64,000 nt of DNA from Candidatus Tectimicrobiota bacterium (GTDB lineage: Bacteria; JACPUC01): positions 62,001 to 126,000 of the forward strand of contig JACPUC010000006.1 in NCBI GenBank assembly GCA_016192455.1, in the 5' to 3' direction. Position numbers and translations under genes: made by a program. The notes beneath the pieces were generated by a model. That model was not told the DNA's origin, made no database searches, and saw nothing but the letters and a program-made list of their open reading frames with translations. This document shows, one piece after another, positions 1 to 64,000 of the stretch (positions within the stretch are counted from its first letter, which is position 1; every line of letters starts with the position of its first letter).

Positions 1-442
1 GCAAGGTGAACAGGCAGAGGAAGAGCTGCAGGACGTTGCGCGGCGTCTTGCCCGCGATGTTGCCCGCCACCGCGCCGATGGTCGGGTCCTCCCCGAAGGC
101 CGCGGCGAGTCGTTCGATCCAATCCGGCGCCGGCTCGCAGTCGGCGTCCGTCATGCAGACGAGGTCGCCGGCCGCGGCCTCGACCCCGCGGTTGCGGGCC
201 GCCGCGGCGCCGCGAAACGGCTCCTGCAAGAGCTTCACGCCGGCGACCGCCTGCTCGTCGATGAAGCGCTCGATGCAGGCCACCGTCTCATCCGTCGAGT
301 TGTTGTCGACGATGAGGACCTCGACGGGAGGCTGCGTCTGGCGCCGCAGCGCCTCCAGGCAGCCGCGGATCGTCGCGGCGCCGTTGTAAACCGGCACGAC
401 GACGGAGACGCGCCGCGGCGAGGCCGGGCTTGCTACCCGCAT
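1..442 (-). CDS. Glycosyltransferase family 2 (GT-A), runs off window start
   Basis: Manual translation of the minus strand from ATG at 442: MRVASPASPRRVSVVVPVYNGAATIRGCLEAL...EVLIVDNNSTDET...GAAAARNRG...MTDADC (DxD). Not in the ORF track because no stop falls in the window. Confidence 0.9.
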   Translation of the reverse strand, partial: MRVASPASPRRVSVVVPVYNGAATIRGCLEALRRQTQPPVEVLIVDNNSTDETVACIERFIDEQAVAGVKLLQEPFRGAAAARNRGVEAAAGDLVCMTDADCEPAPDWIERLAAAFGEDPTIGAVAGNIAGKTPRNVLQLFLCLFTL

Positions 443-750
443 GTCGGTGCTCCAGGACGGAGGACGCCCGCGGCGAGGCCGGCATGCGCCTCCCCACCAC
501 ATAGTGTATGCTGGGGAGCCTACGGGAGCAAAGCGGCGCAGGGGAACCACCCGCGCCGCCTCGGCCTCCGCGCGCCGTCGCCGCAATCGTCCACCTTCGC
601 GGCGCGCCGTCGCCGGTGCGGGAGCTGAACCCAGGCGCCCGGACGCGGCGGGGGCGTCAGGGCGGCGGCATCTCCTTCCAGGCCGGGAGGGCTCGGAAGG
701 GTGTCGGCGCGTCGGTCCCCTCTCGACACTCCTGCCGGCGGATCGTCCCC

Positions 751-1875
751 ATGGCCACGATCACCATCGACGCCTTACCCCTGCTTGCCGAAGGCGGCAT
801 CAGCAACTACGTCCGCCCGTTCACGCACGCCCTCCTGGAGCAGAACGAGAGCCACGCCATCCGCTTGCTCTTCCGCCTCGGCCGGCGGCGACAGCGCCGC
901 GAGCGCTACGCGGCCTACCGCCGCCGGCGCCCCGCGACCTCCGAACGCGATCTCCTCGTGTCGCTGCCGGACCGCCTCGTGCGGCTCCTTTGGTGCTCCC
1001 CCTGGAGCCTGCCGCCGCCATGCGGAGCCGGTCGGTCCGAGTACTTCCTCGCCACCACGGAATTGCTGCCCCGCTGGCGGCGGGTGCGGAAGGTGCAGAT
1101 CGTGTACGACCTCAACCCGCTGCGCCTGCCGCAGTTCTTCCGCCTTGACCATGCCGCCTTCCGGCGCGCCCGCGAGCGCCAGGCGGCGGCCTGCGAGCTG
1201 ATCATCGCCATTTCCCGCTCAACGCAGCAGGACGTCATCGAGCTCCTGCGGGTGCCGGAGGAGAAGACCCTCCTCCTCTACCCGGGCCCGCCGCAGCTTG
1301 CCGGGCCGGCACCGGAAGCCGAGCTCGCGGTACAGCCGGAGCGGCCCTATATCCTCTACATCGGCGCCCTGGCCCTGAACAAGAATGTGGACGGCCTGCT
1401 GCGCATCTTTGCGCGCTGCGTGCACGAGCATGGGCTCGACTACCATCTCTACCTCACCGGCAAGGATTTCCTCGGCGAGGAGTTCCGCGATCGGCTGCTG
1501 GGGGAGCTGCGCCTGGGCGGGCGCGTCCACTTCCTGTCGTGGATTCCCGAGGCGCACCTGGTGCGCTACTTGCTCGAGGCCCGCATGCTCTGGCTCTTCT
1601 CCTGGTACGAGGGCTTTGGGCTGCCGGTCCTCGAGGCGGCCTGTCGCGGCACTCCCGTGCTCTGCAGCAACCGCGGCTCGCTGCCGGAGATTCTCGCGGC
1701 GCCGGAGCAGCTCATCGATCCCGACCAGGAAGAGGAGGCCGCGGCGTATGCGGCGCGCGTCTGCCGCGACGACGCCCTCCTCGCCGCCTGGGCGCGGCGC
1801 GCCAGGGAGCGCGCCCGCTGCTTCTCCTGGGAGCGCTCGGCCGCCGCGCTGCTGGCCTGGTTCAACGCGCACTAA
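751..1875 (+). CDS. Glycosyltransferase family 4 (GT-B)
   Basis: GGISNY N-terminus, IVYDL, YILYIGAL..NKN, YEGFGLPVLEAA..GTPV, FSWE; start taken at MATITID. Confidence 0.9.
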   Translation: MATITIDALPLLAEGGISNYVRPFTHALLEQNESHAIRLLFRLGRRRQRRERYAAYRRRRPATSERDLLVSLPDRLVRLLWCSPWSLPPPCGAGRSEYFLATTELLPRWRRVRKVQIVYDLNPLRLPQFFRLDHAAFRRARERQAAACELIIAISRSTQQDVIELLRVPEEKTLLLYPGPPQLAGPAPEAELAVQPERPYILYIGALALNKNVDGLLRIFARCVHEHGLDYHLYLTGKDFLGEEFRDRLLGELRLGGRVHFLSWIPEAHLVRYLLEARMLWLFSWYEGFGLPVLEAACRGTPVLCSNRGSLPEILAAPEQLIDPDQEEEAAAYAARVCRDDALLAAWARRARERARCFSWERSAAALLAWFNAH

Positions 1876-2629
1876 GGCGACGCCGGAGGCGATGCGGGCC
1901 GCGTTCCGCCAGGTCTCCTCTTGCGTGGGTCCGGCGTGACGGCAAGCGTGGAATGTGCGGTCCCGGCCCGTGACGAGGGAAGGTTGCGGAGCCTGCTTGA
2001 TCCTTTGGGAATGGGTCCAGTCACCACTCGACTTTAGCCGAGAAGCCTCGACAGGGCAAGGAGATCCACAAGTATCCCCTTGAATTACAAAGGGAAAAGG
2101 GAGTGCGACGCGGCGCCGAGCCTTCGCTGAAGGGAGACGGAGGGAGACGGAGAGAGCCGCGGGGGCGGAACAACTGGCGCAATCCTGCCCTTCCGAGGAG
2201 GGAGCGACGGGGGGGGCGGTCGGCATCGAAGCGCACGGTTCCCCGCCGCAGGTTTTGACCTGCAAAGGGGCGAGCGCTTTCTTCTCCAATCCGCGCCTCG
2301 CCGTCCGTCCGCCGGGCGACAACCTGGGTGGTGCGCCAGGCGCTGCCGGCTTTCATGGAGCCTTACAACCGCCACTGGCTCATCGATCCCCATGGCTGCC
2401 GCACCCGGACCTGGTGCGCGCAGCAGCTCGCCCTATCTGGAGGGGGAGGCGTGACGTTGCACCGCTTCCTCTGACCCACCAGAAACCGGGGCGGTGCGGG
2501 GGAAGAGCCCCGCCCCTTCACCCCTTGAATTTCCTGCGCTGGTTGCCTACACTCATCGCCTGTTACTCAACCCCGGAATTGGCCGCAATCCAGCCAGAGC
2601 GCCTCTGGCTCGCCCGGCAGGGTAGTTCT

Positions 2630-2944
2630 GTGTCCCTTGTCTCAAGATCCAAGCAGTTCGTCGGTCTAGTCACGGTACTGTTCTGCGTGGACATCCTGCT
2701 GCACTTCGTGGTCTGCCCTCTGCCCGTGCCGTCAAAGGCGTCTCCCTGGCAGGAGACGGTTCTTAGCCAGCCGGCGCCCACTTCCGCCGGCTTCGACCGT
2801 GTTGCCGAGGAGTTCTGTTCCCCAAGCGACTCCAATACCCTTCTCCCTTGGCGCGAGCCGGGCAGCGTCTGCGTCGAGGTCTCCTTCACCCCCATCCTCC
2901 TCTCGGCCGTCTCCCGGACGGAGATTCCACCCCCCGAAGCGTAA
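2630..2944 (+). CDS. Putative small protein with N-terminal hydrophobic segment and C-terminal PPP (leader-peptide-like)
   Basis: GTG start gives MSLVSRSKQFVGLVTVLFCVDILLHFVVC...TEIPPPEA; hydrophobic N-terminus, four Cys, Pro-rich end; upstream of the cytochrome-porin gene. Start uncertain. Confidence 0.4.
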   Translation: MSLVSRSKQFVGLVTVLFCVDILLHFVVCPLPVPSKASPWQETVLSQPAPTSAGFDRVAEEFCSPSDSNTLLPWREPGSVCVEVSFTPILLSAVSRTEIPPPEA

Positions 2945-3233
2945 CCCCTCCACTACCCCCGTGTGATCGAGACGTTACCGCAGCCGCTTCCTGATGGTTC
3001 AGGAAGGTCCGTCGGCAGCAGGATCGTTGCGCCCGGAAGCCGGCTGCCAGCGGCGCGGAGAGCGCCTCGACCACACGAGCCCGAAACCTGATCCGCCGCG
3101 TCCGAGACCGCCCAGCGTCAAGGGGCCGGTCTGCGCAGGGAGGGCGTGACGCCGCTCACGCGACTGCCGGCGGATCACCGAGCTTTGCATCTCAGGGCCC
3201 CCCGAGGGCCAACTTGGTGGGAGTAACGCAGCC

Positions 3234-4742
3234 ATGCCGAAGTATCAGACTCAAGGCAATCCTCTCCGTCGCTGCGGAGCCACACTTGTAATGCTGTTCC
3301 TTGCCGTCGCGGCGGTAGGATGGTTCACCACCCCGGCCATGGCCATCCCGGCTTGGGCCAGGAAACACAATCTGCAATGCAGCACTTGCCATACACGCCC
3401 GCCGCGTCTCAACCGTTTTGGCGAGCAGTTCCACGAGATGAATTTCATGATTCCCAACACCAGCGAGGAGAAGCGGCCGGAGAGGCAGCAGCTCGGCCCC
3501 GTCAGCCTCGAGCAGCAACTGGGCAACCACCTGGCCTTCCGCGTGCTGGGCAACCTGGCGCAGGGGTTCGAGTTCAAGGGCCGTTCAGGCCGCTCGGAGA
3601 TCTCCTTCCCCAATGAGCTGGAGATCTTCATTGCCGCTAACCCGACGGACGACATCGCCGTCTTTGTCGAACTGGAGAACGAGTTGAAGGAGCTGGAGTT
3701 CAACGCCGGAGAGTTCGAGCTGGAGCAGCACTTCGGCCTTGGCCACGAGGCGTTCCTGATGATCAACTTGGCGAAACCCCTGCGCCGCCTCGGCCTGCCG
3801 ACGATGGTGCATGGCGCCGAGGCGGGGGGGATGGTGCACTCCTCCATCCTGGGGCACGGGCCGATGCTGATGATCGGCCTGGTCGATCCCTCGACGAACT
3901 TCTCCTTTCCCACGGCGCGGCAGGTGATGACCAGCCTCCCCGCCGACGTTGAGAACGAGGAGCTGTTGCGCCTGCCCATCACGCCCTACGCCTTCGGCGG
4001 CAAGTTCTTCGGCCTCTACAAAGCCAATGAAAACGATCCGCTCCTCGCCACCACGCCGACCCTCTACAACACGGCCGGCGCGCTCGGCGCCGACTTCCAT
4101 GGACGCCTCTTCGGCAACCTCTTGCTCTACCAGTTCGGCGTCATGAACGGCGCCAACGAACGCAGCAGCGACGCCAACGAGAAAAAGGATTACTACGCCG
4201 GGCTGCGGCTCGATCTCGGCGAGTCCAACTTCGCGCGCTTCAACATCTCCGGGTTTGCTTACTGGGGCAACGACACGGCCAGGGCGCCGCGCGCCTCGGA
4301 CCCCAGCCGCCCCGGCAGGCTGATCGACTGGCGGCGCTACGGCCTCGGCGCCAATCTGACGTGGCGCTGGCTCGACCTCTACGGCGCCTACGTCTGGGAT
4401 AAGATCAATGATGAAGACCTGCCGGTCTTGCTGCGGCCGCACTTCGACAACACGGCCAGCGGCCTGACCCTGGAAGCAGACTTCCTGCTCTCCAACAAGT
4501 GGCTGGCCTCCCTCAGATACGATAGCCTGGACGGCGGAGGGCTGATGGAGTCATCCGGCGCCACCGGCGTGCCCGGCGGCCTGCGCGCCAACGGCGCCAT
4601 GCTCGGCGCCCAGGCCCGCTACTACATGCGGCAGAACGTCTCCCTCTACCTGCGTTACCAGTACAACCTCGAGCAAGACGAGGAGAGCCCGCTCACAAGT
4701 TGGGTCCACGGCGCCATGCTCGGCATCGACCTCGACTTCTAA
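3234..4742 (+). CDS. Cyc2-like mono-haem cytochrome c / outer-membrane beta-barrel fusion
   Basis: Signal peptide ending AMA, then IPAWARKHNLQ-CSTCH-TRP-PRL-NRFG, matching the Cyc2 N-terminal AxPxFAR[Q/K]..CxxCH..PxL pattern; amphipathic beta-strand body; C-terminal Phe (DLDF). Confidence 0.8.
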   Translation: MPKYQTQGNPLRRCGATLVMLFLAVAAVGWFTTPAMAIPAWARKHNLQCSTCHTRPPRLNRFGEQFHEMNFMIPNTSEEKRPERQQLGPVSLEQQLGNHLAFRVLGNLAQGFEFKGRSGRSEISFPNELEIFIAANPTDDIAVFVELENELKELEFNAGEFELEQHFGLGHEAFLMINLAKPLRRLGLPTMVHGAEAGGMVHSSILGHGPMLMIGLVDPSTNFSFPTARQVMTSLPADVENEELLRLPITPYAFGGKFFGLYKANENDPLLATTPTLYNTAGALGADFHGRLFGNLLLYQFGVMNGANERSSDANEKKDYYAGLRLDLGESNFARFNISGFAYWGNDTARAPRASDPSRPGRLIDWRRYGLGANLTWRWLDLYGAYVWDKINDEDLPVLLRPHFDNTASGLTLEADFLLSNKWLASLRYDSLDGGGLMESSGATGVPGGLRANGAMLGAQARYYMRQNVSLYLRYQYNLEQDEESPLTSWVHGAMLGIDLDF

Positions 4743-4762
4743 GACTTCCAAGGAGACTCAAC

Positions 4763-6130
4763 ATGCCCCGGTTTCAGATGCCTTTGAATAGATGGCTCGG
4801 CCTGCTTGCCGCGCTTTTCCTCATCAGCGCGGGCACACCCCCGCTACGCGCCGACACTCCTGCCGAGCGCCGTCCCCACGGCCACGAACAGCCGGCGATG
4901 ATGCAGCAACCCGCGGCGCACGAGGAGAAGGACAAGGCCCCTCATGGGGAGGAGGGGGAGAAGGGCCACAAGGAGGAAGCGGCGCCGCCCGCGGTCAGGG
5001 AGGGTGAGCAGAAGCGCGACGCCCACGGGGAGGACGGGCACGCCAAGGAGTCGCGGGGTCTCGAGCACCTGCATTTTCCCGTGCCGCCGCCGTACCGCAA
5101 GGTGCAGCCGCCCGACAGCCTTTGGACTGATCCCCAGGTGTTGGCGCGCGGCGAGAAGACCTACACCCAGTTCTGCGCCGTCTGTCACGGTGTGAAGGGG
5201 GATGGCCGGACCCCCGCCGCGGCCGCCCTGGCCCTGCCGCCGGCCGACCTCACCCAGAGCCGCGAGATCGCCGAGATGCCGCCCGACTTCTGGTTCTGGA
5301 GAGTCAGCGAAGGCAATACGCCGGGCCCGTACAAGGCGTTCAACTCCGCCATGCCGCCGTGGAAGAGCATCCTCGGCGAAGAGGATCGCTGGGCCGTCAT
5401 CGCCTACATGCATCTCTTCTCGGGACACCGAGGTCCCCACACCCTGCGGCAGCATCCGGGAGCCACCCAGGCGGAGAACCACGGCTCGATGCTATACAAC
5501 ATGGCCTGCACCTGGTGCCATGGCAAGGCGGGCAAGGGGGACGGCCCGGCGGCGTTCTTCGTCGGCGCCTACTCCGCGCCGCGCCCGCGCGACTTCACGC
5601 GCGGCGAGTTCAAGTTCCGTTCTACTCCCAGTGGCGAGCCGCCGACCGACGACGACCTCTACCGCACGATCACGCGGGGCATCCCCGGCTACATGCCGTC
5701 CTTCGCCACGATCAGCGACCTGGAGCGCTGGATGCTCACCCTGTACATCAAGCGCTTCATGCCGGCTCCGGGGCCGGAGGCCGTGCAGCCGATCAAAGTC
5801 CTTGCGCCTCTCGCCATGACGGAGGAGAGCGTCAAGAAGGGCTTGCTCCTCTACCAGCAGGCGGAGTGCTGGACCTGCCACGGCTTCCTCGGGGAGGGAG
5901 ACGGACCGAGCGCCGCAACGCTGAAGGATGCCGACGGCCTGCCGATCACCGCCGCCAAGTTGAGCCGCCCCTCAACCTTTAAGAACGGCAGGTTGCCGGA
6001 GGATATCTACCGCACGCTGATGACGGGGCTGTCGGGCACGCCGATGCCAAGCTACGCCGATGCCTTCGAAGGCCAGCAGGAGGATGTCTGGCACCTCGTC
6101 AACTACGTGCGGTGGCTCTCCACGGAGTAA
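4763..6130 (+). CDS. Exported tri-haem cytochrome c with His/Glu-rich N-terminal linker
   Basis: RBS AGGAG; signal peptide; CAVCH, CTWCH, CWTCH, each followed by GxGDG and a distal MP motif. Confidence 0.9.
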   Translation: MPRFQMPLNRWLGLLAALFLISAGTPPLRADTPAERRPHGHEQPAMMQQPAAHEEKDKAPHGEEGEKGHKEEAAPPAVREGEQKRDAHGEDGHAKESRGLEHLHFPVPPPYRKVQPPDSLWTDPQVLARGEKTYTQFCAVCHGVKGDGRTPAAAALALPPADLTQSREIAEMPPDFWFWRVSEGNTPGPYKAFNSAMPPWKSILGEEDRWAVIAYMHLFSGHRGPHTLRQHPGATQAENHGSMLYNMACTWCHGKAGKGDGPAAFFVGAYSAPRPRDFTRGEFKFRSTPSGEPPTDDDLYRTITRGIPGYMPSFATISDLERWMLTLYIKRFMPAPGPEAVQPIKVLAPLAMTEESVKKGLLLYQQAECWTCHGFLGEGDGPSAATLKDADGLPITAAKLSRPSTFKNGRLPEDIYRTLMTGLSGTPMPSYADAFEGQQEDVWHLVNYVRWLSTE

Positions 6131-6390
6131 CGAAGTATGGGAGGGGGCGGGACCGCTTTCCGCACGGCGTGCAGCACCGTCGTGAGGCGCACCGCGCGGG
6201 GCGGCGGTCCTGCCGCCGTGGCGAGGGTGGGGCTGGAGGCACAGGATGACGCCGCGGGGTCGTGCCGCGTCTGCCGGCGGGCGGTACCGCCTGTGGTCGC
6301 TCCCCTTTCGCAGGCCGGCGGCACGCGCCAGAGGAGAAGAGTGGTTTGCAACGTCCCTGTCAAGGTCAAGGGCGAGGGAGCGACATCACG

Positions 6391-6560
6391 CTATGCCAGT
6401 CGCCTGCGGAAGACGCCAAGGCCGAGCGCGAAGACGCCGAGGCCGAGGGCCGCCATGGTCACGGTCTGCCGCCAGAGCACCTCGAGGCCGACGCCCTTTA
6501 GGAAGACGCCGAGGCCGATTTCCAGGTAGTAGCGCAGCGGGCTCAGAAGGGAGACAGCCT
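6391..6560 (-). pseudogene. C-terminal remnant of an ABC-2 exporter permease (YbhR-like)
   Basis: AVSLLSPLRYYLEIGLGVFLKGVGLEVLW...FRRRLA is a typical ABC-2 permease C-terminus; upstream sequence is unrelated. Confidence 0.75.
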
Positions 6561-6849
6561 GGTTTCTTCTGCGGCGGTTGGAGGAAGTGGCAGCCAAAGG
6601 ATGCACCCCATCTCTCCATTTCACCTTCTCCCTCCAGGCTCAGCAGAAGATCTCCCTCAGAAAACAGGGCGCCGTGGGAGTTCGGGTTGCCAATTCGGCA
6701 CCAAGAAATTCTTGTAAGTTATTGTAATTAAAAGAGACATGTGAGTTTTTCGGCGTGGGAGTTCGGGTCGAAATCGGTTTGGCTTGAGTTCTGCGGATCA
6801 CCCGCCTCGCTACCTACCGCTGGGGCATCCTGAACTTCTACGATGTCAG

Positions 6850-6990
6850 CGTCTCACCGGGCCGTTGGAAGCCGTCAACAACAAGATCAAGCTCCTCCAG
6901 CGCATGGCCTTCGACTTCCGCGATCACGAGTTCTTCAAGCTCCGCATCATGGGCTTCCATGAAGCGAAGTACACTTTAACCGGATGAGCC
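6850..6990 (+). mobile_element. ISL3-family transposase 3' remnant with probable right end
   Basis: GPLEAVNNKIKLLQRMAFDFRDHEFFKLRI resembles the ISL3 transposase C-terminus; it ends ...CCGGATGAGCC (GGCTC on the minus strand, ISL3-type terminus). Confidence 0.75.
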
Positions 6991-7448
6991 CTTAAAAGCG
7001 TCCCATCGACAGAATTGCCTCACGCCTGCCCGTCTAGCCGTCGCCGGCGCCAACCGCACCGCGGCAAGTAGGAGCTACTTGTCGTCCGTGACTCCGAAGA
7101 GGAAGGCTCGCACTTCATCGCGGGCTTCGGCAGCGTCGGTAGCCGTGCGGCCCTCACGTAGGGGCCACCGGTGCTTGGGCAGCTGGCAACGGGTAGCAGC
7201 AAGCTCTCCCGTCGCAAAAGCAGAGAGACAGACGTAACGGGAGCACCTGGGGAAGTTCAAGATTCGGCAGGTCATGAAGTTTCAGTCAGGAAAAGTCTCC
7301 TCGAGGAAAGCAGCAGCAGGAGAGTTGCGGGGAGGGGGGAAGGTGTTGACGGGGGATGACAGGGACCAGGAGAGTAGCTGTACTCCCCACAACCTGATCC
7401 GCAAAAGACCAAACATGAGTCAACGATAGACGTGACCCCTTTATGTTC

Positions 7449-7472
7449 AGGCGGCGTAAGCCCCGCCTCTAC
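7449..7472 (-). repeat. GTAG-family REP-like palindrome
   Basis: Minus strand GTAGAGGCGGGGCTTACGCCGCCT: GTAG head plus imperfect GC hairpin. Confidence 0.6.
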
Positions 7473-7560
7473 GAGGCGAATCGCCTGGTGCGCTCCCGCA
7501 TGCCCGCGATGTGGCGGGAGTCGCTGGGAGACGCCCGGCGCCCCGATTTCGATTGACGCT

Positions 7561-7577
7561 TAGCAAAAAACATGCCG
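7561..7577 (-). promoter_or_regulatory. Possible sigma54 -24/-12 site pointing leftward
   Basis: Minus strand CGGCATGTTTTTTGCTA has GG-N10-GC spacing; no intact gene downstream. Confidence 0.35.
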
Positions 7578-7640
7578 TGCCGCAGGAATGGAAACGATTA
7601 CGTACGGCCATTCCCTCCCCTCAGCCAGCAGATTTAGGGC

Positions 7641-7668
7641 TTGACATGATTGGGGCAGGTATTATAGT
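7641..7668 (+). promoter_or_regulatory. Sigma70-type promoter for the 7929 gene
   Basis: TTGACA-16 nt-TATAGT in an AT-richer patch. Confidence 0.65.
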
Positions 7669-7928
7669 ATTGACGATAGTTACAGCACATTCTGTGTTTT
7701 CAGCCGCTTTCAGCTCACGGTCTGCAGCGATGTGGCGCGCAGGCAGCCTCAAGTGCCCCGTGCGGCGCCCACGATGAAACCCATGGTAGGGCGTCACGCA
7801 TCATCGAGACCGGGGTCAGTTCATCTCCCGCCGGTATTCGGGCGGGGGATTCGTCTCGAAGTCTCAAGTGTGCGGAGCTAGTGGTGCCAATCGGCTTCCC
7901 TATTAGCTTTGCGAAGGAGATAAGTGTT

Positions 7929-8945
7929 ATGAGAACAATTCGGCAACCCCTAGTGGCTCTCGCGATACTGTGTGCGCTCGTGATTGCTGCTCCGGCAGAG
8001 GCTATTGTGATCGACTCCTTCGATGCGGGGCCTCAAACTATAGGCCCAATAAACGCCTTTTCCTCACCAAACCCGAGAACTAATCTCTATGTAGGCCCCG
8101 GCCCCATTGGCAACCGACGTGAGTTTAGGGCAGGGGAGGGTCACCCTACCAATGGGACGACGTTCACCATTACGGGGACTCCACCAGGCGAAAACAGCAT
8201 TGCATGGACTGGGCCCTTTGGGGCAACAGCGCAGTGGCTCAGATACGGCACGCGTATTGTAACCGCTGCTCCCCAACAATTGAACGTGGATTTCTCTGGG
8301 GAGACGGCAATTGAACTGGATTTTCTCAATCTCGCGGGTGGTGTTCCTAATCCAGGTCCCAGTGATACCACTTGGTTTGTTCAAGTATGGCTCACTACGA
8401 AGGCTGGAACGGTTGACGAAGACACTTGGTCAGCGTTTGACGCACGTGTTCCATTCATCGGGGGGCCAATCACGGTCTCACTACCGTTAGCTGACTTCCG
8501 GAATGGTTCAAGCATCGCACCGACAGCAGCGGACCTTGCTGACGTTGACGGAATCGAGGTCTTTCAGGGGAATAATGGCAATTTTCAAGCCGGGGCTCCG
8601 GATAGGCACGTAGTTCTGGGCGAAGTGAGGACCGCCGGTAACCCCGATGAGGATAATGACGGGGTCGTTGACACAGAGGACCTCTGTCCGGGTACGATGA
8701 TCCCAGAAGCAACGGTTCCCTCGAGGAGACTTGGCACGAACCGCTGGGCGTTGGTTGATGCGGACGGCGTGTTCGATACCACGCAGCCCAAGGGTAGGGG
8801 CCCGCAAAAGAGTTTCACCATCGAAGAGACTGCCGGCTGCTCGTGCGAGCAGATAATTGCGATCGGCGAGCTCGGTGAAGGTCATACGAAATTCGGCTGC
8901 AGCATCAGCGTGATGGAAGAATTTGTGGACGCCGTCGCGCCGTAG
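7929..8945 (+). CDS. Secreted hypothetical protein, beta-rich N-domain plus Asp/Cys-rich C-domain
   Basis: RBS AAGGAGA; signal peptide ending AEA; DEDNDGVVDTEDLCP (thrombospondin-3-like Ca-binding pattern); GCSCEQI...GHTKFGCS; many A/T-ending codons unlike neighbours. Confidence 0.8.
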   Translation: MRTIRQPLVALAILCALVIAAPAEAIVIDSFDAGPQTIGPINAFSSPNPRTNLYVGPGPIGNRREFRAGEGHPTNGTTFTITGTPPGENSIAWTGPFGATAQWLRYGTRIVTAAPQQLNVDFSGETAIELDFLNLAGGVPNPGPSDTTWFVQVWLTTKAGTVDEDTWSAFDARVPFIGGPITVSLPLADFRNGSSIAPTAADLADVDGIEVFQGNNGNFQAGAPDRHVVLGEVRTAGNPDEDNDGVVDTEDLCPGTMIPEATVPSRRLGTNRWALVDADGVFDTTQPKGRGPQKSFTIEETAGCSCEQIIAIGELGEGHTKFGCSISVMEEFVDAVAP

Positions 8946-8975
8946 CTGAAGAAGCTACGCTCCAAATCAATTCGC

Positions 8976-9010
8976 AAGGAGGCGGCGGTCGCCCCCGTTG
9001 CCTCCTTTCT
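8976..9010 (+). terminator. Probable intrinsic terminator
   Basis: AAGGAGGCGGCGG-loop-CCGTTGCCTCCTT hairpin followed by a short T-rich tail, 30 nt after the stop. Confidence 0.6.
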
Positions 9011-9099
9011 GCCTGGAAAAAAGAATCTCTAAGTAGTTGATTTCACGACCTTGCAGGTTTGCCGCCGTGCGTGTCGCAGCGGGCGGGATGTTCAGAGCC

Positions 9100-9137
9100 G
9101 TAGGGGCGGGCGAGGATCAATGATCCTGCCCCGCCCT
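9100..9137 (+). repeat. GTAG-family REP-like palindrome
   Basis: GTAGGGGCGGGCGAGGATCAATGATCCTGCCCCGCCCT hairpin. Confidence 0.6.
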
Positions 9138-9221
9138 CCGAGTCGCCCCCGCTAAGTCGCCAGCCTCATCTCAGCCATCCAGAGCCGCTCAAGTGAGGTA
9201 TGTGCCGTACCTTCGGCACCA

Positions 9222-9656
9222 CTAATGATGTCCCGGCATTGTTATCATGGGTGCGATCCTGGTGCGCGACTCCTCCCGCGCCAGGGTGACGGCGCTACGC
9301 GCCGCCTCGGCCTCCCGTTTGGCCTCCGGCACGCGGGCGTGCGCCGCCGCGAGCTCCTGCCTGGCGGCGTGGACGAGGTGCTCGGCCCGGCGCAACTCGG
9401 CCTGCGCCACCTGCGAGTCGAGCTGGGCGATGAGCGCTCCCTCCTCGACCCGCGCCCCTTCCGCGACCAACAGGCTGGCGACGGCGCCGGCTACCTTGGC
9501 GGCGACGGCGGCCTGCTCCCCTTCGATGCGGCCGCTCGTCTCCAGGGTGCCGTCCAGGGCCGCCTTTGGGGGCCACAGAGAGTACCCCGCCGCGACGAGC
9601 GCCAGAGACGGAAGGATGAAGATCAGGAGTTTTCTTCGCAGCTTCATCGTCGCCAT
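9222..9656 (-). pseudogene. Truncated HlyD-family membrane-fusion protein (YbhG-like N-terminal part)
   Basis: TM anchor, LETSGRIEGE, lipoyl half-motif VAAKVAGAVASLLVAEGARVEEG, coiled coil; breaks off after RTRIA into unrelated sequence. Confidence 0.8.
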
Positions 9657-9716
9657 CGTCGAGTTGTGAATCCGAGGCGCGCCCGCACCATCGGTCGGAC
9701 GTGCGCCGGCCAGGCA

Positions 9717-10091
9717 TCAGCGGGCGATGAGCTTGCCGCGCAGCATCCCCATCTGGCAACTGAAGGGATACTCGCCCGGCTTGTCGATCTTGAACTCGAG
9801 GGTGACGTCCTCTCCTGGCGGCAGCGCGGCGCTCTTTTGGAAGTCGGGGAAGACGATCATCTCGGAGCAGGCGGCGGTCTCCTGGCGGGTGAACGTCAGG
9901 CGCACCGGACGGCCGGCTTGCACCATGATGAGGTCGGGGGTATAGCCGCCCTTCACGGTAACGCGCGCCTCCTGCACGCCGGAGGAAGCGACCGAGGCTT
10001 CCACGCCGCGCTTCTTTCCAAAGAAGAACCAGAGGATGAACCCCGAAACCGCCAACCCGGCGGCCGTGACGATCCAGGCCGCGGCATCCAT
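9717..10091 (-). CDS. Membrane-anchored cupredoxin-domain copper chaperone (CupA-like)
   Basis: N-terminal TM, VKGGYTP, CSE, FSCQMGMLRG; immediately downstream of copA. Confidence 0.9.
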   Translation of the reverse strand: MDAAAWIVTAAGLAVSGFILWFFFGKKRGVEASVASSGVQEARVTVKGGYTPDLIMVQAGRPVRLTFTRQETAACSEMIVFPDFQKSAALPPGEDVTLEFKIDKPGEYPFSCQMGMLRGKLIAR

Positions 10092-10093
10092 GC

Positions 10094-12727
10094 TTACACC
10101 TCCCGCATCGTGAACCGCCGCAGGCGATTGGCGTTGCTCACCACGGTGACGGAGCTGAACGCCATGGCCGCGCCGGCGATGATAGGAGAGAGGAGGAGAC
10201 CGAAGAAGGGGTAGAGCACCCCGGCCGCGATGGGGATGCCAAGGGCGTTGTAGATGAAGGCCCCGAACAGGTTCTGCTTGATGTTGCGCATCGTCGCCCG
10301 GGAGATGGCGATGGCGTGCACGACGCCGCGCAGGCTGCCCTTGATGAGGGTGATGTCCGCCGCTTCGATGGCCACGTCGGTGCCAGTGCCGATGGCCAAG
10401 CCTACGTCCGCCTGCGCCAGCGCCGGCGCATCGTTGATGCCGTCCCCCACCATCGCCACGACCTTCCCCTCGGCCTGCAGGAGGTGAACGTTCTGCGCCT
10501 TGTCCTCGGGCAGCACCTCGGCGAGCACGCGGTCGATCCGCACCTGCCGCCCGATGGCCGCCGCCGTGCGGGCGTTGTCGCCGGTGAGCATGATGACCTC
10601 GAGCCCCAGCCGCTTGAGGGCTTGGATCGCCGCCACGGAGTCCGCCTTCACGGTATCGGCGACGGCGATGATGCCCGCGGCGCGCCCGTCGATGGCGACG
10701 AACATGGGCGTCTTGCCGTCGTCGGCGAGTGCGGCGCTGGCCTCGGCGAGCGGTCCCGGCTCGATGCCGCGTTGGCGCAGGAGCTTTAGGTTGCCGAGAA
10801 GGACGTGGCGGCCCTGCACGCGCGCCTCGACGCCGTGCCCGGGGATGGCCTGGAACCCCTCCGCCGCCTCCAGGCTCAGGCCGCGCCCCTCGGCGCCCCG
10901 CACGATGGCCTCGCCGAGCGGGTGCTCGGAGCCGCGCTCGACCGAGGCGGCGAGGCGCAGCACCTCGTCGTCGGTGAATCCCTCGCTCACCCGCACATCG
11001 GTGAGCGACGGCTCGCCGACGGTGATGGTGCCGGTCTTGTCGAGGACCACGGCCCCGATGCGCTGGGCGGTCTCCAACGCCTCGCCGTTGCGGATCAGGA
11101 TGCCGTGTTCCGCGCCCTTGCCGATGCCGACCATGAGGGACATGGGGGTGGCGAGACCCAGGGCGCACGGGCAGGCGATGATGAGCACCGTGACCGCGGT
11201 GATGAGGGCGTAAACGACGCGGGGGGAGGGACCGAAGTCGAACCAGACAACGAACGTCAGGACGCCGATCACCATCACCACCGGCACGAAGTAGCCGGAG
11301 ATGACGTCCACGAGCCGGGCGATGGGGGCCTTCGAGCTTTGCGCTTCCTGGACCATCTTGACGATCTGCGCCAGCATGGTCTCCTTGCCCACCTTCGTCG
11401 CCTTGAACCGGAAGCTGCCGGTCTTGTTCAGGGTGGCGCCGATCACCTCGTCGCCAGCGTGCTTCTCGACCGGGATCGACTCGCCGGTGATCATCGACTC
11501 GTCGACGGTCGAGCTCCCCTCGATGACCTCGCCGTCGACCGGGACCTTCTGGCCGGGCCGCACGATAACCACGTCGCCGCGCAGCACCTCCTCGACCGGG
11601 ATGTCCTGTTCCCGCCCGTCCCGGAGCACCCGCGCGGTCTTGGCCTGCAGGCCGATGAGCTTCTGGATGGCCTCGCTGGTGCGGCCCTTGGCGCGCAGCT
11701 CGAGGGCCTGGCCGAGCACCACGAGGGCGATGACCACCGCCACCACGTCGTAGAACGGCTCCACGTTGCCTTCGGGGAAGATCGACGGCGCCAGCACCAC
11801 GACCGTCGAGTAGAGCCAGGCGGCCGAGGTGCCCAGGGCGATGAGGGTGTTCATGTTCGCGGAGCGGTGCCGCAGGGCGGCGACGGCGCCGGTGAAGAAA
11901 TGCTGGCCGGACCAGAAGAGCACCGGCAGCGTCAACAGCCCCAGGCCGCCCCAGATGAGGCGGATGCTGCTGAAGCTGAGGTCGCGGAGGCCTGGGAAGT
12001 AGGAGGGGTACCCGAGGATAATGACGGGGAGGCTGATCACGGCCGCGAACCAGAACTTCGCCAGCAGGCCGTGGTACTCTCGTTCGCGCGCCTCTTGCTC
12101 GCTCGGCGTCCCCGGCTCTTCCCCCTTCTTCGGACGATAGCCGTTGGCGGCGATCGCCGCCTCGATGGCTGCAACCGAGGTTTCGGCCGGCAGGTAGCTG
12201 ACGCGCGCCGTCTCCGTCGCCAGGTCAACCGTCGCTGCCAGCACGCCGCGCACCCGGCCCAGCGCCCCCTCCACCTTGGTCACGCAGGAGGCGCAGTGCA
12301 TCCCCGCAATGCCGACTGTGAGCTTCAGCACGCCTGTCTGGAACCCCTTGGCTTCGATGGCCTCGATGATGCGCGGGACCTCGATGCGGCTGGGGTCGTA
12401 GCGCACCGTCCCTTCGCCGGCGGCGTGGTTCACGTGCGCCGCCATCACCCCCGGCAGCGCCGCCACCGCCACGCGAATCGTCTCGGCGCAGTGGTGGCAG
12501 GTCATGCCGGAGATCGGCAGACGCAGTTCCTCGGCGGCATCGACCGCTGCAGGCTCCGCGGCCTGATGTTCGCCGCGAAGCGCCGCGGGGAGGTACTGCT
12601 GTGGAGCGGCGTCGAACCTCGCGGCGCAGGCGTCGCTGCAGAAGCAGAACGTGGCGCCGTCATACGACCGCGAGGCCGCCGCGGCCTCCTCATCTATCTC
12701 CATGCCGCACACGGGGTCTGTTGCCAT
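10094..12727 (-). CDS. copA: Cu(I)-translocating P1B-1 ATPase with YHS and two HMA domains
   Basis: DPVCGM/FCSDAC (YHS), GMTCHHC, GMHCASC, TGES, CPCALGL, DKTGT, SEHPL, GDGIND, YN and MAFSS; start at MATDPVCG. Confidence 0.97.
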
Positions 12728-12831
12728 GATTCCCATCCCTTGCTCTGCGATGGTAAGCGCGGCGCTGCCGCGATGGTGTGGTCTGCCTCGCCGCGCTCCG
12801 CTGCTGACCCCAAAGCGCTGGGGACCGGCGT

Positions 12832-13269
12832 TCACGCCTTGCGGGTGACCATCACCTGATCCCCGCGCAGGGCCACCTGGAGCTCCTCGAGGGGACGCGG
12901 CGGCGGGCCGCCCACGTTGCGTCCGAAGAGGTCGTAGTGGCCGTTGTGGCAGGCGCACCAGATGTGCGCAAGGTCCTCGCGGTACTGCACGGTGCAGGCG
13001 AGGTGCGTGCACACCGCGTTGAAGGCCCGCACCTCACCGCCGGGCGTCTTGATGACGATACCGGGAATGCTGCCAAAACGGAAGATCTTGCCGCTGTTCG
13101 GCTGGAGCTCGCCCGTTTTCGCGGCGACCACGGTGGGTTGCCCCGCCGACGCCAACTTTGGCGGCAGGAGGAAGCGGAACGCCGCCTGAAAGATGGTTCC
13201 CGCCCAAAGGAGGAACCCACCTCCCAGGAACAGATTGCTGAAAGTTCGCCGACTGAGGAGCCGTTTCAT
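12832..13269 (-). CDS. Rieske [2Fe-2S] protein (QcrA/PetC-like), Tat-type N-terminus
   Basis: RBS GGAGG; SRRTF plus TM; CTHLAC and [13 protein letters not shown]. Confidence 0.9.
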
Positions 13270-14488
13270 CGTCGTATCCTCCCAGCCACGCATGGCTACC
13301 GGACCCATTGCCAGGAAAGCTCAACCGCCGCGCCGGCCGCGTCCGCCGCGGTCGCATCCACTGGAGGAGGGCGCGGCCGGCCTGGCGTCGGAACTCGAGC
13401 CAGACCGCCCGGTACCGTTCATCGCCCCGCAGCACCGCCAGGGCGGACGCCCGTACCGCCTCGTTTTCGGTCAGCACTCGATACGCCAGCTTCGGGAACG
13501 AGTAGAAGAACGTTGCGACCCTCCGCGCCCAGGCGAGCTCGGGGCAGAGCTCGCGCCGCAGGGCAGCTTCGTAGCGCACAAGCGCGGCAGCGTCCTCGGT
13601 GGCGCCGAGGAGGCTGTCGGCTGCAAGCTGGCCGCTGCGCACGGCGTAGTAGATGCCCTCGCCGATGAATGGATCGACAAGCTCCGCCGCATCCCCGGTG
13701 AACAGGCAGCGCCGCGTGCCGAACTGGGCGCCCCTCCGCGGATGCAGTGGGATCGCCCAGCCTCCCCGGTTCCTGAGCAAGGAGGCGGCGGCGAGGCGCT
13801 CGCGCGAGACGTACGAGGTGTAGTAGGCTTTCAGACTGCCGATCCGCCCTTTCAGTCCCCCCACGCCGACCGACACATGGTCGGCCTTCGGGAAGACCCA
13901 GGCGCAGCCGAAGGGGATCGTGCCGAACTCGATCCGCACCTCGTCCCCCAGGGCACCGAGGCGCGGCTTGCCCACCGCCACCTCGCTCTCCAGAGCCAGG
14001 GCCACTTGGCGCTCCCGCCGCCGCCCGAGCTGCCGCGCCACCGTGCTGGCGGCGCCATCCGCCGCAATGAGGAAGCGCCCCTCGTAGTCGTGCCCGCGGG
14101 TGGTGACGACGATGGCATCCGCTGCTTCCCTCACGCGCAGGACGCGCTCCCCGGTGCGCGCCTCTCCGCCTCGCCGCAGGGCCGCCTCGAGGAGGTAGGC
14201 GTCGAAGCGTTCGCGCATTGTCATGTACCCAAGGGGACGCGCCGCGCGGAAGTGGAAAGAACGCTCTCCCCGGTAGCTGAGGGTCATGCCCCGCACCGTC
14301 CGCTCCACCACGGAGTGGAAACCGGGAGCCAGCACCTTGTCGAGTTTCAGGGAGAGGCAGCCGGCGCACACCTTGGGGCGCGGGAAATCAGCCTGATCAA
14401 GGCCGAGGACGCGCCATCCGGCCGCAGCCAAACTTTCCATGGCCGTTGATCCCGCTGGTCCGAGACCGACAATAATCGCGTCGTACAT
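13034..14488 (-). CDS. Geranylgeranyl-reductase-family FAD oxidoreductase
   Basis: YDAIIVGLGPAG, FPRPKVC, IAADGA, WVFPK, GDAA..VDPFIGEGI; the 3' extension overlaps the Rieske gene. Confidence 0.88.
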   Translation of the reverse strand: MYDAIIVGLGPAGSTAMESLAAAGWRVLGLDQADFPRPKVCAGCLSLKLDKVLAPGFHSVVERTVRGMTLSYRGERSFHFRAARPLGYMTMRERFDAYLLEAALRRGGEARTGERVLRVREAADAIVVTTRGHDYEGRFLIAADGAASTVARQLGRRRERQVALALESEVAVGKPRLGALGDEVRIEFGTIPFGCAWVFPKADHVSVGVGGLKGRIGSLKAYYTSYVSRERLAAASLLRNRGGWAIPLHPRRGAQFGTRRCLFTGDAAELVDPFIGEGIYYAVRSGQLAADSLLGATEDAAALVRYEAALRRELCPELAWARRVATFFYSFPKLAYRVLTENEAVRASALAVLRGDERYRAVWLEFRRQAGRALLQWMRPRRTRPARRLSFPGNGSGSHAWLGGYDDETAPQSANFQQSVPGRWVPPLGGNHLSGGVPLPPAAKVGVGGATHRGRRENGRAPAEQRQDLPFWQHSRYRHQDARR

Positions 14489-14539
14489 GGCTCGCTCCCG
14501 ACCCAGCGCGACGGCCGCCTGCCGCGCCGGGCGGCATCG

Positions 14540-15283
14540 CTACGGCTCGGCCTCCGTGGGTTGCCGAACCGGTGGAAGCAGGCCCGCCGGCGCCTGGCGT
14601 TCGCCTCGTCTCCTCGCCAGACGCGGCAACAGGAGGTAGCGCCAATCTCTCCCCCGCGGTATGAACATCGGCACTTGCTGCCGGTAGAGTGCGTAGTCCA
14701 GACCCCACTGCGCGGACAGGACCTGCTCCTCGCGCCGCGCCAAGCGGCAGTAGGCCCAGACGATCAGCGGCGCGAGGAGAACCGTCGGGATCGTGGGCCA
14801 GTGGATGACTTGGCCGAGGATCGCCAGGAAGATGCCGACATACTGCGGGTGTCGGACGATGCCGTAGAGTCCGGTCGTGGCGAGACGCTGTTCCTTGCGC
14901 GCCCGGTACACCTCCCGCCAGCCTTCGATGAGCAGCGAGAGGCCGGAGAAGACGAGGAGGTAGCCGACCATCATCTCGATGGAGATCATCAGGGGTCCCC
15001 AGCCGAAGAGGCTGGCCCACAGATGGCCGTTCTCGTGCAGCCAGGGGATGCGCAGGCCGAGCCACCCCGTCAGGAAGTAGATGGTCAAGGGGAAGCCGTA
15101 CATCTCGGCATAGAGCGCGATGATGAACGCCTGCACCAGGCCGGCGCGGCTCCACTCCCGCCAGCTCTTCGGCGCCACGAAGCGGTAGAGCACCCACGAG
15201 GCGATGACCACCATCACCAGCGTCAGCTCCCACACGCCTCCCAGCGGCAGACTTGCCTCAAACCCGATCGGTGCCTCTTCCAT
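14540..15283 (-). CDS. Isoprenylcysteine carboxylmethyltransferase (ICMT/PEMT)-family membrane protein
   Basis: EMYGFPLTIY, TTGLYGIVRHPQY, REE...Y..Y...VPMFIP; family common in copper clusters. Confidence 0.9.
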   Translation of the reverse strand: MEEAPIGFEASLPLGGVWELTLVMVVIASWVLYRFVAPKSWREWSRAGLVQAFIIALYAEMYGFPLTIYFLTGWLGLRIPWLHENGHLWASLFGWGPLMISIEMMVGYLLVFSGLSLLIEGWREVYRARKEQRLATTGLYGIVRHPQYVGIFLAILGQVIHWPTIPTVLLAPLIVWAYCRLARREEQVLSAQWGLDYALYRQQVPMFIPRGRDWRYLLLPRLARRRGERQAPAGLLPPVRQPTEAEP

Positions 15284-15542
15284 TGCTGTTCGGTACCATG
15301 AGGAAAAGGGTCAGTCCCGGTTGTGGTTTCCTCGCGCCGCCAACCAGGGCAGCCGGCACGCGGCCGGAGGTCCTGCTCGCCGCCCGCGGCTCGCGGCCAC
15401 CGCAGCGGCCTCTCCTGAATGCTCAAGGACTCTCCACGACTATCCCTCTCACGGCCCGGGAAAGCTGCCGCGTCATGCATCGAAGTCCTTCAACTTGCGC
15501 GGCGGAGCTGACAGCCCAGCCTCGGCAGCGTTCTTAGCGATC

Positions 15543-15854
15543 TCAGGGCCGCAGCCCTGGCTGCCGGAGGAGCACCAGGATCTCCTCGACCTTGTCGCGC
15601 TGCGCCTCGCTGCCGCCGCTGCGCAGGGCCTCCGCCACGCAGGTGAGGAGGTGGCGGCGCAGCAGCAGCTCCTCCACCTTGCCGATGGCGGCTGCCGCGG
15701 AGCGAAGCTGCGCCAGAACTTCCATGCAGTAGCGCTCCGTGGCAACCATTTGCTGGATGCCCCGGAGTTGCCCCTCGATGCGCTTCAGGCGCATGATGAC
15801 ATCGCTTTGCGCTCCGCGATCCGCAATCACCCCCGTGGCCGGCGCCGGTGTCAT
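15543..15854 (-). CDS. csoR: CsoR/RcnR-family metal-sensing repressor
   Basis: RLKRIEGQLRGI, RYC..VL.Q, HLLTC (Cys-His-Cys Cu(I) fingerprint). Confidence 0.92.
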   Translation of the reverse strand: MTPAPATGVIADRGAQSDVIMRLKRIEGQLRGIQQMVATERYCMEVLAQLRSAAAAIGKVEELLLRRHLLTCVAEALRSGGSEAQRDKVEEILVLLRQPGLRP

Positions 15855-15903
15855 GGTTCCCTCCGCGAATCGACGATGGGCCGCGGCTTCTTGCTGAAAC
15901 CCC

Positions 15904-16965
15904 TCACAACGCTCCCTGGCCGAACGAGATGCTGTGCGGCCCCGGCCAGAGGGGGAGGCTGGTGGTGACGGCCTCGCGCTCGGGATCGATGATGACGAGC
16001 CGGTTCGAGCCGGTATTCACCGTGAGGTACATCAGCCCATCCGGACCAACGGCGAGGTGCTCCGGTTGCTGGCCGACCTCGAGGCGCCGGCGCACCTCCA
16101 GCGTGGTGGCGTCGATGACGGTCAGGAACGTCGAACCGCGCACGCCGACGTACACCTTCCCGCCATCCCGCGTCACCGCAACGGCATGCGGCGCCTTCCC
16201 CACCGTGATCTTTGCCAGGCGCCTCTTCGCCACCACATCGAGCACGGTAAGGGTGTCATCCTGCTCATCCGTGACGTACAGCCGCGTGCCGTCCGGGCTC
16301 ACCGCCACGTGGCCCATCATCGAGCGACCGACCGGCAGGACGGCCACCTCCTTCGCCGTAACGGGATCAACCACGGAGAGGGTCGTCCCCATGTTGAGGA
16401 CGTAGAGCGCCCGCCCATCCGGAGCAAACTCCAGGTGAAAGGGTGGCTCGGTGAGGCGAATCGTGCGCACGATGCGCTGCGTCGCGGTATCCAGGACGAG
16501 CAACTGCTTGGCCGCCACGTAGAGGAGCTTCCCATCAGGGCTGACCGCCATGTGATGGGAGATGTCTCCGACATCGAGGGTGCGGACGACGCGGCGGGCG
16601 GCGAGATCAACGATGGAGATGACCTTGCCGCCCATGTTCGCCGTGTAGAGGAAGCGCCCATCCGGGGTGACCGCCCCGCCGTGGGGGGCGCCCTCCACCG
16701 GAATCGTGGCGCGCACGGCGCCTTGCGCCAGATCGATGACCGCCACATTCCGCGCGTCGCCCATCGGGATGAAGGCGAGCGTCGAGCCTTGATTGGAGCG
16801 CGGCGTTTCTGCGGCCAGGCGCCCCTGGCTGCCGTTCTCCTCGCCGCCCGCCTCGGCGGCGGCAGGGAGGCTGAAGAGAAGCAGCCCGGCAAGGAGCAGA
16901 ACGGGGGACAGCGAGACGGTGGTGCGTAGCGGAAGTTTCGTGATCACGAAGGCACTCCTTCTCAT
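15904..16965 (-). CDS. Exported YVTN/YncE-type beta-propeller protein
   Basis: Signal peptide; repeated H..A.[ST]PDG..LY blades, with His at the start of most blades. Confidence 0.85.
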   Translation of the reverse strand: MRRSAFVITKLPLRTTVSLSPVLLLAGLLLFSLPAAAEAGGEENGSQGRLAAETPRSNQGSTLAFIPMGDARNVAVIDLAQGAVRATIPVEGAPHGGAVTPDGRFLYTANMGGKVISIVDLAARRVVRTLDVGDISHHMAVSPDGKLLYVAAKQLLVLDTATQRIVRTIRLTEPPFHLEFAPDGRALYVLNMGTTLSVVDPVTAKEVAVLPVGRSMMGHVAVSPDGTRLYVTDEQDDTLTVLDVVAKRRLAKITVGKAPHAVAVTRDGGKVYVGVRGSTFLTVIDATTLEVRRRLEVGQQPEHLAVGPDGLMYLTVNTGSNRLVIIDPEREAVTTSLPLWPGPHSISFGQGAL

Positions 16966-17040
16966 CAGAAAGACGCGGAGAGGAGGGCGGCACGGCGGCT
17001 TGCGCGCGGGAGGGCGCAGATTTCGCCGCCTGCTTCCGCC

Positions 17041-17331
17041 TCAACTGCGAACGATCGGCTTCTGGCCGTCCAGCTCCTCGGCAGGCGCCGGCGAAGCACT
17101 CAGGCGCTTCCCCCCTTCGTCCACCTGAGGAACCTCCGCCGCCGGCTTGGCGCCCCCGCAGCAGCTCGACGCCGCGACCCGCGGAGCGCCTTCTGATCCC
17201 TGCGTGTCATGGTGGTGCTGCCCCTCCCCATGCTTGCCGCCGTGGCTGTGGCTGCCGCATCCCATGCCAAACCTGTGCATGAGGAACATGAGTCCACCAA
17301 AGAGAAGCAACGGGATGAGGTATTCGAACAT
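17041..17331 (-). CDS. Small membrane protein with His/Cys-rich tail (DUF2933-like)
   Basis: RBS AGGAG; TM followed by MH.FGMGCGSHSHGGKH..HHH and a CC pair. Confidence 0.75.
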   Translation of the reverse strand: MFEYLIPLLLFGGLMFLMHRFGMGCGSHSHGGKHGEGQHHHDTQGSEGAPRVAASSCCGGAKPAAEVPQVDEGGKRLSASPAPAEELDGQKPIVRS

Positions 17332-17646
17332 TCAAGCATCTCCTGCGCGGCGCTGGGCCGCGATATGAGGTGCTGGGGAGTGCATGCCTCCGCGCCGCCA
17401 CGCGCTTGCTTTGCTGGCGCGGCGCCTGGCAGTCACGCCCCGGTAGGACTCCGGCATGGGCACCGGCCTCGCCTCCGACCACGAGCGCCATGCTGCGCCG
17501 CCGAACCCGGCACCTTCCAGGGTGAGCAGGGTGCGACTACGCGATGGACACCTTCGCCGAGGCTCGATGCACATCAGCACGCCGACCTGGGAGGGATGAC
17601 GCCGATTCCCAGCCGGAAGTCCCGCAACGAAGGGGCGAGAAGGGTG

Positions 17647-17925
17647 CTACCCGCGCGGAGGGTGGAAGCGCTTGCCGAGCGCGAGTCGAGAAGGCAGGCT
17701 GAATCGAGGCAGAGCCAGGAGGGAGAGGAAGACGAGCGTCGCCACCGGGGTCCAGCCGAGGAGGGCCAACGGGCAGCCTTGCGGGGCGCGCGCCGTGCAC
17801 AGGCTGTCGTGCTGCGCGCCGAGGCCGACGACGAAGAGGAGCGCCAGGGTGAGGAGCGCCATGACCGTGACGGCCGCCGCGGGGTTACGCCAACCGATTG
17901 TCACACGCGCGAACGTGCGCCGCAT
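17647..17925 (-). CDS. Putative leader/arrest-peptide-like ORF (DUF2946-like architecture)
   Basis: First ORF after the promoter; hydrophobic N-segment, CTARAPQGC, C-terminal FHPPRG. Confidence 0.55.
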   Translation of the reverse strand: MRRTFARVTIGWRNPAAAVTVMALLTLALLFVVGLGAQHDSLCTARAPQGCPLALLGWTPVATLVFLSLLALPRFSLPSRLALGKRFHPPRG

Positions 17926-17966
17926 GATCCTACCCGCTCGCCGTCAACCGAAAGGGCCGAATGGGG

Positions 17967-18016
17967 TACCCCCCCATGGTATAATCTACTATGCGACCTC
18001 GCCGCAGCGAGTGCAA
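17967..18016 (-). promoter_or_regulatory. Copper-operon promoter with CsoR-type operator
   Basis: Minus strand TTGCAC-17 nt-CATAGT; TACCCCCCCATGGTAT (TACC-C tract-GGTA) at 17967-17982 overlaps the predicted start site. Confidence 0.7.
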
Positions 18017-18149
18017 GGGAAATCCGCGAGGGCTGCTTGCGCTCGTGATTCCCAGGGACCTCCGTCAGAGCCGACAGGACTTGGCGGTCATGGGTCCGGG
18101 GGGAGCGAAGCGGCGGGCGGCCTGGCGGCTACCGTCGCCGCCCCGCGTC

Positions 18150-19733
18150 TCATAAGGGCGCCGAGGTCGACTGGCGCCCTGCGGCGCGTCCCGGCAGGAG
18201 GAGGATGAGCGGCACCGTGATGAGAAAGAGGATGCCGAGAACCCAGGCGACGTCGTTGTACGCCAGCATCGTGGCCTGACGGTTGACGACCGCGTTGATG
18301 TAAGCATATCCGGCCTGCGGCGCCAGGGTCGGGTTCATCCCCGCCTGCGTCAGGTGGGCGGTGACCTGGCGGTGGTAGCTGAGGAAGGTGGGGTTGAAGG
18401 AGCTGATGTGGCCGACCAAGTTGGCGCGGTGCACCTGCTGACCACGGGCCATCAGGGTGGCGATCAGGGCATAGCCGACGTTCCCGCCGACGGTGCGCGC
18501 CAGGGTGTAGAGGCTGGAGGCATCCGTCATGTCGCGCCGGGCCACGGTGCTCAACGACACCGAGGTGCTGGTGACGAAGACGAAGGGGATGCCGATGCCC
18601 ATGATCAACAGCATGGGCACGAGGTCCCAGATGCCGACCTGCAGGGAGAGCTGGGCGAGGTCGTAAAAGGACCAGAGAATGAGCGCCATGCCGCACAGCA
18701 CCAGGAGGCGAGCGTCAAGGTAGCGGTAGAGCCAGCCGGCGACCGGCATGAAGATCAGCAGGGTGAGCGCTCGGGGCATGAGCACCAAGCCGGCTTCAAA
18801 GGCCGAGTACCCCAGCAGGACCTGGGTGAATTGCGGCAGCATGAAGCTGGTTCCAAACAGGCCGATGCCGAAGACGACCCCCATGGTCGAGGTGACGGTG
18901 AGGGGCACGTTGCGCAGGATGCGAACGTTGACCACGGGCTCCGAGGTCCGCAGCTCCGCGAAGATCAGCACGAGCAGCGAGAGGCCGCTGACGATGGCGC
19001 CGACGACGATGAAGCGTGACTCGAACCAGTTCAGCACCTGGCCGCGCTCGAGAACGATCTGCATGCCGGTGAGGGCCACGGTAAGCAGCACGATGCCCAG
19101 CCAATCGACGCGGCGCACGCCGCGCCGCAGATACGCCGGGTCCTCGACGAAGGCAACCACCATGAACATGCCGATGATGCTGACGGGGACATTGATGTAG
19201 AAAATCCAGGGCCAGCCGTAGGTGTCGGTAAGCCAGCCGCCGAAGATGGGGCCGATCGCCGGGGCCAGCACCACGCCCATGCCGTAGATGGCCATGGCCA
19301 TGCCTTGCTCGCGCGTCGGGAACGTCTCAGCGAGGATGGCCTGGGAAACGGGGATCAGCGCCCCCCCGCCGATGCCCTGGATGGTGCGGTAGAGCAGCAT
19401 CTGCGGGAAACTCCGCGCCGTGCCGGAGAGGATGGAGCCGGCGGTGAACACCGCGAAGGAGAGGAGGTAGAGACGCTTCCGGCCCAGCAGCGTGCTCAGC
19501 CACCCCGTCATCGTCACCAGGATGATGGCGGCAATGCTGTAGCTGGTCGCCACCCAGGTAATGGAGGAGAGATCCTGCCCGAAGCTTCCCATCATGTGGG
19601 GCAGCGACACATTCACCACGCTGGTGTCCATTACCGCGATGAAGGTGCCGAACATCACGGTGACGGCCACCACCCACTTGTTGATCGCTCGTGGCCTCTC
19701 CTGGTTCGCGTGCAGGGCGGCGGTGCCGGTCAT
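18150..19733 (-). CDS. emrB: DHA2-family MFS multidrug efflux permease
   Basis: MDTSVVNVSLP, WVATSY, GRKRL, LAPAIGP.FGGWL, PWIFYINVP; 14-TM pattern. Confidence 0.92.
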   Translation of the reverse strand: MTGTAALHANQERPRAINKWVVAVTVMFGTFIAVMDTSVVNVSLPHMMGSFGQDLSSITWVATSYSIAAIILVTMTGWLSTLLGRKRLYLLSFAVFTAGSILSGTARSFPQMLLYRTIQGIGGGALIPVSQAILAETFPTREQGMAMAIYGMGVVLAPAIGPIFGGWLTDTYGWPWIFYINVPVSIIGMFMVVAFVEDPAYLRRGVRRVDWLGIVLLTVALTGMQIVLERGQVLNWFESRFIVVGAIVSGLSLLVLIFAELRTSEPVVNVRILRNVPLTVTSTMGVVFGIGLFGTSFMLPQFTQVLLGYSAFEAGLVLMPRALTLLIFMPVAGWLYRYLDARLLVLCGMALILWSFYDLAQLSLQVGIWDLVPMLLIMGIGIPFVFVTSTSVSLSTVARRDMTDASSLYTLARTVGGNVGYALIATLMARGQQVHRANLVGHISSFNPTFLSYHRQVTAHLTQAGMNPTLAPQAGYAYINAVVNRQATMLAYNDVAWVLGILFLITVPLILLLPGRAAGRQSTSAPL

Positions 19734-21169
19734 GGCGCGCGGCCCTGGGACCGCGCCGCGGACCCGCTGGACGCGCCTCCCGCCGGCGAGGCCGCGGCGC
19801 GGTCTGGCGGCGCCAAGGAGACGACCGGAATCACGGACATCCCCGGCACGAGCAAGTAGGTGCGAAGTTGCTGGGGGTCGTTGAAGACGATCTTCACCGG
19901 CACCCGCTGCACCACCTTGACGAAGTTGCCCGTGGCATTGTCCGGCGGCAGCAGGCTGAAGCGGGCTCCGGTGCCTCGTTGGATGCTGTCGACGCGGCCC
20001 GCGAAGACGACACCGGGGTAGGTGTCGATTTCGATCTCCGCCGCCTGACCCGGCCGCATGCGGGTGAGCTGGGTCTCCTTGAAGTTCGCCAGCACCCAGA
20101 GCTGCGACTGCACGATCGCCAACAGCGCTTGCCCCACCTGGACGTAGGAGCCTGCTTCCACCGCCTTGCGCGTGACGTTGCCCGCGCTGGGCGCGGTGAT
20201 CTTGGTGTAGGAGAGGTCGAGCCGCGCCCGCGCCGCCTCGGCCTCCGCCCTGGCGCTCTCCGCCTCGGCGACCTCGAGCTCGGCGCGGCGATACGCCGCC
20301 TGCTGGGGAGCTCCCTTCGCCGCGGCGAAGCGGGCCTTCGACTCGTCCATCTCGGAGTTGCGGGCGCTCACCTGGGCCTGTGTTTCCAGCAGGTTATCTT
20401 CCGCCGTCCTGAGCGCCGCTCGGCTTTGCTCGACGGCCGCCTCCTGGGTGTCCACCTTGCGCCGCGCCGCATCAAGGGCGGCGGCCGCCATGCGCTCCGC
20501 GGCGGCCGCGTGATCCAGTTGCTGCGTGGCGGCGATGCCGGTCTTGACCATCTCCCGAACGCGCTGCAGGTCGGCATGCTCGCGCCGGTACCGCGCGTCC
20601 GCGACGAGGAGCTCGGCCCTGGCCTGCTCCAGCTCGGCGCGCGCCGCGGCCAGGCGGGCCCGCGCTTGAGAGCGCTGGCTGGTGGCCCCGGCGACCAGCG
20701 CCTTGGCGCGTTCAATCGTCGCCCTGGCGGTCTGGACGTTCCCCGTGGCTTCGTCGACGCCGGCCGACGAGGTGATGGTGGTGAGGTCCACGGTGATGCG
20801 CCGCGACCGCTGGGTCGCGTGCGCGACGCGCAGCGCCGCCTCCGCCGCCGCGAGCCTCACCTGAAACTCAGCCGGGTCCAATTCAACCAGGAGGTCGCCC
20901 GCGTCCACCCATTGGTTGTCCCTCACGTGAACCTTCAGCACCTGGCCCGCCACGCGGGAGCCGATGGGGACGATCTGTCCCTCGACGAAGGCATCATCGG
21001 TTGACTCGTGGGCGATGGCGTACAAGTAGTAGCGCACGCCGAGCAGCAGCCCCGCGCTCATGAGGAGAGCGACAACGCCCCAGAGAATGAGGCGGCGGGG
21101 CTTGCGCGGGGAGGGGGGACGCATCGAGTCGAGGGTGATGTCGTCAGTGGCGTCGTGGGTTCCCAGCAT
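19730..21169 (-). CDS. emrA: EmrA-type HlyD periplasmic adaptor
   Basis: ESTDDAFV, long coiled coil, ANFKETQL, FSLLPPDNATGNFVKVVQRVPV; 4-nt overlap with emrB; start uncertain. Confidence 0.92.
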   Translation of the reverse strand: MLGTHDATDDITLDSMRPPSPRKPRRLILWGVVALLMSAGLLLGVRYYLYAIAHESTDDAFVEGQIVPIGSRVAGQVLKVHVRDNQWVDAGDLLVELDPAEFQVRLAAAEAALRVAHATQRSRRITVDLTTITSSAGVDEATGNVQTARATIERAKALVAGATSQRSQARARLAAARAELEQARAELLVADARYRREHADLQRVREMVKTGIAATQQLDHAAAAERMAAAALDAARRKVDTQEAAVEQSRAALRTAEDNLLETQAQVSARNSEMDESKARFAAAKGAPQQAAYRRAELEVAEAESARAEAEAARARLDLSYTKITAPSAGNVTRKAVEAGSYVQVGQALLAIVQSQLWVLANFKETQLTRMRPGQAAEIEIDTYPGVVFAGRVDSIQRGTGARFSLLPPDNATGNFVKVVQRVPVKIVFNDPQQLRTYLLVPGMSVIPVVSLAPPDRAAASPAGGASSGSAARSQGRAP

Positions 21170-21688
21170 CGGTTGCTCTCTTCTTTGCTCATCTCGTTGG
21201 CCGGAGCGCTTTCCAGCCGCAGCGGCTTGGCGCTGCCCACCCGCCCTTCGATGTTGTACCATTTCTCGCGCGGAAAGTGTCGAAGGATCTCGCCGAGGTA
21301 GGCCTCTCCGCCGCCTCCAGTCCGCACTTCGCTCGGCATGTTCGCCAGGTGCTGAACCGCCGGCGTCAACCAAGCCGCAAGAGACGCCGGTGTCTGCCCC
21401 GTCGGAAGTGATGGAGACGGCATGTCCTTTTATGGGCGGAGCGAGGGGAGGGGTGCTTCAGGAGATCCCGGAGGTGGCGGGGTGAGGCGGCAGACGATCC
21501 TGGACCGTCACCACGCGGATGGTGGGGTGCGGGATCACGCGGCGCAGCCCGACACCTCGCCACAAGCCGGGAACGTTCGCTTTCGCGAAGGGAGGGGGAG
21601 AGCGCCGCGCCGATGCCCGGCCGCGGGCTTGCGCGCGGTCTCCTCGCTGACCTCCGCCCCACCGCCTGGGACCTCATCTTCGTGATGA

Positions 21689-22825
21689 TCATGAGTAGGC
21701 GCCGTACTCACGGCAGGTCTCAAACATGGCCTCGACGTTCTCGCGCTTGGCGTCGGGCGCCAGCTCGCAGCCCGAGCCGAGGAGGAAGCCGCCGCCGGGG
21801 GCCAGGCCGTCGATGAGCTTCCTGCAGTACTGGCTCACCTCGTCGGGGCTTCCCAGGGTGAGGAGCGTCGGCCCCACGTCGCCCATGATGCACATGTGAT
21901 CGCGCAGGACCTCCTTGGCCTTGAAGATGTCAGTCCAGCCGTCGAAGTGCACGAGGCACTTGCCGCGCGGCAAGGACCTCAGGTAGGGGAGGTTCTTCGT
22001 CCAATCTTGGTCGAGGTGCAGGTAAGCGTAGAACCCGGCGTCGATGATATGCTCGACCATGTACTGGATTGAGGGCCAGACGAAGCGCTCGAACTGCGCC
22101 GGCGACACGAAGGCGCAACTGCTGCGCAGGCCGGCGATCCACACGGCCAGGCCGCCGGCGCCTTTCGCCATGCGCAGGGCGGTATCGGTGATGTCCTTGG
22201 TGACCACCCTGAGGACTCGTTCAACGAGATCGGGACGGCGGAAGAGGTCGAACGTGAACTCTTCGAAGGAGCGCATCTGAGAGATCTCATCGAACGGCGT
22301 CTCGGCGATGCCGCCGACCAGCGTCGGCACGTTCTGCGCCTCGTACTTCGCGATGGCCGCCTTCTGCAAGTCGCGGATGAGGACGGCGCGCTCATGCAGG
22401 GTGGTGCTCTGCCAGTCGGGGTGGAGGCGGAAGAAGTAGTCGCGCAGGAAGGCCTTGTAGCCGACATCGAGGATGCGCTCGTAGTCGTCCACGGTCATGA
22501 TCGGCTTCTCATGCACCTGGTACATGACGTCCGGGGGAAGCTCGCGGCCCGGCTGCGCGATGGGGATGGGACGCAGGTCGTTGACGAAGCCCTCCGGCCG
22601 GGGAGCCATCACCCAAGCGTCCCAGCCGCCCAGCCCCCGCCAGGTGACGTCGAAGGCGCCGGCGCACTTCTCGGTATCGAAGAGGTGCTCTTCCATGGTG
22701 ATGCCGGCGTAGCGGGCCGCGAACTGTTGCAGTTGGGGCACGAGCGGCACGCGGTCGGGCGTCTCGAGGTTGAGCGCTTTCAGCACACGCTCTTTCGGTG
22801 TCACCATTTGCTCCTCCACACTCAT
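21689..22825 (-). CDS. UroD/MtaA-family corrinoid methyltransferase
   Basis: TPKERVL.AL..ETPDRVP, SPAQFERF.WP, HLD, GGGFLLGSGC; corrinoid-protein context. Confidence 0.85.
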   Translation of the reverse strand: MSVEEQMVTPKERVLKALNLETPDRVPLVPQLQQFAARYAGITMEEHLFDTEKCAGAFDVTWRGLGGWDAWVMAPRPEGFVNDLRPIPIAQPGRELPPDVMYQVHEKPIMTVDDYERILDVGYKAFLRDYFFRLHPDWQSTTLHERAVLIRDLQKAAIAKYEAQNVPTLVGGIAETPFDEISQMRSFEEFTFDLFRRPDLVERVLRVVTKDITDTALRMAKGAGGLAVWIAGLRSSCAFVSPAQFERFVWPSIQYMVEHIIDAGFYAYLHLDQDWTKNLPYLRSLPRGKCLVHFDGWTDIFKAKEVLRDHMCIMGDVGPTLLTLGSPDEVSQYCRKLIDGLAPGGGFLLGSGCELAPDAKRENVEAMFETCREYGAYS

Positions 22826-22878
22826 TGCAACGGGGAAGCGCCGCGGTCCGCCGCCGACCTCCCGCCGCGCCCCGGCGG

Positions 22879-23685
22879 TCAGCCGCCGGCCTCGGCCTGA
22901 AGGCGGCCGGCGCGGTAGGCGGTGACGTACTTCATGCAGGAGGCGTCGTTGCCCAGCAGCGTCCGCGCCGTCACCAGCGTGGCCATGGCGGCGCGGTCGA
23001 GAGGATCGAGAATGGCGGCATCGAGCCCCCGCGCCATGGCGAGCGCCAGGAAGGTGCGGTTGAGAGCGCGGCGCAGCGGCAAGCCGAAGGAGACGTTGCT
23101 CAGGCCGAGGATGGTGTGGACGCCTCGGAACTCCGTCATGATCAGCTCGATGGCCCGCAGCACCTCGCGACCGCTCTGCTGGTCGGAGGCGACGGGAAAG
23201 AGGCAGGGATCGACGTAGATGTCGTCGAGCGCCAACCCCGCGTCGGTAAAGCGCCTGAGCAGGTGCTCGGCGATCCTCAGCTTGCCGTCGGCGGTCTTCG
23301 GGATGCCGTTCTCGTCGAGGCAGAGGGCGATCACCTTGGCCCGGTGTTCGAGCGCCGCCGGCAGCAGCGCCTCAAGGCGCCTCGGTTCGGCGCTCAACGA
23401 GTTGATCAAGGGCCGCTTCGCAACCTTCGGCAGGGCCGCCAAGATGACCTCGCTGATGGAGGAGTCGACGCAGAGCGGCTTCTGCGACACCTCCTGCACC
23501 GCCTCGATGATCCACTGCAAGGCCTCCGTCTCCTGGCCGAGGACGCCGCCGTTCACGTCCAGGTAGTCGGCCCCCGCCTCGTCCTGTCGCCGCGCCAGGT
23601 CCTGGATGAACTTCCGGTCCCGCGCCTCCACCGCCGAGGCGACCTTCTTGCGCGTGCAGTTGATCAACTCTCCAACGATCAGCAT
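22879..23685 (-). CDS. Methyltetrahydrofolate:corrinoid methyltransferase (AcsE-like pterin-binding)
   Basis: MLIVGELIN, GADYLDVN, PLCVDS, LINS, YVDP, GLSNVSFGLP, GLDAAILDP. Confidence 0.92.
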   Translation of the reverse strand: MLIVGELINCTRKKVASAVEARDRKFIQDLARRQDEAGADYLDVNGGVLGQETEALQWIIEAVQEVSQKPLCVDSSISEVILAALPKVAKRPLINSLSAEPRRLEALLPAALEHRAKVIALCLDENGIPKTADGKLRIAEHLLRRFTDAGLALDDIYVDPCLFPVASDQQSGREVLRAIELIMTEFRGVHTILGLSNVSFGLPLRRALNRTFLALAMARGLDAAILDPLDRAAMATLVTARTLLGNDASCMKYVTAYRAGRLQAEAGG

Positions 23686-23700
23686 GCCTGGCCCTCTGCT

Positions 23701-24654
23701 TCAGTCTGCTTCGGGGGAGCGGCTCGGGCGAGGTAGCAACCCGGCCTGTTTCACCACCTCCGGAATGATCATTTCCCAGTTCACGGTAATGATGTGGATG
23801 CCGTGGACGCCCGGCTCCTGGCGAAGCTGCTCGATGATCTCCAGGCAGAGGGTGATGCCCTCCGCCTCCTGGTCGCGGGCCCGGCGCATGCGCTGCACCA
23901 GAGCCGCCGGCACGGAAACCCCCGCGACGTTCCGCGCCAGGAACTCGAACCCCTCGGCCCGGCGCATGGGGATGACGCTCGGCAGGAGGTGGACTTTCTC
24001 ATGCAGCCCGAGGTTGCGCACCTCGCGCATCCAAGCGCGGAAGACGGCAACGTCCAGCACCGGCTGCGTCTGGATGAACCGCGCCCCGGCGCTCACCTTC
24101 TTTGCCAGCCGCAAGGCCCGGAACCGCAGCGGCTCGGCGAAGGGATTGGCGGCGGCGCCGATGAAGAGACGCGGCGGCGTGAGCGGGGATTTCGAGCTGT
24201 TGCGAATCTCGACGCCCGACTCGAGCACCCCCTTCTCGCACATCCTGCGCGCCATGGCGAGGAAGTTGATCGAGTCGAGATCGAAGACCCCCTTGGCCTG
24301 CGGATGGTCGCCCAGGCTCTGATGATCGCCCGTCAGGCAGAGCACGTTGCCGATGCCCAGGCTGGCGGCGCCCAGCAGGTCGCTCTGCAGGGCCAGGCGG
24401 TTGCGGTCGCGGCAGGTGAGCTGCAGCACCGGCTCGTGGCCGTGGCCGCGCACACGCAGCGACGCGGCCAGGCTGGAGACGCGCACGCGGGCGGAGAGGT
24501 TGTCGGTGAGGTTGACCGCATCCACGCTGCCGCGCAGCGCCTCGGCCTTGCGGTCAAAGGCGGCGAAATCGAGGCTGCGCGGCGGCGCCAGCTCGGCCGT
24601 CAGCGCGAACTCGCCCCGGCTCAGGATGCTCTCAAGGTGCGTGCCGGCCTGCAT
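23701..24654 (-). CDS. metF: Methylenetetrahydrofolate reductase
   Basis: TAELAPP, VDAVNLTDN, LTCRDRNRLALQSDLLGA, CLTGDH, KKVSAGARFIQTQ. Confidence 0.92.
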   Translation of the reverse strand: MQAGTHLESILSRGEFALTAELAPPRSLDFAAFDRKAEALRGSVDAVNLTDNLSARVRVSSLAASLRVRGHGHEPVLQLTCRDRNRLALQSDLLGAASLGIGNVLCLTGDHQSLGDHPQAKGVFDLDSINFLAMARRMCEKGVLESGVEIRNSSKSPLTPPRLFIGAAANPFAEPLRFRALRLAKKVSAGARFIQTQPVLDVAVFRAWMREVRNLGLHEKVHLLPSVIPMRRAEGFEFLARNVAGVSVPAALVQRMRRARDQEAEGITLCLEIIEQLRQEPGVHGIHIITVNWEMIIPEVVKQAGLLPRPSRSPEAD

Positions 24655-24785
24655 GGGAATCCTTCGGGAGAACCCCGGCGGGGCGGCGGCAAAGCCGTCC
24701 CCGCCCGCGCCGCGCGGCATCCGTGGGCCGCGGCGGGAAGCCACGGCTCCCAGGCTCTTGGGGTCCCACCCTGAGGATGTCCGAC

Positions 24786-25430
24786 CTAAGCCACGCCCAG
24801 CGCCGCCTTCGCCAGCCGAACCGCCTGGCCCGCATCTTGTCCCACGTAGTCGGCGCCGGTGTACGCCCGCACGCGCTCGTCCGTCGGGCCGCCGCCGATC
24901 ATGATGCGGCACCGCTCCCGCAACCCCGCCGCATGCATGGCGGCAACGGTCTCCTTCATGGGATTGAACGAGACCGTCAGCAGGCCGGAGAGCCCGAGCA
25001 GATCAGCGTTCACTTCGCGCACCTTGTTCACGAAGGTCTGGGGCGGCACGTCGATGCCGAGGTCGTGGACGAGGAACCCGGCGCTGCGCAGCATGATGAT
25101 GACGATGTTCTTGCCGATGTCGTGCAGGTCCCCCTTCACCGTGCCGATCACCACCGTGCCCAACGCCTGGCTCTGCTGCCGGCTGCGCTCGAGGGCCGGC
25201 TCCAGATCGACCATCGCCTCCTTGAAGATCTTGCCGGCCATGATCAGCTCGGTCAGGAAGTACTCCCCCTTCTCGAACTTCTGCCCGACCTCGGCGACGC
25301 CCTGCCGCAGGGCGGCGATGATCTCCAGCGGCGCCTCGCCGGCGGCGAGCCGCTGCCGCACGAGCTGCAGCACCTCCTCCTCACGCAGCTCCAGGATGGC
25401 GCGGGTGAGCTGCTCGGAAGTATCGGCCAT
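24786..25430 (-). CDS. Corrinoid (B12)-binding protein, MtaC/MetH cap plus B12 domain
   Basis: VGQKFE.GEYFL.EL, GTVKGDLHDIGKNIV (DxHxxG), SGLLT, IGGG. Confidence 0.95.
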   Translation of the reverse strand: MADTSEQLTRAILELREEEVLQLVRQRLAAGEAPLEIIAALRQGVAEVGQKFEKGEYFLTELIMAGKIFKEAMVDLEPALERSRQQSQALGTVVIGTVKGDLHDIGKNIVIIMLRSAGFLVHDLGIDVPPQTFVNKVREVNADLLGLSGLLTVSFNPMKETVAAMHAAGLRERCRIMIGGGPTDERVRAYTGADYVGQDAGQAVRLAKAALGVA

Positions 25431-25475
25431 AGCGTTCCCCTTCAGGCGTATCGCCAGGACACGAGGTCTCGCGGT

Positions 25476-25973
25476 TCAGGACTGCCGCTCTGGGTTGTGT
25501 GATACGGGCGCCGCGACCAGCGATCGGCGACGGAGCACGGCGCGGGCGCGCCGGCGCCGCCAGGCCAGCCACGGGCGCCGCAGCATGGCGCCGACAATCT
25601 GCCGGCGGCGGCTGTTGAGCTGGGCATAGGGGATGTGCGCATCGGCGTTGCGCCAGTGGTTCAACCAGGCGGAGGTGCCCTGGAGTCGCCAGTCGATCGG
25701 GGGTTGACAAATGCTCAGGGCGGCAAGCTGGCCGGTGGCTTCCGCGTAGGTGTACGCCTGGTGCCAGCAGCAAGCCCCTCCGCCGTCCACCTCGCAGGAC
25801 CCGTCCGGTCGCACGCCGCCGCACGGGCCGTTGCGCAGGTTCTTGGGGCACTGCATGGGACAGACGAAGCCCGTGAACTGCAGGATGCACTGGCCGCACA
25901 TCTGGCAGCCAAATGCGGCGGACTTGACCAGCCGTTCAAATCCGGTCAGCACGCGCAGGGCCAACCTCGGCAT
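25476..25973 (-). CDS. MetV-like Cys-rich MTHFR-associated protein
   Basis: FGCQMCGQC...CPMQCPKNLRNGPCGG...CEV...CCW; RBS AGGAGG. Confidence 0.88.
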   Translation of the reverse strand: MPRLALRVLTGFERLVKSAAFGCQMCGQCILQFTGFVCPMQCPKNLRNGPCGGVRPDGSCEVDGGGACCWHQAYTYAEATGQLAALSICQPPIDWRLQGTSAWLNHWRNADAHIPYAQLNSRRRQIVGAMLRRPWLAWRRRRARAVLRRRSLVAAPVSHNPERQS

Positions 25974-26523
25974 CGTTCCTCCTGGGAAACCTCGCCGGCG
26001 CCTCTGGCACGCCGGGATCCCGTGGCCACCTTGGAGGTGCTCGCCCCCGGCGGACTTGTCGATCGCATGGCGCGGGGTTCTCGCGCGACGCCCTCATGCG
26101 ACGCCATGGTAAGGAGGAATATGCGGCAAACGCCACAGAAGCTCAAGTTTCTTGACCAGGTAAGCAGGGAAAAACCACCTGCTGATCCTGCTGCGGGGAC
26201 GAAGGCGGAGTGGGAAGAAGGCTTGGCCGCGGCTGCCCAACGTCGGGGGCGGCAAAGTGTCGCTGGTGGCCGAGAGAGCGTCGATCCTGCCCCCAGGGCG
26301 CGTGTCAACCTGGGTGCTGCATGAGACCCTGAAGATAGCTGGGGCGCGTTGAGCCCGGCCTTGGACGTCGCCTCCGCACTCCATTGGCGCGGCTGCTCGC
26401 GGCTCGCGGGGAGAAGGGGCGCCCCGCTCCCCTGTCCGCACCGACGGGTGTGGGATCGAGAAACACCATCACCCACCCCAGCTCCAACGCCTCCGGGTCT
26501 TCTGGCGAGTGCCGGGACGCGCC

Positions 26524-28176
26524 CTAGGCGGGCAGCGCCGTGCAGACGCACTGTGATTGCTCTTGGGTGAGGGCGACATGACAGAGCCAGTTCGCGTCGT
26601 CCCGCTGCGGGAAATCGGTTCTGAAGTGCGCTCCCCGCGATTCCGTACGGGAGAGGGCGGCGGTGGTGACGAGGGTGGCGACATCGAGGAGGTTTGTCAG
26701 CTCGCAGAGCTGCCGGAGCTGCTGCCGGGTGGTGGCGCGCAGGCGAGGCAGTGTTTCGGCGCCCAGGCTGTGAATCTCGTTCAGCGCGGCCTGCAGACTT
26801 TCAGCGCTGCGCACAATCCCCACGTTCTTCCACATGAGCTGACGCAGCCGGGACTCAGCGGCCTCGATCTCCGCCCCTTCCTCGGCGCTGCCGGTGCGAG
26901 GCCGTTCACGCCGCGGGAGGGCCGCGCGGGCCACCTCGGGGGCCTCTTTCGCCGCGCCCCGAGCGAGGGCTTCGCAGGCCGCCTGCCGGCCGGCGCGGGC
27001 GCCGAACACCTGCGTCTCCATGAGGGCGTATCCGGCCAGGCGATTCGCGCCATGCAGCCCGCCGCAGATTTCGCCGGCGGCGTAGAGACCAGGAAGACTG
27101 CTGCGGCCCTCGGCATCGATCCGCACCCCTCCCATGAAGAAATGCACCGAGGGGCTCACCAGCAGCCACTGCTTCCGCAGGTCCACGTTCTTTGCGGCGC
27201 AGGCTTTCAGCAGCCGGGGATAGTTCTCCTCCAGGGTGAGCCGCGGCACCTCGCTGAGGTCGAGCGCCACGCCGCCGTCGATGCCCTGCCCCTCGAGGAC
27301 CTCCAAGAAGATGCCGCGCGACAGGCGATCGCGCGTGGTGTACTCGCCCTGCTCGGGCTCGCGCCGCAGCATGAAGCGCTCGCCGGCGGCGTTGCGCAGC
27401 ACCGCGCCTTCTCGAAGCATCCCCGTGCTGACGAACAGGTTCGGGAACGGGGCAAACGCCATCAAGGGGTAGAACTGCACGAACTCCATATCCTGCAGCA
27501 CGGCGCCGGCGCGATAGGCAAGGGCATAGCCGTCGCCCGTGACGTCGCGCGGATTGTTCGTGCGCGCGTAGAGGCGGCCCGCGCCGCCGGCGGCAAGGAC
27601 GGTGCTGGCGGCACTGATGACCTGCCCGCGACCGGAGCGCAGGTCGAAGCCGACGGCGCCGCACACCCGCCCGTCGTTCACCAGCAGCTCGGTCAGCATG
27701 ACGCCTTCCAGCCTCAGCAGGTCGCACTCGCGCACGGTGTCGCGCAGAGCGCGCGAGAAGCTCAAGCCGAACCGTTCGCCAGTGGAGTAGGCGCGGGCCG
27801 CCGAGTGGCCGGGCGGCTGGCGCAGGTAGAAGCCGCCCTCGCGCCGGCGAAACTGCAGGCCATACTTCTGCAGGTCGGAGAGCCGCTCGGCGGACTCGTG
27901 GGCCAGGGGCTCGAGCAGGGCTGGCTCGGCGAGATCGCAGCCGCTCCGCCTGGCATCGGCCGCGAACAGCTCGTACCCGTCCTCGGGGTTGTTCTCGTGC
28001 GAGAGCGCCACGATGCCCCCCTCCGCGAGGTACGTGCAGCCGCTCTTGCCGATGGCGCCCTTGCTCACCAGCGCCACGCGCGGCGCCACCTCCCGCGCCG
28101 CCAGGGCGGCCCGCATGCCGGCCCCCCCGCCGCCGATCACCAGCACGTCCGCCTCAAGTCTGTCGAATCCGCGCAC
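26524..28176 (-). CDS. SdhA/FrdA/NadB-family flavoprotein, stand-alone
   Basis: GGGGAG, SGCT..AEGG, TGDG..LAYRAGA, DMEFVQFYP, HFFMGG, HGANRL, RTESRGAHFR.D. Confidence 0.9.
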   Translation of the reverse strand: MRGFDRLEADVLVIGGGGAGMRAALAAREVAPRVALVSKGAIGKSGCTYLAEGGIVALSHENNPEDGYELFAADARRSGCDLAEPALLEPLAHESAERLSDLQKYGLQFRRREGGFYLRQPPGHSAARAYSTGERFGLSFSRALRDTVRECDLLRLEGVMLTELLVNDGRVCGAVGFDLRSGRGQVISAASTVLAAGGAGRLYARTNNPRDVTGDGYALAYRAGAVLQDMEFVQFYPLMAFAPFPNLFVSTGMLREGAVLRNAAGERFMLRREPEQGEYTTRDRLSRGIFLEVLEGQGIDGGVALDLSEVPRLTLEENYPRLLKACAAKNVDLRKQWLLVSPSVHFFMGGVRIDAEGRSSLPGLYAAGEICGGLHGANRLAGYALMETQVFGARAGRQAACEALARGAAKEAPEVARAALPRRERPRTGSAEEGAEIEAAESRLRQLMWKNVGIVRSAESLQAALNEIHSLGAETLPRLRATTRQQLRQLCELTNLLDVATLVTTAALSRTESRGAHFRTDFPQRDDANWLCHVALTQEQSQCVCTALPA

Positions 28177-28362
28177 GGTCCGCCCTCCAGCGTCTGTGAA
28201 GCCTTGTCCCTTTTATTCTTCTCACCGGTCCTGAAGCTGGACGCGATGCAGAGACTCGATGGCGTGCTGCGTGGCGGGAAAGAACCTGGCGCCAATGCGG
28301 CCCAAAGCTCCCGCCCGCCAAGGATCGCTTGCCCCGTGACGCTCACACCTCATCGAAAACAT

Positions 28363-28449
28363 TGGTGCCGAGGGCCGGACTCGAACCGGCATGGGGTTGC
28401 CCCCGAGGGATTTTAAGTCCCTTGCGTCTACCTGTTCCGCCACCCCGGC
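28363..28449 (-). tRNA. tRNA-Leu(TAA)
   Basis: GCCGGGGTGGCGGAACAGGTAGACGC...GACT-TAA-AATC, long variable arm, GGTTCGAGTCC, encoded CCA. Confidence 0.97.
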
Positions 28450-28698
28450 AGGTTCTCTCCCGCGCTGGCTCATGAGCGTTGCGCACCACCAACACCCCTG
28501 TCGCGGCGACGACCTGGCGATGGGGGCCGCCTGGCAGACTCGCGGACGGGCCATGACGACCAGGGCGGGTCTTGCCGCTCCTTGGCCTCCGTTCGTCCTG
28601 GGTCTGCCGCCAGGCCGCGGGGCTCGCGGCGCGCTGGAGTGCCCTCGTGGGTTGCCGAGGCCGCCTCCCCCAACGGCCGACAGCCCGGCGGCCGAAGC

Positions 28699-29745
28699 CT
28701 AGCGATACGAGACCTCGCGCGGCATGGAGCGGAACATGCCGTCCATGACGGTCACGGCCTGCGGCGGCAGGAAGCCAAGCTCGATGTTCTTCTTGATCGC
28801 CAGCTTGGTGTTCTCAAGCATGGCGGCGTTCCAGAACTGCGGATAGAACAGAGCCATGCGGGCCGAGGCGGTCTTCACCTCCGCATCGGTCTTCAGACCG
28901 AGGATGCCGGTGTTCGCCCGCACCGCCTCATCGGGGTGCTGCCAGAGGTAGCGGATGCTGTCGGCGATCATGTTCTGCACGGCGCGGGTGAGGTCCGGGT
29001 TCTTCTCGATCCAGTCGGCGTATGCTCCGATGCCGACCGAAAAGAGGTAGTCCGCTCCGGTCTGGCGTTTCCACATGGCATCCACGTTCTCCAGCTCGCG
29101 GGCCCAGCCGGCGGCGAGGAGTTTGCTCACCAGGGGCTCAAAGAGGACGATGGCATCGAGCTCGCGCCGTTTCAGGAGACCGATGTACACCTGCGGCGCG
29201 CCGGTCACCACCTTGAAGTCCTTCTCGAAGTCATAGCCGGCGAGTTTGAGGTTGACGGCGAAGTCGGCGTACGTGCCGGTGTTGCGGTCCAGGATGCCGA
29301 GGCGCCGCCCCTTCAGGTCGGCGATGCTCTTCGCCGCGTCGTCAGTGTTCACCAGCACGCTGAAGTGGCTCGTCATCAGCGGCGTGATCAGGCGCAGGTC
29401 TCGGCCGCGAAGGTTGGCGCGGGCGGCGGCGATGACGGGCAGGTAGCCAAGCTCGATCTTGCGGAAGAGGAGGGCGTTGATGCCTTCACTGATGGCGAAG
29501 TACTTCACCTCGAGGTCGATGCCGTGTTTCACGTCGAACTTCTGGCCCTTGGCGATGCTGGTGATGTAGCCGAGGGTCCCCTGCTCCACCGACGCGAAGC
29601 TCAGCTTCTTCGGCTGCTGGGGTTGCTGGGCTGCCGCGAAGGTGACGGCCCCGGTCACGAGAGCCACCAAGATCACGAGCGCAACCCAGACCGCTCGCCC
29701 GCAACGTTCCCCCCACGAACCTCCCACCCGGTACCTGGTTCCCAT
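28699..29745 (-). CDS. SsuA/NMT1-THI5-type ABC substrate-binding protein (orphan)
   Basis: Signal peptide, K.G.DLEV, SIADLKGRRLG, ELDA...EP; RBS GGAGG. Confidence 0.88.
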   Translation of the reverse strand: MGTRYRVGGSWGERCGRAVWVALVILVALVTGAVTFAAAQQPQQPKKLSFASVEQGTLGYITSIAKGQKFDVKHGIDLEVKYFAISEGINALLFRKIELGYLPVIAAARANLRGRDLRLITPLMTSHFSVLVNTDDAAKSIADLKGRRLGILDRNTGTYADFAVNLKLAGYDFEKDFKVVTGAPQVYIGLLKRRELDAIVLFEPLVSKLLAAGWARELENVDAMWKRQTGADYLFSVGIGAYADWIEKNPDLTRAVQNMIADSIRYLWQHPDEAVRANTGILGLKTDAEVKTASARMALFYPQFWNAAMLENTKLAIKKNIELGFLPPQAVTVMDGMFRSMPREVSYR

Positions 29746-30013
29746 CGTCGGTTTTCCTCCCCCACGGGCTGCTTGATCAGAGGATTTTTGCAGTAGGGCA
29801 CTGCTGCTATTATACGGAAGCCCGGCGGGGGAACAAGCGTTGCCCGCCTCATCGGGCGGATCGCCGTGCCATCTCGCCGAGAGCCGAGGAGCCAGCCGTC
29901 GGGGGAGGCGGCAGGCCGTCGCGTCGCGGCCGCTCGCGGAGTTGGTGCCGGGCAGGTCATCTGCTACAATCACGCCTCGCCATGGTCACGCGCGGCAACT
30001 CACGAGGGGCGGC

Positions 30014-32242
30014 ATGACACAGCACCACGGGGCTCCGGAGCCGGTCGATCCCTTCACCTTCGAGATCGTCAAGCACCGCCTGCATGCGATCACGGAGGAG
30101 CAAGGGATTACGTTGAAAGCAGTGTCGGGCTCGCCCATCGTCACCGAAGCCTGCGACTTCAACACCGGCATCTACCTGCGTGACGGCTCCATCGTCTGCA
30201 TCGGCATGCAGGTGATCATGCAGGCGGGCTCGATGGCGCTGGTCATCCGCAACGTCATCAAGGACTGCACGGAGAATCCCGGCATCGAGGCGGGGGACAT
30301 GTTCATCCTCAACGACCCGGCGAAGGGGGCCCTGCATCCGCCGGATGTCTCCATCGTCGCGCCGGTCTTCGTGGAGGATCGCTGCATTGCCTGGGTCGGC
30401 ACCTGCGCGCACGTCCTCGACGTCGGCGGCATGGAGTTCGGGAGCTGGTGCCCCACGGCCACCGAGCGCGTCCAGGAAGCCATGCTCATCCCGCCCTTGA
30501 AGCTCGTCGAGCGCGGCCGGCTGCGCAACGACATCTGGCGCATGATCCTCGGCATGACCCGCCTGCCGCAGCTCGTCGGCCTCGATCTGAAGGCGATGAT
30601 CGCCGCCAACAACGTGGCGCGGCGCCGCCTCCTGGAAGCTGTGGCGCAGTTCGGCGAGGCGACCGTCCTCAAGGTCATGGAGGGGCTGATCGCCTACTCG
30701 GAGTCGCGGCTGCGCGCCAGGCTGCGCGAGCTTCCCGACGGCGTCTTCACGGCGGTGGACTACCAGGACCACGACGGCCATGCCAACCGTCTGTACCGCT
30801 GCCACCTCGAGCTGCGCAAGCACGACGACCGGCTCGCCTTCGATTTTTCCGGCAGCTCCCCGCAAAGCAGCGGCTTCATCAACGCCACCGAGTCCTGCCT
30901 TATCGGCGGCGTCTGCGCCGCGCTCTTCACCATGCTCGCCTTCGACATCCCATGGACCGAAGGGCTGCTGCGGCCGGTGGAGATCGTGGCGCCCGAGGGG
31001 ACGATCTGCAAGGCGCGGACCCCGGCGCCGGTGGGCATGGCGACCGTCGCCACCGGCTTCTCGGTGATGAACGCCAGCGTGGCCGCCGTGTCGCGGCTGC
31101 TCTCCTGTCACCCCCAGTACCGGCGCCATGCCCGGGCCGTGTCGCGCGGCGCCGCGCCGGTGCTCAACCTTGCGGGCGTCACGCCGGAGGGCGAGCGCTT
31201 CGGCACCCTCCTCCTCGACATCCTCGCCGGTGGCGGGGGGGCGATGCTCGGCAGGGACGGCCTGAACGCCGGAGCCAGCTACCCCATCCCGACGCCCAAC
31301 ATCGCCAACGTCGAGACCAACGAGAGCATCGCGCCGATCCTCTACCTTTACCGCAAGTTCATTCCCGACACCGGGGGAGCCGGCCTGTACCGGGGCGGCC
31401 TGGCGGCCGGCATGGCGCTCACCCCCCACAAGGTGCCGGAGGTCATGGCGAACCTGGTGACCCATGGGGTTGAGGTTCCCAATGCCCAGGGGCTGTTCGG
31501 CGGCCATCCAGGCTCCTGCGTGGTCAACACGCTGGTGGAGGGGAGCGATTTGAGCGAGTTTCTGGCGCGGCGGACCTGGCCGGCGGATGTGGCGGAGCTT
31601 GGAGGGCAGCACCGCAACCTCGGCGCCAAACCCGGCCGCTTCCGCCTGCGGAGCGGCGAGGTCTTCGCCTACACCTGGCAGGGGGGCGGCGGCATCGGCG
31701 ATCCGCTCCTGCGGCCGGCGCAGGCCGTGGCCCGCGACGTGCGCCTCGGCTATGTCGGCCGCGCCGCGGCGCGCGACCTCTACGGCGTGGTGCTGAGCCC
31801 TGAGCATGGCGCGGCCTTGGAGGAGGAGACGAAGCTGCTGCGGCAGGCCCTGAGCCGGGAGCGGGGGGCGGTGGGGAGAGCGCCGACGAGCGGCGGGGGA
31901 TTGGCCGAAGGGAAGGGAAGGGGGGACCCGGAGAGCGCGTGCGGCCTCCTGCTCTTGCTGCGGCACGACGGGAACTCCTACCTCGCCTGTCCATGCGCCC
32001 ACCGGTTCTGTCCGCCGCAGGAGAACTGGAAGCGCCTGGCCGTGCGGCTGCGGCTGGCCCCCAACGCGCTCGGGCCGCTCATCACGCTGCACGCTGGGCT
32101 GCAGGCCTACGGATTCGCCTGCCCAGCGTGCGGGCGCCTGCTTGCGATCGACCTGCTGGAGCACGATGAGGCGTGGCTGCACGAGGCGAGCCTCACCGGC
32201 GCCGTTGCCCTGGCGCCCGCCGGCATGGCGCTCCGCCCGTGA
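30014..32242 (+). CDS. Hydantoinase B/oxoprolinase-family protein with C-terminal Cys4 domain (acetone-carboxylase-gamma-like)
   Basis: DPFTFEI, SGSPIV.E..D, GDMFILNDP, HPPD, H.LDVGG, NVE..E, DTGGAG.YRGG, GGGG.GDPL; tail CPCAHRFC...NWK...CPACG. Confidence 0.9.
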   Translation: MTQHHGAPEPVDPFTFEIVKHRLHAITEEQGITLKAVSGSPIVTEACDFNTGIYLRDGSIVCIGMQVIMQAGSMALVIRNVIKDCTENPGIEAGDMFILNDPAKGALHPPDVSIVAPVFVEDRCIAWVGTCAHVLDVGGMEFGSWCPTATERVQEAMLIPPLKLVERGRLRNDIWRMILGMTRLPQLVGLDLKAMIAANNVARRRLLEAVAQFGEATVLKVMEGLIAYSESRLRARLRELPDGVFTAVDYQDHDGHANRLYRCHLELRKHDDRLAFDFSGSSPQSSGFINATESCLIGGVCAALFTMLAFDIPWTEGLLRPVEIVAPEGTICKARTPAPVGMATVATGFSVMNASVAAVSRLLSCHPQYRRHARAVSRGAAPVLNLAGVTPEGERFGTLLLDILAGGGGAMLGRDGLNAGASYPIPTPNIANVETNESIAPILYLYRKFIPDTGGAGLYRGGLAAGMALTPHKVPEVMANLVTHGVEVPNAQGLFGGHPGSCVVNTLVEGSDLSEFLARRTWPADVAELGGQHRNLGAKPGRFRLRSGEVFAYTWQGGGGIGDPLLRPAQAVARDVRLGYVGRAAARDLYGVVLSPEHGAALEEETKLLRQALSRERGAVGRAPTSGGGLAEGKGRGDPESACGLLLLLRHDGNSYLACPCAHRFCPPQENWKRLAVRLRLAPNALGPLITLHAGLQAYGFACPACGRLLAIDLLEHDEAWLHEASLTGAVALAPAGMALRP

Positions 32243-32349
32243 GACCGCGGAGCTCTCCGGGGCGGGATTTGAGGGCGAGCCCGTTGGTCCCGCCGAGTGC
32301 TGAAGCGCCAGCCCCGTCTGCCGCGCGCCCGCTTGAGGGGTGAACCTCC

Positions 32350-34464
32350 ATGCACGTCGTAGGGGTCGATATCGGCGGCACGTTTACCGACGTGGCGGTC
32401 ATCACCGACGCCGGCGAGGCCCACAGTTTCAAGGTTCCCTCCACGCCCGATGATCTCATCGCCGGGGTCTTTCACGGTCTTGATGAGGCGGCCGCGGCGT
32501 TCCGCATGACCCTGAAGGAGTTTCTCGGCTGCACGCGCCTCTTCAATCACGGCACCACCATCGCGACGAACGCCTTCATCGAGCGCAAGGGCGCGAAGAC
32601 GGGTCTCATCACCACCAGAGGCTTCGGCGACACCCTCCTCATCCAACGCATGCTCGGCATGACCGCCGGCCTCACCGAGAACCAGCTCCCGGACTACACC
32701 CAGCGCTCCTACCCGGAGCCGATCGTGCCGCGCCACCTCATCAAGGAGGTCTCCGAGCGCGTTGACCGCTACGGCGAGGTGGTGCTGGCCCTGAACGAGG
32801 AGGAGACGCGGCGGGCCCTGCGCGAGCTGCGTGCCGAGGGGATCGAAGCGCTGGCGGTCTGCTTTCTCTGGTCCTTCCAGAACCCTAGCCATGAGCGCAT
32901 CGTGAAGCGGCTGGCGGCCGAGGAGGCGCCGCGCCTGCCGTGCACCATCTCCAGCGATCTCATCCCGGTCATCCGCGAGTATGAGCGCACCGCCACGACG
33001 GTGCTCAACAGCTACCTCCAGGCAACGGTGGAAGCCTACGCCGGGCGTCTCGAAGCGCGCCTGCGCGAGCTCGGCATGGGCGCGCCGTTCCTGATCATGA
33101 ACTCCCTCGGTGGCGTCTTCACCGCCCAGGAGGCCCCCAAGCAGGTGGTGTCGCTCCTCCTCTCCGGTCCCACCGGCGGCGTCATCGGCTCGCTCGGCGT
33201 CGGTGGGCTCCTGGGGCATCGCAACATCATCACCGCCGACATGGGAGGAACAAGCTTCGACGCCAGCCTCATCTTCAACGGGCAGCCGCGCCGGGCCACC
33301 ATTTCCGAAGTGGGGCGCTACCACATCCTGATGCCGATGATCCAGATCGAGACCATCGGCGCCGGCGGCGGCAGCATCGCGGCGGTGAACGAGGGGCGCC
33401 TCACCGTCGGTCCGGAAAGCGCCGGAGCGCGGCCCGGTCCCGCCTGCTATGGCCGCGGCGGGGTGCTGCCAACGGTCACCGATGCCGACCTCGTCCTGAA
33501 CGTCATCGATCCCGCGCGCTTCCTCGGCGGCAAGCTGCGGGTGCGGCGCGAGCCGGCGCTGGCGGCGATTCGCACCTACGTCGGGGAGCCGCTGGGCATC
33601 GGCGTGATCGAGGCCGCCGCCGGCATCCGGCGCGTCGTCGATCAACGCATGGCCGACCTGCTGCGGCAGATCACGGTGGAGAAGGGGCACGACCCGGGCG
33701 AGTTCGTGCTCTACGCCTATGGGGGAGCGGGGCCCGTGCACTGCGCCGCATTCGGCGGCCAGTTGCGGGTGGGGCGCATCGTGGTGCCGGCATTCTCCAC
33801 CGTGCACTCGGCGTACGGTTCCGCCACCGCCGACATTCACGTCTCCCACGCCGTCACCGACCTGCTGCGCACCCCTGCCTTCGCCCAGGATGCCGCCCGG
33901 CACCTCGATGCGGGCCGCATCGGCGACCTCTTCGCAGGCCTCGAGGCGCGCTGCGGCGAGCAGCTTGCGCGCAATGGCGTCGCAGGCGAGATGAGGAGCC
34001 TGCAGCGATTCATGGAGATGCGCTACCGCCGGCAGACGCACGAGCTGTCGGTTCCCGTGCGCTCCGGCGCCCTCGACCAAGGCGCGCTCGCGGCGGCGCT
34101 GGCGGACTTCGAGCGCCTCTACGAGGAACGCTACGGCCCGGAGTCGGGCTTTCGGGAGGCAGGCATCGAGATCACCCGCTTCCGGGTGGACGGAGTGGGG
34201 CGGGTGACGAAGCCGACGCAGCAGCCGGAGCCTCTTCAGGCGCGAGAGCGTGCCGCCGTCCAGGCGGGATGGCGCGAGGTCTATTTCCCCGAATCGGCCG
34301 AGCCGATCAAGACCGCCATCTACGACGGCGACGCGCTGCGTCCCGGCGACCAGCTTGATGGGCCGGCCATCCTCGAGTACATGGGAACGACGATTGTCGT
34401 CCCTGCCGGGCAGCACGCGAGTATGGATGGGTATCGGAATATCCATATCTTGCTGCGCAAGTAA
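32350..34464 (+). CDS. Hydantoinase A/oxoprolinase-family ATP-binding subunit
   Basis: GVDIGGTFTD, KVPSTP, HGTT.ATN, EYER, SGPTGG, DMGGTS.D, GAGGGS, GP.SAGA.PGPACY. Confidence 0.95.
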   Translation: MHVVGVDIGGTFTDVAVITDAGEAHSFKVPSTPDDLIAGVFHGLDEAAAAFRMTLKEFLGCTRLFNHGTTIATNAFIERKGAKTGLITTRGFGDTLLIQRMLGMTAGLTENQLPDYTQRSYPEPIVPRHLIKEVSERVDRYGEVVLALNEEETRRALRELRAEGIEALAVCFLWSFQNPSHERIVKRLAAEEAPRLPCTISSDLIPVIREYERTATTVLNSYLQATVEAYAGRLEARLRELGMGAPFLIMNSLGGVFTAQEAPKQVVSLLLSGPTGGVIGSLGVGGLLGHRNIITADMGGTSFDASLIFNGQPRRATISEVGRYHILMPMIQIETIGAGGGSIAAVNEGRLTVGPESAGARPGPACYGRGGVLPTVTDADLVLNVIDPARFLGGKLRVRREPALAAIRTYVGEPLGIGVIEAAAGIRRVVDQRMADLLRQITVEKGHDPGEFVLYAYGGAGPVHCAAFGGQLRVGRIVVPAFSTVHSAYGSATADIHVSHAVTDLLRTPAFAQDAARHLDAGRIGDLFAGLEARCGEQLARNGVAGEMRSLQRFMEMRYRRQTHELSVPVRSGALDQGALAAALADFERLYEERYGPESGFREAGIEITRFRVDGVGRVTKPTQQPEPLQARERAAVQAGWREVYFPESAEPIKTAIYDGDALRPGDQLDGPAILEYMGTTIVVPAGQHASMDGYRNIHILLRK

Positions 34465-34934
34465 CTCCACGCAAGCTCGTCTCCGTCCTGGACCGCCCCT
34501 TCACCTTCACCCGCCCAAGAGCCGCTCTCGGTGTCTCCCCGACATCCTTCCCGAAGCACTCTGCCGATGCGTCACGTTGCCCGCGACGGGAAGCGCGGAG
34601 CTGTGTGCGGGCAAGCGGAGCAGGGCGCTTCGTGGGAGCCTTGCGCCGCCGCCCGCGGCTGCGCGCTCGGAGGCTGACCGGCAGCCCCGCGCAGCGCCAA
34701 CCTTGAGCAGAGGAGGGTGGGGTGAGCTTGCCTGGGAATCGGGCGCGGAAAGGCGGCTCAAGACGGCATCCTGGACGATGCTCCGAGCCGGGCGCCACAA
34801 CCTCGCTCCGCAACGAAGCTCCCGGAGGCGGCCCGAAACCTGGACACAAGTCCTTGGCTATGCTACGGTTGCAGCCATCTCAGGGGAGCGGTTCAGGCGT
34901 CCGTCCCAGGCGGCTGCGGCAGGCCCTTCCTGAA

Positions 34935-35128
34935 GCAGTTCCCCATGGGGGGCCTTCGGCCCGCCCGCGGAGGGATGAACATGGGGGTTACAGGGAGCGT
35001 CCGTTTCTCCTGTCGAAGGGTGCGGTACCCTGGGTGTAGGGGCGCCGCTTGCTGCGCCCCGCCCTGTCGACTCAGAGGGGGCGGCTCAGAGGGGGCGACT
35101 CGGAGGGCGGGGCAAGCCCCGCCCCTAC
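34935..35128. repeat. Composite repeat: ~45-nt element plus GTAG REP doublet with internal 14-mer tandem
   Basis: GCAGTTCCCCATGGG...CGGCCCGCCCGC..ATGAA (second copy at 47008); GTAGGGGCG...CGCCCCTAC at 35036-35128 enclosing CTCAGAGGGGGCG repeats. Confidence 0.75.
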
Positions 35129-35475
35129 GGCTCTGAACATCCCGTCCGCTATGACACGCACGCTGGCAAACCTGCACTGTCGTGACATCAACCACGTAGG
35201 GGTTCTTTTTTCCAAGCGGGGATGGAGCGTGTCCCCGCCCGCCGGCGTTACCGGCACGCCGCGGCTGGGGTGAGATCGCCGACCTCTCGCCGTAGGAGAG
35301 CACTCGTCGGAGCTCGCTCCAGGTTGAGCCTTGGTCGATCAGCTCCAGGCGACCCGGGCTCCCCCCATAGTGGAGAGAATCGGATCAGACGACGCCGACA
35401 CGGCTCTCTTCCCCCCTTCACCTCCGTATGCCATGAGTGCATTGCCGACCTGCCCACTTCGAGAGGAGCCACACC

Positions 35476-36480
35476 ATGAAGCGAGCCTTGCTCTACGGCC
35501 CCAGGGACCTGCGCGTCGCCGAGGGCGACATCCCCACGCCGAAGCCGAACGAAGTGCTCATCAAGGTTATCACGAGCAGCATCTGCGCCACCGATGCGCA
35601 CATCTACGAAGGAACCTTCAAATTTCCCTATCCTTCCATCCAAGGACATGATTTTACAGGGGTTATCGAGGCTGTGGGGGCGGAGGTGCGCTCCCTGGCG
35701 GTGGGCGACCGCGTGACCATGGACCCCATCAGCTTCTGCCTGCATTGCCGCTACTGCCGGGCGGGCCGCTACAACATCTGCGAGACCAGCACCTACATGG
35801 GGATGGAGGTGGAGGGTTGCTTCCAGGATTACCTGACCCTGCCGCAGCATCGCGTTTTTCGTCTTCCGGAGCAGGTTGATGAGGAAGAGGCCGCCGTCAT
35901 GGAGCCGCTGCACGTAGCGCTCAACACCATGCGCAAGCTCGGCTACAAGGTGGGGGAGACCGTCGTGGTGCTCGGGCAGGGACCGATGGGCCTCTGCCAG
36001 GGGCAGGTGGCCAAGATGGTGGGATGCCGGGTCATCGTCGTTGACGTGCTGCCGAAGCGCCTGAAGCTGGCGGAGAGCTACGGGGTGGATTTCGCCCTGA
36101 ACGCCGCCGAACTCGAGGTGAACAAGGAGATCGCCACCATCTGCGGCGGTGACGGGCCGCATTGCGTCATCGATACCGCGGGAACCGAGAAGACCAACCG
36201 GCAGACCGTGCGCATCGCCGCCAACGGCGGCAAGATCGCCATCATCGCGGGCCACTTCGCCGTGCCGGTGCCGTTCATGATCGGCAAGGAGCTGCAGGTG
36301 TTCGGCATCCGCGGAGGCGGACCGGAAAACGTTGAGCTGGCAATCCGCCTGCTGCAAGAGAAGCGCATTGATCTGCGCTCCACCATCACCACGCACTTCG
36401 ACTTCAAGGATATCGGCGAAGCGTTCCGGCAGTTCTACGAGAACAAGGAGAACGTGGTCAAGATCATGCTGCGGAATTAG
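35476..36480 (+). CDS. Zinc-dependent medium-chain alcohol dehydrogenase
   Basis: ICATD, GHDF (GHE variant), CLHCRYC...C, EPL, GQGPMG; RBS GAGGAG. Confidence 0.92.
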   Translation: MKRALLYGPRDLRVAEGDIPTPKPNEVLIKVITSSICATDAHIYEGTFKFPYPSIQGHDFTGVIEAVGAEVRSLAVGDRVTMDPISFCLHCRYCRAGRYNICETSTYMGMEVEGCFQDYLTLPQHRVFRLPEQVDEEEAAVMEPLHVALNTMRKLGYKVGETVVVLGQGPMGLCQGQVAKMVGCRVIVVDVLPKRLKLAESYGVDFALNAAELEVNKEIATICGGDGPHCVIDTAGTEKTNRQTVRIAANGGKIAIIAGHFAVPVPFMIGKELQVFGIRGGGPENVELAIRLLQEKRIDLRSTITTHFDFKDIGEAFRQFYENKENVVKIMLRN

Positions 36481-36877
36481 CCGGACGGCGCCGCGGCACG
36501 CCCGCCGCTGCGAAGCTCCGGGGAGCGAATTGCCTTGAACCCCGTCGAATGCCGCCGGCCTCTTCCCCTCGGCGACCTTCTGGGGCAACGGCTTGCCCTT
36601 TCTCTTGCCGGTGGTGCGAGAGTTCGCGGTCGCGACCGTCTCTCCTGCTCGTTCTCCATGGCGCTGACGCGTGCCGCGGCGAGAGGCTCGTCCCTGCGGT
36701 GCGTGCCGATCATCCCGCGCCCTTCTGATGACTTGACGTCAAGGAGGATTCCAGAGGTGAACGGCGGAACGTGAGCGCCGCCATGCCGGGAGGGGCCGTT
36801 TCCTTGACACTGCTGGAGCCCTGTACTAGAAGGTGCACTGAGGTCGAGGATGGCCACTCATGCGAAGGAGTCTCAGG

Positions 36878-37792
36878 ATGGAGCGCGCAAACGTGACGCG
36901 CAGCGTCGAGGACGCCGCGGCTCTCATCAAGGATGGAATGACCGTGGCCACCGGGGGCCTGCTGTTCGCCAACCATCCGATGCCCATCATTCGGCAGATG
37001 ATTCGCAACGGCGTGCGCAACCTCACCCTGGTGGGACCTGCCTCCAGCGGGCTTGATGTTGACCTGCTCATCGGCGCCGGCTGTGTCACGACGCTCATCT
37101 CCCCCTACGTCTCCGGGGAGTCTCTGATCGGTTATGGGCCGTGCTATCGGCAGGCGGTCGAGCGCGGCGAGATGAAGGTGTGGGAGGTCACCGAAGGGCT
37201 CGAATACATGGGCCTGCGCGCGGCGGCGCTGGGCCTGCCGTTCCTGCCCTATCGCGGCGGCGTCGGCAGCGACATCCCGAAGCTCAATCCCGAGATCAAG
37301 GAGTTCCGCGACCCGATCAAGGGCGAGCTGCTCTGCGCCGTGCCGGCGATCAAGCCCGATGTGGCGCTCATCCACGTGCAGCGCTCCGACTGTTACGGCA
37401 ACGGGCAACACCTCGGCTCCACCTACGGCGACCGCCTCATGGCGCATGCCGCCGACTGCGTCATCCTGACCTGCGACAAGCTGGTCTCCAACGAGGTGAT
37501 CCGCCGCACCCCGTTGCTCACCACCATCGCCTACGCCACGGTGGTCGTGGAGACGGCGTTCGGCAGCCATCCGTACGCCAGCCATGGCCTCTACGGCGAG
37601 GACACCGAGGTGCTACGAGAGTACGTGGAGGCGGCGGAGAGCCGCCGCACGGGCAATCCCGACAAGTTCGCTCGCTTCCTGGACAAGTATATCCATGGAC
37701 CCGCCGACCACTTCGCGTACCTGGATCTGGTTGGCGCCGCCAGACTGGTGCGCCTGGCCGCCAGCTACGACGACCTGGTGCAGGGAGGCTGA
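36878..37792 (+). CDS. CoA-transferase-family alpha subunit (GctA/IpdA-like)
   Basis: IKDGMTVATGG, DVDLLIGAG, GLRAAALGLPFLP, DVALIHVQ..D.YGN; RBS AAGGAG. Confidence 0.88.
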   Translation: MERANVTRSVEDAAALIKDGMTVATGGLLFANHPMPIIRQMIRNGVRNLTLVGPASSGLDVDLLIGAGCVTTLISPYVSGESLIGYGPCYRQAVERGEMKVWEVTEGLEYMGLRAAALGLPFLPYRGGVGSDIPKLNPEIKEFRDPIKGELLCAVPAIKPDVALIHVQRSDCYGNGQHLGSTYGDRLMAHAADCVILTCDKLVSNEVIRRTPLLTTIAYATVVVETAFGSHPYASHGLYGEDTEVLREYVEAAESRRTGNPDKFARFLDKYIHGPADHFAYLDLVGAARLVRLAASYDDLVQGG

Positions 37793-37794
37793 GG

Positions 37795-38583
37795 ATGGGG
37801 TTGGATGCCGCTCCCTACGAGATGATGGCAATCGCGATTGCTCGCGACCTGCAGAACGGCAAGCGCGTGATCGTTGGGGCCGACACGCAGATTCCCCACG
37901 CCGCCGTGATGCTGGCGCAGAACCTGCACGCGCCCGACTTGAAGGTCATCTACGGCGCCAACTGCTTTTGGGGCAACACGCGCGGGCGCAACCCGGACCT
38001 CTACGTCTCCTCGGGGGCGTACCAGATGATCCGCTCGGCTGAGTCGCGCTTCGACCATCCGGAGATCTTCCACCGCTTGTGGGCCATCGACCACTTCTTC
38101 GCCGGCGGCATCGAGGTGGACAAGTTCGGCAACGTCAACATCCTCGGCATTCCGGACGGGGCCGGCGGTTGGAAGTTCCGGGCGGCGGGCCCGGTGGGAC
38201 TGCCGGACATCGCGGTGAACGTGCGCGAGCCGTACATCTTCTCGAAGCGGCACGATCGGCGCGTCCTCGTGGATCGCGTGGCCCTGAACAGTTGCCCGGG
38301 GTTTCTTGACGGCCCCGGCGGGCGCGAACGGCTCGGCCTCTGGGGCAAGGGCCCGCGCTGGATCATCACGCCGAAGTGCATCTTCGATTTCCACCCGGAA
38401 TCGAAGCGCGCCCGGCTGCACCGCTTGCTGCCGGGGGTGACGGTGCAGGAGGTGATCGAGGCAACCGGCTTCGAGATCGAGCTCCCGGAGCGCGTCGAGG
38501 TGCTCCCCGGCCCCGCGGAAGAGGAGCTTCAGTTACTCAGGAGTATTGATAAAGACGGCAACCTGCGGGTGAGGCCGAAGTGA
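37795..38583 (+). CDS. CoA-transferase-family beta subunit (GctB/IpdB-like)
   Basis: EMMAIAIAR, LAQNLHAP, GG.EVDKFGNVN, PGF, ITPKCIFDF, PGVT..EV.EATGF. Confidence 0.88.
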   Translation: MGLDAAPYEMMAIAIARDLQNGKRVIVGADTQIPHAAVMLAQNLHAPDLKVIYGANCFWGNTRGRNPDLYVSSGAYQMIRSAESRFDHPEIFHRLWAIDHFFAGGIEVDKFGNVNILGIPDGAGGWKFRAAGPVGLPDIAVNVREPYIFSKRHDRRVLVDRVALNSCPGFLDGPGGRERLGLWGKGPRWIITPKCIFDFHPESKRARLHRLLPGVTVQEVIEATGFEIELPERVEVLPGPAEEELQLLRSIDKDGNLRVRPK

Positions 38584-38643
38584 GGGCATGCGCCCGCGGC
38601 AGGATGTCCCAACGTCCACGAACGGCATCAGGGGGGTGGCGCG

Positions 38644-40263
38644 ATGCCTGATTTTGGCAGGTGGCGAGAATCCGTTGATTTCACCCTGGCGTGCCGGCGC
38701 TACGTCATCGGCGAAGTGCTGGCCAAGCATGCGCGGAGCGAACCCCGCAAGCTGGCCTTCGTGGACTACACGCGCGGCAAGCGCTTCAGCTACGACGAGC
38801 TGAACCGCCGCGTCAACCGCCTGGCGCGGGCGCTCCAGGGGTTGGGGATCGTCGCCGGCGACAAGGTGGCCTTCCTCTTCTTCAACTCGCACGAGATCAT
38901 CGAGTGCTACTTCGCCTGCGCCAAGATCGGCGCCATCGCCGTGCCCCTGAACTTCCGCTTCTCGCCGGACGAGCTGGGGTATTGCCTGGAACAGTCCGAT
39001 GCCTGCTGTGTCATCCATGGGGGCGACTTCGCGGCGACGCTGAACGGCCTTCGTTCGAAGCTGCCCTTGGTAAGGGCGTACGTCTGCGCCGAGGGGGCGG
39101 CCGGGTCCCACGACCATGACTACGAGACGCTCCTCGCCGCGGCCGAGGAGTCGGAACCGGGCGTCCTCGTTGACGATGATGACTATGCGCAGATTTTCTA
39201 TACCTCGGGCACCACGGGGTTCCCGAAAGGGGCGCTGCTGACGCATCGCAACTACCTCACCCACGCGCCCTGCTACCTGCTCGAGCTGGCGCAATCGCCC
39301 GGCGGCATCAGCCCGCGCGATGTCTACCTGCAGAACTCCCCCCTCTTTCACGCCGGCGGCTGGGGCTTGACTTTCTCCCACCTCTGGTTCCGCAACACTG
39401 TGGTGACGCTGCGCGCCTTCGACGCGGAGAAGCTCCTGGAGTGCATCGAGCGCGAACGGGTCACCATCACCTGGCTGGTCGCCACCATGTCCACCTTCGT
39501 CCTCGGCTCACCGAAGTTCGGCGACTACGACACCTCCAGCCTGCGCATCTGCGTCTCCGCCGGTTCGCCTCTGCCCACGGTCTTGAAAGAGAAGCTGCGC
39601 GAGAAGTTTTCCGGCCTGCACGTCATCGACGTCCTGGGGCAGACCGAGCTCTCCGCCGGCATCATGGCCCTGGCGCACCCGGAGGACGTGAGGAGGAAAG
39701 TGGCCTGTGTGGGTCGGCCGCTGACGATGACCGAGGCGAAGGTGGTCGATGACACGGGGCGCGAGCTGCCGGCGGGAGAGGTGGGGGAGATCGTCTACCG
39801 CAGTCCGCAGCTTGCGGCCGGCTACTACAAGAAGCCGGCCGAGACCATCGAAGCCTACCATGATGGCTGGTTTCACTCGGGCGACCTGGCGCGCCGCGAT
39901 GACGAGGGGTTTTTCTACCTTGTCGATCGCAAACACGACAAGATCGTTTCGGGAGGCGAGAACATCTTCCCCACCGAAGTGGAGGAGGTTCTCTACACCC
40001 ACCCGAAGGTTGAGAACTGCTGCGTTGTCGGGGTCCCCGACCCGCTGTGGGGCGAGGCGGTAAAGGCCGTGGTGGTGTTGAAATCGGGGGCGGAGGCCAG
40101 CGGACGGGAATTGATCGACTACTGCGTGGGGAAGATCGCCGATTACAAGAAGCCGAAGAGCGTCGACTTCGTCAACGACCTTCCCCGCAGTTCGGTTGGC
40201 AAGGTGTTGCGCCGCGAGGTGCGCGCCCAGTACCAGCAGGAGAAGACGTACTACACGACGTGA
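38644..40263 (+). CDS. AMP-forming acyl-CoA synthetase
   Basis: YTSGTTGFPKG, PLFH, GQTE, GWFHSGD, SGGENI, LPRSSVGK. Confidence 0.95.
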   Translation: MPDFGRWRESVDFTLACRRYVIGEVLAKHARSEPRKLAFVDYTRGKRFSYDELNRRVNRLARALQGLGIVAGDKVAFLFFNSHEIIECYFACAKIGAIAVPLNFRFSPDELGYCLEQSDACCVIHGGDFAATLNGLRSKLPLVRAYVCAEGAAGSHDHDYETLLAAAEESEPGVLVDDDDYAQIFYTSGTTGFPKGALLTHRNYLTHAPCYLLELAQSPGGISPRDVYLQNSPLFHAGGWGLTFSHLWFRNTVVTLRAFDAEKLLECIERERVTITWLVATMSTFVLGSPKFGDYDTSSLRICVSAGSPLPTVLKEKLREKFSGLHVIDVLGQTELSAGIMALAHPEDVRRKVACVGRPLTMTEAKVVDDTGRELPAGEVGEIVYRSPQLAAGYYKKPAETIEAYHDGWFHSGDLARRDDEGFFYLVDRKHDKIVSGGENIFPTEVEEVLYTHPKVENCCVVGVPDPLWGEAVKAVVVLKSGAEASGRELIDYCVGKIADYKKPKSVDFVNDLPRSSVGKVLRREVRAQYQQEKTYYTT

Positions 40264-40442
40264 GGGCCTGGGGCAGGGGGGCAACTCGATGGCCGGTTGA
40301 CGTTCACGAGGCGGACGAAACTGCACCATGAGCGTGCGGAGCAAACATGCCGCCGGATTGAGACCGCCGGCTCAGGCCCGTCGACGAAGGGCAGTGCCGC
40401 CCGCGCGTGGATTCTTTGCGAGCCACGGTCAGTCGAACGGAA

Positions 40443-41939
40443 TTATCGCATCAGCAACAAGGACCGGAGTGACACAGGAACAATTCTCGCATCAAGGACT
40501 TCCACGTTTTCGAGCATCGTTACCAGGACGGCGAACGGGGCGTTGTAGTGGGTCTTCTCAAGGAATGACCGCAGCCCGAGCGTGTCGCGGTGCGCATCGA
40601 TCCGCCGACGATACTTCACTTCAACAGGGATTCGCTTCTCTCCAATTGTCAGCACGTAGTCGACCTCCGGTTCCGTGGCGCGCTCCGGGAAGTGTGCCAG
40701 ATCGAGGTGCGGAATAGCGGTGAAGAATGCGCCGACTATGCTCTCCGCAATGTGACCGGCTAGGTCCGTCAAGTGGGGAGCGGCCTCAAGTTTTTGAGGG
40801 TCAAGCGGGATACTTTCTTCTAACCAGCTCGCCCTCAACCCATGGTCCGCGACGCAGAGCTTGAAGGCGCCACGCACCCTTTTCAGCCGCAGCTCGAGGG
40901 GGCGCACCAGCCGCAGCAGCAGGGAACTCTCCAGGAACTGGAGATAGGTGCGGATCCGTTGCCAACCGATATTGGCGCCCAGAACATCCTTGAGTTCAGT
41001 GATTAAGGTTGCCGGCGCTGGGGCCTGCCCGGTGTACCGGCAGCCAAGGCGGAAAACCTCCTCGATCAACTGTGGGTCGCGTTTGCGCCCTCGCTCGCCA
41101 ACCCGAAGATCGTGCTGGATGACGCGACGGATCACCGTCTCATTGAGCTGATCCGCAACGGCCGGCCACTCCACCTCGGCGCGGGCGTGAGCTATCGGAT
41201 ACCCGCCCCTTTCGGCGAAAGCTGCAAAGGCGCGATCTCGCAACTCCCGATGACGTTCCCCATGCCTGTTGAGATCGCGCCAGAAGTCGATATCCAGAAG
41301 GCGCTCGAACCCGTTCGCAGGAAGCAAGGGATCGAGCTCCTCCCCGAACCGTAAGCCCGCAATCTCCCGCAGGAGAAGGGTCCCCATCTCGAGGGTTGTC
41401 ACCCGACCCGCCAAGCTCTCTCGACCTGCCTCGATGCGCAGGGCAGAGCTTCCCGTCACGACGACGTGGGCTGTGTGGTGGTCCACGAGTGCCTTGATTT
41501 GCGCCGCCCAATCGGAGAGATTCTGTACCTCATCGAAGAAGAGGTACGTTTGCTCTCCGCGATGCGCTGATTCATTTAGTGTGGCGCCAAGAATCTGGGT
41601 TTCGAACCAGCGAACGATCGCGAGGATCGGTTCGCTCAGGCGAGCTAGGCTCGGGAGATCGTCGAACTGGACACGGAGAATGCGCTTGGCGTTGACCCGC
41701 TCCTCTCCGAGGAGATGCTGGATGACTTGCTCTTGAACCGTGGTCTTCCCTACCTGGCGAACACCCCTCAGCACCACGGCGGGAGCCAAGCGTGTTTCCA
41801 ACTTTCCCAGAAGTGAATGAAAGGCCCACCGTCGGTATGTTGGTAAGATCTTCGCTGGCTTACCTTGCCACCACGGGTTCGTATTGCGTAAGAAGTCATC
41901 CAGCTCCGGCTTGTCGAAGATTTTCTGCCCACGAACCAT
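40443..41939 (-). CDS. AAA+ ATPase (AAA_14) with DUF4143-like / PD-(D/E)XK-type C-terminus
   Basis: NPWW, GVRQVGKTT, FFDEVQ, VTGSS, ESLAGR, GGYP, EVDYV...PVEVK; codon usage less GC-biased than neighbours. Confidence 0.88.
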   Translation of the reverse strand: MVRGQKIFDKPELDDFLRNTNPWWQGKPAKILPTYRRWAFHSLLGKLETRLAPAVVLRGVRQVGKTTVQEQVIQHLLGEERVNAKRILRVQFDDLPSLARLSEPILAIVRWFETQILGATLNESAHRGEQTYLFFDEVQNLSDWAAQIKALVDHHTAHVVVTGSSALRIEAGRESLAGRVTTLEMGTLLLREIAGLRFGEELDPLLPANGFERLLDIDFWRDLNRHGERHRELRDRAFAAFAERGGYPIAHARAEVEWPAVADQLNETVIRRVIQHDLRVGERGRKRDPQLIEEVFRLGCRYTGQAPAPATLITELKDVLGANIGWQRIRTYLQFLESSLLLRLVRPLELRLKRVRGAFKLCVADHGLRASWLEESIPLDPQKLEAAPHLTDLAGHIAESIVGAFFTAIPHLDLAHFPERATEPEVDYVLTIGEKRIPVEVKYRRRIDAHRDTLGLRSFLEKTHYNAPFAVLVTMLENVEVLDARIVPVSLRSLLLMR

Positions 41940-42175
41940 TACGTCTGAACTCCGGCAAAACTTCCCGCCGCTGCATCGGCTGGATCAGCGCTTTATCGAG
42001 AGGCAGCACTCCCCTAAATTCGTGACCTCAAGACAATCGACCAGCGCGGCGGCCTTGATCGGCTTCCACAGGACCAGGGCTGCCCCGGGCCGCGTCCGCC
42101 GGTGGACGGTGGACGGCGAATGAGCGGCACCAGTGAGCAACTGCAGCAGGCAGAGCCGTGTCCTCCCACGCAGGT

Positions 42176-43225
42176 CTACTTCTTCTTGAACGCGTCCCAG
42201 AACTTCACGAAACGGGCGTCCACCACCTCCTCGTACTTCAGCGGGCGCGAGATCAGCTTGTTGGTGGTGAGGAGGATGTTGTTGTTCTCCACGGCTTTCT
42301 TTGTGAGGTGCGGTGCGTAGCTGTGCAACTGCCGGCGGACGCTCTTGCGCAGCACCTCGGGGTTCGCATCGGGGAATTCCTTCTGCGCCACCTTCACCAC
42401 TTCCTCGAAATTCGCCGGATCAACCACGAAAGACTGTGCCCTCACCAACGTGCGCACCACCTTCTCGGCGGTGGCCAGGTTCTTCTCCAACCAGCTTACC
42501 CTCGCCTGGAGGCTCACGTAAGCGATCTCCTGGAAGATCTCCGGCCCCTCACCGGCCAAGATGTCAAACACGTAATCAGCCAGCTTCAGTGTATCAACCA
42601 GCATGGTGTTGAAGGGTTCGATGGCCATGGTTCCATCGATCTCACCTGCCTTCATGGCCGCGATGTGGGCCGGGAAGCCGAGGATCGGTTTGAGGATCGC
42701 ATCGCGGTCGGGATCGAGCTTCGCCGTCGTGAGCACGTAGCGGACCAGCATGTCGGCCAGACCGCCCCGCGCCAGGGTGGCGATGCGCAAGCCTTTCAGG
42801 TCATTGACCGTGGGCTTGCGGCCGAGCCGCTGCACGACGCTCTTCGACACCAGGATGCCGCCGTTGACCGGCCCCTGCACATTCATGAGCGCCCGCATCG
42901 GCTGGCCCTGGTCGATGACCTTGAACATGTTCTCGGTGGCCGCCGCCTGCATGTCGGTTGAGCCGCCAAGGATGGCGCGGGAGGCCTCCGCGCCGCCGCG
43001 GAAGTTGAAGATCTCCACGTCAAGCCCTGCCTCCTTGAACCAGCCGAGATTGTTCGCAACGTAGAGGGGGAGGCTGAAGAGGCTGCGCACGGAGCTGGCC
43101 AGCTTGAGTTTCTGGGCTTCAACCCCAGGGCTCCAGGAGAGAGAGAGAACGACGGTCATCACCAGGAGCAGAACCAGGCGGCTCTGCCGACGACGGATTG
43201 CGCGCGCACATGGATGCTCTCTCAT
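42176..43225 (-). CDS. NitT/TauT-type ABC substrate-binding protein
   Basis: Signal peptide, PLYVA...GWFKEAGLDVE, DLKG.RI, EP; RBS GGAGGAGG. Confidence 0.9.
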   Translation of the reverse strand: MREHPCARAIRRRQSRLVLLLVMTVVLSLSWSPGVEAQKLKLASSVRSLFSLPLYVANNLGWFKEAGLDVEIFNFRGGAEASRAILGGSTDMQAAATENMFKVIDQGQPMRALMNVQGPVNGGILVSKSVVQRLGRKPTVNDLKGLRIATLARGGLADMLVRYVLTTAKLDPDRDAILKPILGFPAHIAAMKAGEIDGTMAIEPFNTMLVDTLKLADYVFDILAGEGPEIFQEIAYVSLQARVSWLEKNLATAEKVVRTLVRAQSFVVDPANFEEVVKVAQKEFPDANPEVLRKSVRRQLHSYAPHLTKKAVENNNILLTTNKLISRPLKYEEVVDARFVKFWDAFKKK

Positions 43226-43353
43226 GGGATTCCTCCTCCAAGGCTCGACGAGAGCCCGCATGGTTCCCACGTAGCGGAACAGTGTGGAGCAGCACACCAA
43301 CGCCCCCGTATGGCCGCGGCTTCAGCCGCCGGCGGCGCGACCGGCGCGCCGCC

Positions 43354-44187
43354 CTAAAGCTGGCCCACCTGCGGGGGGCGCCACTTCAGGAGCCGTTTTT
43401 CCAAGCGCAGCATCAGAGCATTGAGGGCCACGGCCAAGAGCATGAGGGCGAGGAGGGGGACGAGGATGCCCGTGGTGTTGAAGGCGCCGCTGGCCCGATC
43501 GATCAAGAAGCCGATGCCCTTGGTGCTGCCGAGGAACTCGCCGACGACCGCCCCGATGTAGGCGAAAGCGACGCTGACGCGCAGACCGGCGAAAATCCAG
43601 GGGACGCTGTGCGGCAGCGTGATCTTCACGAAGATGTCGCGCTGCCGGGCCCCCAGCATGCGCAACGCGTTCACCAGAACGGGATCGATGCTGCGCGTTC
43701 CCGCGTAGGTGTTCACCAGCATGATCACGGCCACGAGGGAGAAGGCCAGCATGATCTTCGACAGCAGCCCAATGCCCACCCAGATGATGAGCAACGGCGC
43801 CAGGGCGACCCGCGGCAGGCTGTTCAACGCCATGATGTAAGGTTCGAGGACCTCCGCCAGGAGCTCCCAGCGGGCGAACAGAAAGCCGCCGGCGATGCCA
43901 ACCGCGGCGCCGAGCACCAGCCCGGCCAGCGATTCCCCGAGGGTGATGCCGGTGTGCAGGGGCAGCGAGCCATCGGCCAACATGGCGACGAACCGGCGCA
44001 CGAGACTCACCGGGCTGCTCACCCAGAACTCGCTGAGCACCTCCGTGCTGACCAGCCCTTGCCAGCTAACGAGGCACGCCAGAAGGAAGGCCAGCCGCAG
44101 CCCGAGCAGGCGGAGGCCCCGCGGCGCCGGGGCGCGCGCCTTTCGCCTGGCGGTTGACCTGCCTGCGGTGTCAGGCGCGGCTGCCAT
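43354..44187 (-). CDS. NitT/TauT-type ABC permease
   Basis: LPRVALAPL..IW.G.G, EAA-like loop LVNALRMLGA, GAVVGEF. Confidence 0.92.
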   Translation of the reverse strand: MAAAPDTAGRSTARRKARAPAPRGLRLLGLRLAFLLACLVSWQGLVSTEVLSEFWVSSPVSLVRRFVAMLADGSLPLHTGITLGESLAGLVLGAAVGIAGGFLFARWELLAEVLEPYIMALNSLPRVALAPLLIIWVGIGLLSKIMLAFSLVAVIMLVNTYAGTRSIDPVLVNALRMLGARQRDIFVKITLPHSVPWIFAGLRVSVAFAYIGAVVGEFLGSTKGIGFLIDRASGAFNTTGILVPLLALMLLAVALNALMLRLEKRLLKWRPPQVGQL

Positions 44188-45043
44188 ACGGCCGTTCTCC
44201 CTGCATGGTGCGCAGCACTTCCTTGCGCAACTGTTCCCAGAGAAGCGACCGGTGGTGCTGGAAGGAGGGATGGGTGCGGGCTTCGGTCGCTGAGCGCGGT
44301 CGCGGCAACTCGATCTCCTGCTCGAGCATCAGCCGCGCCGGTCGCGAGCTCAAGAGCAGGACACGGTCGGCGAGGGAGACCGCCTCATCGAGATCGTGGG
44401 TGATGAAGATCACCGTCTTGCGGCTGCGTTCCCAGATGGTCAGGAGTTCATCTTCGAGGAAGAGCTTGGTCTGGCTGTCGAGACTGGCGAATGGCTCGTC
44501 CATCAGGAGGATGTCGGGGTCGCGGATCAAGGTGCGGGCCAGGGAGACGCGCTGGCGCATCCCTCCGGAGAGCTGGTGGGGGTAGTTCTCCTCGAAGCCG
44601 GAGAGGCCGAAGGTGTTCAGCAGCTCACGCGAGCGGGCGTGCCGCTCCTTCTTCTCCACGCCGGCCAGCTCCAGGCTGATCTCCACGTTGCTGAGCACCG
44701 TGCGCCACGGCAACAGGGCATCACACTGGAACATGTAGCCCACGCGCGGGTGAGGGCCGTCGACCTCCTGGCCCAGGACCCTTACCACCCCCTCACCCGG
44801 CCACAGCAAGCCGGCGATGACGTTGAGCAACGTACTTTTGCCGCAGCCGCTCGGCCCAATGACCGACAGGAACTCCCCCGCCGGACACCTCAAGGTGATG
44901 TCCGCAAGCACGGCGACCGGACTGCCGCCGTCGCGAGCAAACGCCATGGAGAGCCGCTCGCACTCGACGGCGGGCGCCTGGCCTGGAGATTGCGCCGCCT
45001 TCGTGGGCGTCCATGATTCATCTGCGGGGCGAGACGTCGCCAT
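44171..45043 (-). CDS. NitT/TauT-type ABC ATPase
   Basis: GPSGCGKST, LLPWRT, LSGGMRQR, LLMDEPF, ITHD. Confidence 0.95.
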   Translation of the reverse strand: MATSRPADESWTPTKAAQSPGQAPAVECERLSMAFARDGGSPVAVLADITLRCPAGEFLSVIGPSGCGKSTLLNVIAGLLWPGEGVVRVLGQEVDGPHPRVGYMFQCDALLPWRTVLSNVEISLELAGVEKKERHARSRELLNTFGLSGFEENYPHQLSGGMRQRVSLARTLIRDPDILLMDEPFASLDSQTKLFLEDELLTIWERSRKTVIFITHDLDEAVSLADRVLLLSSRPARLMLEQEIELPRPRSATEARTHPSFQHHRSLLWEQLRKEVLRTMQGERPYGSRA

Positions 45044-45125
45044 CCCTTGAGACCTCATCTCCCTGAGAGCCCACGGAGCCCCACGGCTGGACCTCCTCGG
45101 CAGCGGCGCCGGCGCGTGCGGTACG

Positions 45126-46712
45126 CTACTCCACCCGCCGGCGCTGCTGCGCCAGCTTCTCGCCGGTCTTGAAATAGTCGCCACGCAGCGCCATCTCGGC
45201 CTCTTCCTCGAGCTCCTCGCTCCACTTCCCCAGGTTGTAGCCATGCCACGGCGACTTCAGCCGCAGCGGCGGCAGCCCCTCTCGCTCCCAGAGCTTCATG
45301 GCGTGCTCCATGAGGTCTTTCCTGGGAAGCGAGATGGGTGGGTAGGGCCACTTGCGCGTCGCATCAATCAGCAGCGCGGAGTTGCCGCTCGGAAACGGGA
45401 AGATGTCGGTCTCCCCCTGGGGTGACCCGGAGTGGTCGAGGAAGCCGGTTCTGCCCTGCACGACGAGCATATCCCGGTGCGGCTGCATGAAGTAGCACAG
45501 CGCCCAGTTCACCGCCTCGGGGTCGCGCGGGTCAACGGTCTCATCCACGGCGACGAAGATCTTGCCGATCGTCGGATCGAAGCCCACCGCCGTGTTCAGC
45601 GCTTGCATCGGCTGGCTGGGGTTGGTCTTCTTGAGCTGGATGACGATGTAGTGCCAAGCTCCGCCGGATTCATGGAAGGCCACATCCAGCACCCCGTCGA
45701 TGTTCGCGTGGTGCCTGAGGTGCTTGTAGAGCACCGGCTCATAGGCCATCTGCCGAATCTTGCTGCTCTCGCTCGGCGGGAACTGGCTGAGGATGGCGCC
45801 GTAGATGGCGTCGCGGCGATGGGTGATGCAGCTCACCTCGAAGTAGGGGTTGAACCGCCGCTCGCCGATGAAGCCGACGAACTCGCCGAAGGGGGCCTCC
45901 GGCTCGACGTACTCGGTGGTGATGTTTCCCTCGACGACGATCTCCGCCCAGGCCGGCACTTCGAGATCGACGGTCTTGCAGCGCACCAGCTCAACCGGCT
46001 CGCCGGCGAGCGCCCCGGCCACGCTCAATTCGTCGAGGCCGGGGAGCTTGGCCACCGCCGTGTACGAGAGGTGCGGCGGACAGCCGAGGATGAGGGCGGC
46101 CTGCAAGGGCTTGCCCTGCTGGCGACACTTCTGCCAGTGCAACCCCACGTCCTGGGTGGGGATGACGAAGATGCCGAGCCGGGTGGAGGATTTCAGGTGG
46201 CCCCGGTAGTTCCCCAGGTTGCGCAGGCCGGTTTCGGGATCGCGGGTGATCCAGTGGGACATCGTGGTGTAGGGCGCGCAGTCGAAGCCGGGGGTGGAGA
46301 TGGGGATGGGGATGCGGTCGAGCCCTTGCCCCTCCTTCAGAAGCTCATCCCCTTGCAGAACGACCTCGTGCACCGGCCCCTTCTCAACCAGGCGCGGAGG
46401 GATCGGATGGAGCTGCGCCTGCGTCCATTTCTCCAGCAACTGGCCGGCCTCGCACTGCATGCCAAGGCAGTAAATATCGCGCGATGCGGCAAGCGCGCCA
46501 ACCAGCACCGGCATGGCATAGCGGCGGCCGTTTGAATCCGTCACGTTTTCGAACAAGAAGGCCTTGCGTTCCTCCTCGGGGAGTCCGCGGAATTGCAGCC
46601 GCACCAGGGGCATCAACTCGGTATCCTTATTGATCTCGGAGCTGATTCTAATCAGCTTCCCGTGGCGCTCCAATTCCTCGACGTAGACATGCAGGTCTCG
46701 GTAGCCCGACAT
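45126..46712 (-). CDS. UbiD-family (prFMN-dependent) decarboxylase/carboxylase
   Basis: DL..Y...LE..GKL, DPETG.RNLGNYR, CKTVDLEVPA.AEIV.EG, EAPFGEF.G, VDE.VDP.D, IDAT.KW. Confidence 0.92.
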   Translation of the reverse strand: MSGYRDLHVYVEELERHGKLIRISSEINKDTELMPLVRLQFRGLPEEERKAFLFENVTDSNGRRYAMPVLVGALAASRDIYCLGMQCEAGQLLEKWTQAQLHPIPPRLVEKGPVHEVVLQGDELLKEGQGLDRIPIPISTPGFDCAPYTTMSHWITRDPETGLRNLGNYRGHLKSSTRLGIFVIPTQDVGLHWQKCRQQGKPLQAALILGCPPHLSYTAVAKLPGLDELSVAGALAGEPVELVRCKTVDLEVPAWAEIVVEGNITTEYVEPEAPFGEFVGFIGERRFNPYFEVSCITHRRDAIYGAILSQFPPSESSKIRQMAYEPVLYKHLRHHANIDGVLDVAFHESGGAWHYIVIQLKKTNPSQPMQALNTAVGFDPTIGKIFVAVDETVDPRDPEAVNWALCYFMQPHRDMLVVQGRTGFLDHSGSPQGETDIFPFPSGNSALLIDATRKWPYPPISLPRKDLMEHAMKLWEREGLPPLRLKSPWHGYNLGKWSEELEEEAEMALRGDYFKTGEKLAQQRRRVE

Positions 46713-46760
46713 CGCTTCAATCCTTCAGCGAAGGGAGTGAGATTGGAACCCCCGACTGAG

Positions 46761-46795
46761 TGCCAGTATATGCCAACGAATCCTCTCTTTGTCAA
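46761..46795 (-). promoter_or_regulatory. Promoter of the UbiD-ABC operon with TGGCA direct repeat over the -10
   Basis: Minus strand TTGACA...TGGCATATACTGGCA; TATACT lies 19 nt from the -35 (CATATA at 17 nt). Confidence 0.55.
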
Positions 46796-47007
46796 GCCAC
46801 GCTGCGCCATGGTGGTGGCAAGACCGGCGTGGCGGAGCGCGGCGAGTGTGTTTTTGCTGCTGGCTGTCGAGGTGGTGGCGGGGAGGGTTGGCGAAGCGTG
46901 CGAGAGGCGCGCGGTGGTTGAAGGGGCGTGGGGGATGCGTGCGCGCGCCCCGCGCGGAGCGCGCAGGCAGTGCAAGCCGCCCGGAGAGGGCCCTCGCCTC
47001 TCCCCAG

Positions 47008-47245
47008 GCAGTTCCCCATGGGCCTGCGGCCCGCCCGCAAGGTCATGAAAATAAGCGGACACTTCTTTCTCCGCAGGCTTCCATGCCATCGACCGTAGGG
47101 GCGGTTCGCGAACCGCCCCTACCATCCACATGCAAGGAACCGTGGAGGGAGGCGGACATCGGTGTGCCTCCGTGTCGAGCGCTGGTTCCTTCCCCTACCT
47201 TCTCTGCGTTCTCTGCGTCTCCGCGGTGCACTCCATTGAACCGCA
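47008..47245. repeat. Repeat cluster: ~45-nt element, perfect 28-bp REP palindrome, CTCTGCG-type repeat
   Basis: Copy of the 34935 element; GTAGGGGCGGTTCGCGAACCGCCCCTAC at 47095-47122; CTCTGCGTTCTCTGCGTCTCCGCGGT near 47202. Confidence 0.8.
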
Positions 47246-47483
47246 GAGGCGCAGCGGGCGCAGCGGTGAAGGACACCGGCCGCCCGAACGTCAGCCTCAC
47301 CGTCACGTCAAATCAACCACTTCGACGCTTATTTTCGAGGCAGATGGAGGGAGGGAGAGGGAGCGATGCTGGGGGGGGCTATGATGAGGGATGAAACCTC
47401 ATGGGCTGGCGCGGCTTCCTCGCCATCCAGGCAGCTATGGGAACCTCACCGCCGTCGCCTTGGAGCCGCTGCGGACGACGAGG

Positions 47484-47693
47484 CTAGCCATGCCGCCGGG
47501 AGCGCTCGCGGGCGCCTTCGCGCTGGCGCCGATCTGCCGCCTGCACCCGTTCGTCGACCTCGAGCAGGTCGGGATGCTCGGCATAGTACCTTGCCATGAA
47601 CTCCACGCGCCGCTCCTCTGGCTCGCCATCCTCGTTCTGGGCCAGCAAACGCCGGACGCGCTCGCGAAGATGGTCATCGGAACTCATCGCCAT
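47484..47693 (-). CDS. Small charged hypothetical protein, last gene of the molybdoenzyme operon
   Basis: RBS GGAGGAG, 12 nt after the cytochrome b stop; helical E/R-rich 69 aa. Confidence 0.6.
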   Translation of the reverse strand: MAMSSDDHLRERVRRLLAQNEDGEPEERRVEFMARYYAEHPDLLEVDERVQAADRRQREGARERSRRHG

Positions 47694-47705
47694 CGCTCCT
47701 CCACT

Positions 47706-48629
47706 TCACGCCACTGGTTGTCCGCTTTCCGGTTTGGGCAACCCGGGCCGACGATTGCCAGGCGGCTCGCGCTCCTCGATGCTTCCCTCGGCGCCGAAAA
47801 GCTCGCGATACCAAGCGGGATGCCGCTCCTGCACATAGGCGCGGCTGAGCGGCCGGCCGAACATGGAGCGGAGCAACCCCCAGTGCGACGGCAGGGCGAG
47901 GTAGCGGATGAGGTGCTCGAGGAGCTTGGCGCCGGCCAGGAAGAGGGTCGAGACGTGCAGGGCGCTGATGAAGAAGAGGACGGGTCCGGGCAACGGATTG
48001 TAGATGTAGCGAAACGCCTTCAGGGCGCCCGTGACGAGCGCCAGTGCGATGATGAAGGCCCAGATGGGAAACGACACCAGCCGCGAATAGGGAGAGTACT
48101 TGCCCGCTTCACGATCGCCGGGGCGATTGCGGCGGCGAACCTGAAGGAGGAGGCGAGCCAAATCGCCCCGCCGCCAGAGGATGCCGTAACGGCCGAGGGT
48201 GAGAGCGTGGGCCAGGTAGAGCGCCACGGCGAAGACCACCATGGAGGCGCCGACGAAGTGGAGCTGATAGACGCGATCCAAGGGGGCGCTCCGCCAGAGG
48301 AGGCGGTACTGGACGATGCCCGTCGCCATGGCGAGCATGATGCCGACCGCGTTCACCCAATGAGCTGCGATGACCAGCGGGGCGTGCCGCGCCACCTTGC
48401 CGTCGGTGGCCCTCTCCTGCCGCCCGCGGCGCGCCCGCCAGCCCGCCGCCAGTCCCAGACCGAGGCCGAGGCAGGCGGCGAACGGCAGCACCTTGAGGAA
48501 CCGCACTTGGTTCCTCAACAGAGCCCCGCGCGGCGCCCAGTCGTGGCGCTCGGCCAGAGCGGGGGCGGTCATGATGAAGAGAGCGCCGAGGCACGCGCCC
48601 GCCTGGATGAGCCGCAGGGTGCGAGGCAT
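47706..48629 (-). CDS. Cytochrome b membrane anchor (FdnI/hydrogenase cyt b-like)
   Basis: RH...AAHW.NA, LH, GKYS..R, TG..K, LH...H and RSM..G; extra N-terminal signal/TM. Confidence 0.8.
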   Translation of the reverse strand: MPRTLRLIQAGACLGALFIMTAPALAERHDWAPRGALLRNQVRFLKVLPFAACLGLGLGLAAGWRARRGRQERATDGKVARHAPLVIAAHWVNAVGIMLAMATGIVQYRLLWRSAPLDRVYQLHFVGASMVVFAVALYLAHALTLGRYGILWRRGDLARLLLQVRRRNRPGDREAGKYSPYSRLVSFPIWAFIIALALVTGALKAFRYIYNPLPGPVLFFISALHVSTLFLAGAKLLEHLIRYLALPSHWGLLRSMFGRPLSRAYVQERHPAWYRELFGAEGSIEEREPPGNRRPGLPKPESGQPVA

Positions 48630-48647
48630 GGGGAATCGCTTTCAAGC

Positions 48648-49340
48648 TCAGGCAATACTGTCGTAGACCTTCGTGGTGGCTCTCGTCACGTCCAGGCAGA
48701 GGCGGTCGGTCTTCAGGACGCCCTGCCGAATGCGGATGTTGATGGGACAGCGCTCGACGCAGATCGGCCCGCCCTCTCTGCCGCGGCACATGTCGCACTT
48801 TGTGAAGACTCCCTTCTGCTCGTCGAAGAAGATGCGCTTCCACGCCACCGGCTCCGCCGTCTCCGTCAGGATGCCGTCGATGGGGAACGGGCAGGCGGCC
48901 TCGCAGCGCCCGCAGGCCACACAGCGCGCCTCGTCAATGAAGCGCGCCCCGTTCGCCCCGTCAAGGCGCATGGCGTTGACCGGGCAGACGTAGACGCACT
49001 CGGGATGCGGGCACTGCTTGCACGGCTGCTGGAGAAATTGCCCACGACCAGGGTACTTGCGCTGAATCTCGGCATGGAGCGTCGTCGCCGAATGGTTGAG
49101 GATGCGGATGCGCGGCTTGTCGGAAAGGCCCTGTTCGCGGTGGTAGCGGCCGCACACCACCTCGCAAGTGAGGCAGCCGATACAGAGGGAGGGATCGGGC
49201 ATGATCGCTCCCTCCGAGAGGGGGAGGGCCTGCGGCTGCGTCCCGAGGTTCGCCAGGCCCAGGACCGCCGCTCCCGCAGCCACCGCCCCCACGGCGCCAA
49301 GCCGCAGGAAATCGCGCCGTGTCACCGCCGCCTCGGTCAT
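48648..49340 (-). CDS. Tat-signal 4Fe-4S dicluster protein (DmsB/FdnH-like)
   Basis: TRRDFL; CIGCLTCEVVC, CKQCPHPECVYVCP, CVACGRCEAACP, KCDMC...CVERCP. Confidence 0.92.
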   Translation of the reverse strand: MTEAAVTRRDFLRLGAVGAVAAGAAVLGLANLGTQPQALPLSEGAIMPDPSLCIGCLTCEVVCGRYHREQGLSDKPRIRILNHSATTLHAEIQRKYPGRGQFLQQPCKQCPHPECVYVCPVNAMRLDGANGARFIDEARCVACGRCEAACPFPIDGILTETAEPVAWKRIFFDEQKGVFTKCDMCRGREGGPICVERCPINIRIRQGVLKTDRLCLDVTRATTKVYDSIA

Positions 49341-49467
49341 CGGTTCCTCGCCTCTTCCGCGGCCTCCTCGCCACCGCCTGCCGGCAGGAGGGAGGGGCGG
49401 GCGCCCGGCACCCACCCCTCGATGGCAAGCGCGAAATCCTCCGCCTCCGCCTCCGCCGTCCCCGGCC

Positions 49468-50442
49468 TCAGGCAACGGCCAGCAGCGCCTTTTCCACCAG
49501 GGAGCGCGTCAGGTCAACCTTGTAGCGGTTCATGGTCATCGGCCGCGCGCCGGCGGTGGCAAGCTGCGCGGCTTGCTGGCTCAGCTCGCGGGTGATCTTC
49601 TTGCCGGCCAGCGCGCGTTCGGCCCGCTCGACGCGCAGCGGCACAGGCGCCACCCCGCCCAGGGCCAGGCGGGCAGCTTGGCAGACGCCGTTTTTCGCGG
49701 TGCAGCGCACCGCCACGCTGGCCAAGGCGAAATCCCAGGAGCCGCGGATGCGCGTCTTCAGGAAGGTGCTGCGGGTGTTCGCCGGCGGCGTGGGCACCAC
49801 GATCTCGGTGATGAGTTCGGCCGGCTGCAGGATGTTCTCGCGCAGAACGTCCTGGCGCGGCCCGATAAAGAAGTCCTCGGCCTTGACGGTCTTCTCCTTC
49901 TGGGGACCGGCAATGGTGATGCGGGCATCGAGGGCGAGGAGGGCGACAGCGGTATCGGAGGGGTGGACCATGTAACACAGCTCGCCCTTCAGGATGGAGT
50001 GGTAGTAGCGGTTATCCCCCGTCACGGCGAAGCAGAAGTCGCCCCCTTTCTTGTAGCAGTGGAAGGCGCCACGGTAGTACCAGCAGCGCGGCCGCTGGCA
50101 GAGGTTGCCGCCGATGCTCCCCATGTTGCGGAGCTGCGGCGAGGCCACGGCGCCGGCCGCCTCGGCGAGCGCCGTGTAACGGCCGAGGACGGCCTCGTGC
50201 TCGGCGAGGTCGGCCAGGATCGTCATGGCGCCGATGTGCAGCCCGTCCTTCTCCTCGCGGATGTAGTGGATATCCTTGACGTCGCCGATGTTCACGACGA
50301 ACTCGGGCGTGTCGATGCGCTCCTTCATGAGCGTCGTGAGGTCGCCGCCCCCGGCGAAGATGCGGGCCTTCTTGCCGTGCTTGGCAAGGGCCCCCTTCAC
50401 CTCCTCGATGCTCTTCGCATTGATCCAGGTAAAGCTCTGCAC
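49468..50442 (-). CDS. Xanthine-dehydrogenase-family FAD subunit (PaoB/YagS-like, with 4Fe-4S Cys insert)
   Basis: AGGGDL, ASPQLRN..SIGGNLCQRPRCWYYR...C.KKGG..C, HPSD, LGGVAP.P; GTG start. Confidence 0.92.
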   Translation of the reverse strand: MQSFTWINAKSIEEVKGALAKHGKKARIFAGGGDLTTLMKERIDTPEFVVNIGDVKDIHYIREEKDGLHIGAMTILADLAEHEAVLGRYTALAEAAGAVASPQLRNMGSIGGNLCQRPRCWYYRGAFHCYKKGGDFCFAVTGDNRYYHSILKGELCYMVHPSDTAVALLALDARITIAGPQKEKTVKAEDFFIGPRQDVLRENILQPAELITEIVVPTPPANTRSTFLKTRIRGSWDFALASVAVRCTAKNGVCQAARLALGGVAPVPLRVERAERALAGKKITRELSQQAAQLATAGARPMTMNRYKVDLTRSLVEKALLAVA

Positions 50443-50461
50443 GTTCCCTCACCTCCCTTCG

Positions 50462-52798
50462 CTACACGGCCGCCCGCAGGGCCTGGAGGACCTTGCTCGG
50501 CGTGATCGGGTAGTCGCGGATGCGCACCCCGGTGGCGTTGTACAGGGCATTGGCGATGGCGCCGCCGGCCCCCGTCACGGGCGGCTCCCCGAGCCCCTTC
50601 GCGTTGATGTTGTTGGAGAGATCATGGGTCTCGATGGGCACCACGGTCACTTGGTCGGGAATGTCCAAGGCGGTCGGACAACCGTACTCGTGGTAATTCG
50701 CATTGAGTTGCACGCCGGTCTCGGCGTCGAGAATGCGCTCCTCGTAGAGCGCCATGCCGAGCCCCTGGATGAAGCCGCCCTGCACCTGGCTCTCGTAAGT
50801 GAGGGTGTTGATCGGGCGGCCGGAATCGTGGGCCAGGACGGCCCGCAGGACCTTGACGTTGCCGCTCGCCGTATCGACCTCGACCTCGACCATCTGCGCC
50901 CCGAAGATATCAACCTTGCGGCCGGCGGGGTTCGGCAGACGCTTCCCCTTGCCGATCAGCAGGTGCCGCCCCTGCATCCAACCCAGCTTGCCGGTCACCT
51001 CCTTGAAGTTTGCTTTCTTCTCCGGCTGGCTCTTCGCGGCGAAGACCCCGCCGGCATACTGCACGTCGGCGACGGGAACCTTGAGGGTTTCCGCGGCCAG
51101 GGCGATGAGCTGCTGCTTCGCGTCGGCGGCCGCCATGCGCACTGCCGGGCCGCCTTGGAACGTCGTCCGGCTGCCGTAGCTCGAGTTGATGGTGTACGGC
51201 GTTCCGGCCGAATCGCCGTAGGCCACGCGCACCATCTCGAGCGGCACGTCGATCTCCTCGGCGGCGATCTGGGCGAAGATCACCTGCGCCCCGACGCCGA
51301 GATTGGCGATGCCGACATTGACCTCGACCGTGCCGTCCGGATAGATGGTCACCAAGGCCTGGCTCGGTTCGCCCTCGAAACCGTGCCAGTGGACGGCGCT
51401 CATGCCGATGCCGCGGCGCTTGGTGCCCTCGACGGTCGACTTCGGCTTGCGCCGCTGCCAGCCGAAGGTCTTGGCGGCGGCCTCGTAGCTCTCGCGCAGG
51501 CCGTTGCTGAAGTACGGCTCGTTCTTCGGTTGGTAGACGGCCGTGAAGTTCTTCAGGCGCAGCGCGATGGGATCAAGGTCGAGCTTCTCGGCCGCCTCGT
51601 CCATGAACTGCTCCAGGGCGAAGAGGTTCTCGGTGTTGCCCGGACCGCGGCAAGCGCCGGGGGACGAAAGGTTCGTGTGCACGGGGATGTTCGTCGTGCG
51701 CAGGTTCGGGCACTTGTAGAGCTCGTTCGTCGGCGACCCCACGGCTGGTGCGGCCCAGTACATCCCTCGGTCGTTCCAGGCGCCGCCGCGCCCGATGACC
51801 TCGTAGTCGATGGCCGTTAGGGCGCCGTCCTTCTTGAAGCCGGCCTTGATCTTTTGGATGGTGAGCGGTCGGTGCGAGGAGAGGAGGAAGGTCTCGAAGC
51901 GATCCAGGAAGAGGCGGATGGGGCTCCCCGTGGCGCGGCTGAGCATCGCCGCGATGACGTGGTACTCCTTCACGCCGTTCTTGGAGCCGAAGCCGCCGCC
52001 AAGGTGCTCGTTGAGCACCCGCACCTTGCTGATGGGCAGACGCAACTTCAGCGCCAGGAGGTCGCGCGTCAGGTGCACCCCTTGGGTGCTGTCCCAGACC
52101 GTGAGCATGCCATTCTGCCAGTGGGCGACGCAGCCGTGCATCTCCAGGCAGGCATGGTGTTGCTCGGAGGTCGTGTAGGTCTCTTCTAGGACAACGTCGG
52201 CCGCCGCGAATCCTTTCGCCAGGTCGCCGCGCTCGTAGACCTTCGGCTTGCCCTCCCAGATGTTGCCGTACGGCTGCAGTTTCGGCGCGCCGGGCCGCAT
52301 CGCCTCCCGCACGTCGATGACGTGCGGCAGCACCTCGTACTTCACCTTGATGAGCCGCACGGCGTCGTCGGCAATCTGCTCAGTATCGGCCGCCACCGCC
52401 GCGATGTCGTCGCCGATCAGGCGCACGTGATCCTTGAACACCGCCCGCTCGCGGTCCCAGGGCTGTTTGCCGGCGTTCTTGTGGCTGAGGACGGCGCGCA
52501 CGCCGGGCAGCTTCTCCGCGGCGCTCGTTTCGAGGTCGAGGAGTTTCGCATTGGCATGAGAGGAGCGCAGAACGCGGGCGTGGAGCATGCCGGGAAGCTG
52601 GACGTCGTAGGCATACTTCGCCTCTCCCGTCACCTTCTCCCGGGCGACCTTCTTCGGGAAGCGCTTGCCGACGTACTTCAGCGTCTCATTCTTCCCCCAG
52701 GGCGCCAGCATGGTTCCCCCTTCCCCCTGGAGCGCCGCCGACTCGTCCTCGACGGTGTAGGTCTTTCCCTCGACGATAATCTGCTTCATCGCAGCCAT
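50462..52798 (-). CDS. Xanthine-dehydrogenase-family molybdopterin subunit (PaoC/YagR-like)
   Basis: KVTGEAKY, STQG, GGGFGSK, RGPG, GSR, QVQGG..QG.G, KGLGEP. Confidence 0.95.
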   Translation of the reverse strand: MAAMKQIIVEGKTYTVEDESAALQGEGGTMLAPWGKNETLKYVGKRFPKKVAREKVTGEAKYAYDVQLPGMLHARVLRSSHANAKLLDLETSAAEKLPGVRAVLSHKNAGKQPWDRERAVFKDHVRLIGDDIAAVAADTEQIADDAVRLIKVKYEVLPHVIDVREAMRPGAPKLQPYGNIWEGKPKVYERGDLAKGFAAADVVLEETYTTSEQHHACLEMHGCVAHWQNGMLTVWDSTQGVHLTRDLLALKLRLPISKVRVLNEHLGGGFGSKNGVKEYHVIAAMLSRATGSPIRLFLDRFETFLLSSHRPLTIQKIKAGFKKDGALTAIDYEVIGRGGAWNDRGMYWAAPAVGSPTNELYKCPNLRTTNIPVHTNLSSPGACRGPGNTENLFALEQFMDEAAEKLDLDPIALRLKNFTAVYQPKNEPYFSNGLRESYEAAAKTFGWQRRKPKSTVEGTKRRGIGMSAVHWHGFEGEPSQALVTIYPDGTVEVNVGIANLGVGAQVIFAQIAAEEIDVPLEMVRVAYGDSAGTPYTINSSYGSRTTFQGGPAVRMAAADAKQQLIALAAETLKVPVADVQYAGGVFAAKSQPEKKANFKEVTGKLGWMQGRHLLIGKGKRLPNPAGRKVDIFGAQMVEVEVDTASGNVKVLRAVLAHDSGRPINTLTYESQVQGGFIQGLGMALYEERILDAETGVQLNANYHEYGCPTALDIPDQVTVVPIETHDLSNNINAKGLGEPPVTGAGGAIANALYNATGVRIRDYPITPSKVLQALRAAV

Positions 52799-52814
52799 TC
52801 CGCATCACCTCCTC

Positions 52815-53435
52815 TCAGAGTTTTTTCGCGGCCGCCAAGACGGCCTCGAAGATGTGGTGGTAGGCGCCGCAGCGGCAGATGTTCCCCGACAGCGCCTGCT
52901 TCACTTCCGCCAGGGTGGGGCTCTTCTTCTTGTCGAGGAAGGCCTTGCCGGCCAGAATCTGCCCCGGTGTGCAGAAGCCGCATTGGTAGGCGTCGTACTC
53001 GATGAACGCCTCCTGCAGCGGATGGAGCCGCCCGTTCTTGGCCAACCCCTCGATGGTCTCGATCTCCCTGCCCTGCACGTTGACGGCGAGCAGCGAACAG
53101 CCGTACATGGCGCGCCCATCGACGATCACCGTGCACGCCCCGCACTCGGCCCGGTCGCAGCCGATCTTCGTGCCGGTGAGATTGAGCTCGGTGCGCAGGA
53201 CGTCGGCCAGGGTGCGGCGCGCTTCGATGGTGAGGGCGTAGCGCCGGCCATTGATCTTCAGCTCCACCGGCACGTAGGAGAGCCCCTCCACCAGCGGCGG
53301 CACCGCGGCCTTTCCCGCCCGGGGCTTGACGAGGCCGGTGGCGAGAGCGGTCGAGGTGGCCGCCCCCACTCCCATCCCCTTCAGGAAGCTCCGGCGCGAC
53401 ATCCGAAGTCGTTCATCTCCCTTCGTGGTTGCCAT
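52815..53435 (-). CDS. Tat-signal 2Fe-2S subunit (PaoA/YagT-like)
   Basis: SRRSFLK; GTKIGCDRAECGACTV, QCGFCTPG, GNICRCGAY; RBS GGAGG. Confidence 0.95.
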   Translation of the reverse strand: MATTKGDERLRMSRRSFLKGMGVGAATSTALATGLVKPRAGKAAVPPLVEGLSYVPVELKINGRRYALTIEARRTLADVLRTELNLTGTKIGCDRAECGACTVIVDGRAMYGCSLLAVNVQGREIETIEGLAKNGRLHPLQEAFIEYDAYQCGFCTPGQILAGKAFLDKKKSPTLAEVKQALSGNICRCGAYHHIFEAVLAAAKKL

Positions 53436-53526
53436 AGATGTTTCCACCTCCTCCCAACGACAGGTTCTCTGAAATCGCTTGGCTCGCACAGAGCCTGCCC
53501 AACGTCCCTCCTCCTGGTTGGTTGCC

Positions 53527-54501
53527 TTACCTCCTCCCTCCCACCTGTGGGCCGCCCGCCTCGCCGAGCGGTGCAAGGTAGATGTTGCTCTCGCCCAGCA
53601 ACACCGCATCGAAGACGATACTCCGCCCGTCGGGGCTGATGTCGAGGCCGCCGGCAAAGCTCACCGACGGGGTGGCGGGGCGGCGGTCGGAGCCGTCGGG
53701 GCGCATGGACCACAAGCCGTGGGTGCCCTCCCCAGAGCCGTGCGGCAGGTAATAGATGCGACCGTCGCGGCGATTCCAGCGCGGGAAGTGCTCGGTCTTC
53801 GGTCCGTTGGTGAGGGGGCGGGCGTCGCTGCCGTCGCGGCGCATCAGCCAGATGTCGTAGTTCCCCGCCGCGAACGAGTCGTAGGCGATAAACTGGCCAT
53901 CCGGACTCCAGGCGATCTGCCGGCCGAACTTCTTGCCGAAGCTGAGCAGCGTCGGCTTCGTTTCCTTCCCTCCATCAACCGCCGTCACCAGCAACTCGAG
54001 TTGTCCGGCATTGTTTTCCGCATAAGCCAGCGAGGCTCCATCGGGGCTCCAGCCGAGGCTGATGTGCCAGTTGGAGCCATGGGTGATCTGGCGCGGGTTG
54101 CCCCCCTCGCGGTCCATCACCCACACCTGGTAGGCGCCGGTCCGATCCGAATCGAAGGCGATGCGATGGCCGTCGGGGGAGAAGGAGGGGTGGGAATCAT
54201 GCCACGGGCCGCTCGTCAGCGGACGCGCGTCGCTGCCGTCGGCGCGCATGATCCAGATGTGGAAATGGCCGCCGCGATTGGAATCGAAGACAATGTGCGC
54301 GCCGTCGGGGCTCCAGACGGGGTGACGGTCGGTGAAGGGGAGGAAGGTAAGCTGCTTTGCCCCCGCGGGGAGCTCATGCGCCACAGGGGCGGACACCGCC
54401 GCGCACCAGGCAAGGAGCAGGACCATCCCGCCCAAGAGGCGGCGGGGTAGGCACCCACCCCCACGCTCCTGCGGTGACGCGGCGCGCCGTCGCATCTCCA
54501 C
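53527..54501 (-). CDS. Exported TolB-like PD40 beta-propeller protein
   Basis: Signal peptide; repeated P.[WF]SPDG..I.F.S...G...IW.M..DGS; start uncertain. Confidence 0.88.
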
Positions 54502-54744
54502 CCCCCCAGGTGATCTGCCCGTATCGCCTCAATACTACCAAGAAACAGACTACGTCAAGGAGATTCTTTCTTACCCCAGACGCTGCGGGGATGTGCTCTC
54601 CTCTCCATTTGAGGATGGGTTCTTTCGGCGCGCAGTCTACCCTCGATGGCCTAAGGCAAGGAGCGCTCTCCCTGTTGAACGTCAGGGGGAGCTCCCTGTA
54701 TTCCCGACTTCCCGGCCGCGGCAGGGGGGGAGAAAGAGGCCTGC

Positions 54745-54966
54745 TTAGTAGTAACCCCCTCGCTGCCAGCTCGGATCGAGCGAGCCGACGGTGCGCAGGG
54801 TGACTACGTGCCGCAGGTTCACCAGCACGGTCTGCTGGTTCTCTTCCTGAAGGAGGAGGAAGGCTGGGTCTTCGGCCACCACATCGGCCAGCACTCCGTG
54901 CAGGGTCTGGTTCGGCAGCCCCACCTCGATCTGCTTGCCTTTCAAGGCCTCGATGCACTCATACAT
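54745..54966 (-). CDS. Small hypothetical protein, possible Sm/Hfq-like fold
   Basis: MYECIEALKGKQIEVGLPNQTLHGVLADV...FLLLQ...TVLVNLRHVVTLR; ATG overlaps the upstream gene end (ATGTATGA). Confidence 0.65.
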   Translation of the reverse strand: MYECIEALKGKQIEVGLPNQTLHGVLADVVAEDPAFLLLQEENQQTVLVNLRHVVTLRTVGSLDPSWQRGGYY

Positions 54967-55261
54967 CGCCGCTCTGGGCCTCCCTGAACTCCATGGTCTC
55001 GAACAAGCTCGGCTCGGCCATGGCGAAGTAACAGAAGCTGCCAGCGCGGCTTGGCCGGTCGCGCCGCAGGTAGCGCATGCGAATATCAAGCTGGTTCTTC
55101 TGGAAAGAGAGCTGGTAGCAGCGGCGGCTCCGCAGCGGGAAAGGGTTCGGCGCCTCGCCACAGCGAAAGACGTAGTGCTCCGTGCGTTCGTCAATGTTCC
55201 AGGCATCAAAGCTCAGCAGCACGCGCTGCCCGTCGCGAACTGTCACATCTTCCTTGTTCAT
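54959..55261 (-). CDS. Small hypothetical protein (100 aa)
   Basis: GAAGGT upstream of ATG; globular-looking composition; coupled to the downstream ORF. Confidence 0.6.
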   Translation of the reverse strand: MNKEDVTVRDGQRVLLSFDAWNIDERTEHYVFRCGEAPNPFPLRSRRCYQLSFQKNQLDIRMRYLRRDRPSRAGSFCYFAMAEPSLFETMEFREAQSGDV

Positions 55262-55473
55262 CTACACCTTCACTCGGAACGGATGGCTCGTCAGACCGCC
55301 GGCCCCGCCTCTCAGGCTAAATGAATAGGCAAGAGGCGCAGCACCTTCGCTCCCGGTTCTTCCGCGCCGTCCGCCGCTTACCTCCCGTGGATAACGGCCC
55401 CGGACAGGCCCAGCGAAGCGACAGGCCGGCCCAAACGCCGCAGCGGCAAAAGGTGCGAGCGTGCTGACCCCGT

Positions 55474-57066
55474 TCAACCCTTTAGGGTCTTCGATGGCCG
55501 CCACCACCACTTCTTCATCTTGTAGTCATCCGCAATCGCCCCGGCGCAATTAAACCCCGGCGCGCCGGTCACCCCACCCATGGGATGCGCCGAACCGCCG
55601 CACAGGTAGAGGTGCTTCACCGGCATGCGGTAGTTCGCCCAGCCCGGCACCGGCCGCAGGTCGCCCATTTGGTTGGGGCTGATGTGGCCGTGCGCGATCG
55701 AGCCCTCGAACATGGAGATGGTGGTCTGGCTGATGTCGTACGGCGAGTAGTTGAAGTGAGCGAGGATATTCTCACCCTGCATGTTCGGAGCGTAGTCACA
55801 CCACACCTTGCGGATATGCTCGCCGTAGTCCTCCTTTATCTTCAGCCAGTGTTCCGGCCCTTCTTTCAGGCGGAAGGGGGCGACCTGCCAGGTAAAGGCG
55901 GTGTGCTTGCCAGGCGGAGCCTGCGAGGGATCGTGCACGGTTGGAGCAATGGAGAACGCCACACACTCCCTCGGCACCAGCCCTTGGCGGAGCTGGTAGT
56001 GGTGCGACAGAATCTCAGCGGAGTGCTCCACGCCCCAGGCGACGCCCAAGGCTTTCTGCACGTCGGGGTTTTTCCGCGCCGCGGCGTAGAGGGGCGGTTC
56101 GTTGAGCGCGAAGTGCGGCGTAAAGAATGACACCTCATCGGCCTGGAAGGCGCGCACGCGGCGGGCGAACTCGTCATCCAGGCATGCCTCGCCCACCAGC
56201 TCGAGCATCAACGCCTTCACGTTGGTATTCGAGGCGATGGCGCAGCGCGCCATGATCTGCGAGCCGTTCTCCAACTCAACTCCCGTGGCGGTTCCATGTT
56301 CAACGATCACCTTCGCCACGTGGCTGTTCTTGCGCACGGCGCCGCCCGCGGCCGTTATGACGTTGACGAGCGCCTCGGCCAACATGCGCGAGCCGCCGAT
56401 GCAGATGCCGTTGGAATGTCCGTGCATGGCACTCACCATGGTGGGAATCTGCAGACCGGTGCCGGCGAGATCGTAGGGGACGGAACCTTGCATGGCCGCG
56501 ATGGCCAGCCAGCACTTCACGGCCTCATTCTCGAAGAAAGCGTCGGTCACCTGCTTCACCGACGAGTTCAGAATCTGAATCATCAGTTTGCCGTCCGGCG
56601 CGCCCTCCAGCAACGCGTACAATTTTGATAACGGCAGCGGTTCGGAGTGCCAATAGGCATTCACGACTTGACGCAGGTGCTGAAACTTCTCGTTCAGGCT
56701 CTTGTAGGTTTTGGCGTCCTTCTTTGAGAATTGCGCGATGGTCTCGCAGGTGGCATCGACATCCAGGTAGGACAAGATGGCCCGCCCATCGCGCGTGACG
56801 AAGGCGTAATTCGGATCGGGACGGACGTACTTGGCGCCGTACTTGTCGAGTTCAAGGGTGCGGTACATGGGGCCGCCGATGTGCATCACCGAGTGCAGGT
56901 TATGCTTGAACCCCGGCAGGGTGACCTCTTCGGTGGCGCAGCCGCCGCCGATGTTGTGCCGGCGCTCGAGCACGCAGGTGCTCATGCCGGCTTTCTGCAG
57001 GTAGGCCGCGCACGCCAGGCCGTTATGACCGCCACCGATGACAACCAGATCAAATTCCTCGGCCAT
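55474..57066 (-). CDS. Phytoene-desaturase-family NAD(P)/FAD oxidoreductase
   Basis: IGGGHNGL..AAYL, LERR..IGG, PGFKH, DPSQAPPGKH, LYLCG...HP.GGV.GAPG; RBS GGAGGAG. Confidence 0.92.
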   Translation of the reverse strand: MAEEFDLVVIGGGHNGLACAAYLQKAGMSTCVLERRHNIGGGCATEEVTLPGFKHNLHSVMHIGGPMYRTLELDKYGAKYVRPDPNYAFVTRDGRAILSYLDVDATCETIAQFSKKDAKTYKSLNEKFQHLRQVVNAYWHSEPLPLSKLYALLEGAPDGKLMIQILNSSVKQVTDAFFENEAVKCWLAIAAMQGSVPYDLAGTGLQIPTMVSAMHGHSNGICIGGSRMLAEALVNVITAAGGAVRKNSHVAKVIVEHGTATGVELENGSQIMARCAIASNTNVKALMLELVGEACLDDEFARRVRAFQADEVSFFTPHFALNEPPLYAAARKNPDVQKALGVAWGVEHSAEILSHHYQLRQGLVPRECVAFSIAPTVHDPSQAPPGKHTAFTWQVAPFRLKEGPEHWLKIKEDYGEHIRKVWCDYAPNMQGENILAHFNYSPYDISQTTISMFEGSIAHGHISPNQMGDLRPVPGWANYRMPVKHLYLCGGSAHPMGGVTGAPGFNCAGAIADDYKMKKWWWRPSKTLKG

Positions 57067-57235
57067 GGTCTCCTCCCCCAACCGCGACCTGCAACCGCCT
57101 CTTTCCGCAAGTGGAATGCGGTCGCCGGCCGGCGCAACGAGATGCTCCCGCGGCCTAAAATAGTCCGGCTGAACCCCGGTCAGGTATCGCCGGACCACGC
57201 CGCGCGCTGCCTTGGCGGCTCTTGCCTCGGCAAGC

Positions 57236-57265
57236 CATGATCACTGGAATCATGCTCTGTTGTCA
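57236..57265 (-). promoter_or_regulatory. Promoter with palindromic operator upstream of the oxidoreductase
   Basis: Minus strand TTGACA followed by the inverted repeat CATGAT-N7-ATCATG (57236-57254). Confidence 0.55.
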
Positions 57266-57653
57266 ATTGCCCGAACATGATGGGGGCCGCCGCCTCCCTC
57301 CCGTAAGTAAGGGTCCGAGTCAGGCCCGGCGAGGCGGCAGGTTCGCTCCGGGCGCTCCGGGGCGCCTGCGGCCAGGAGTGCAGACCGCTCGCCAGTCAGC
57401 CTCGCCCTTCTCCGCTTGCCTTGGACCAAGCCGCGCGGCATTTCCAAGAAGGTCGATGCAATTCCTGGCGCGGCGAGGTCTCTGCCCCCGCGCGTGCCTG
57501 CTTGCTCTCTCCGCAGCGATCGTCAGCGATCTGACGATCTCCCGCCTTGCCCACGCCGCATGCCGCCCGACGAAATGCCGGTGCATCTTCTAAGGTCTTG
57601 CAAACTCGCTGGTTGTCTTGGTTCCGCAAGCTTGCGGCGGGGCCTTGTGGGTG

Positions 57654-57669
57654 TGGCACGAGGGATGCA
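57654..57669 (+). promoter_or_regulatory. Sigma54 -24/-12 promoter
   Basis: TGGCACG-AGGG-ATGCA with exact GG-N10-GC spacing. Confidence 0.6.
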
Positions 57670-57728
57670 CCGTCCTCGCCGCGGATGTGAAGGCCGGGGT
57701 GAAACCACGGGAGAAATGGGGTGAGGGG

Positions 57729-57878
57729 ATGGATGAGAGGGTTCTGGAGCTGCTGGAAGCCGACGGAGACGCTCCTGCCGTCGATGAACCGACGCGCCTG
57801 CTCCTGCACGTGAAGCACGTGGAGGGTCTTCTTGCCGGCTTGCTCACCGATCTCGAACGGTTTATTGGTCACTCCTAA
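57729..57878 (+). CDS. 49-aa small hypothetical protein
   Basis: RBS GAGGGG; MDERVLELLEADGDAPAVDEPTRLLLHVKHVEGLLAGLLTDLERFIGHS; directly downstream of the sigma54 site. Confidence 0.5.
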   Translation: MDERVLELLEADGDAPAVDEPTRLLLHVKHVEGLLAGLLTDLERFIGHS

Positions 57879-58148
57879 CTGCAATTACAGGTGTAGCCTA
57901 ACTGTCAAGAATCCCTCACCGCGGCTGTCGCGCCAGGAATATGACGCTCTCCGGCCGGTTTCCAACCTGCGTGTCTTGATCGTGGACCGTTGATCCCCCC
58001 TTTGTTCGGAAGCTGGGCGGCAGGCGGGGGTGGGGTGCGCCGTCCGCCTGAGAGGTGAGCGCGATTTCCGGGCAACCAACCAGCGCGCTGCTCGGCTGAG
58101 GCTCGGCTGTGGTGGGAGGTTGCCGGCTGGGAATCTCCGGCAGAGACG

Positions 58149-59378
58149 CTAGCCGCGCGGTGCGAGGAGGAGGAAGCGGCGCTTCCCCACCTTGATGCGG
58201 TAGGTCTGGTCGGCTCGCAGGGTGGTCTGGGCGTCCTCGATCTTGACGCCGTTGCACTGGATGGAGCCTTGCGAGAGCAGACGGCTCCCCTCGCTAGTGC
58301 TGGACACCAGCTTGAGGTCCTTCAGAACGTAGATGATCCAGCGCTCGTCTTCCTCCCACCTCCAGGTGTGCCGTAGCGCCTGATCGTCGGGGAAGTGTTG
58401 GTGCTGGAAGGTGGCACTGAATTGCGCCGCCGCCGCGGCCGCCGCCGCCGCGCCGTGGAAGCGGCACACCAGTTCGCGCGCCAGGCGCCGCTTCGCCTCC
58501 ATGGGGTGCTCGCGGCCGTTCTCCACCGCGGCGCGCAACGCCGCCACCTCCGCCAGCTCGAGGTTGCTGAGCAGCTCGTAGTAGCGCCACATCAGGCCGT
58601 CCGAGATCGACATGAGCTTGCCGTACATGTCGAACGGCTCGGCGGTAATGCCGATGGCGTTGTTGAGGCTCTTGCTCATCTTCTGCACGCCGTCGGTCCC
58701 CTCCAGCAGCGGCATGGTGAGGATGACCTGCGACTCCTGTCCGTAGGCGCGCTGCAGCTCCCGCCCCACCAGCAGGTTGAATTTCTGATCGGTGCCTCCC
58801 AGCTCGACATCGGCGCACAGCGCCACACTGTCGTACCCCTGCATCAGCGGGTAGAGAAACTCGTGGATACTGATCGGCTGGTTGGCGGCGAAGCGTTTTT
58901 GGAAGTCATCCCGCTCCAGCATGCGCGCCACCGTGTACCTGGCGCTGAGGCGGATGATCTCCTCCGAGCTGAGGTTGTTGAGCCAGCGGCTGTTGTAGTC
59001 GATGACCGTCTTCGCGGGGTCGAGGATCTTGAAGATCTGCTCCTTGTACGTCTCGGCGTTGGCGGCGATCTCCTCGCGGCTGAGGGGCGGGCGCGTCTCC
59101 GACCTGCCGCTCGGGTCGCCGATCAGCCCGGTGAAGTCGCCGATCAGGAAGATGACCTCGTGCCCCAGCTCCTGGAAATGCTTCAGCTTCTGGATGAGGA
59201 CGGTATGCCCAAGGTGCAAGTCCTTGGCGGTGGGATCGAAGCCCGCCTTCACCCGCAGCGGCGCGCCGCCGGTCCGGCTGCGCTCCAGCTTGTGGACGAG
59301 CTCCGCTTCCGGGACGATCTCCACCGCGCCGCGGCGGATCAGCGCAAGCTGCTCATCAATGGGGGGGAACTCGGCCAT
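58149..59378 (-). CDS. tyrS: Tyrosine--tRNA ligase
   Basis: [32 protein letters not shown]4 domain ending VGKRRF. Confidence 0.97.
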
Positions 59379-59631
59379 GGCGTGAAGAGCGTAGCGTCCG
59401 TGAGGGAGGGAATCACCCCGAACACGCAGCCGTGAACCACCCGCCGGCGCCGCCCAGGTCATGCTGCGCCGCCGGCCTGCTGCTCACCATTCGGGGTTGA
59501 AAAAGCTCCGGCCTCCGAGGATGAAGTGAGTATAGCCGCAAGCCGTCAGGTGGGCAATGGGGCTGCTGTGCGGAGGAGATCATTCGCCGCGCGCTGCGAC
59601 GGAAGCCGCCTCCGGTCGGCCGCAACGGGGA

Positions 59632-59871
59632 TCAGCCACCGGAGATGGGCGGGAAGATGCTCACCACGTCCCCCTCCTGCACCTCATCGTCGGCGTCGGC
59701 GTGTTGGCCATTGAGGAGGAAGATCACCGGCAGGTCATCCGGCAGCTTCAACCGAGTAGCGAGGTCCTGAATCCTCGCGCCGGCCTCGCTCGGCACCTTG
59801 GCGGTGTACTCCTGCGAGTCGGCGGGGAGGTACTCCCGCAGCGAGGCAAAGAGTTTCACATCTATCAGCAT
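59632..59871 (-). CDS. MoaD/ThiS-family sulfur carrier
   Basis: VKLFASLRE...NG...EGDVVSIFPPISGG (C-terminal GG); RBS GGAG. Confidence 0.92.
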   Translation of the reverse strand: MLIDVKLFASLREYLPADSQEYTAKVPSEAGARIQDLATRLKLPDDLPVIFLLNGQHADADDEVQEGDVVSIFPPISGG

Positions 59872-60065
59872 GGTCGGATACTCCGTTGCTATGGCAGGAG
59901 AAGTACCGCCGCCTCGCTCGCCGGCGAGACGGTCCGCGCGCCTCGGCCGCCCGGCAGGACAACGTCTATGGCACGATGCCAATCTAATCACGCCGCGGGA
60001 TGGCGGCAACCCTTGGGTCGATGCGTCGGGGACCGCGGTGGGCGGCGGACGCCAGGCGCCCGCGC

Positions 60066-62123
<2,058 letters not shown>

Positions 62124-62165
62124 GGAGAGCGTCCCCGCGTGTTCCGGGAGAGAAAAATTCGCCTT

Positions 62166-62194
62166 ACCATAGAAAGGCGACCCCTCTCTGTCAA
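62166..62194 (-). promoter_or_regulatory. Sigma70 promoter of the EF-G paralogue
   Basis: Minus strand TTGACA-17 nt-TATGGT. Confidence 0.7.
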
Positions 62195-62266
62195 CCGTGG
62201 GGCGCGGCGGGGGCGCCCCTCCGCCGCGCCGCGTAGACCGCCGCGGGAGTCATCGAGAGTTTCGCC

Positions 62267-62677
62267 GTGAGCCGTCTCTTTGCGTTGCTGCGAGACTGGT
62301 GGCTAGGCCGGCAGGGGGCCGGCGCGGGGGATGACGTCGGCGCCCCGGCATTCGGGCGGGGCCGGCTCGGCGGGGTGCTTCCCACCCTCGACCTCCACGG
62401 CGTGGGGGTGCGCGAGGCGATTGAGCAGGTGGAGGAGTTCCTGCGCGCCTCGCGGCACCTCGGCGTGCGGCGCGTGCGCATCGTCTACGGCAAAGGCAGG
62501 CACAGCCGCGGCGGCCGGGGCATCCTTCGCGAGGTGGTGCCCAGGTGGCTGGAGACAGAGGGCGCGCGCTACGTGGCGCGCTGGGAGCGTCGCCTCGATG
62601 CCAGCGGCCTCGATGGCGGCGCCGAGGTGGTGCTCCGCCCGGCAAGTCCGCAGCAGCGGGAGGAGAGCGAGACGTAA
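62267..62677 (+). CDS. Stand-alone Smr-domain protein
   Basis: LDLHG..V.EA...V..FL, RIVYGKG.HS, G.LR..V..WL, GG..V.L. Confidence 0.9.
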   Translation: MSRLFALLRDWWLGRQGAGAGDDVGAPAFGRGRLGGVLPTLDLHGVGVREAIEQVEEFLRASRHLGVRRVRIVYGKGRHSRGGRGILREVVPRWLETEGARYVARWERRLDASGLDGGAEVVLRPASPQQREESET

Positions 62678-62713
62678 CCGCTGCCGCATGGCCTCGTTGG
62701 GAACGCTGCCCCC

Positions 62714-64000
62714 TCACCTCGTGCGGTAGCCGCCGAGGCTGCGGCGTAAGTTCTCGCGCGCCCCCTGGAGACCCGGCTTCCGCAGCACCGCTGCGGCATA
62801 GGCGGCGTGGGCCTTGTCGGGCCGTCCGCGCGCCGCGAGCACGAGGCCGAGGTTGTTGCGGGCCTCGGCGTAGTCCGGCAGCAGGGCGAGGGCGCGCCGC
62901 AGCGTCGCTTCGGCCGGCTCGTACTCCCCCAGCCCGTAGTGGGCGATCCCCAGGTTGGCGAGGCTCCTGGCCTGGGCCGGATGCTCCGCCACGAGCCTGC
63001 GGTACTCCCGCCGCGCCGCCTGCCAAGCGTGTCGCTGTAGGAGCACCGTCGCCAGGTTGTGGCGGGCGGCGGCGTAGCTCGGCTTCGCGGCCAGGCTCTG
63101 CGCGTAGCTTAGCAGGGCCTTGTCCCAGGCGCCCCGACCTTGCAGGGCCGCGCCGAGATTCTGGTATCCCAGAAAGCTGCGCGGGAAGCGCGCCACCACC
63201 GGCGTCCAGAGGGTCTCCGCCCGCCGCCAGGCGTAGGTGCGCTGCACGCTGAGCAGGGCGAAGGAGAGGGGCACGAGGAGGGCAAGCGCAAGGGGCGCTG
63301 CGGCCGCGCTCCTCCCTCGTTGCGGCCCGGTCCCCGGCGGCAGCGCCCGGCGATGCCACAGCGCCGCCCAGCCAAGCCCACCCAGCATGCACCCCCCAAG
63401 CAGCGGCAGGTAGAGGTAGCGCTCGGCGAGCGGGTGAGCCAGGGGGTACACGTTGCTCGCCGGCAGCCAGCTCACCAGCAGCCAGCCCAAACCTAGCCCA
63501 ACGGCGCTGCCACGCAGGCGCCACGCGGCCAGCAGATACGCGGCGAGGCCGAGCACCGCGGCGACGCCGAACGGCCAGGCCCCGATTCCAGGCGCCAGCC
63601 CAGCGCGCGCCGCCACGACATAGTCCACGCTTAGCGGCGCCGGCAACCACAGCAGCTTCAGCTCGTAGGCGAAGATGCGGCTCGTCACGAAGAGCCGCTG
63701 CAGCCAGCCAAGGTGCGTCAAACCGCGCGCCGCCTCGGCGGGATTCACCAACAGCGCGAACCGCAGCACGAGGTAGGCCGCGGTCACCAGCGCGACGGAG
63801 GCGAGCAGACCTGCGGACCTTGACGGTGGCCGGGGCGCCGGCGAGTCCGCCGCGCCGGCCCCGGGCGCGATGATGAGCAGCCCCACCAGGAGCGGCAAGG
63901 CGAGCGCCGACTCCTTCGCCAGCAGCGCCAGGACATAGGCGAGGAGGGCGAGCGCAAGGTAGGCCCAAGTTCGGTATCGCCCTGTGGTACTCAGCCACGA
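62714..64000 (-). CDS. TMTC-like membrane protein with C-terminal TPR repeats, runs off window end
   Basis: LLAKESA, LSVDY, W...LP.SN, AERYLYLP, several TPRs (NLG...G...A...Y); the frame stays open to the window edge. Confidence 0.85.
   Translation of the reverse strand, partial: SWLSTTGRYRTWAYLALALLAYVLALLAKESALALPLLVGLLIIAPGAGAADSPAPRPPSRSAGLLASVALVTAAYLVLRFALLVNPAEAARGLTHLGWLQRLFVTSRIFAYELKLLWLPAPLSVDYVVAARAGLAPGIGAWPFGVAAVLGLAAYLLAAWRLRGSAVGLGLGWLLVSWLPASNVYPLAHPLAERYLYLPLLGGCMLGGLGWAALWHRRALPPGTGPQRGRSAAAAPLALALLVPLSFALLSVQRTYAWRRAETLWTPVVARFPRSFLGYQNLGAALQGRGAWDKALLSYAQSLAAKPSYAAARHNLATVLLQRHAWQAARREYRRLVAEHPAQARSLANLGIAHYGLGEYEPAEATLRRALALLPDYAEARNNLGLVLAARGRPDKAHAAYAAAVLRKPGLQGARENLRRSLGGYRTR

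Follow-up and report, generated by a model that had tools for sequence, protein, structure and literature searches.

In genomic and metagenomic work the gene cyc2 is widely taken as a marker of microbial iron oxidation. A Cyc2-like gene (ORF1) and a cytochrome gene (ORF2) were found in a 64,000-nucleotide stretch of a Candidatus Tectimicrobiota genome (the window) that also carries a copper operon, and the locus raises the question whether this type of haem-porin may serve copper. From sequence-derived evidence a copper role of the pair is plausible, and Fe(II) or Mn(II) oxidation is a strong rival to it.

Table. Features of the cytochrome-porin locus and of the neighbouring copper genes in the window
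Feature	Position	Strand	Description and basis
ORF1, Cyc2-type fused monohaem cytochrome-porin gene	3234..4742	+	502 aa; ORF, family alignment, AF2, Foldseek, hhalign
Signal peptide, residues 1-36	3234..3341	+	hydrophobic core, AMA before I37/38; Sec-type, read by eye
Cyc2 consensus region, residues 37-59	3342..3410	+	AIPAWARKH-NLQ-CSTCH-TRP-PRL
Predicted beta-barrel porin body, residues about 99-502	3528..4739	+	C-terminal Phe; DSSP of AF2 model, Foldseek
Met/His-rich insertion, residues 186-215	3789..3878	+	ahead of invariant HGPM..G..DPST block
Spacer between ORF1 and ORF2	4743..4762	+	20 nt with AAGGAG ribosome-binding site
ORF2, exported tri-haem class I cytochrome c	4763..6130	+	455 aa, signal peptide; Pfam, PDB match
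His- and acid-rich linker, residues 31-125	4853..5137	+	9 His, 2 Met, 20 Asp/Glu
Haem motif 1, CAVCH, residue 138	5174..5188	+	then SAMPPW, candidate Met-Pro axial ligand
Haem motif 2, CTWCH, residue 249	5507..5521	+	then GYMPSF
Haem motif 3, CWTCH, residue 369	5867..5881	+	then TPMPSY
ISL3-family transposase, C-terminal remnant	6784..6987	+	DDE_Tnp_ISL3, E 2e-6, profile positions 210-240 of 240
Membrane-anchored cupredoxin-like protein	9717..10100	-	last gene of copper operon; Pfam Cupredoxin_1, E 5e-21
CopA, Cu(I)-exporting P1B ATPase	10094..12736	-	YHS and two HMA domains; Pfam, NCBIfam TIGR01511
Rieske [2Fe-2S] protein	12832..13308	-	Pfam Rieske
Geranylgeranyl-reductase-family flavoprotein	13034..14488	-	NCBIfam TIGR02032, 206 bits, cut-off 159
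ICMT/PEMT-family membrane methyltransferase	14540..15283	-	Pfam
CsoR-family copper-sensing repressor	15543..15854	-	Pfam Trns_repr_metal, E 2e-22; weak NCBIfam RicR match

Membership of ORF1 in the Cyc2 family was assessed against the definition of Keffer et al. 2021, as given in the available part of that paper (PMC8406198), where the pattern is AXPXFAR[Q/K][T/Y] followed by CXXCH and PXL. Residues 37-59 of the ORF1 protein read AIPAWARKHNLQCSTCHTRPPRL. The only CxxCH of the protein lies N-terminally at residues 49-53 (nt 3378-3392), and PXL follows four residues past it (H53-T-R-P-P57-R-L59). The consensus of the Cyc2-like family, AIPAFARKY..CxxCH...PRL, fits the published motif exactly. For the window protein, 7 of the 9 positions of AIPAWARKH agree with the pattern, with W41 in place of F and H45 in place of T/Y. 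Because of these two substitutions the strict motif screen used for the published tree would reject the window protein, so that motif-filtered surveys miss such members. With 502 aa and a predicted porin barrel, ORF1 falls within the published description (at least 365 aa, 16 strands), and a hydrophobic N-terminus with the AMA site, judged by eye, indicates the signal peptide. Across the family alignment, the motif begins right behind the A-x-A site.

The barrel was predicted by an AF2 model with 26 homologues as input (pLDDT 78, pTM 0.81). By DSSP the model is nearly all beta beyond residue 99, with 16 to 18 strand elements in the predicted barrel, and its best PDB matches in Foldseek were the 16-strand general porins OmpF/OmpC/OmpK36/Omp32 (E about 5e-12, prob 1.00). 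The 60 residues preceding DPST contain 10 Met and His together, and residues 193-206, inside the Met/His-rich insertion, are modelled with pLDDT <50. A Pfam scan assigned no family to the protein, and a search of PDB by sequence with the profile of the Cyc2-like family gave no match. The same profile found 3786 proteins, of which the remote ones keep the motif, and the family aligned over its full length with a wider monohaem cytochrome-porin family (40 of the 3786) in hhalign (prob 100, E 8e-61). A cluster look-up of 10 remote relatives gave no informative names. The remote profile search returned proteins named "hypothetical" or "cytochrome c" only, from Omnitrophota, Chlamydiota and others, and reached no validated Cyc2. 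By motif, predicted fold and profile homology, ORF1 is classed as a putative haem-porin of the Cyc2 family, the comparison with validated Cyc2 being made via their published description. The original prediction of a fused cytochrome-porin of this type was supported at the level of motif (AIPAWARKH..CSTCH..PRL), length, barrel-like body and terminal Phe, and the structure prediction it had proposed yielded a porin barrel. Its reading of the W-for-F exchange as a clade signature had to be dropped, since F stands at this position in all 74 readable genome relatives and W in none of them; a single metagenome relative (P0003) shares the W.

The stop codon TAA of ORF1 (4740-4742) is followed by the AAGGAG Shine-Dalgarno sequence and the ATG of ORF2 at 4763. 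In ORF2, three Cytochrome_CBB3/Cytochrom_C stretches each scored above the Pfam cut-off (PF13442 114 bits, PF00034 97 bits), and an MP(P/S) motif stands behind each haem site, as in class I c-type cytochromes. Similarity to the NCBIfam model of cytochrome 579 was weak and under its cut-off (E 4.5e-16). Residues 239-451 matched PDB 6h5l_B across the whole chain (E 8e-43). This chain is the dihaem cytochrome c of the HAO-like complex of Kuenenia stuttgartiensis, which we take to be Kustc0457, and ORF2 resembles it as a dedicated electron-transfer subunit. Unlike that subunit, ORF2 carries one more haem domain at its N-terminus as well as a His-rich linker, and its partner is a porin instead of an octahaem enzyme. 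The linker matched nothing in a collection of 72,556 plasmids. The exported three-CxxCH cytochrome with a His-rich linker that had been noted 20 nt downstream is present. Of the 71 related loci with room for it, 66 have a homologous cytochrome immediately downstream, with two haems in most and three in the Rokubacteria-type branch. This conservation makes the pair more than a chance arrangement, and the proposed unit of two genes, one of them for a periplasmic multihaem cytochrome, is nearly universal among the relatives. Relatives also carry a small ORF upstream of the pair, which is absent from the window; these small ORFs had no credible Pfam match at E up to 1.

The copper genes that the original prediction named as neighbours (CopA, CsoR, cupredoxin and Rieske protein) were all recognised by Pfam. 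The window CopA, whose start is uncertain with the ORF open to 13012, scored 635 bits with the TIGR01511 copper-translocating ATPase model (cut-off 397). That the cytochrome pair faces the copper operon was overstated, however. The two are convergent and lie 3.6 kb apart without abutting, with the IS remnant, a truncated HlyD-like ORF and a low-GC gene (7881-8945, GC 0.56-0.62) between them. A shared operator was not found when the region upstream of 3234 was compared with the cop operon promoters, which gave unremarkable 10-mers and, as the sole perfect 8-bp palindrome, one at position 2987. The MerR-side intergenic regions of three related loci (L012, L010 and L051) showed no convincing dyad by eye. 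A promoter and terminator scan of 2600-7000 gave no promoter-like and one terminator-like site, fewer than in shuffled sequences, and tRNA and Rfam scans over 1-20 kb and 1-18 kb of the window found none. An ICMT/PEMT-type gene, like the one at 14540..15283 of the window, recurs by the cyc2-like pair elsewhere: L002 and L006 have it after the cytochrome, and L029 has it nearby.

The Cyc2-like family splits in two, with the window protein in clade II and clade I as its sister. For the proposed survey of copA and csoR neighbourhoods, 80 loci with 0.86 Mb of flank, from 495 related loci, were searched for CopA, a match being a P1B ATPase that shares at least 37% identity with the window CopA across 530 aa or more. 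Such ATPases occurred in 12 of the 80 loci, compared with about 0.6 expected at 0.7 per Mb; the background in six genomes was 2-4 CopA-like matches per genome. Within the fetched flanks of clade II, 11 of the 48 loci had copper-type P1B ATPases, against an expectation of about 0.4, and 10 more had other heavy-metal genes (Cus/MerR/CsoR), the loci being kin and the counts not fully independent. Any metal gene was present at 21/48 clade II loci and 1/20 clade I loci (Fisher p 0.0015), and at 18/31 and 1/14, respectively, among loci of at least 12 kb; in these counts RND and MerR families are common genes, the RNDs of L031 and L032 are only putatively of the heavy-metal type, and the metal of the MerR proteins is ambiguous. 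For CopA alone, the difference between the clades had a p value of 0.09. The remaining 27 of the 48 clade II loci showed no metal gene, many of them with short flanks. A control clade from metagenome contigs had no CopA in 37 mostly short loci (0.23 Mb), which is not decisive on its own. All nine scanned ATPases of relatives exceeded the NCBIfam cut-off for copper-translocating ATPases, and the CopA label requires at least five changes on the tree. Gene orders of the copper-linked loci vary by lineage. In L020 the genes copA-orf-cyc2-cyt share a strand and are spaced by 13-66 nt, and in L012 copA<-merR is divergent from orf-cyc2-cyt. L010 and L060 have orf-cyc2-cyt-merR-cytc-copA, an order that L027 repeats except for two additional genes separating cyt from merR. 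In L014 the order is cusA-ytkA-cusC-cusB-cyc2-cyt.

The two clades also differ in composition. Met plus His of the barrel insertion had a median of 9 in clade II (n=42) and 2 in clade I (n=17), where the insertion is nearly absent; it is also not in the wider cytochrome-porin family by hhalign. At the N-terminus of the partner cytochrome, the median was 6 in clade II and 0 in clade I (p 3e-8), and eight partner cytochromes open with the motif MDHS. The Met-rich tail of one partner (L004) had matches in 6 of 72,556 plasmids, and the annotated ones were all CopB or copper-resistance multicopper oxidase (CopA). Met/His/Asp-rich motifs of CopA/PcoA/CueO are described as copper binders in the part of PMC3847284 that was available. 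What marks clade II is thus its neighbouring copper or heavy-metal genes, a barrel insertion rich in Met and His, and partner tails rich in Met or His; clade I lacks these apart from one CopA locus. Against a copper role, the linker of the window partner is His- and acid-rich, not Met-rich. The copper link of the original prediction therefore found support in the metal-gene neighbours and Met/His-rich segments of clade II, but not for the reasons first given: the W-for-F exchange is confined to the window protein and one metagenome relative, and the window's own copper operon lies apart from the pair.

The position of clade relatives beside copper-export genes, together with copper-binding-type sequence, suggests that the module may handle copper and not iron alone. 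The reading we favour, held tentatively and at somewhat less than even confidence, is that the gene pair would be an outer-membrane-to-periplasm electron conduit within a copper-stress gene set that oxidises Cu(I). Electrons would pass one at a time from the Cyc2-family porin, with its N-terminal monohaem domain at or in the barrel, to the dedicated soluble tri-haem cytochrome and on towards haem-copper oxidases. CopA or Cus would pump Cu(I) into the periplasm, where the Met/His-rich segments would capture it and haem c would oxidise it to the less toxic Cu(II); the electron would enter the respiratory chain, and the ion would leave through the pore. The same module may also oxidise Fe(II).

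It is also quite possible, though slightly less probable than the copper reading, that the pair is an ordinary Cyc2 module. On this view it would oxidise Fe(II) or Mn(II) in solution at the outer membrane, to gain energy or to detoxify iron, with the tri-haem cytochrome as Cyc1 or Cyt579, and the nearby copper genes would reflect shared metal-stress islands or chance. The Cyc2 motif and predicted fold, the weak partner similarity to cytochrome 579, the two haem-copper oxidases encoded in the window genome and the separation of pair and copper genes into different transcription directions, not one operon, all agree with it. Fe(II) oxidation is the sole demonstrated activity in the Cyc2 family according to the available part of PMC8406198, and FeGenie calls cyc2 in Rokubacteria and Nitrospira (PMC7005843, in part). 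In the available text of PMC9040806, Cyc2 homologues of "Ca. Troglogloeales" and "Ca. Manganitrophaceae" are proposed as a route of Mn(II) oxidation; they belong to the shared gene set of the Mn(II)-oxidising Manganitrophaceae and are highly expressed in strain Mn1, and the word copper does not occur in the main text as available. Four loci from Troglogloeales metagenome-assembled genomes (L011, L022, L025 and L057), which are not matched to the genomes of that paper, lie in clade II as the window protein does, and the original contention that the clade serves copper rather than iron oxidation is not supported, Mn(II) lithotrophy being proposed for the Troglogloeales homologues. Unlike them, the window protein (36-44% identical) stands on a long branch of its own. 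An ordinary Cyc2 module leaves unexplained why clade II combines three independent traits that clade I lacks, and why copA is closely packed with the pair in one co-directional string in L020 and L064.

Uptake or delivery of copper or another metal, in which the porin admits copper and the His/Met-rich cytochrome reduces or chaperones it for cuproenzyme assembly, is improbable. His/Met-rich segments bind copper in importers and exporters alike, the genome encodes a cupredoxin and haem-copper oxidases as possible recipients, and ZnuA/NikR/OprB uptake-type genes follow downstream in L010 and L060, but the linked genes are of export and repressor types (CopA P1B-1 ATPases, CusA/CzcA-type RND pumps, CsoR/MerR). 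More improbable still is the idea of a drifting remnant, a quickly evolving copy whose motif is damaged and which IS-mediated rearrangement has parted from its former partners. The terminal branch of the window protein is long (1.0 vs a median of 0.16, best identity 44%), W41 and H45 are off the motif, the small upstream ORF is missing, and the IS remnant and truncated HlyD-like ORF separate it from the cop operon. Yet ORF1 and ORF2 are intact with their ribosome-binding sites, the two substitutions are conservative, aromatic for aromatic, and metagenome relatives share the branch (P0003 at 52% identity, P0004 at 76%). All 47 invariant columns are kept, the window protein itself being one of the 26 rows that define invariance.

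Among known systems, the module is closest to the Cyc2 Fe(II) oxidases (Acidithiobacillus ferrooxidans Cyc2, Mariprofundus Cyc2PV-1 and Leptospirillum Cyt572), with which it has in common a signal peptide, one N-terminal CxxCH after AxPx(F)AR(K)(Y) and then PxL, a porin-barrel body of ~400 residues ending in Phe, and a c-type periplasmic cytochrome gene downstream. It differs from them in the W for F and H for Y/T of the window motif, in the clade II Met/His-rich insertion ahead of the HGPM..DPST block, in a Kustc0457-like di- or tri-haem partner with a metal-binding-type tail, and in copper or heavy-metal export genes as neighbours, where Cyc2 has cytochrome oxidase or rusticyanin genes. MtrCAB, MtoAB and PioAB also transfer electrons across the outer membrane by a barrel and c-type haems, the haems there belonging to a separate decahaem cytochrome that runs through a barrel of 26 strands (PMC8406198, available part). 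Unlike MtrAB/PioAB, ORF1 has one haem fused to the barrel, and 16-strand porins are its best structural matches.

Should the whole clade serve copper stress, or metal stress in general, many Nitrospirota and Rokubacteria of groundwater and soil that are now called "iron oxidisers" would have to be reconsidered, and a copper-handling branch of the "iron oxidase" family would extend across Nitrospirota, Methylomirabilota/Rokubacteria, Binatia and Chromatiales. It would also provide a haem-based handling of periplasmic Cu(I) that might be usable where oxygen-dependent multicopper oxidases fail. Two small genes suffice for a direct test of the idea.

Within the copper reading, the clade II module would be part of the copper-stress genes and a haem-based counterpart of PcoA/PcoB (CopA/CopB) or CueO. 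By analogy, it combines a putative outer-membrane barrel with a periplasmic redox protein, is Met/His-rich and lies beside Cu(I) export genes. In contrast to these systems, its redox centres are c-type haems and not copper, and electrons would go to the respiratory chain, not straight to O2. Neither ORF1 nor ORF2 had a multicopper-oxidase or CopB domain in Pfam, and the likeness to PcoAB/CopAB is functional and compositional only. It is somewhat unlikely, though worth considering, that clade II porins and Met/His-tailed cytochromes in general act as a cuprous oxidase and exit route built on haem, an analogue of CueO/PcoAB without direct use of oxygen that feeds Cu(I) electrons into the respiratory chain. 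A multicopper-oxidase domain was not found in the window genome (88% complete). That the module replaces a missing multicopper oxidase was dropped as a general rule, and the module is no simple substitute for CueO, since the domain is present in four of the five other CopA-linked genomes.

The two window genes encode a protein resembling the Cyc2-type haem-porins (ORF1) and an exported cytochrome (ORF2). The mature ORF1 protein starts with (A)IPAWARKH-NLQ-CSTCH-TRP-PRL, and the CxxCH at residues 49-53 is the only one it contains. No Pfam family matched ORF1. In the AlphaFold2 model (26 homologues; pLDDT 78, pTM 0.81), the chain is almost entirely beta-strand from residue 99 on, and the top PDB matches in Foldseek were the 16-strand general porins OmpF, OmpC, OmpK36, and Omp32 (E ~5e-12, probability 1.00). 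In ORF2, an M-P motif comes after each of the haem motifs CAVCH (138), CTWCH (249), and CWTCH (369), and the linker (residues 31-125) contains 9 His and 20 acidic residues. The two C-terminal haem domains of ORF2 (residues 239-451) matched, with an E value of 8e-43, PDB 6H5L chain B, which is taken to be the dihaem partner Kustc0457. The preprint bioRxiv 10.64898/2026.07.28.741245 presents 6H5L as a Kuenenia stuttgartiensis HAO-like structure. The original prediction had described these sequence features (motif, barrel, terminal Phe, 20-nt gap, three CxxCH) accurately in every point. The genome holds a single copy of the porin gene and two haem-copper oxidases.

Positions of features in the window, in its genome, and in the loci of relatives
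Sequence	Feature	Position	Strand	Remarks
Window	Cyc2-type porin gene (ORF1)	3234-4742	+	502 residues; Sec-type signal ending AMA; last residue Phe
Window	ORF1 motif, residues 37-45	3342-3368		
Window	ORF1-ORF2 spacer	stop 4740-4742, ATG at 4763	+	20 nt with AAGGAG site
Window	Exported cytochrome gene (ORF2)	4763-6130	+	455 residues; 3 class I cytochrome c domains
Window	ISL3 transposase remnant	6784-6987		
Window	Secreted 354-aa protein, no family	7881-8945		Low-GC patch, GC about 0.56-0.59
Window	Truncated HlyD-type N-terminal fragment, 144 aa	9222-9656	-	
Window	Copper operon	9717-15854	-	Convergent with ORF1-ORF2, 3.6 kb away
Window	Copper gene set	9717-16965	-	YVTN beta-propeller, CsoR, ICMT/PEMT methyltransferase, geranylgeranyl-reductase-family flavoprotein, Rieske, CopA (YHS + 2 HMA), cupredoxin
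Genome, contig C5	Second CopA with own CsoR	112823-117950		53% identical
L010	Small upstream ORF	3192-3590	+	
L060	Small upstream ORF	9564-9920	+	
L027	Small upstream ORF	9550-9909	+	
L012	Small upstream ORF	9414-9788	+	
L009	Small upstream ORF	9488-9835	+	
L017	Small upstream ORF	9602-9940	+	
L020	Small upstream ORF	9522-9890	+	
L021	Small upstream ORF	9552-9911	+	
L029	Small upstream ORF	5434-5796	+	
L059	Small upstream ORF	9512-9844	+	
L023	Small upstream ORF	9515-9976	+	
L051	Small upstream ORF	end ~9808	+	
L020	CopA frame	4320-9488		1722 aa; CopA part from ~residue 960
L010	OprB-type porin, ZnuA, NikR; then ABC transporter genes	9870-14604		
L060	OprB-type porin, ZnuA, NikR	15914-18759		

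A word-indexed search returned 52 relatives of the window protein, every one unnamed or "hypothetical", and the haem region of 26 aligned relatives had the consensus AIPAFARKYDLxCxxCHTxPPRLN. Keffer et al. (PMC8406198) define Cyc2 by a signal peptide, one CXXCH with AXPXFAR[Q/K][T/Y] upstream and PXL four residues after it, at least 365 residues, and a predicted 16-strand porin. All of these features are present in the family of the window protein. The window protein itself departs at two motif positions, with W41 for F and H45 for Y/T. The motif region was readable in 74 of 80 genomic loci of relatives, with F in 74/74 and H at the last position in 8. Among the aligned metagenome proteins, only P0003 also has W; at 52% identity it is the nearest relative of full length. 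W is therefore private to one small branch, and the proposal that W-for-F marks a copper-handling clade failed, as 0 of the 74 readable genomic relatives have W. Because of W41 and H45, the strict published filter PXFAR[Q/K][T/Y] would reject the window protein, and motif-filtered surveys would miss both it and P0003. A family profile applied to 1.84 billion representatives matched 3786 proteins at E ≤0.001 and just 54 at E ≤1e-30. The remote matches have 400-450 residues and the same motif, and hhalign aligned the family with 40 remote members end to end (probability 100, E 8e-61, 395 columns). Judged by sequence, the window protein is classified as a divergent Cyc2-family member with a dedicated tri-haem partner.

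Proteins of this kind are treated as Cyc2 in the literature, and homologues from the phyla of the relatives have already been published. FeGenie reports homologues of cyc2 or sulfocyanin for both "Ca. Nitrospira defluvii" and Rokubacteria (PMC7005843), and Yu et al. (PMC9040806) describe Cyc2 for Nitrospirales and the majority of "Ca. Troglogloeales", proposing that it serves Mn(II) lithotrophy. In the literature outside subscription journals, no paper was found that connects proteins of the Cyc2 type with resistance to copper or with oxidation of Cu(I). The available portion of PMC5566968 handles PcoAB separately from Cyc2, a paper on copper/nickel tailings mentions Cyc2 solely as an iron marker, and "cuprous" and "copper resistance" do not occur in a 2026 review of iron-oxidation proteins.

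Of 577 pattern matches in a scan with one genome per species, 495 were relatives. The analysis used the 80 best of these 495 loci; all are from MAGs and belong to Nitrospirota, Rokubacteria/Methylomirabilota, Binatia, Chromatiales, and Troglogloeales. Nine of the 80 end <300 nt past the porin gene, which left 71 loci for the partner count. An ORF2 homologue begins within ~130 nt of the porin stop in 66 of these 71 (65 when best HSPs are counted, the best HSP of locus L076 being a second copy 6 kb off). L041 and L072 have no ORF2 homologue anywhere in the locus, L047 has one 1.6 kb downstream, and L062 and L063 have a partial one upstream. Complete partner ORFs carry two haems in 48 cases and three in 16, the partner in the window being among the latter; the three-haem partner is that of the Rokubacteria-type branch. 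Together, the Cyc2-type haem-porin ORF1 and the soluble multihaem cytochrome ORF2 make up a two-gene unit that is conserved. The unit has the anatomy of a one-electron path leading into the periplasm from a metal ion at or inside the pore.

A quick maximum-likelihood tree was calculated from 69 full-length family members and 4 outgroup rows, with 12 truncated loci excluded. The family divides into clade I, with 20 rows from Nitrospirales and a few Gammaproteobacteria, and clade II, with 49 rows and an SH-aLRT of 97. Clade II includes the window protein beside a Rokubacteria-type branch (17), a Nitrospirota/Troglogloeales/Chromatiales branch (27), and a Binatia-type group (4). The window protein has a long terminal branch (1.0; median 0.16) and a best identity of 44%, which leaves its placement inside clade II uncertain.

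The 80 loci, which span 1.05 Mb including ~0.86 Mb of flank, were searched by tblastn with the window CopA, where a match was defined as ≥37% identity over ≥530 residues. A P1B ATPase was found in 12 loci. A thirteenth match, in L023, was P2-type by Pfam and was dropped. Within its 4.46 Mb, the genome of the window has one distant P1B besides two genes resembling CopA, and five of the linked genomes, 2.2-6.2 Mb in size, have 2-4 matches each. A density of 0.7 per Mb gives an expected 0.6 P1B ATPases, compared with the 12 loci observed. All nine of the relatives' ATPases scanned scored 555-611 bits and the window CopA 635 bits, above the NCBIfam copper-translocating ATPase cut-off of 397. CopA-type ATPases occur in 11 of 48 clade II loci and 1 of 20 clade I loci (Fisher p 0.09), and this label needs at least 5 changes on the tree. 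Ten more clade II loci carry at least one of CusA/CzcA-type RND sets, MerR-family, CsoR, zf-CopZ, and Metal_resist genes; the other clade I loci contain no RND set, MerR, CsoR, zf-CopZ, or Metal_resist gene. Any metal gene was thus found in 21/48 clade II and 1/20 clade I loci (Fisher p 0.0015), a comparison among loci that are related to one another, in which RND and MerR genes are common and the RNDs of L031 and L032 were counted with their heavy-metal type unconfirmed. For loci ≥12 kb, the values were 18/31 and 1/14 (Fisher p 0.0025). The control, a remote cytochrome-porin clade on metagenome contigs, had 0 CopA and one CusA-like gene (1/37 loci compared with 21/48, Fisher p 9e-6; at 0.23 Mb its size does not make it decisive by itself). 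The MerR proteins scored under every NCBIfam cut-off, hence the metal they sense is ambiguous.

Gene orders, in which cyc2 and cyt denote the ORF1-like and partner genes, vary among lineages. The genes of L020, copA-orf-cyc2-cyt, all run in the same direction and are separated by 34, 66, and 13 nt; L012 has copA and merR divergent from orf-cyc2-cyt. L010 and L060 share orf-cyc2-cyt-merR-cytc-copA, as does L027 with two extra genes between cyt and merR. Further orders are cyc2-cyt-ICMT-AhpC-flavoprotein-copA (L006), cyc2-cyt-GT2-copA (L011), cyc2-cyt-copA (L064), cusA-ytkA-cusC-cusB-cyc2-cyt (L014), cyc2-cyt-P1B with merR upstream on the opposite strand (L051), and cyc2-cyt-orf-csoR (L021).

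Several minor features accompany these loci. Immediately 5' of the cyc2-like gene, 12 or more relatives have a small ORF of 110-150 aa with an N-terminal membrane/signal segment, a middle part containing His and Cys, and a conserved C terminus (..LFLLH..LI or ..LYQLH..LI). It matched no Pfam or NCBIfam family and is absent from the window and from all of its genome. The long CopA frame of L020 is either a fusion of CopA to a protein encoded upstream or an artefact of crude ORF calling in high-GC DNA. The genes downstream of the cyc2-cyt-merR-cytc-copA string in L010 and L060 make up, together with it, a larger multi-metal island of these two Nitrospirota. Genes for ICMT, DUF5676, SHOCT, DUF2933, and Metal_resist recur near the pair in L006, L017, L021, and L029.

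Clade II barrels carry an insertion ahead of the invariant HGPM..G..DPST block that is absent from clade I and the wider family. The 60 residues before DPST contain a median of 9 Met+His in clade II (2-20, n = 42) and 2 in clade I (0-5, n = 17), counted with 10 rows lacking an exact DPST match excluded; the window protein has 10. Strand parity in the present model, whose confidence at the insertion is low (pLDDT <50, residues 193-206), suggests a periplasmic location. In clade II, the partner region between signal peptide and first haem likewise has a greater length and more Met+His (median 6, 1-23, n = 44) than in clade I (median 0, 0-5, n = 17; Mann-Whitney p 3e-8). The classical copper-binding repeat reads DHSxMxGM. 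Eight Nitrospirota partners start with MDHS followed by many Met, Chromatiales partners have a His-rich N-terminal region, and Rokubacteria-type partners have GGHAHVPAPLEYADAHVP in common. Within the three-haem set, the N-terminal region of ORF2 has the highest content of His and acidic residues. When the N terminus of the L004 partner (111 residues) was compared by tblastn with 72,556 plasmids, 6 records matched (best E 7e-6): 3 annotated as copper resistance protein B, 2 as the copper-resistance multicopper oxidase (CopA), and 1 as hypothetical, the last from Moraxella, to which one of the CopB records also belongs. The linker of ORF2 itself had no match in this collection. According to a review (PMC3847284), Pseudomonas syringae CopA has Met/His/Asp-rich motifs that bind up to 11 copper ions, CopB is Met-rich, and the Met-rich helix of CueO is an extra copper site.

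We infer that the clade II unit belongs to the genes that deal with copper or heavy-metal stress. The copper role of the original prediction was partly supported, at the level of the clade, by the gene neighbours and the Met/His traits and not by the W-for-F exchange on which it had drawn. Our preferred mechanism, put forward tentatively and at somewhat less than even odds, is a haem-based counterpart of PcoA/PcoB or CueO. CopA or Cus would deliver Cu(I) to the periplasm, where the Met/His-rich segments would bind it; haem c would then oxidize the bound Cu(I) to Cu(II), and the electron would pass on to the oxidases. Textbook oxidation of Fe(II) or Mn(II), for energy or detoxification, is the main competing explanation and only slightly less probable. 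It agrees with the only demonstrated activity of the Cyc2 family and with the Manganitrophus data, and the copper genes would be metal-island neighbours. It leaves the three co-varying clade II traits unexplained. That the unit serves metal uptake is unlikely, and that the pair in this particular genome is a drifting remnant is very unlikely.

The case for the preferred copper role is weaker in the window than in several relatives because of the distance between pair and copper operon, the intervening remnants and low-GC gene, the missing small ORF, and the lack of a common operator, which was looked for in the window and not found. Positions 6130-9717, which separate the cytochrome genes from the copper operon, look rearranged. 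The multicopper-oxidase domain PF07732 was not found in the genome of the window (88% complete); such a domain is present in 4 of 5 other genomes with CopA-linked cyc2-like genes. The second CopA lies on another contig and has no cyc2-like gene nearby, since the genome has only one. The copper gene set of the window is of unusual make-up.
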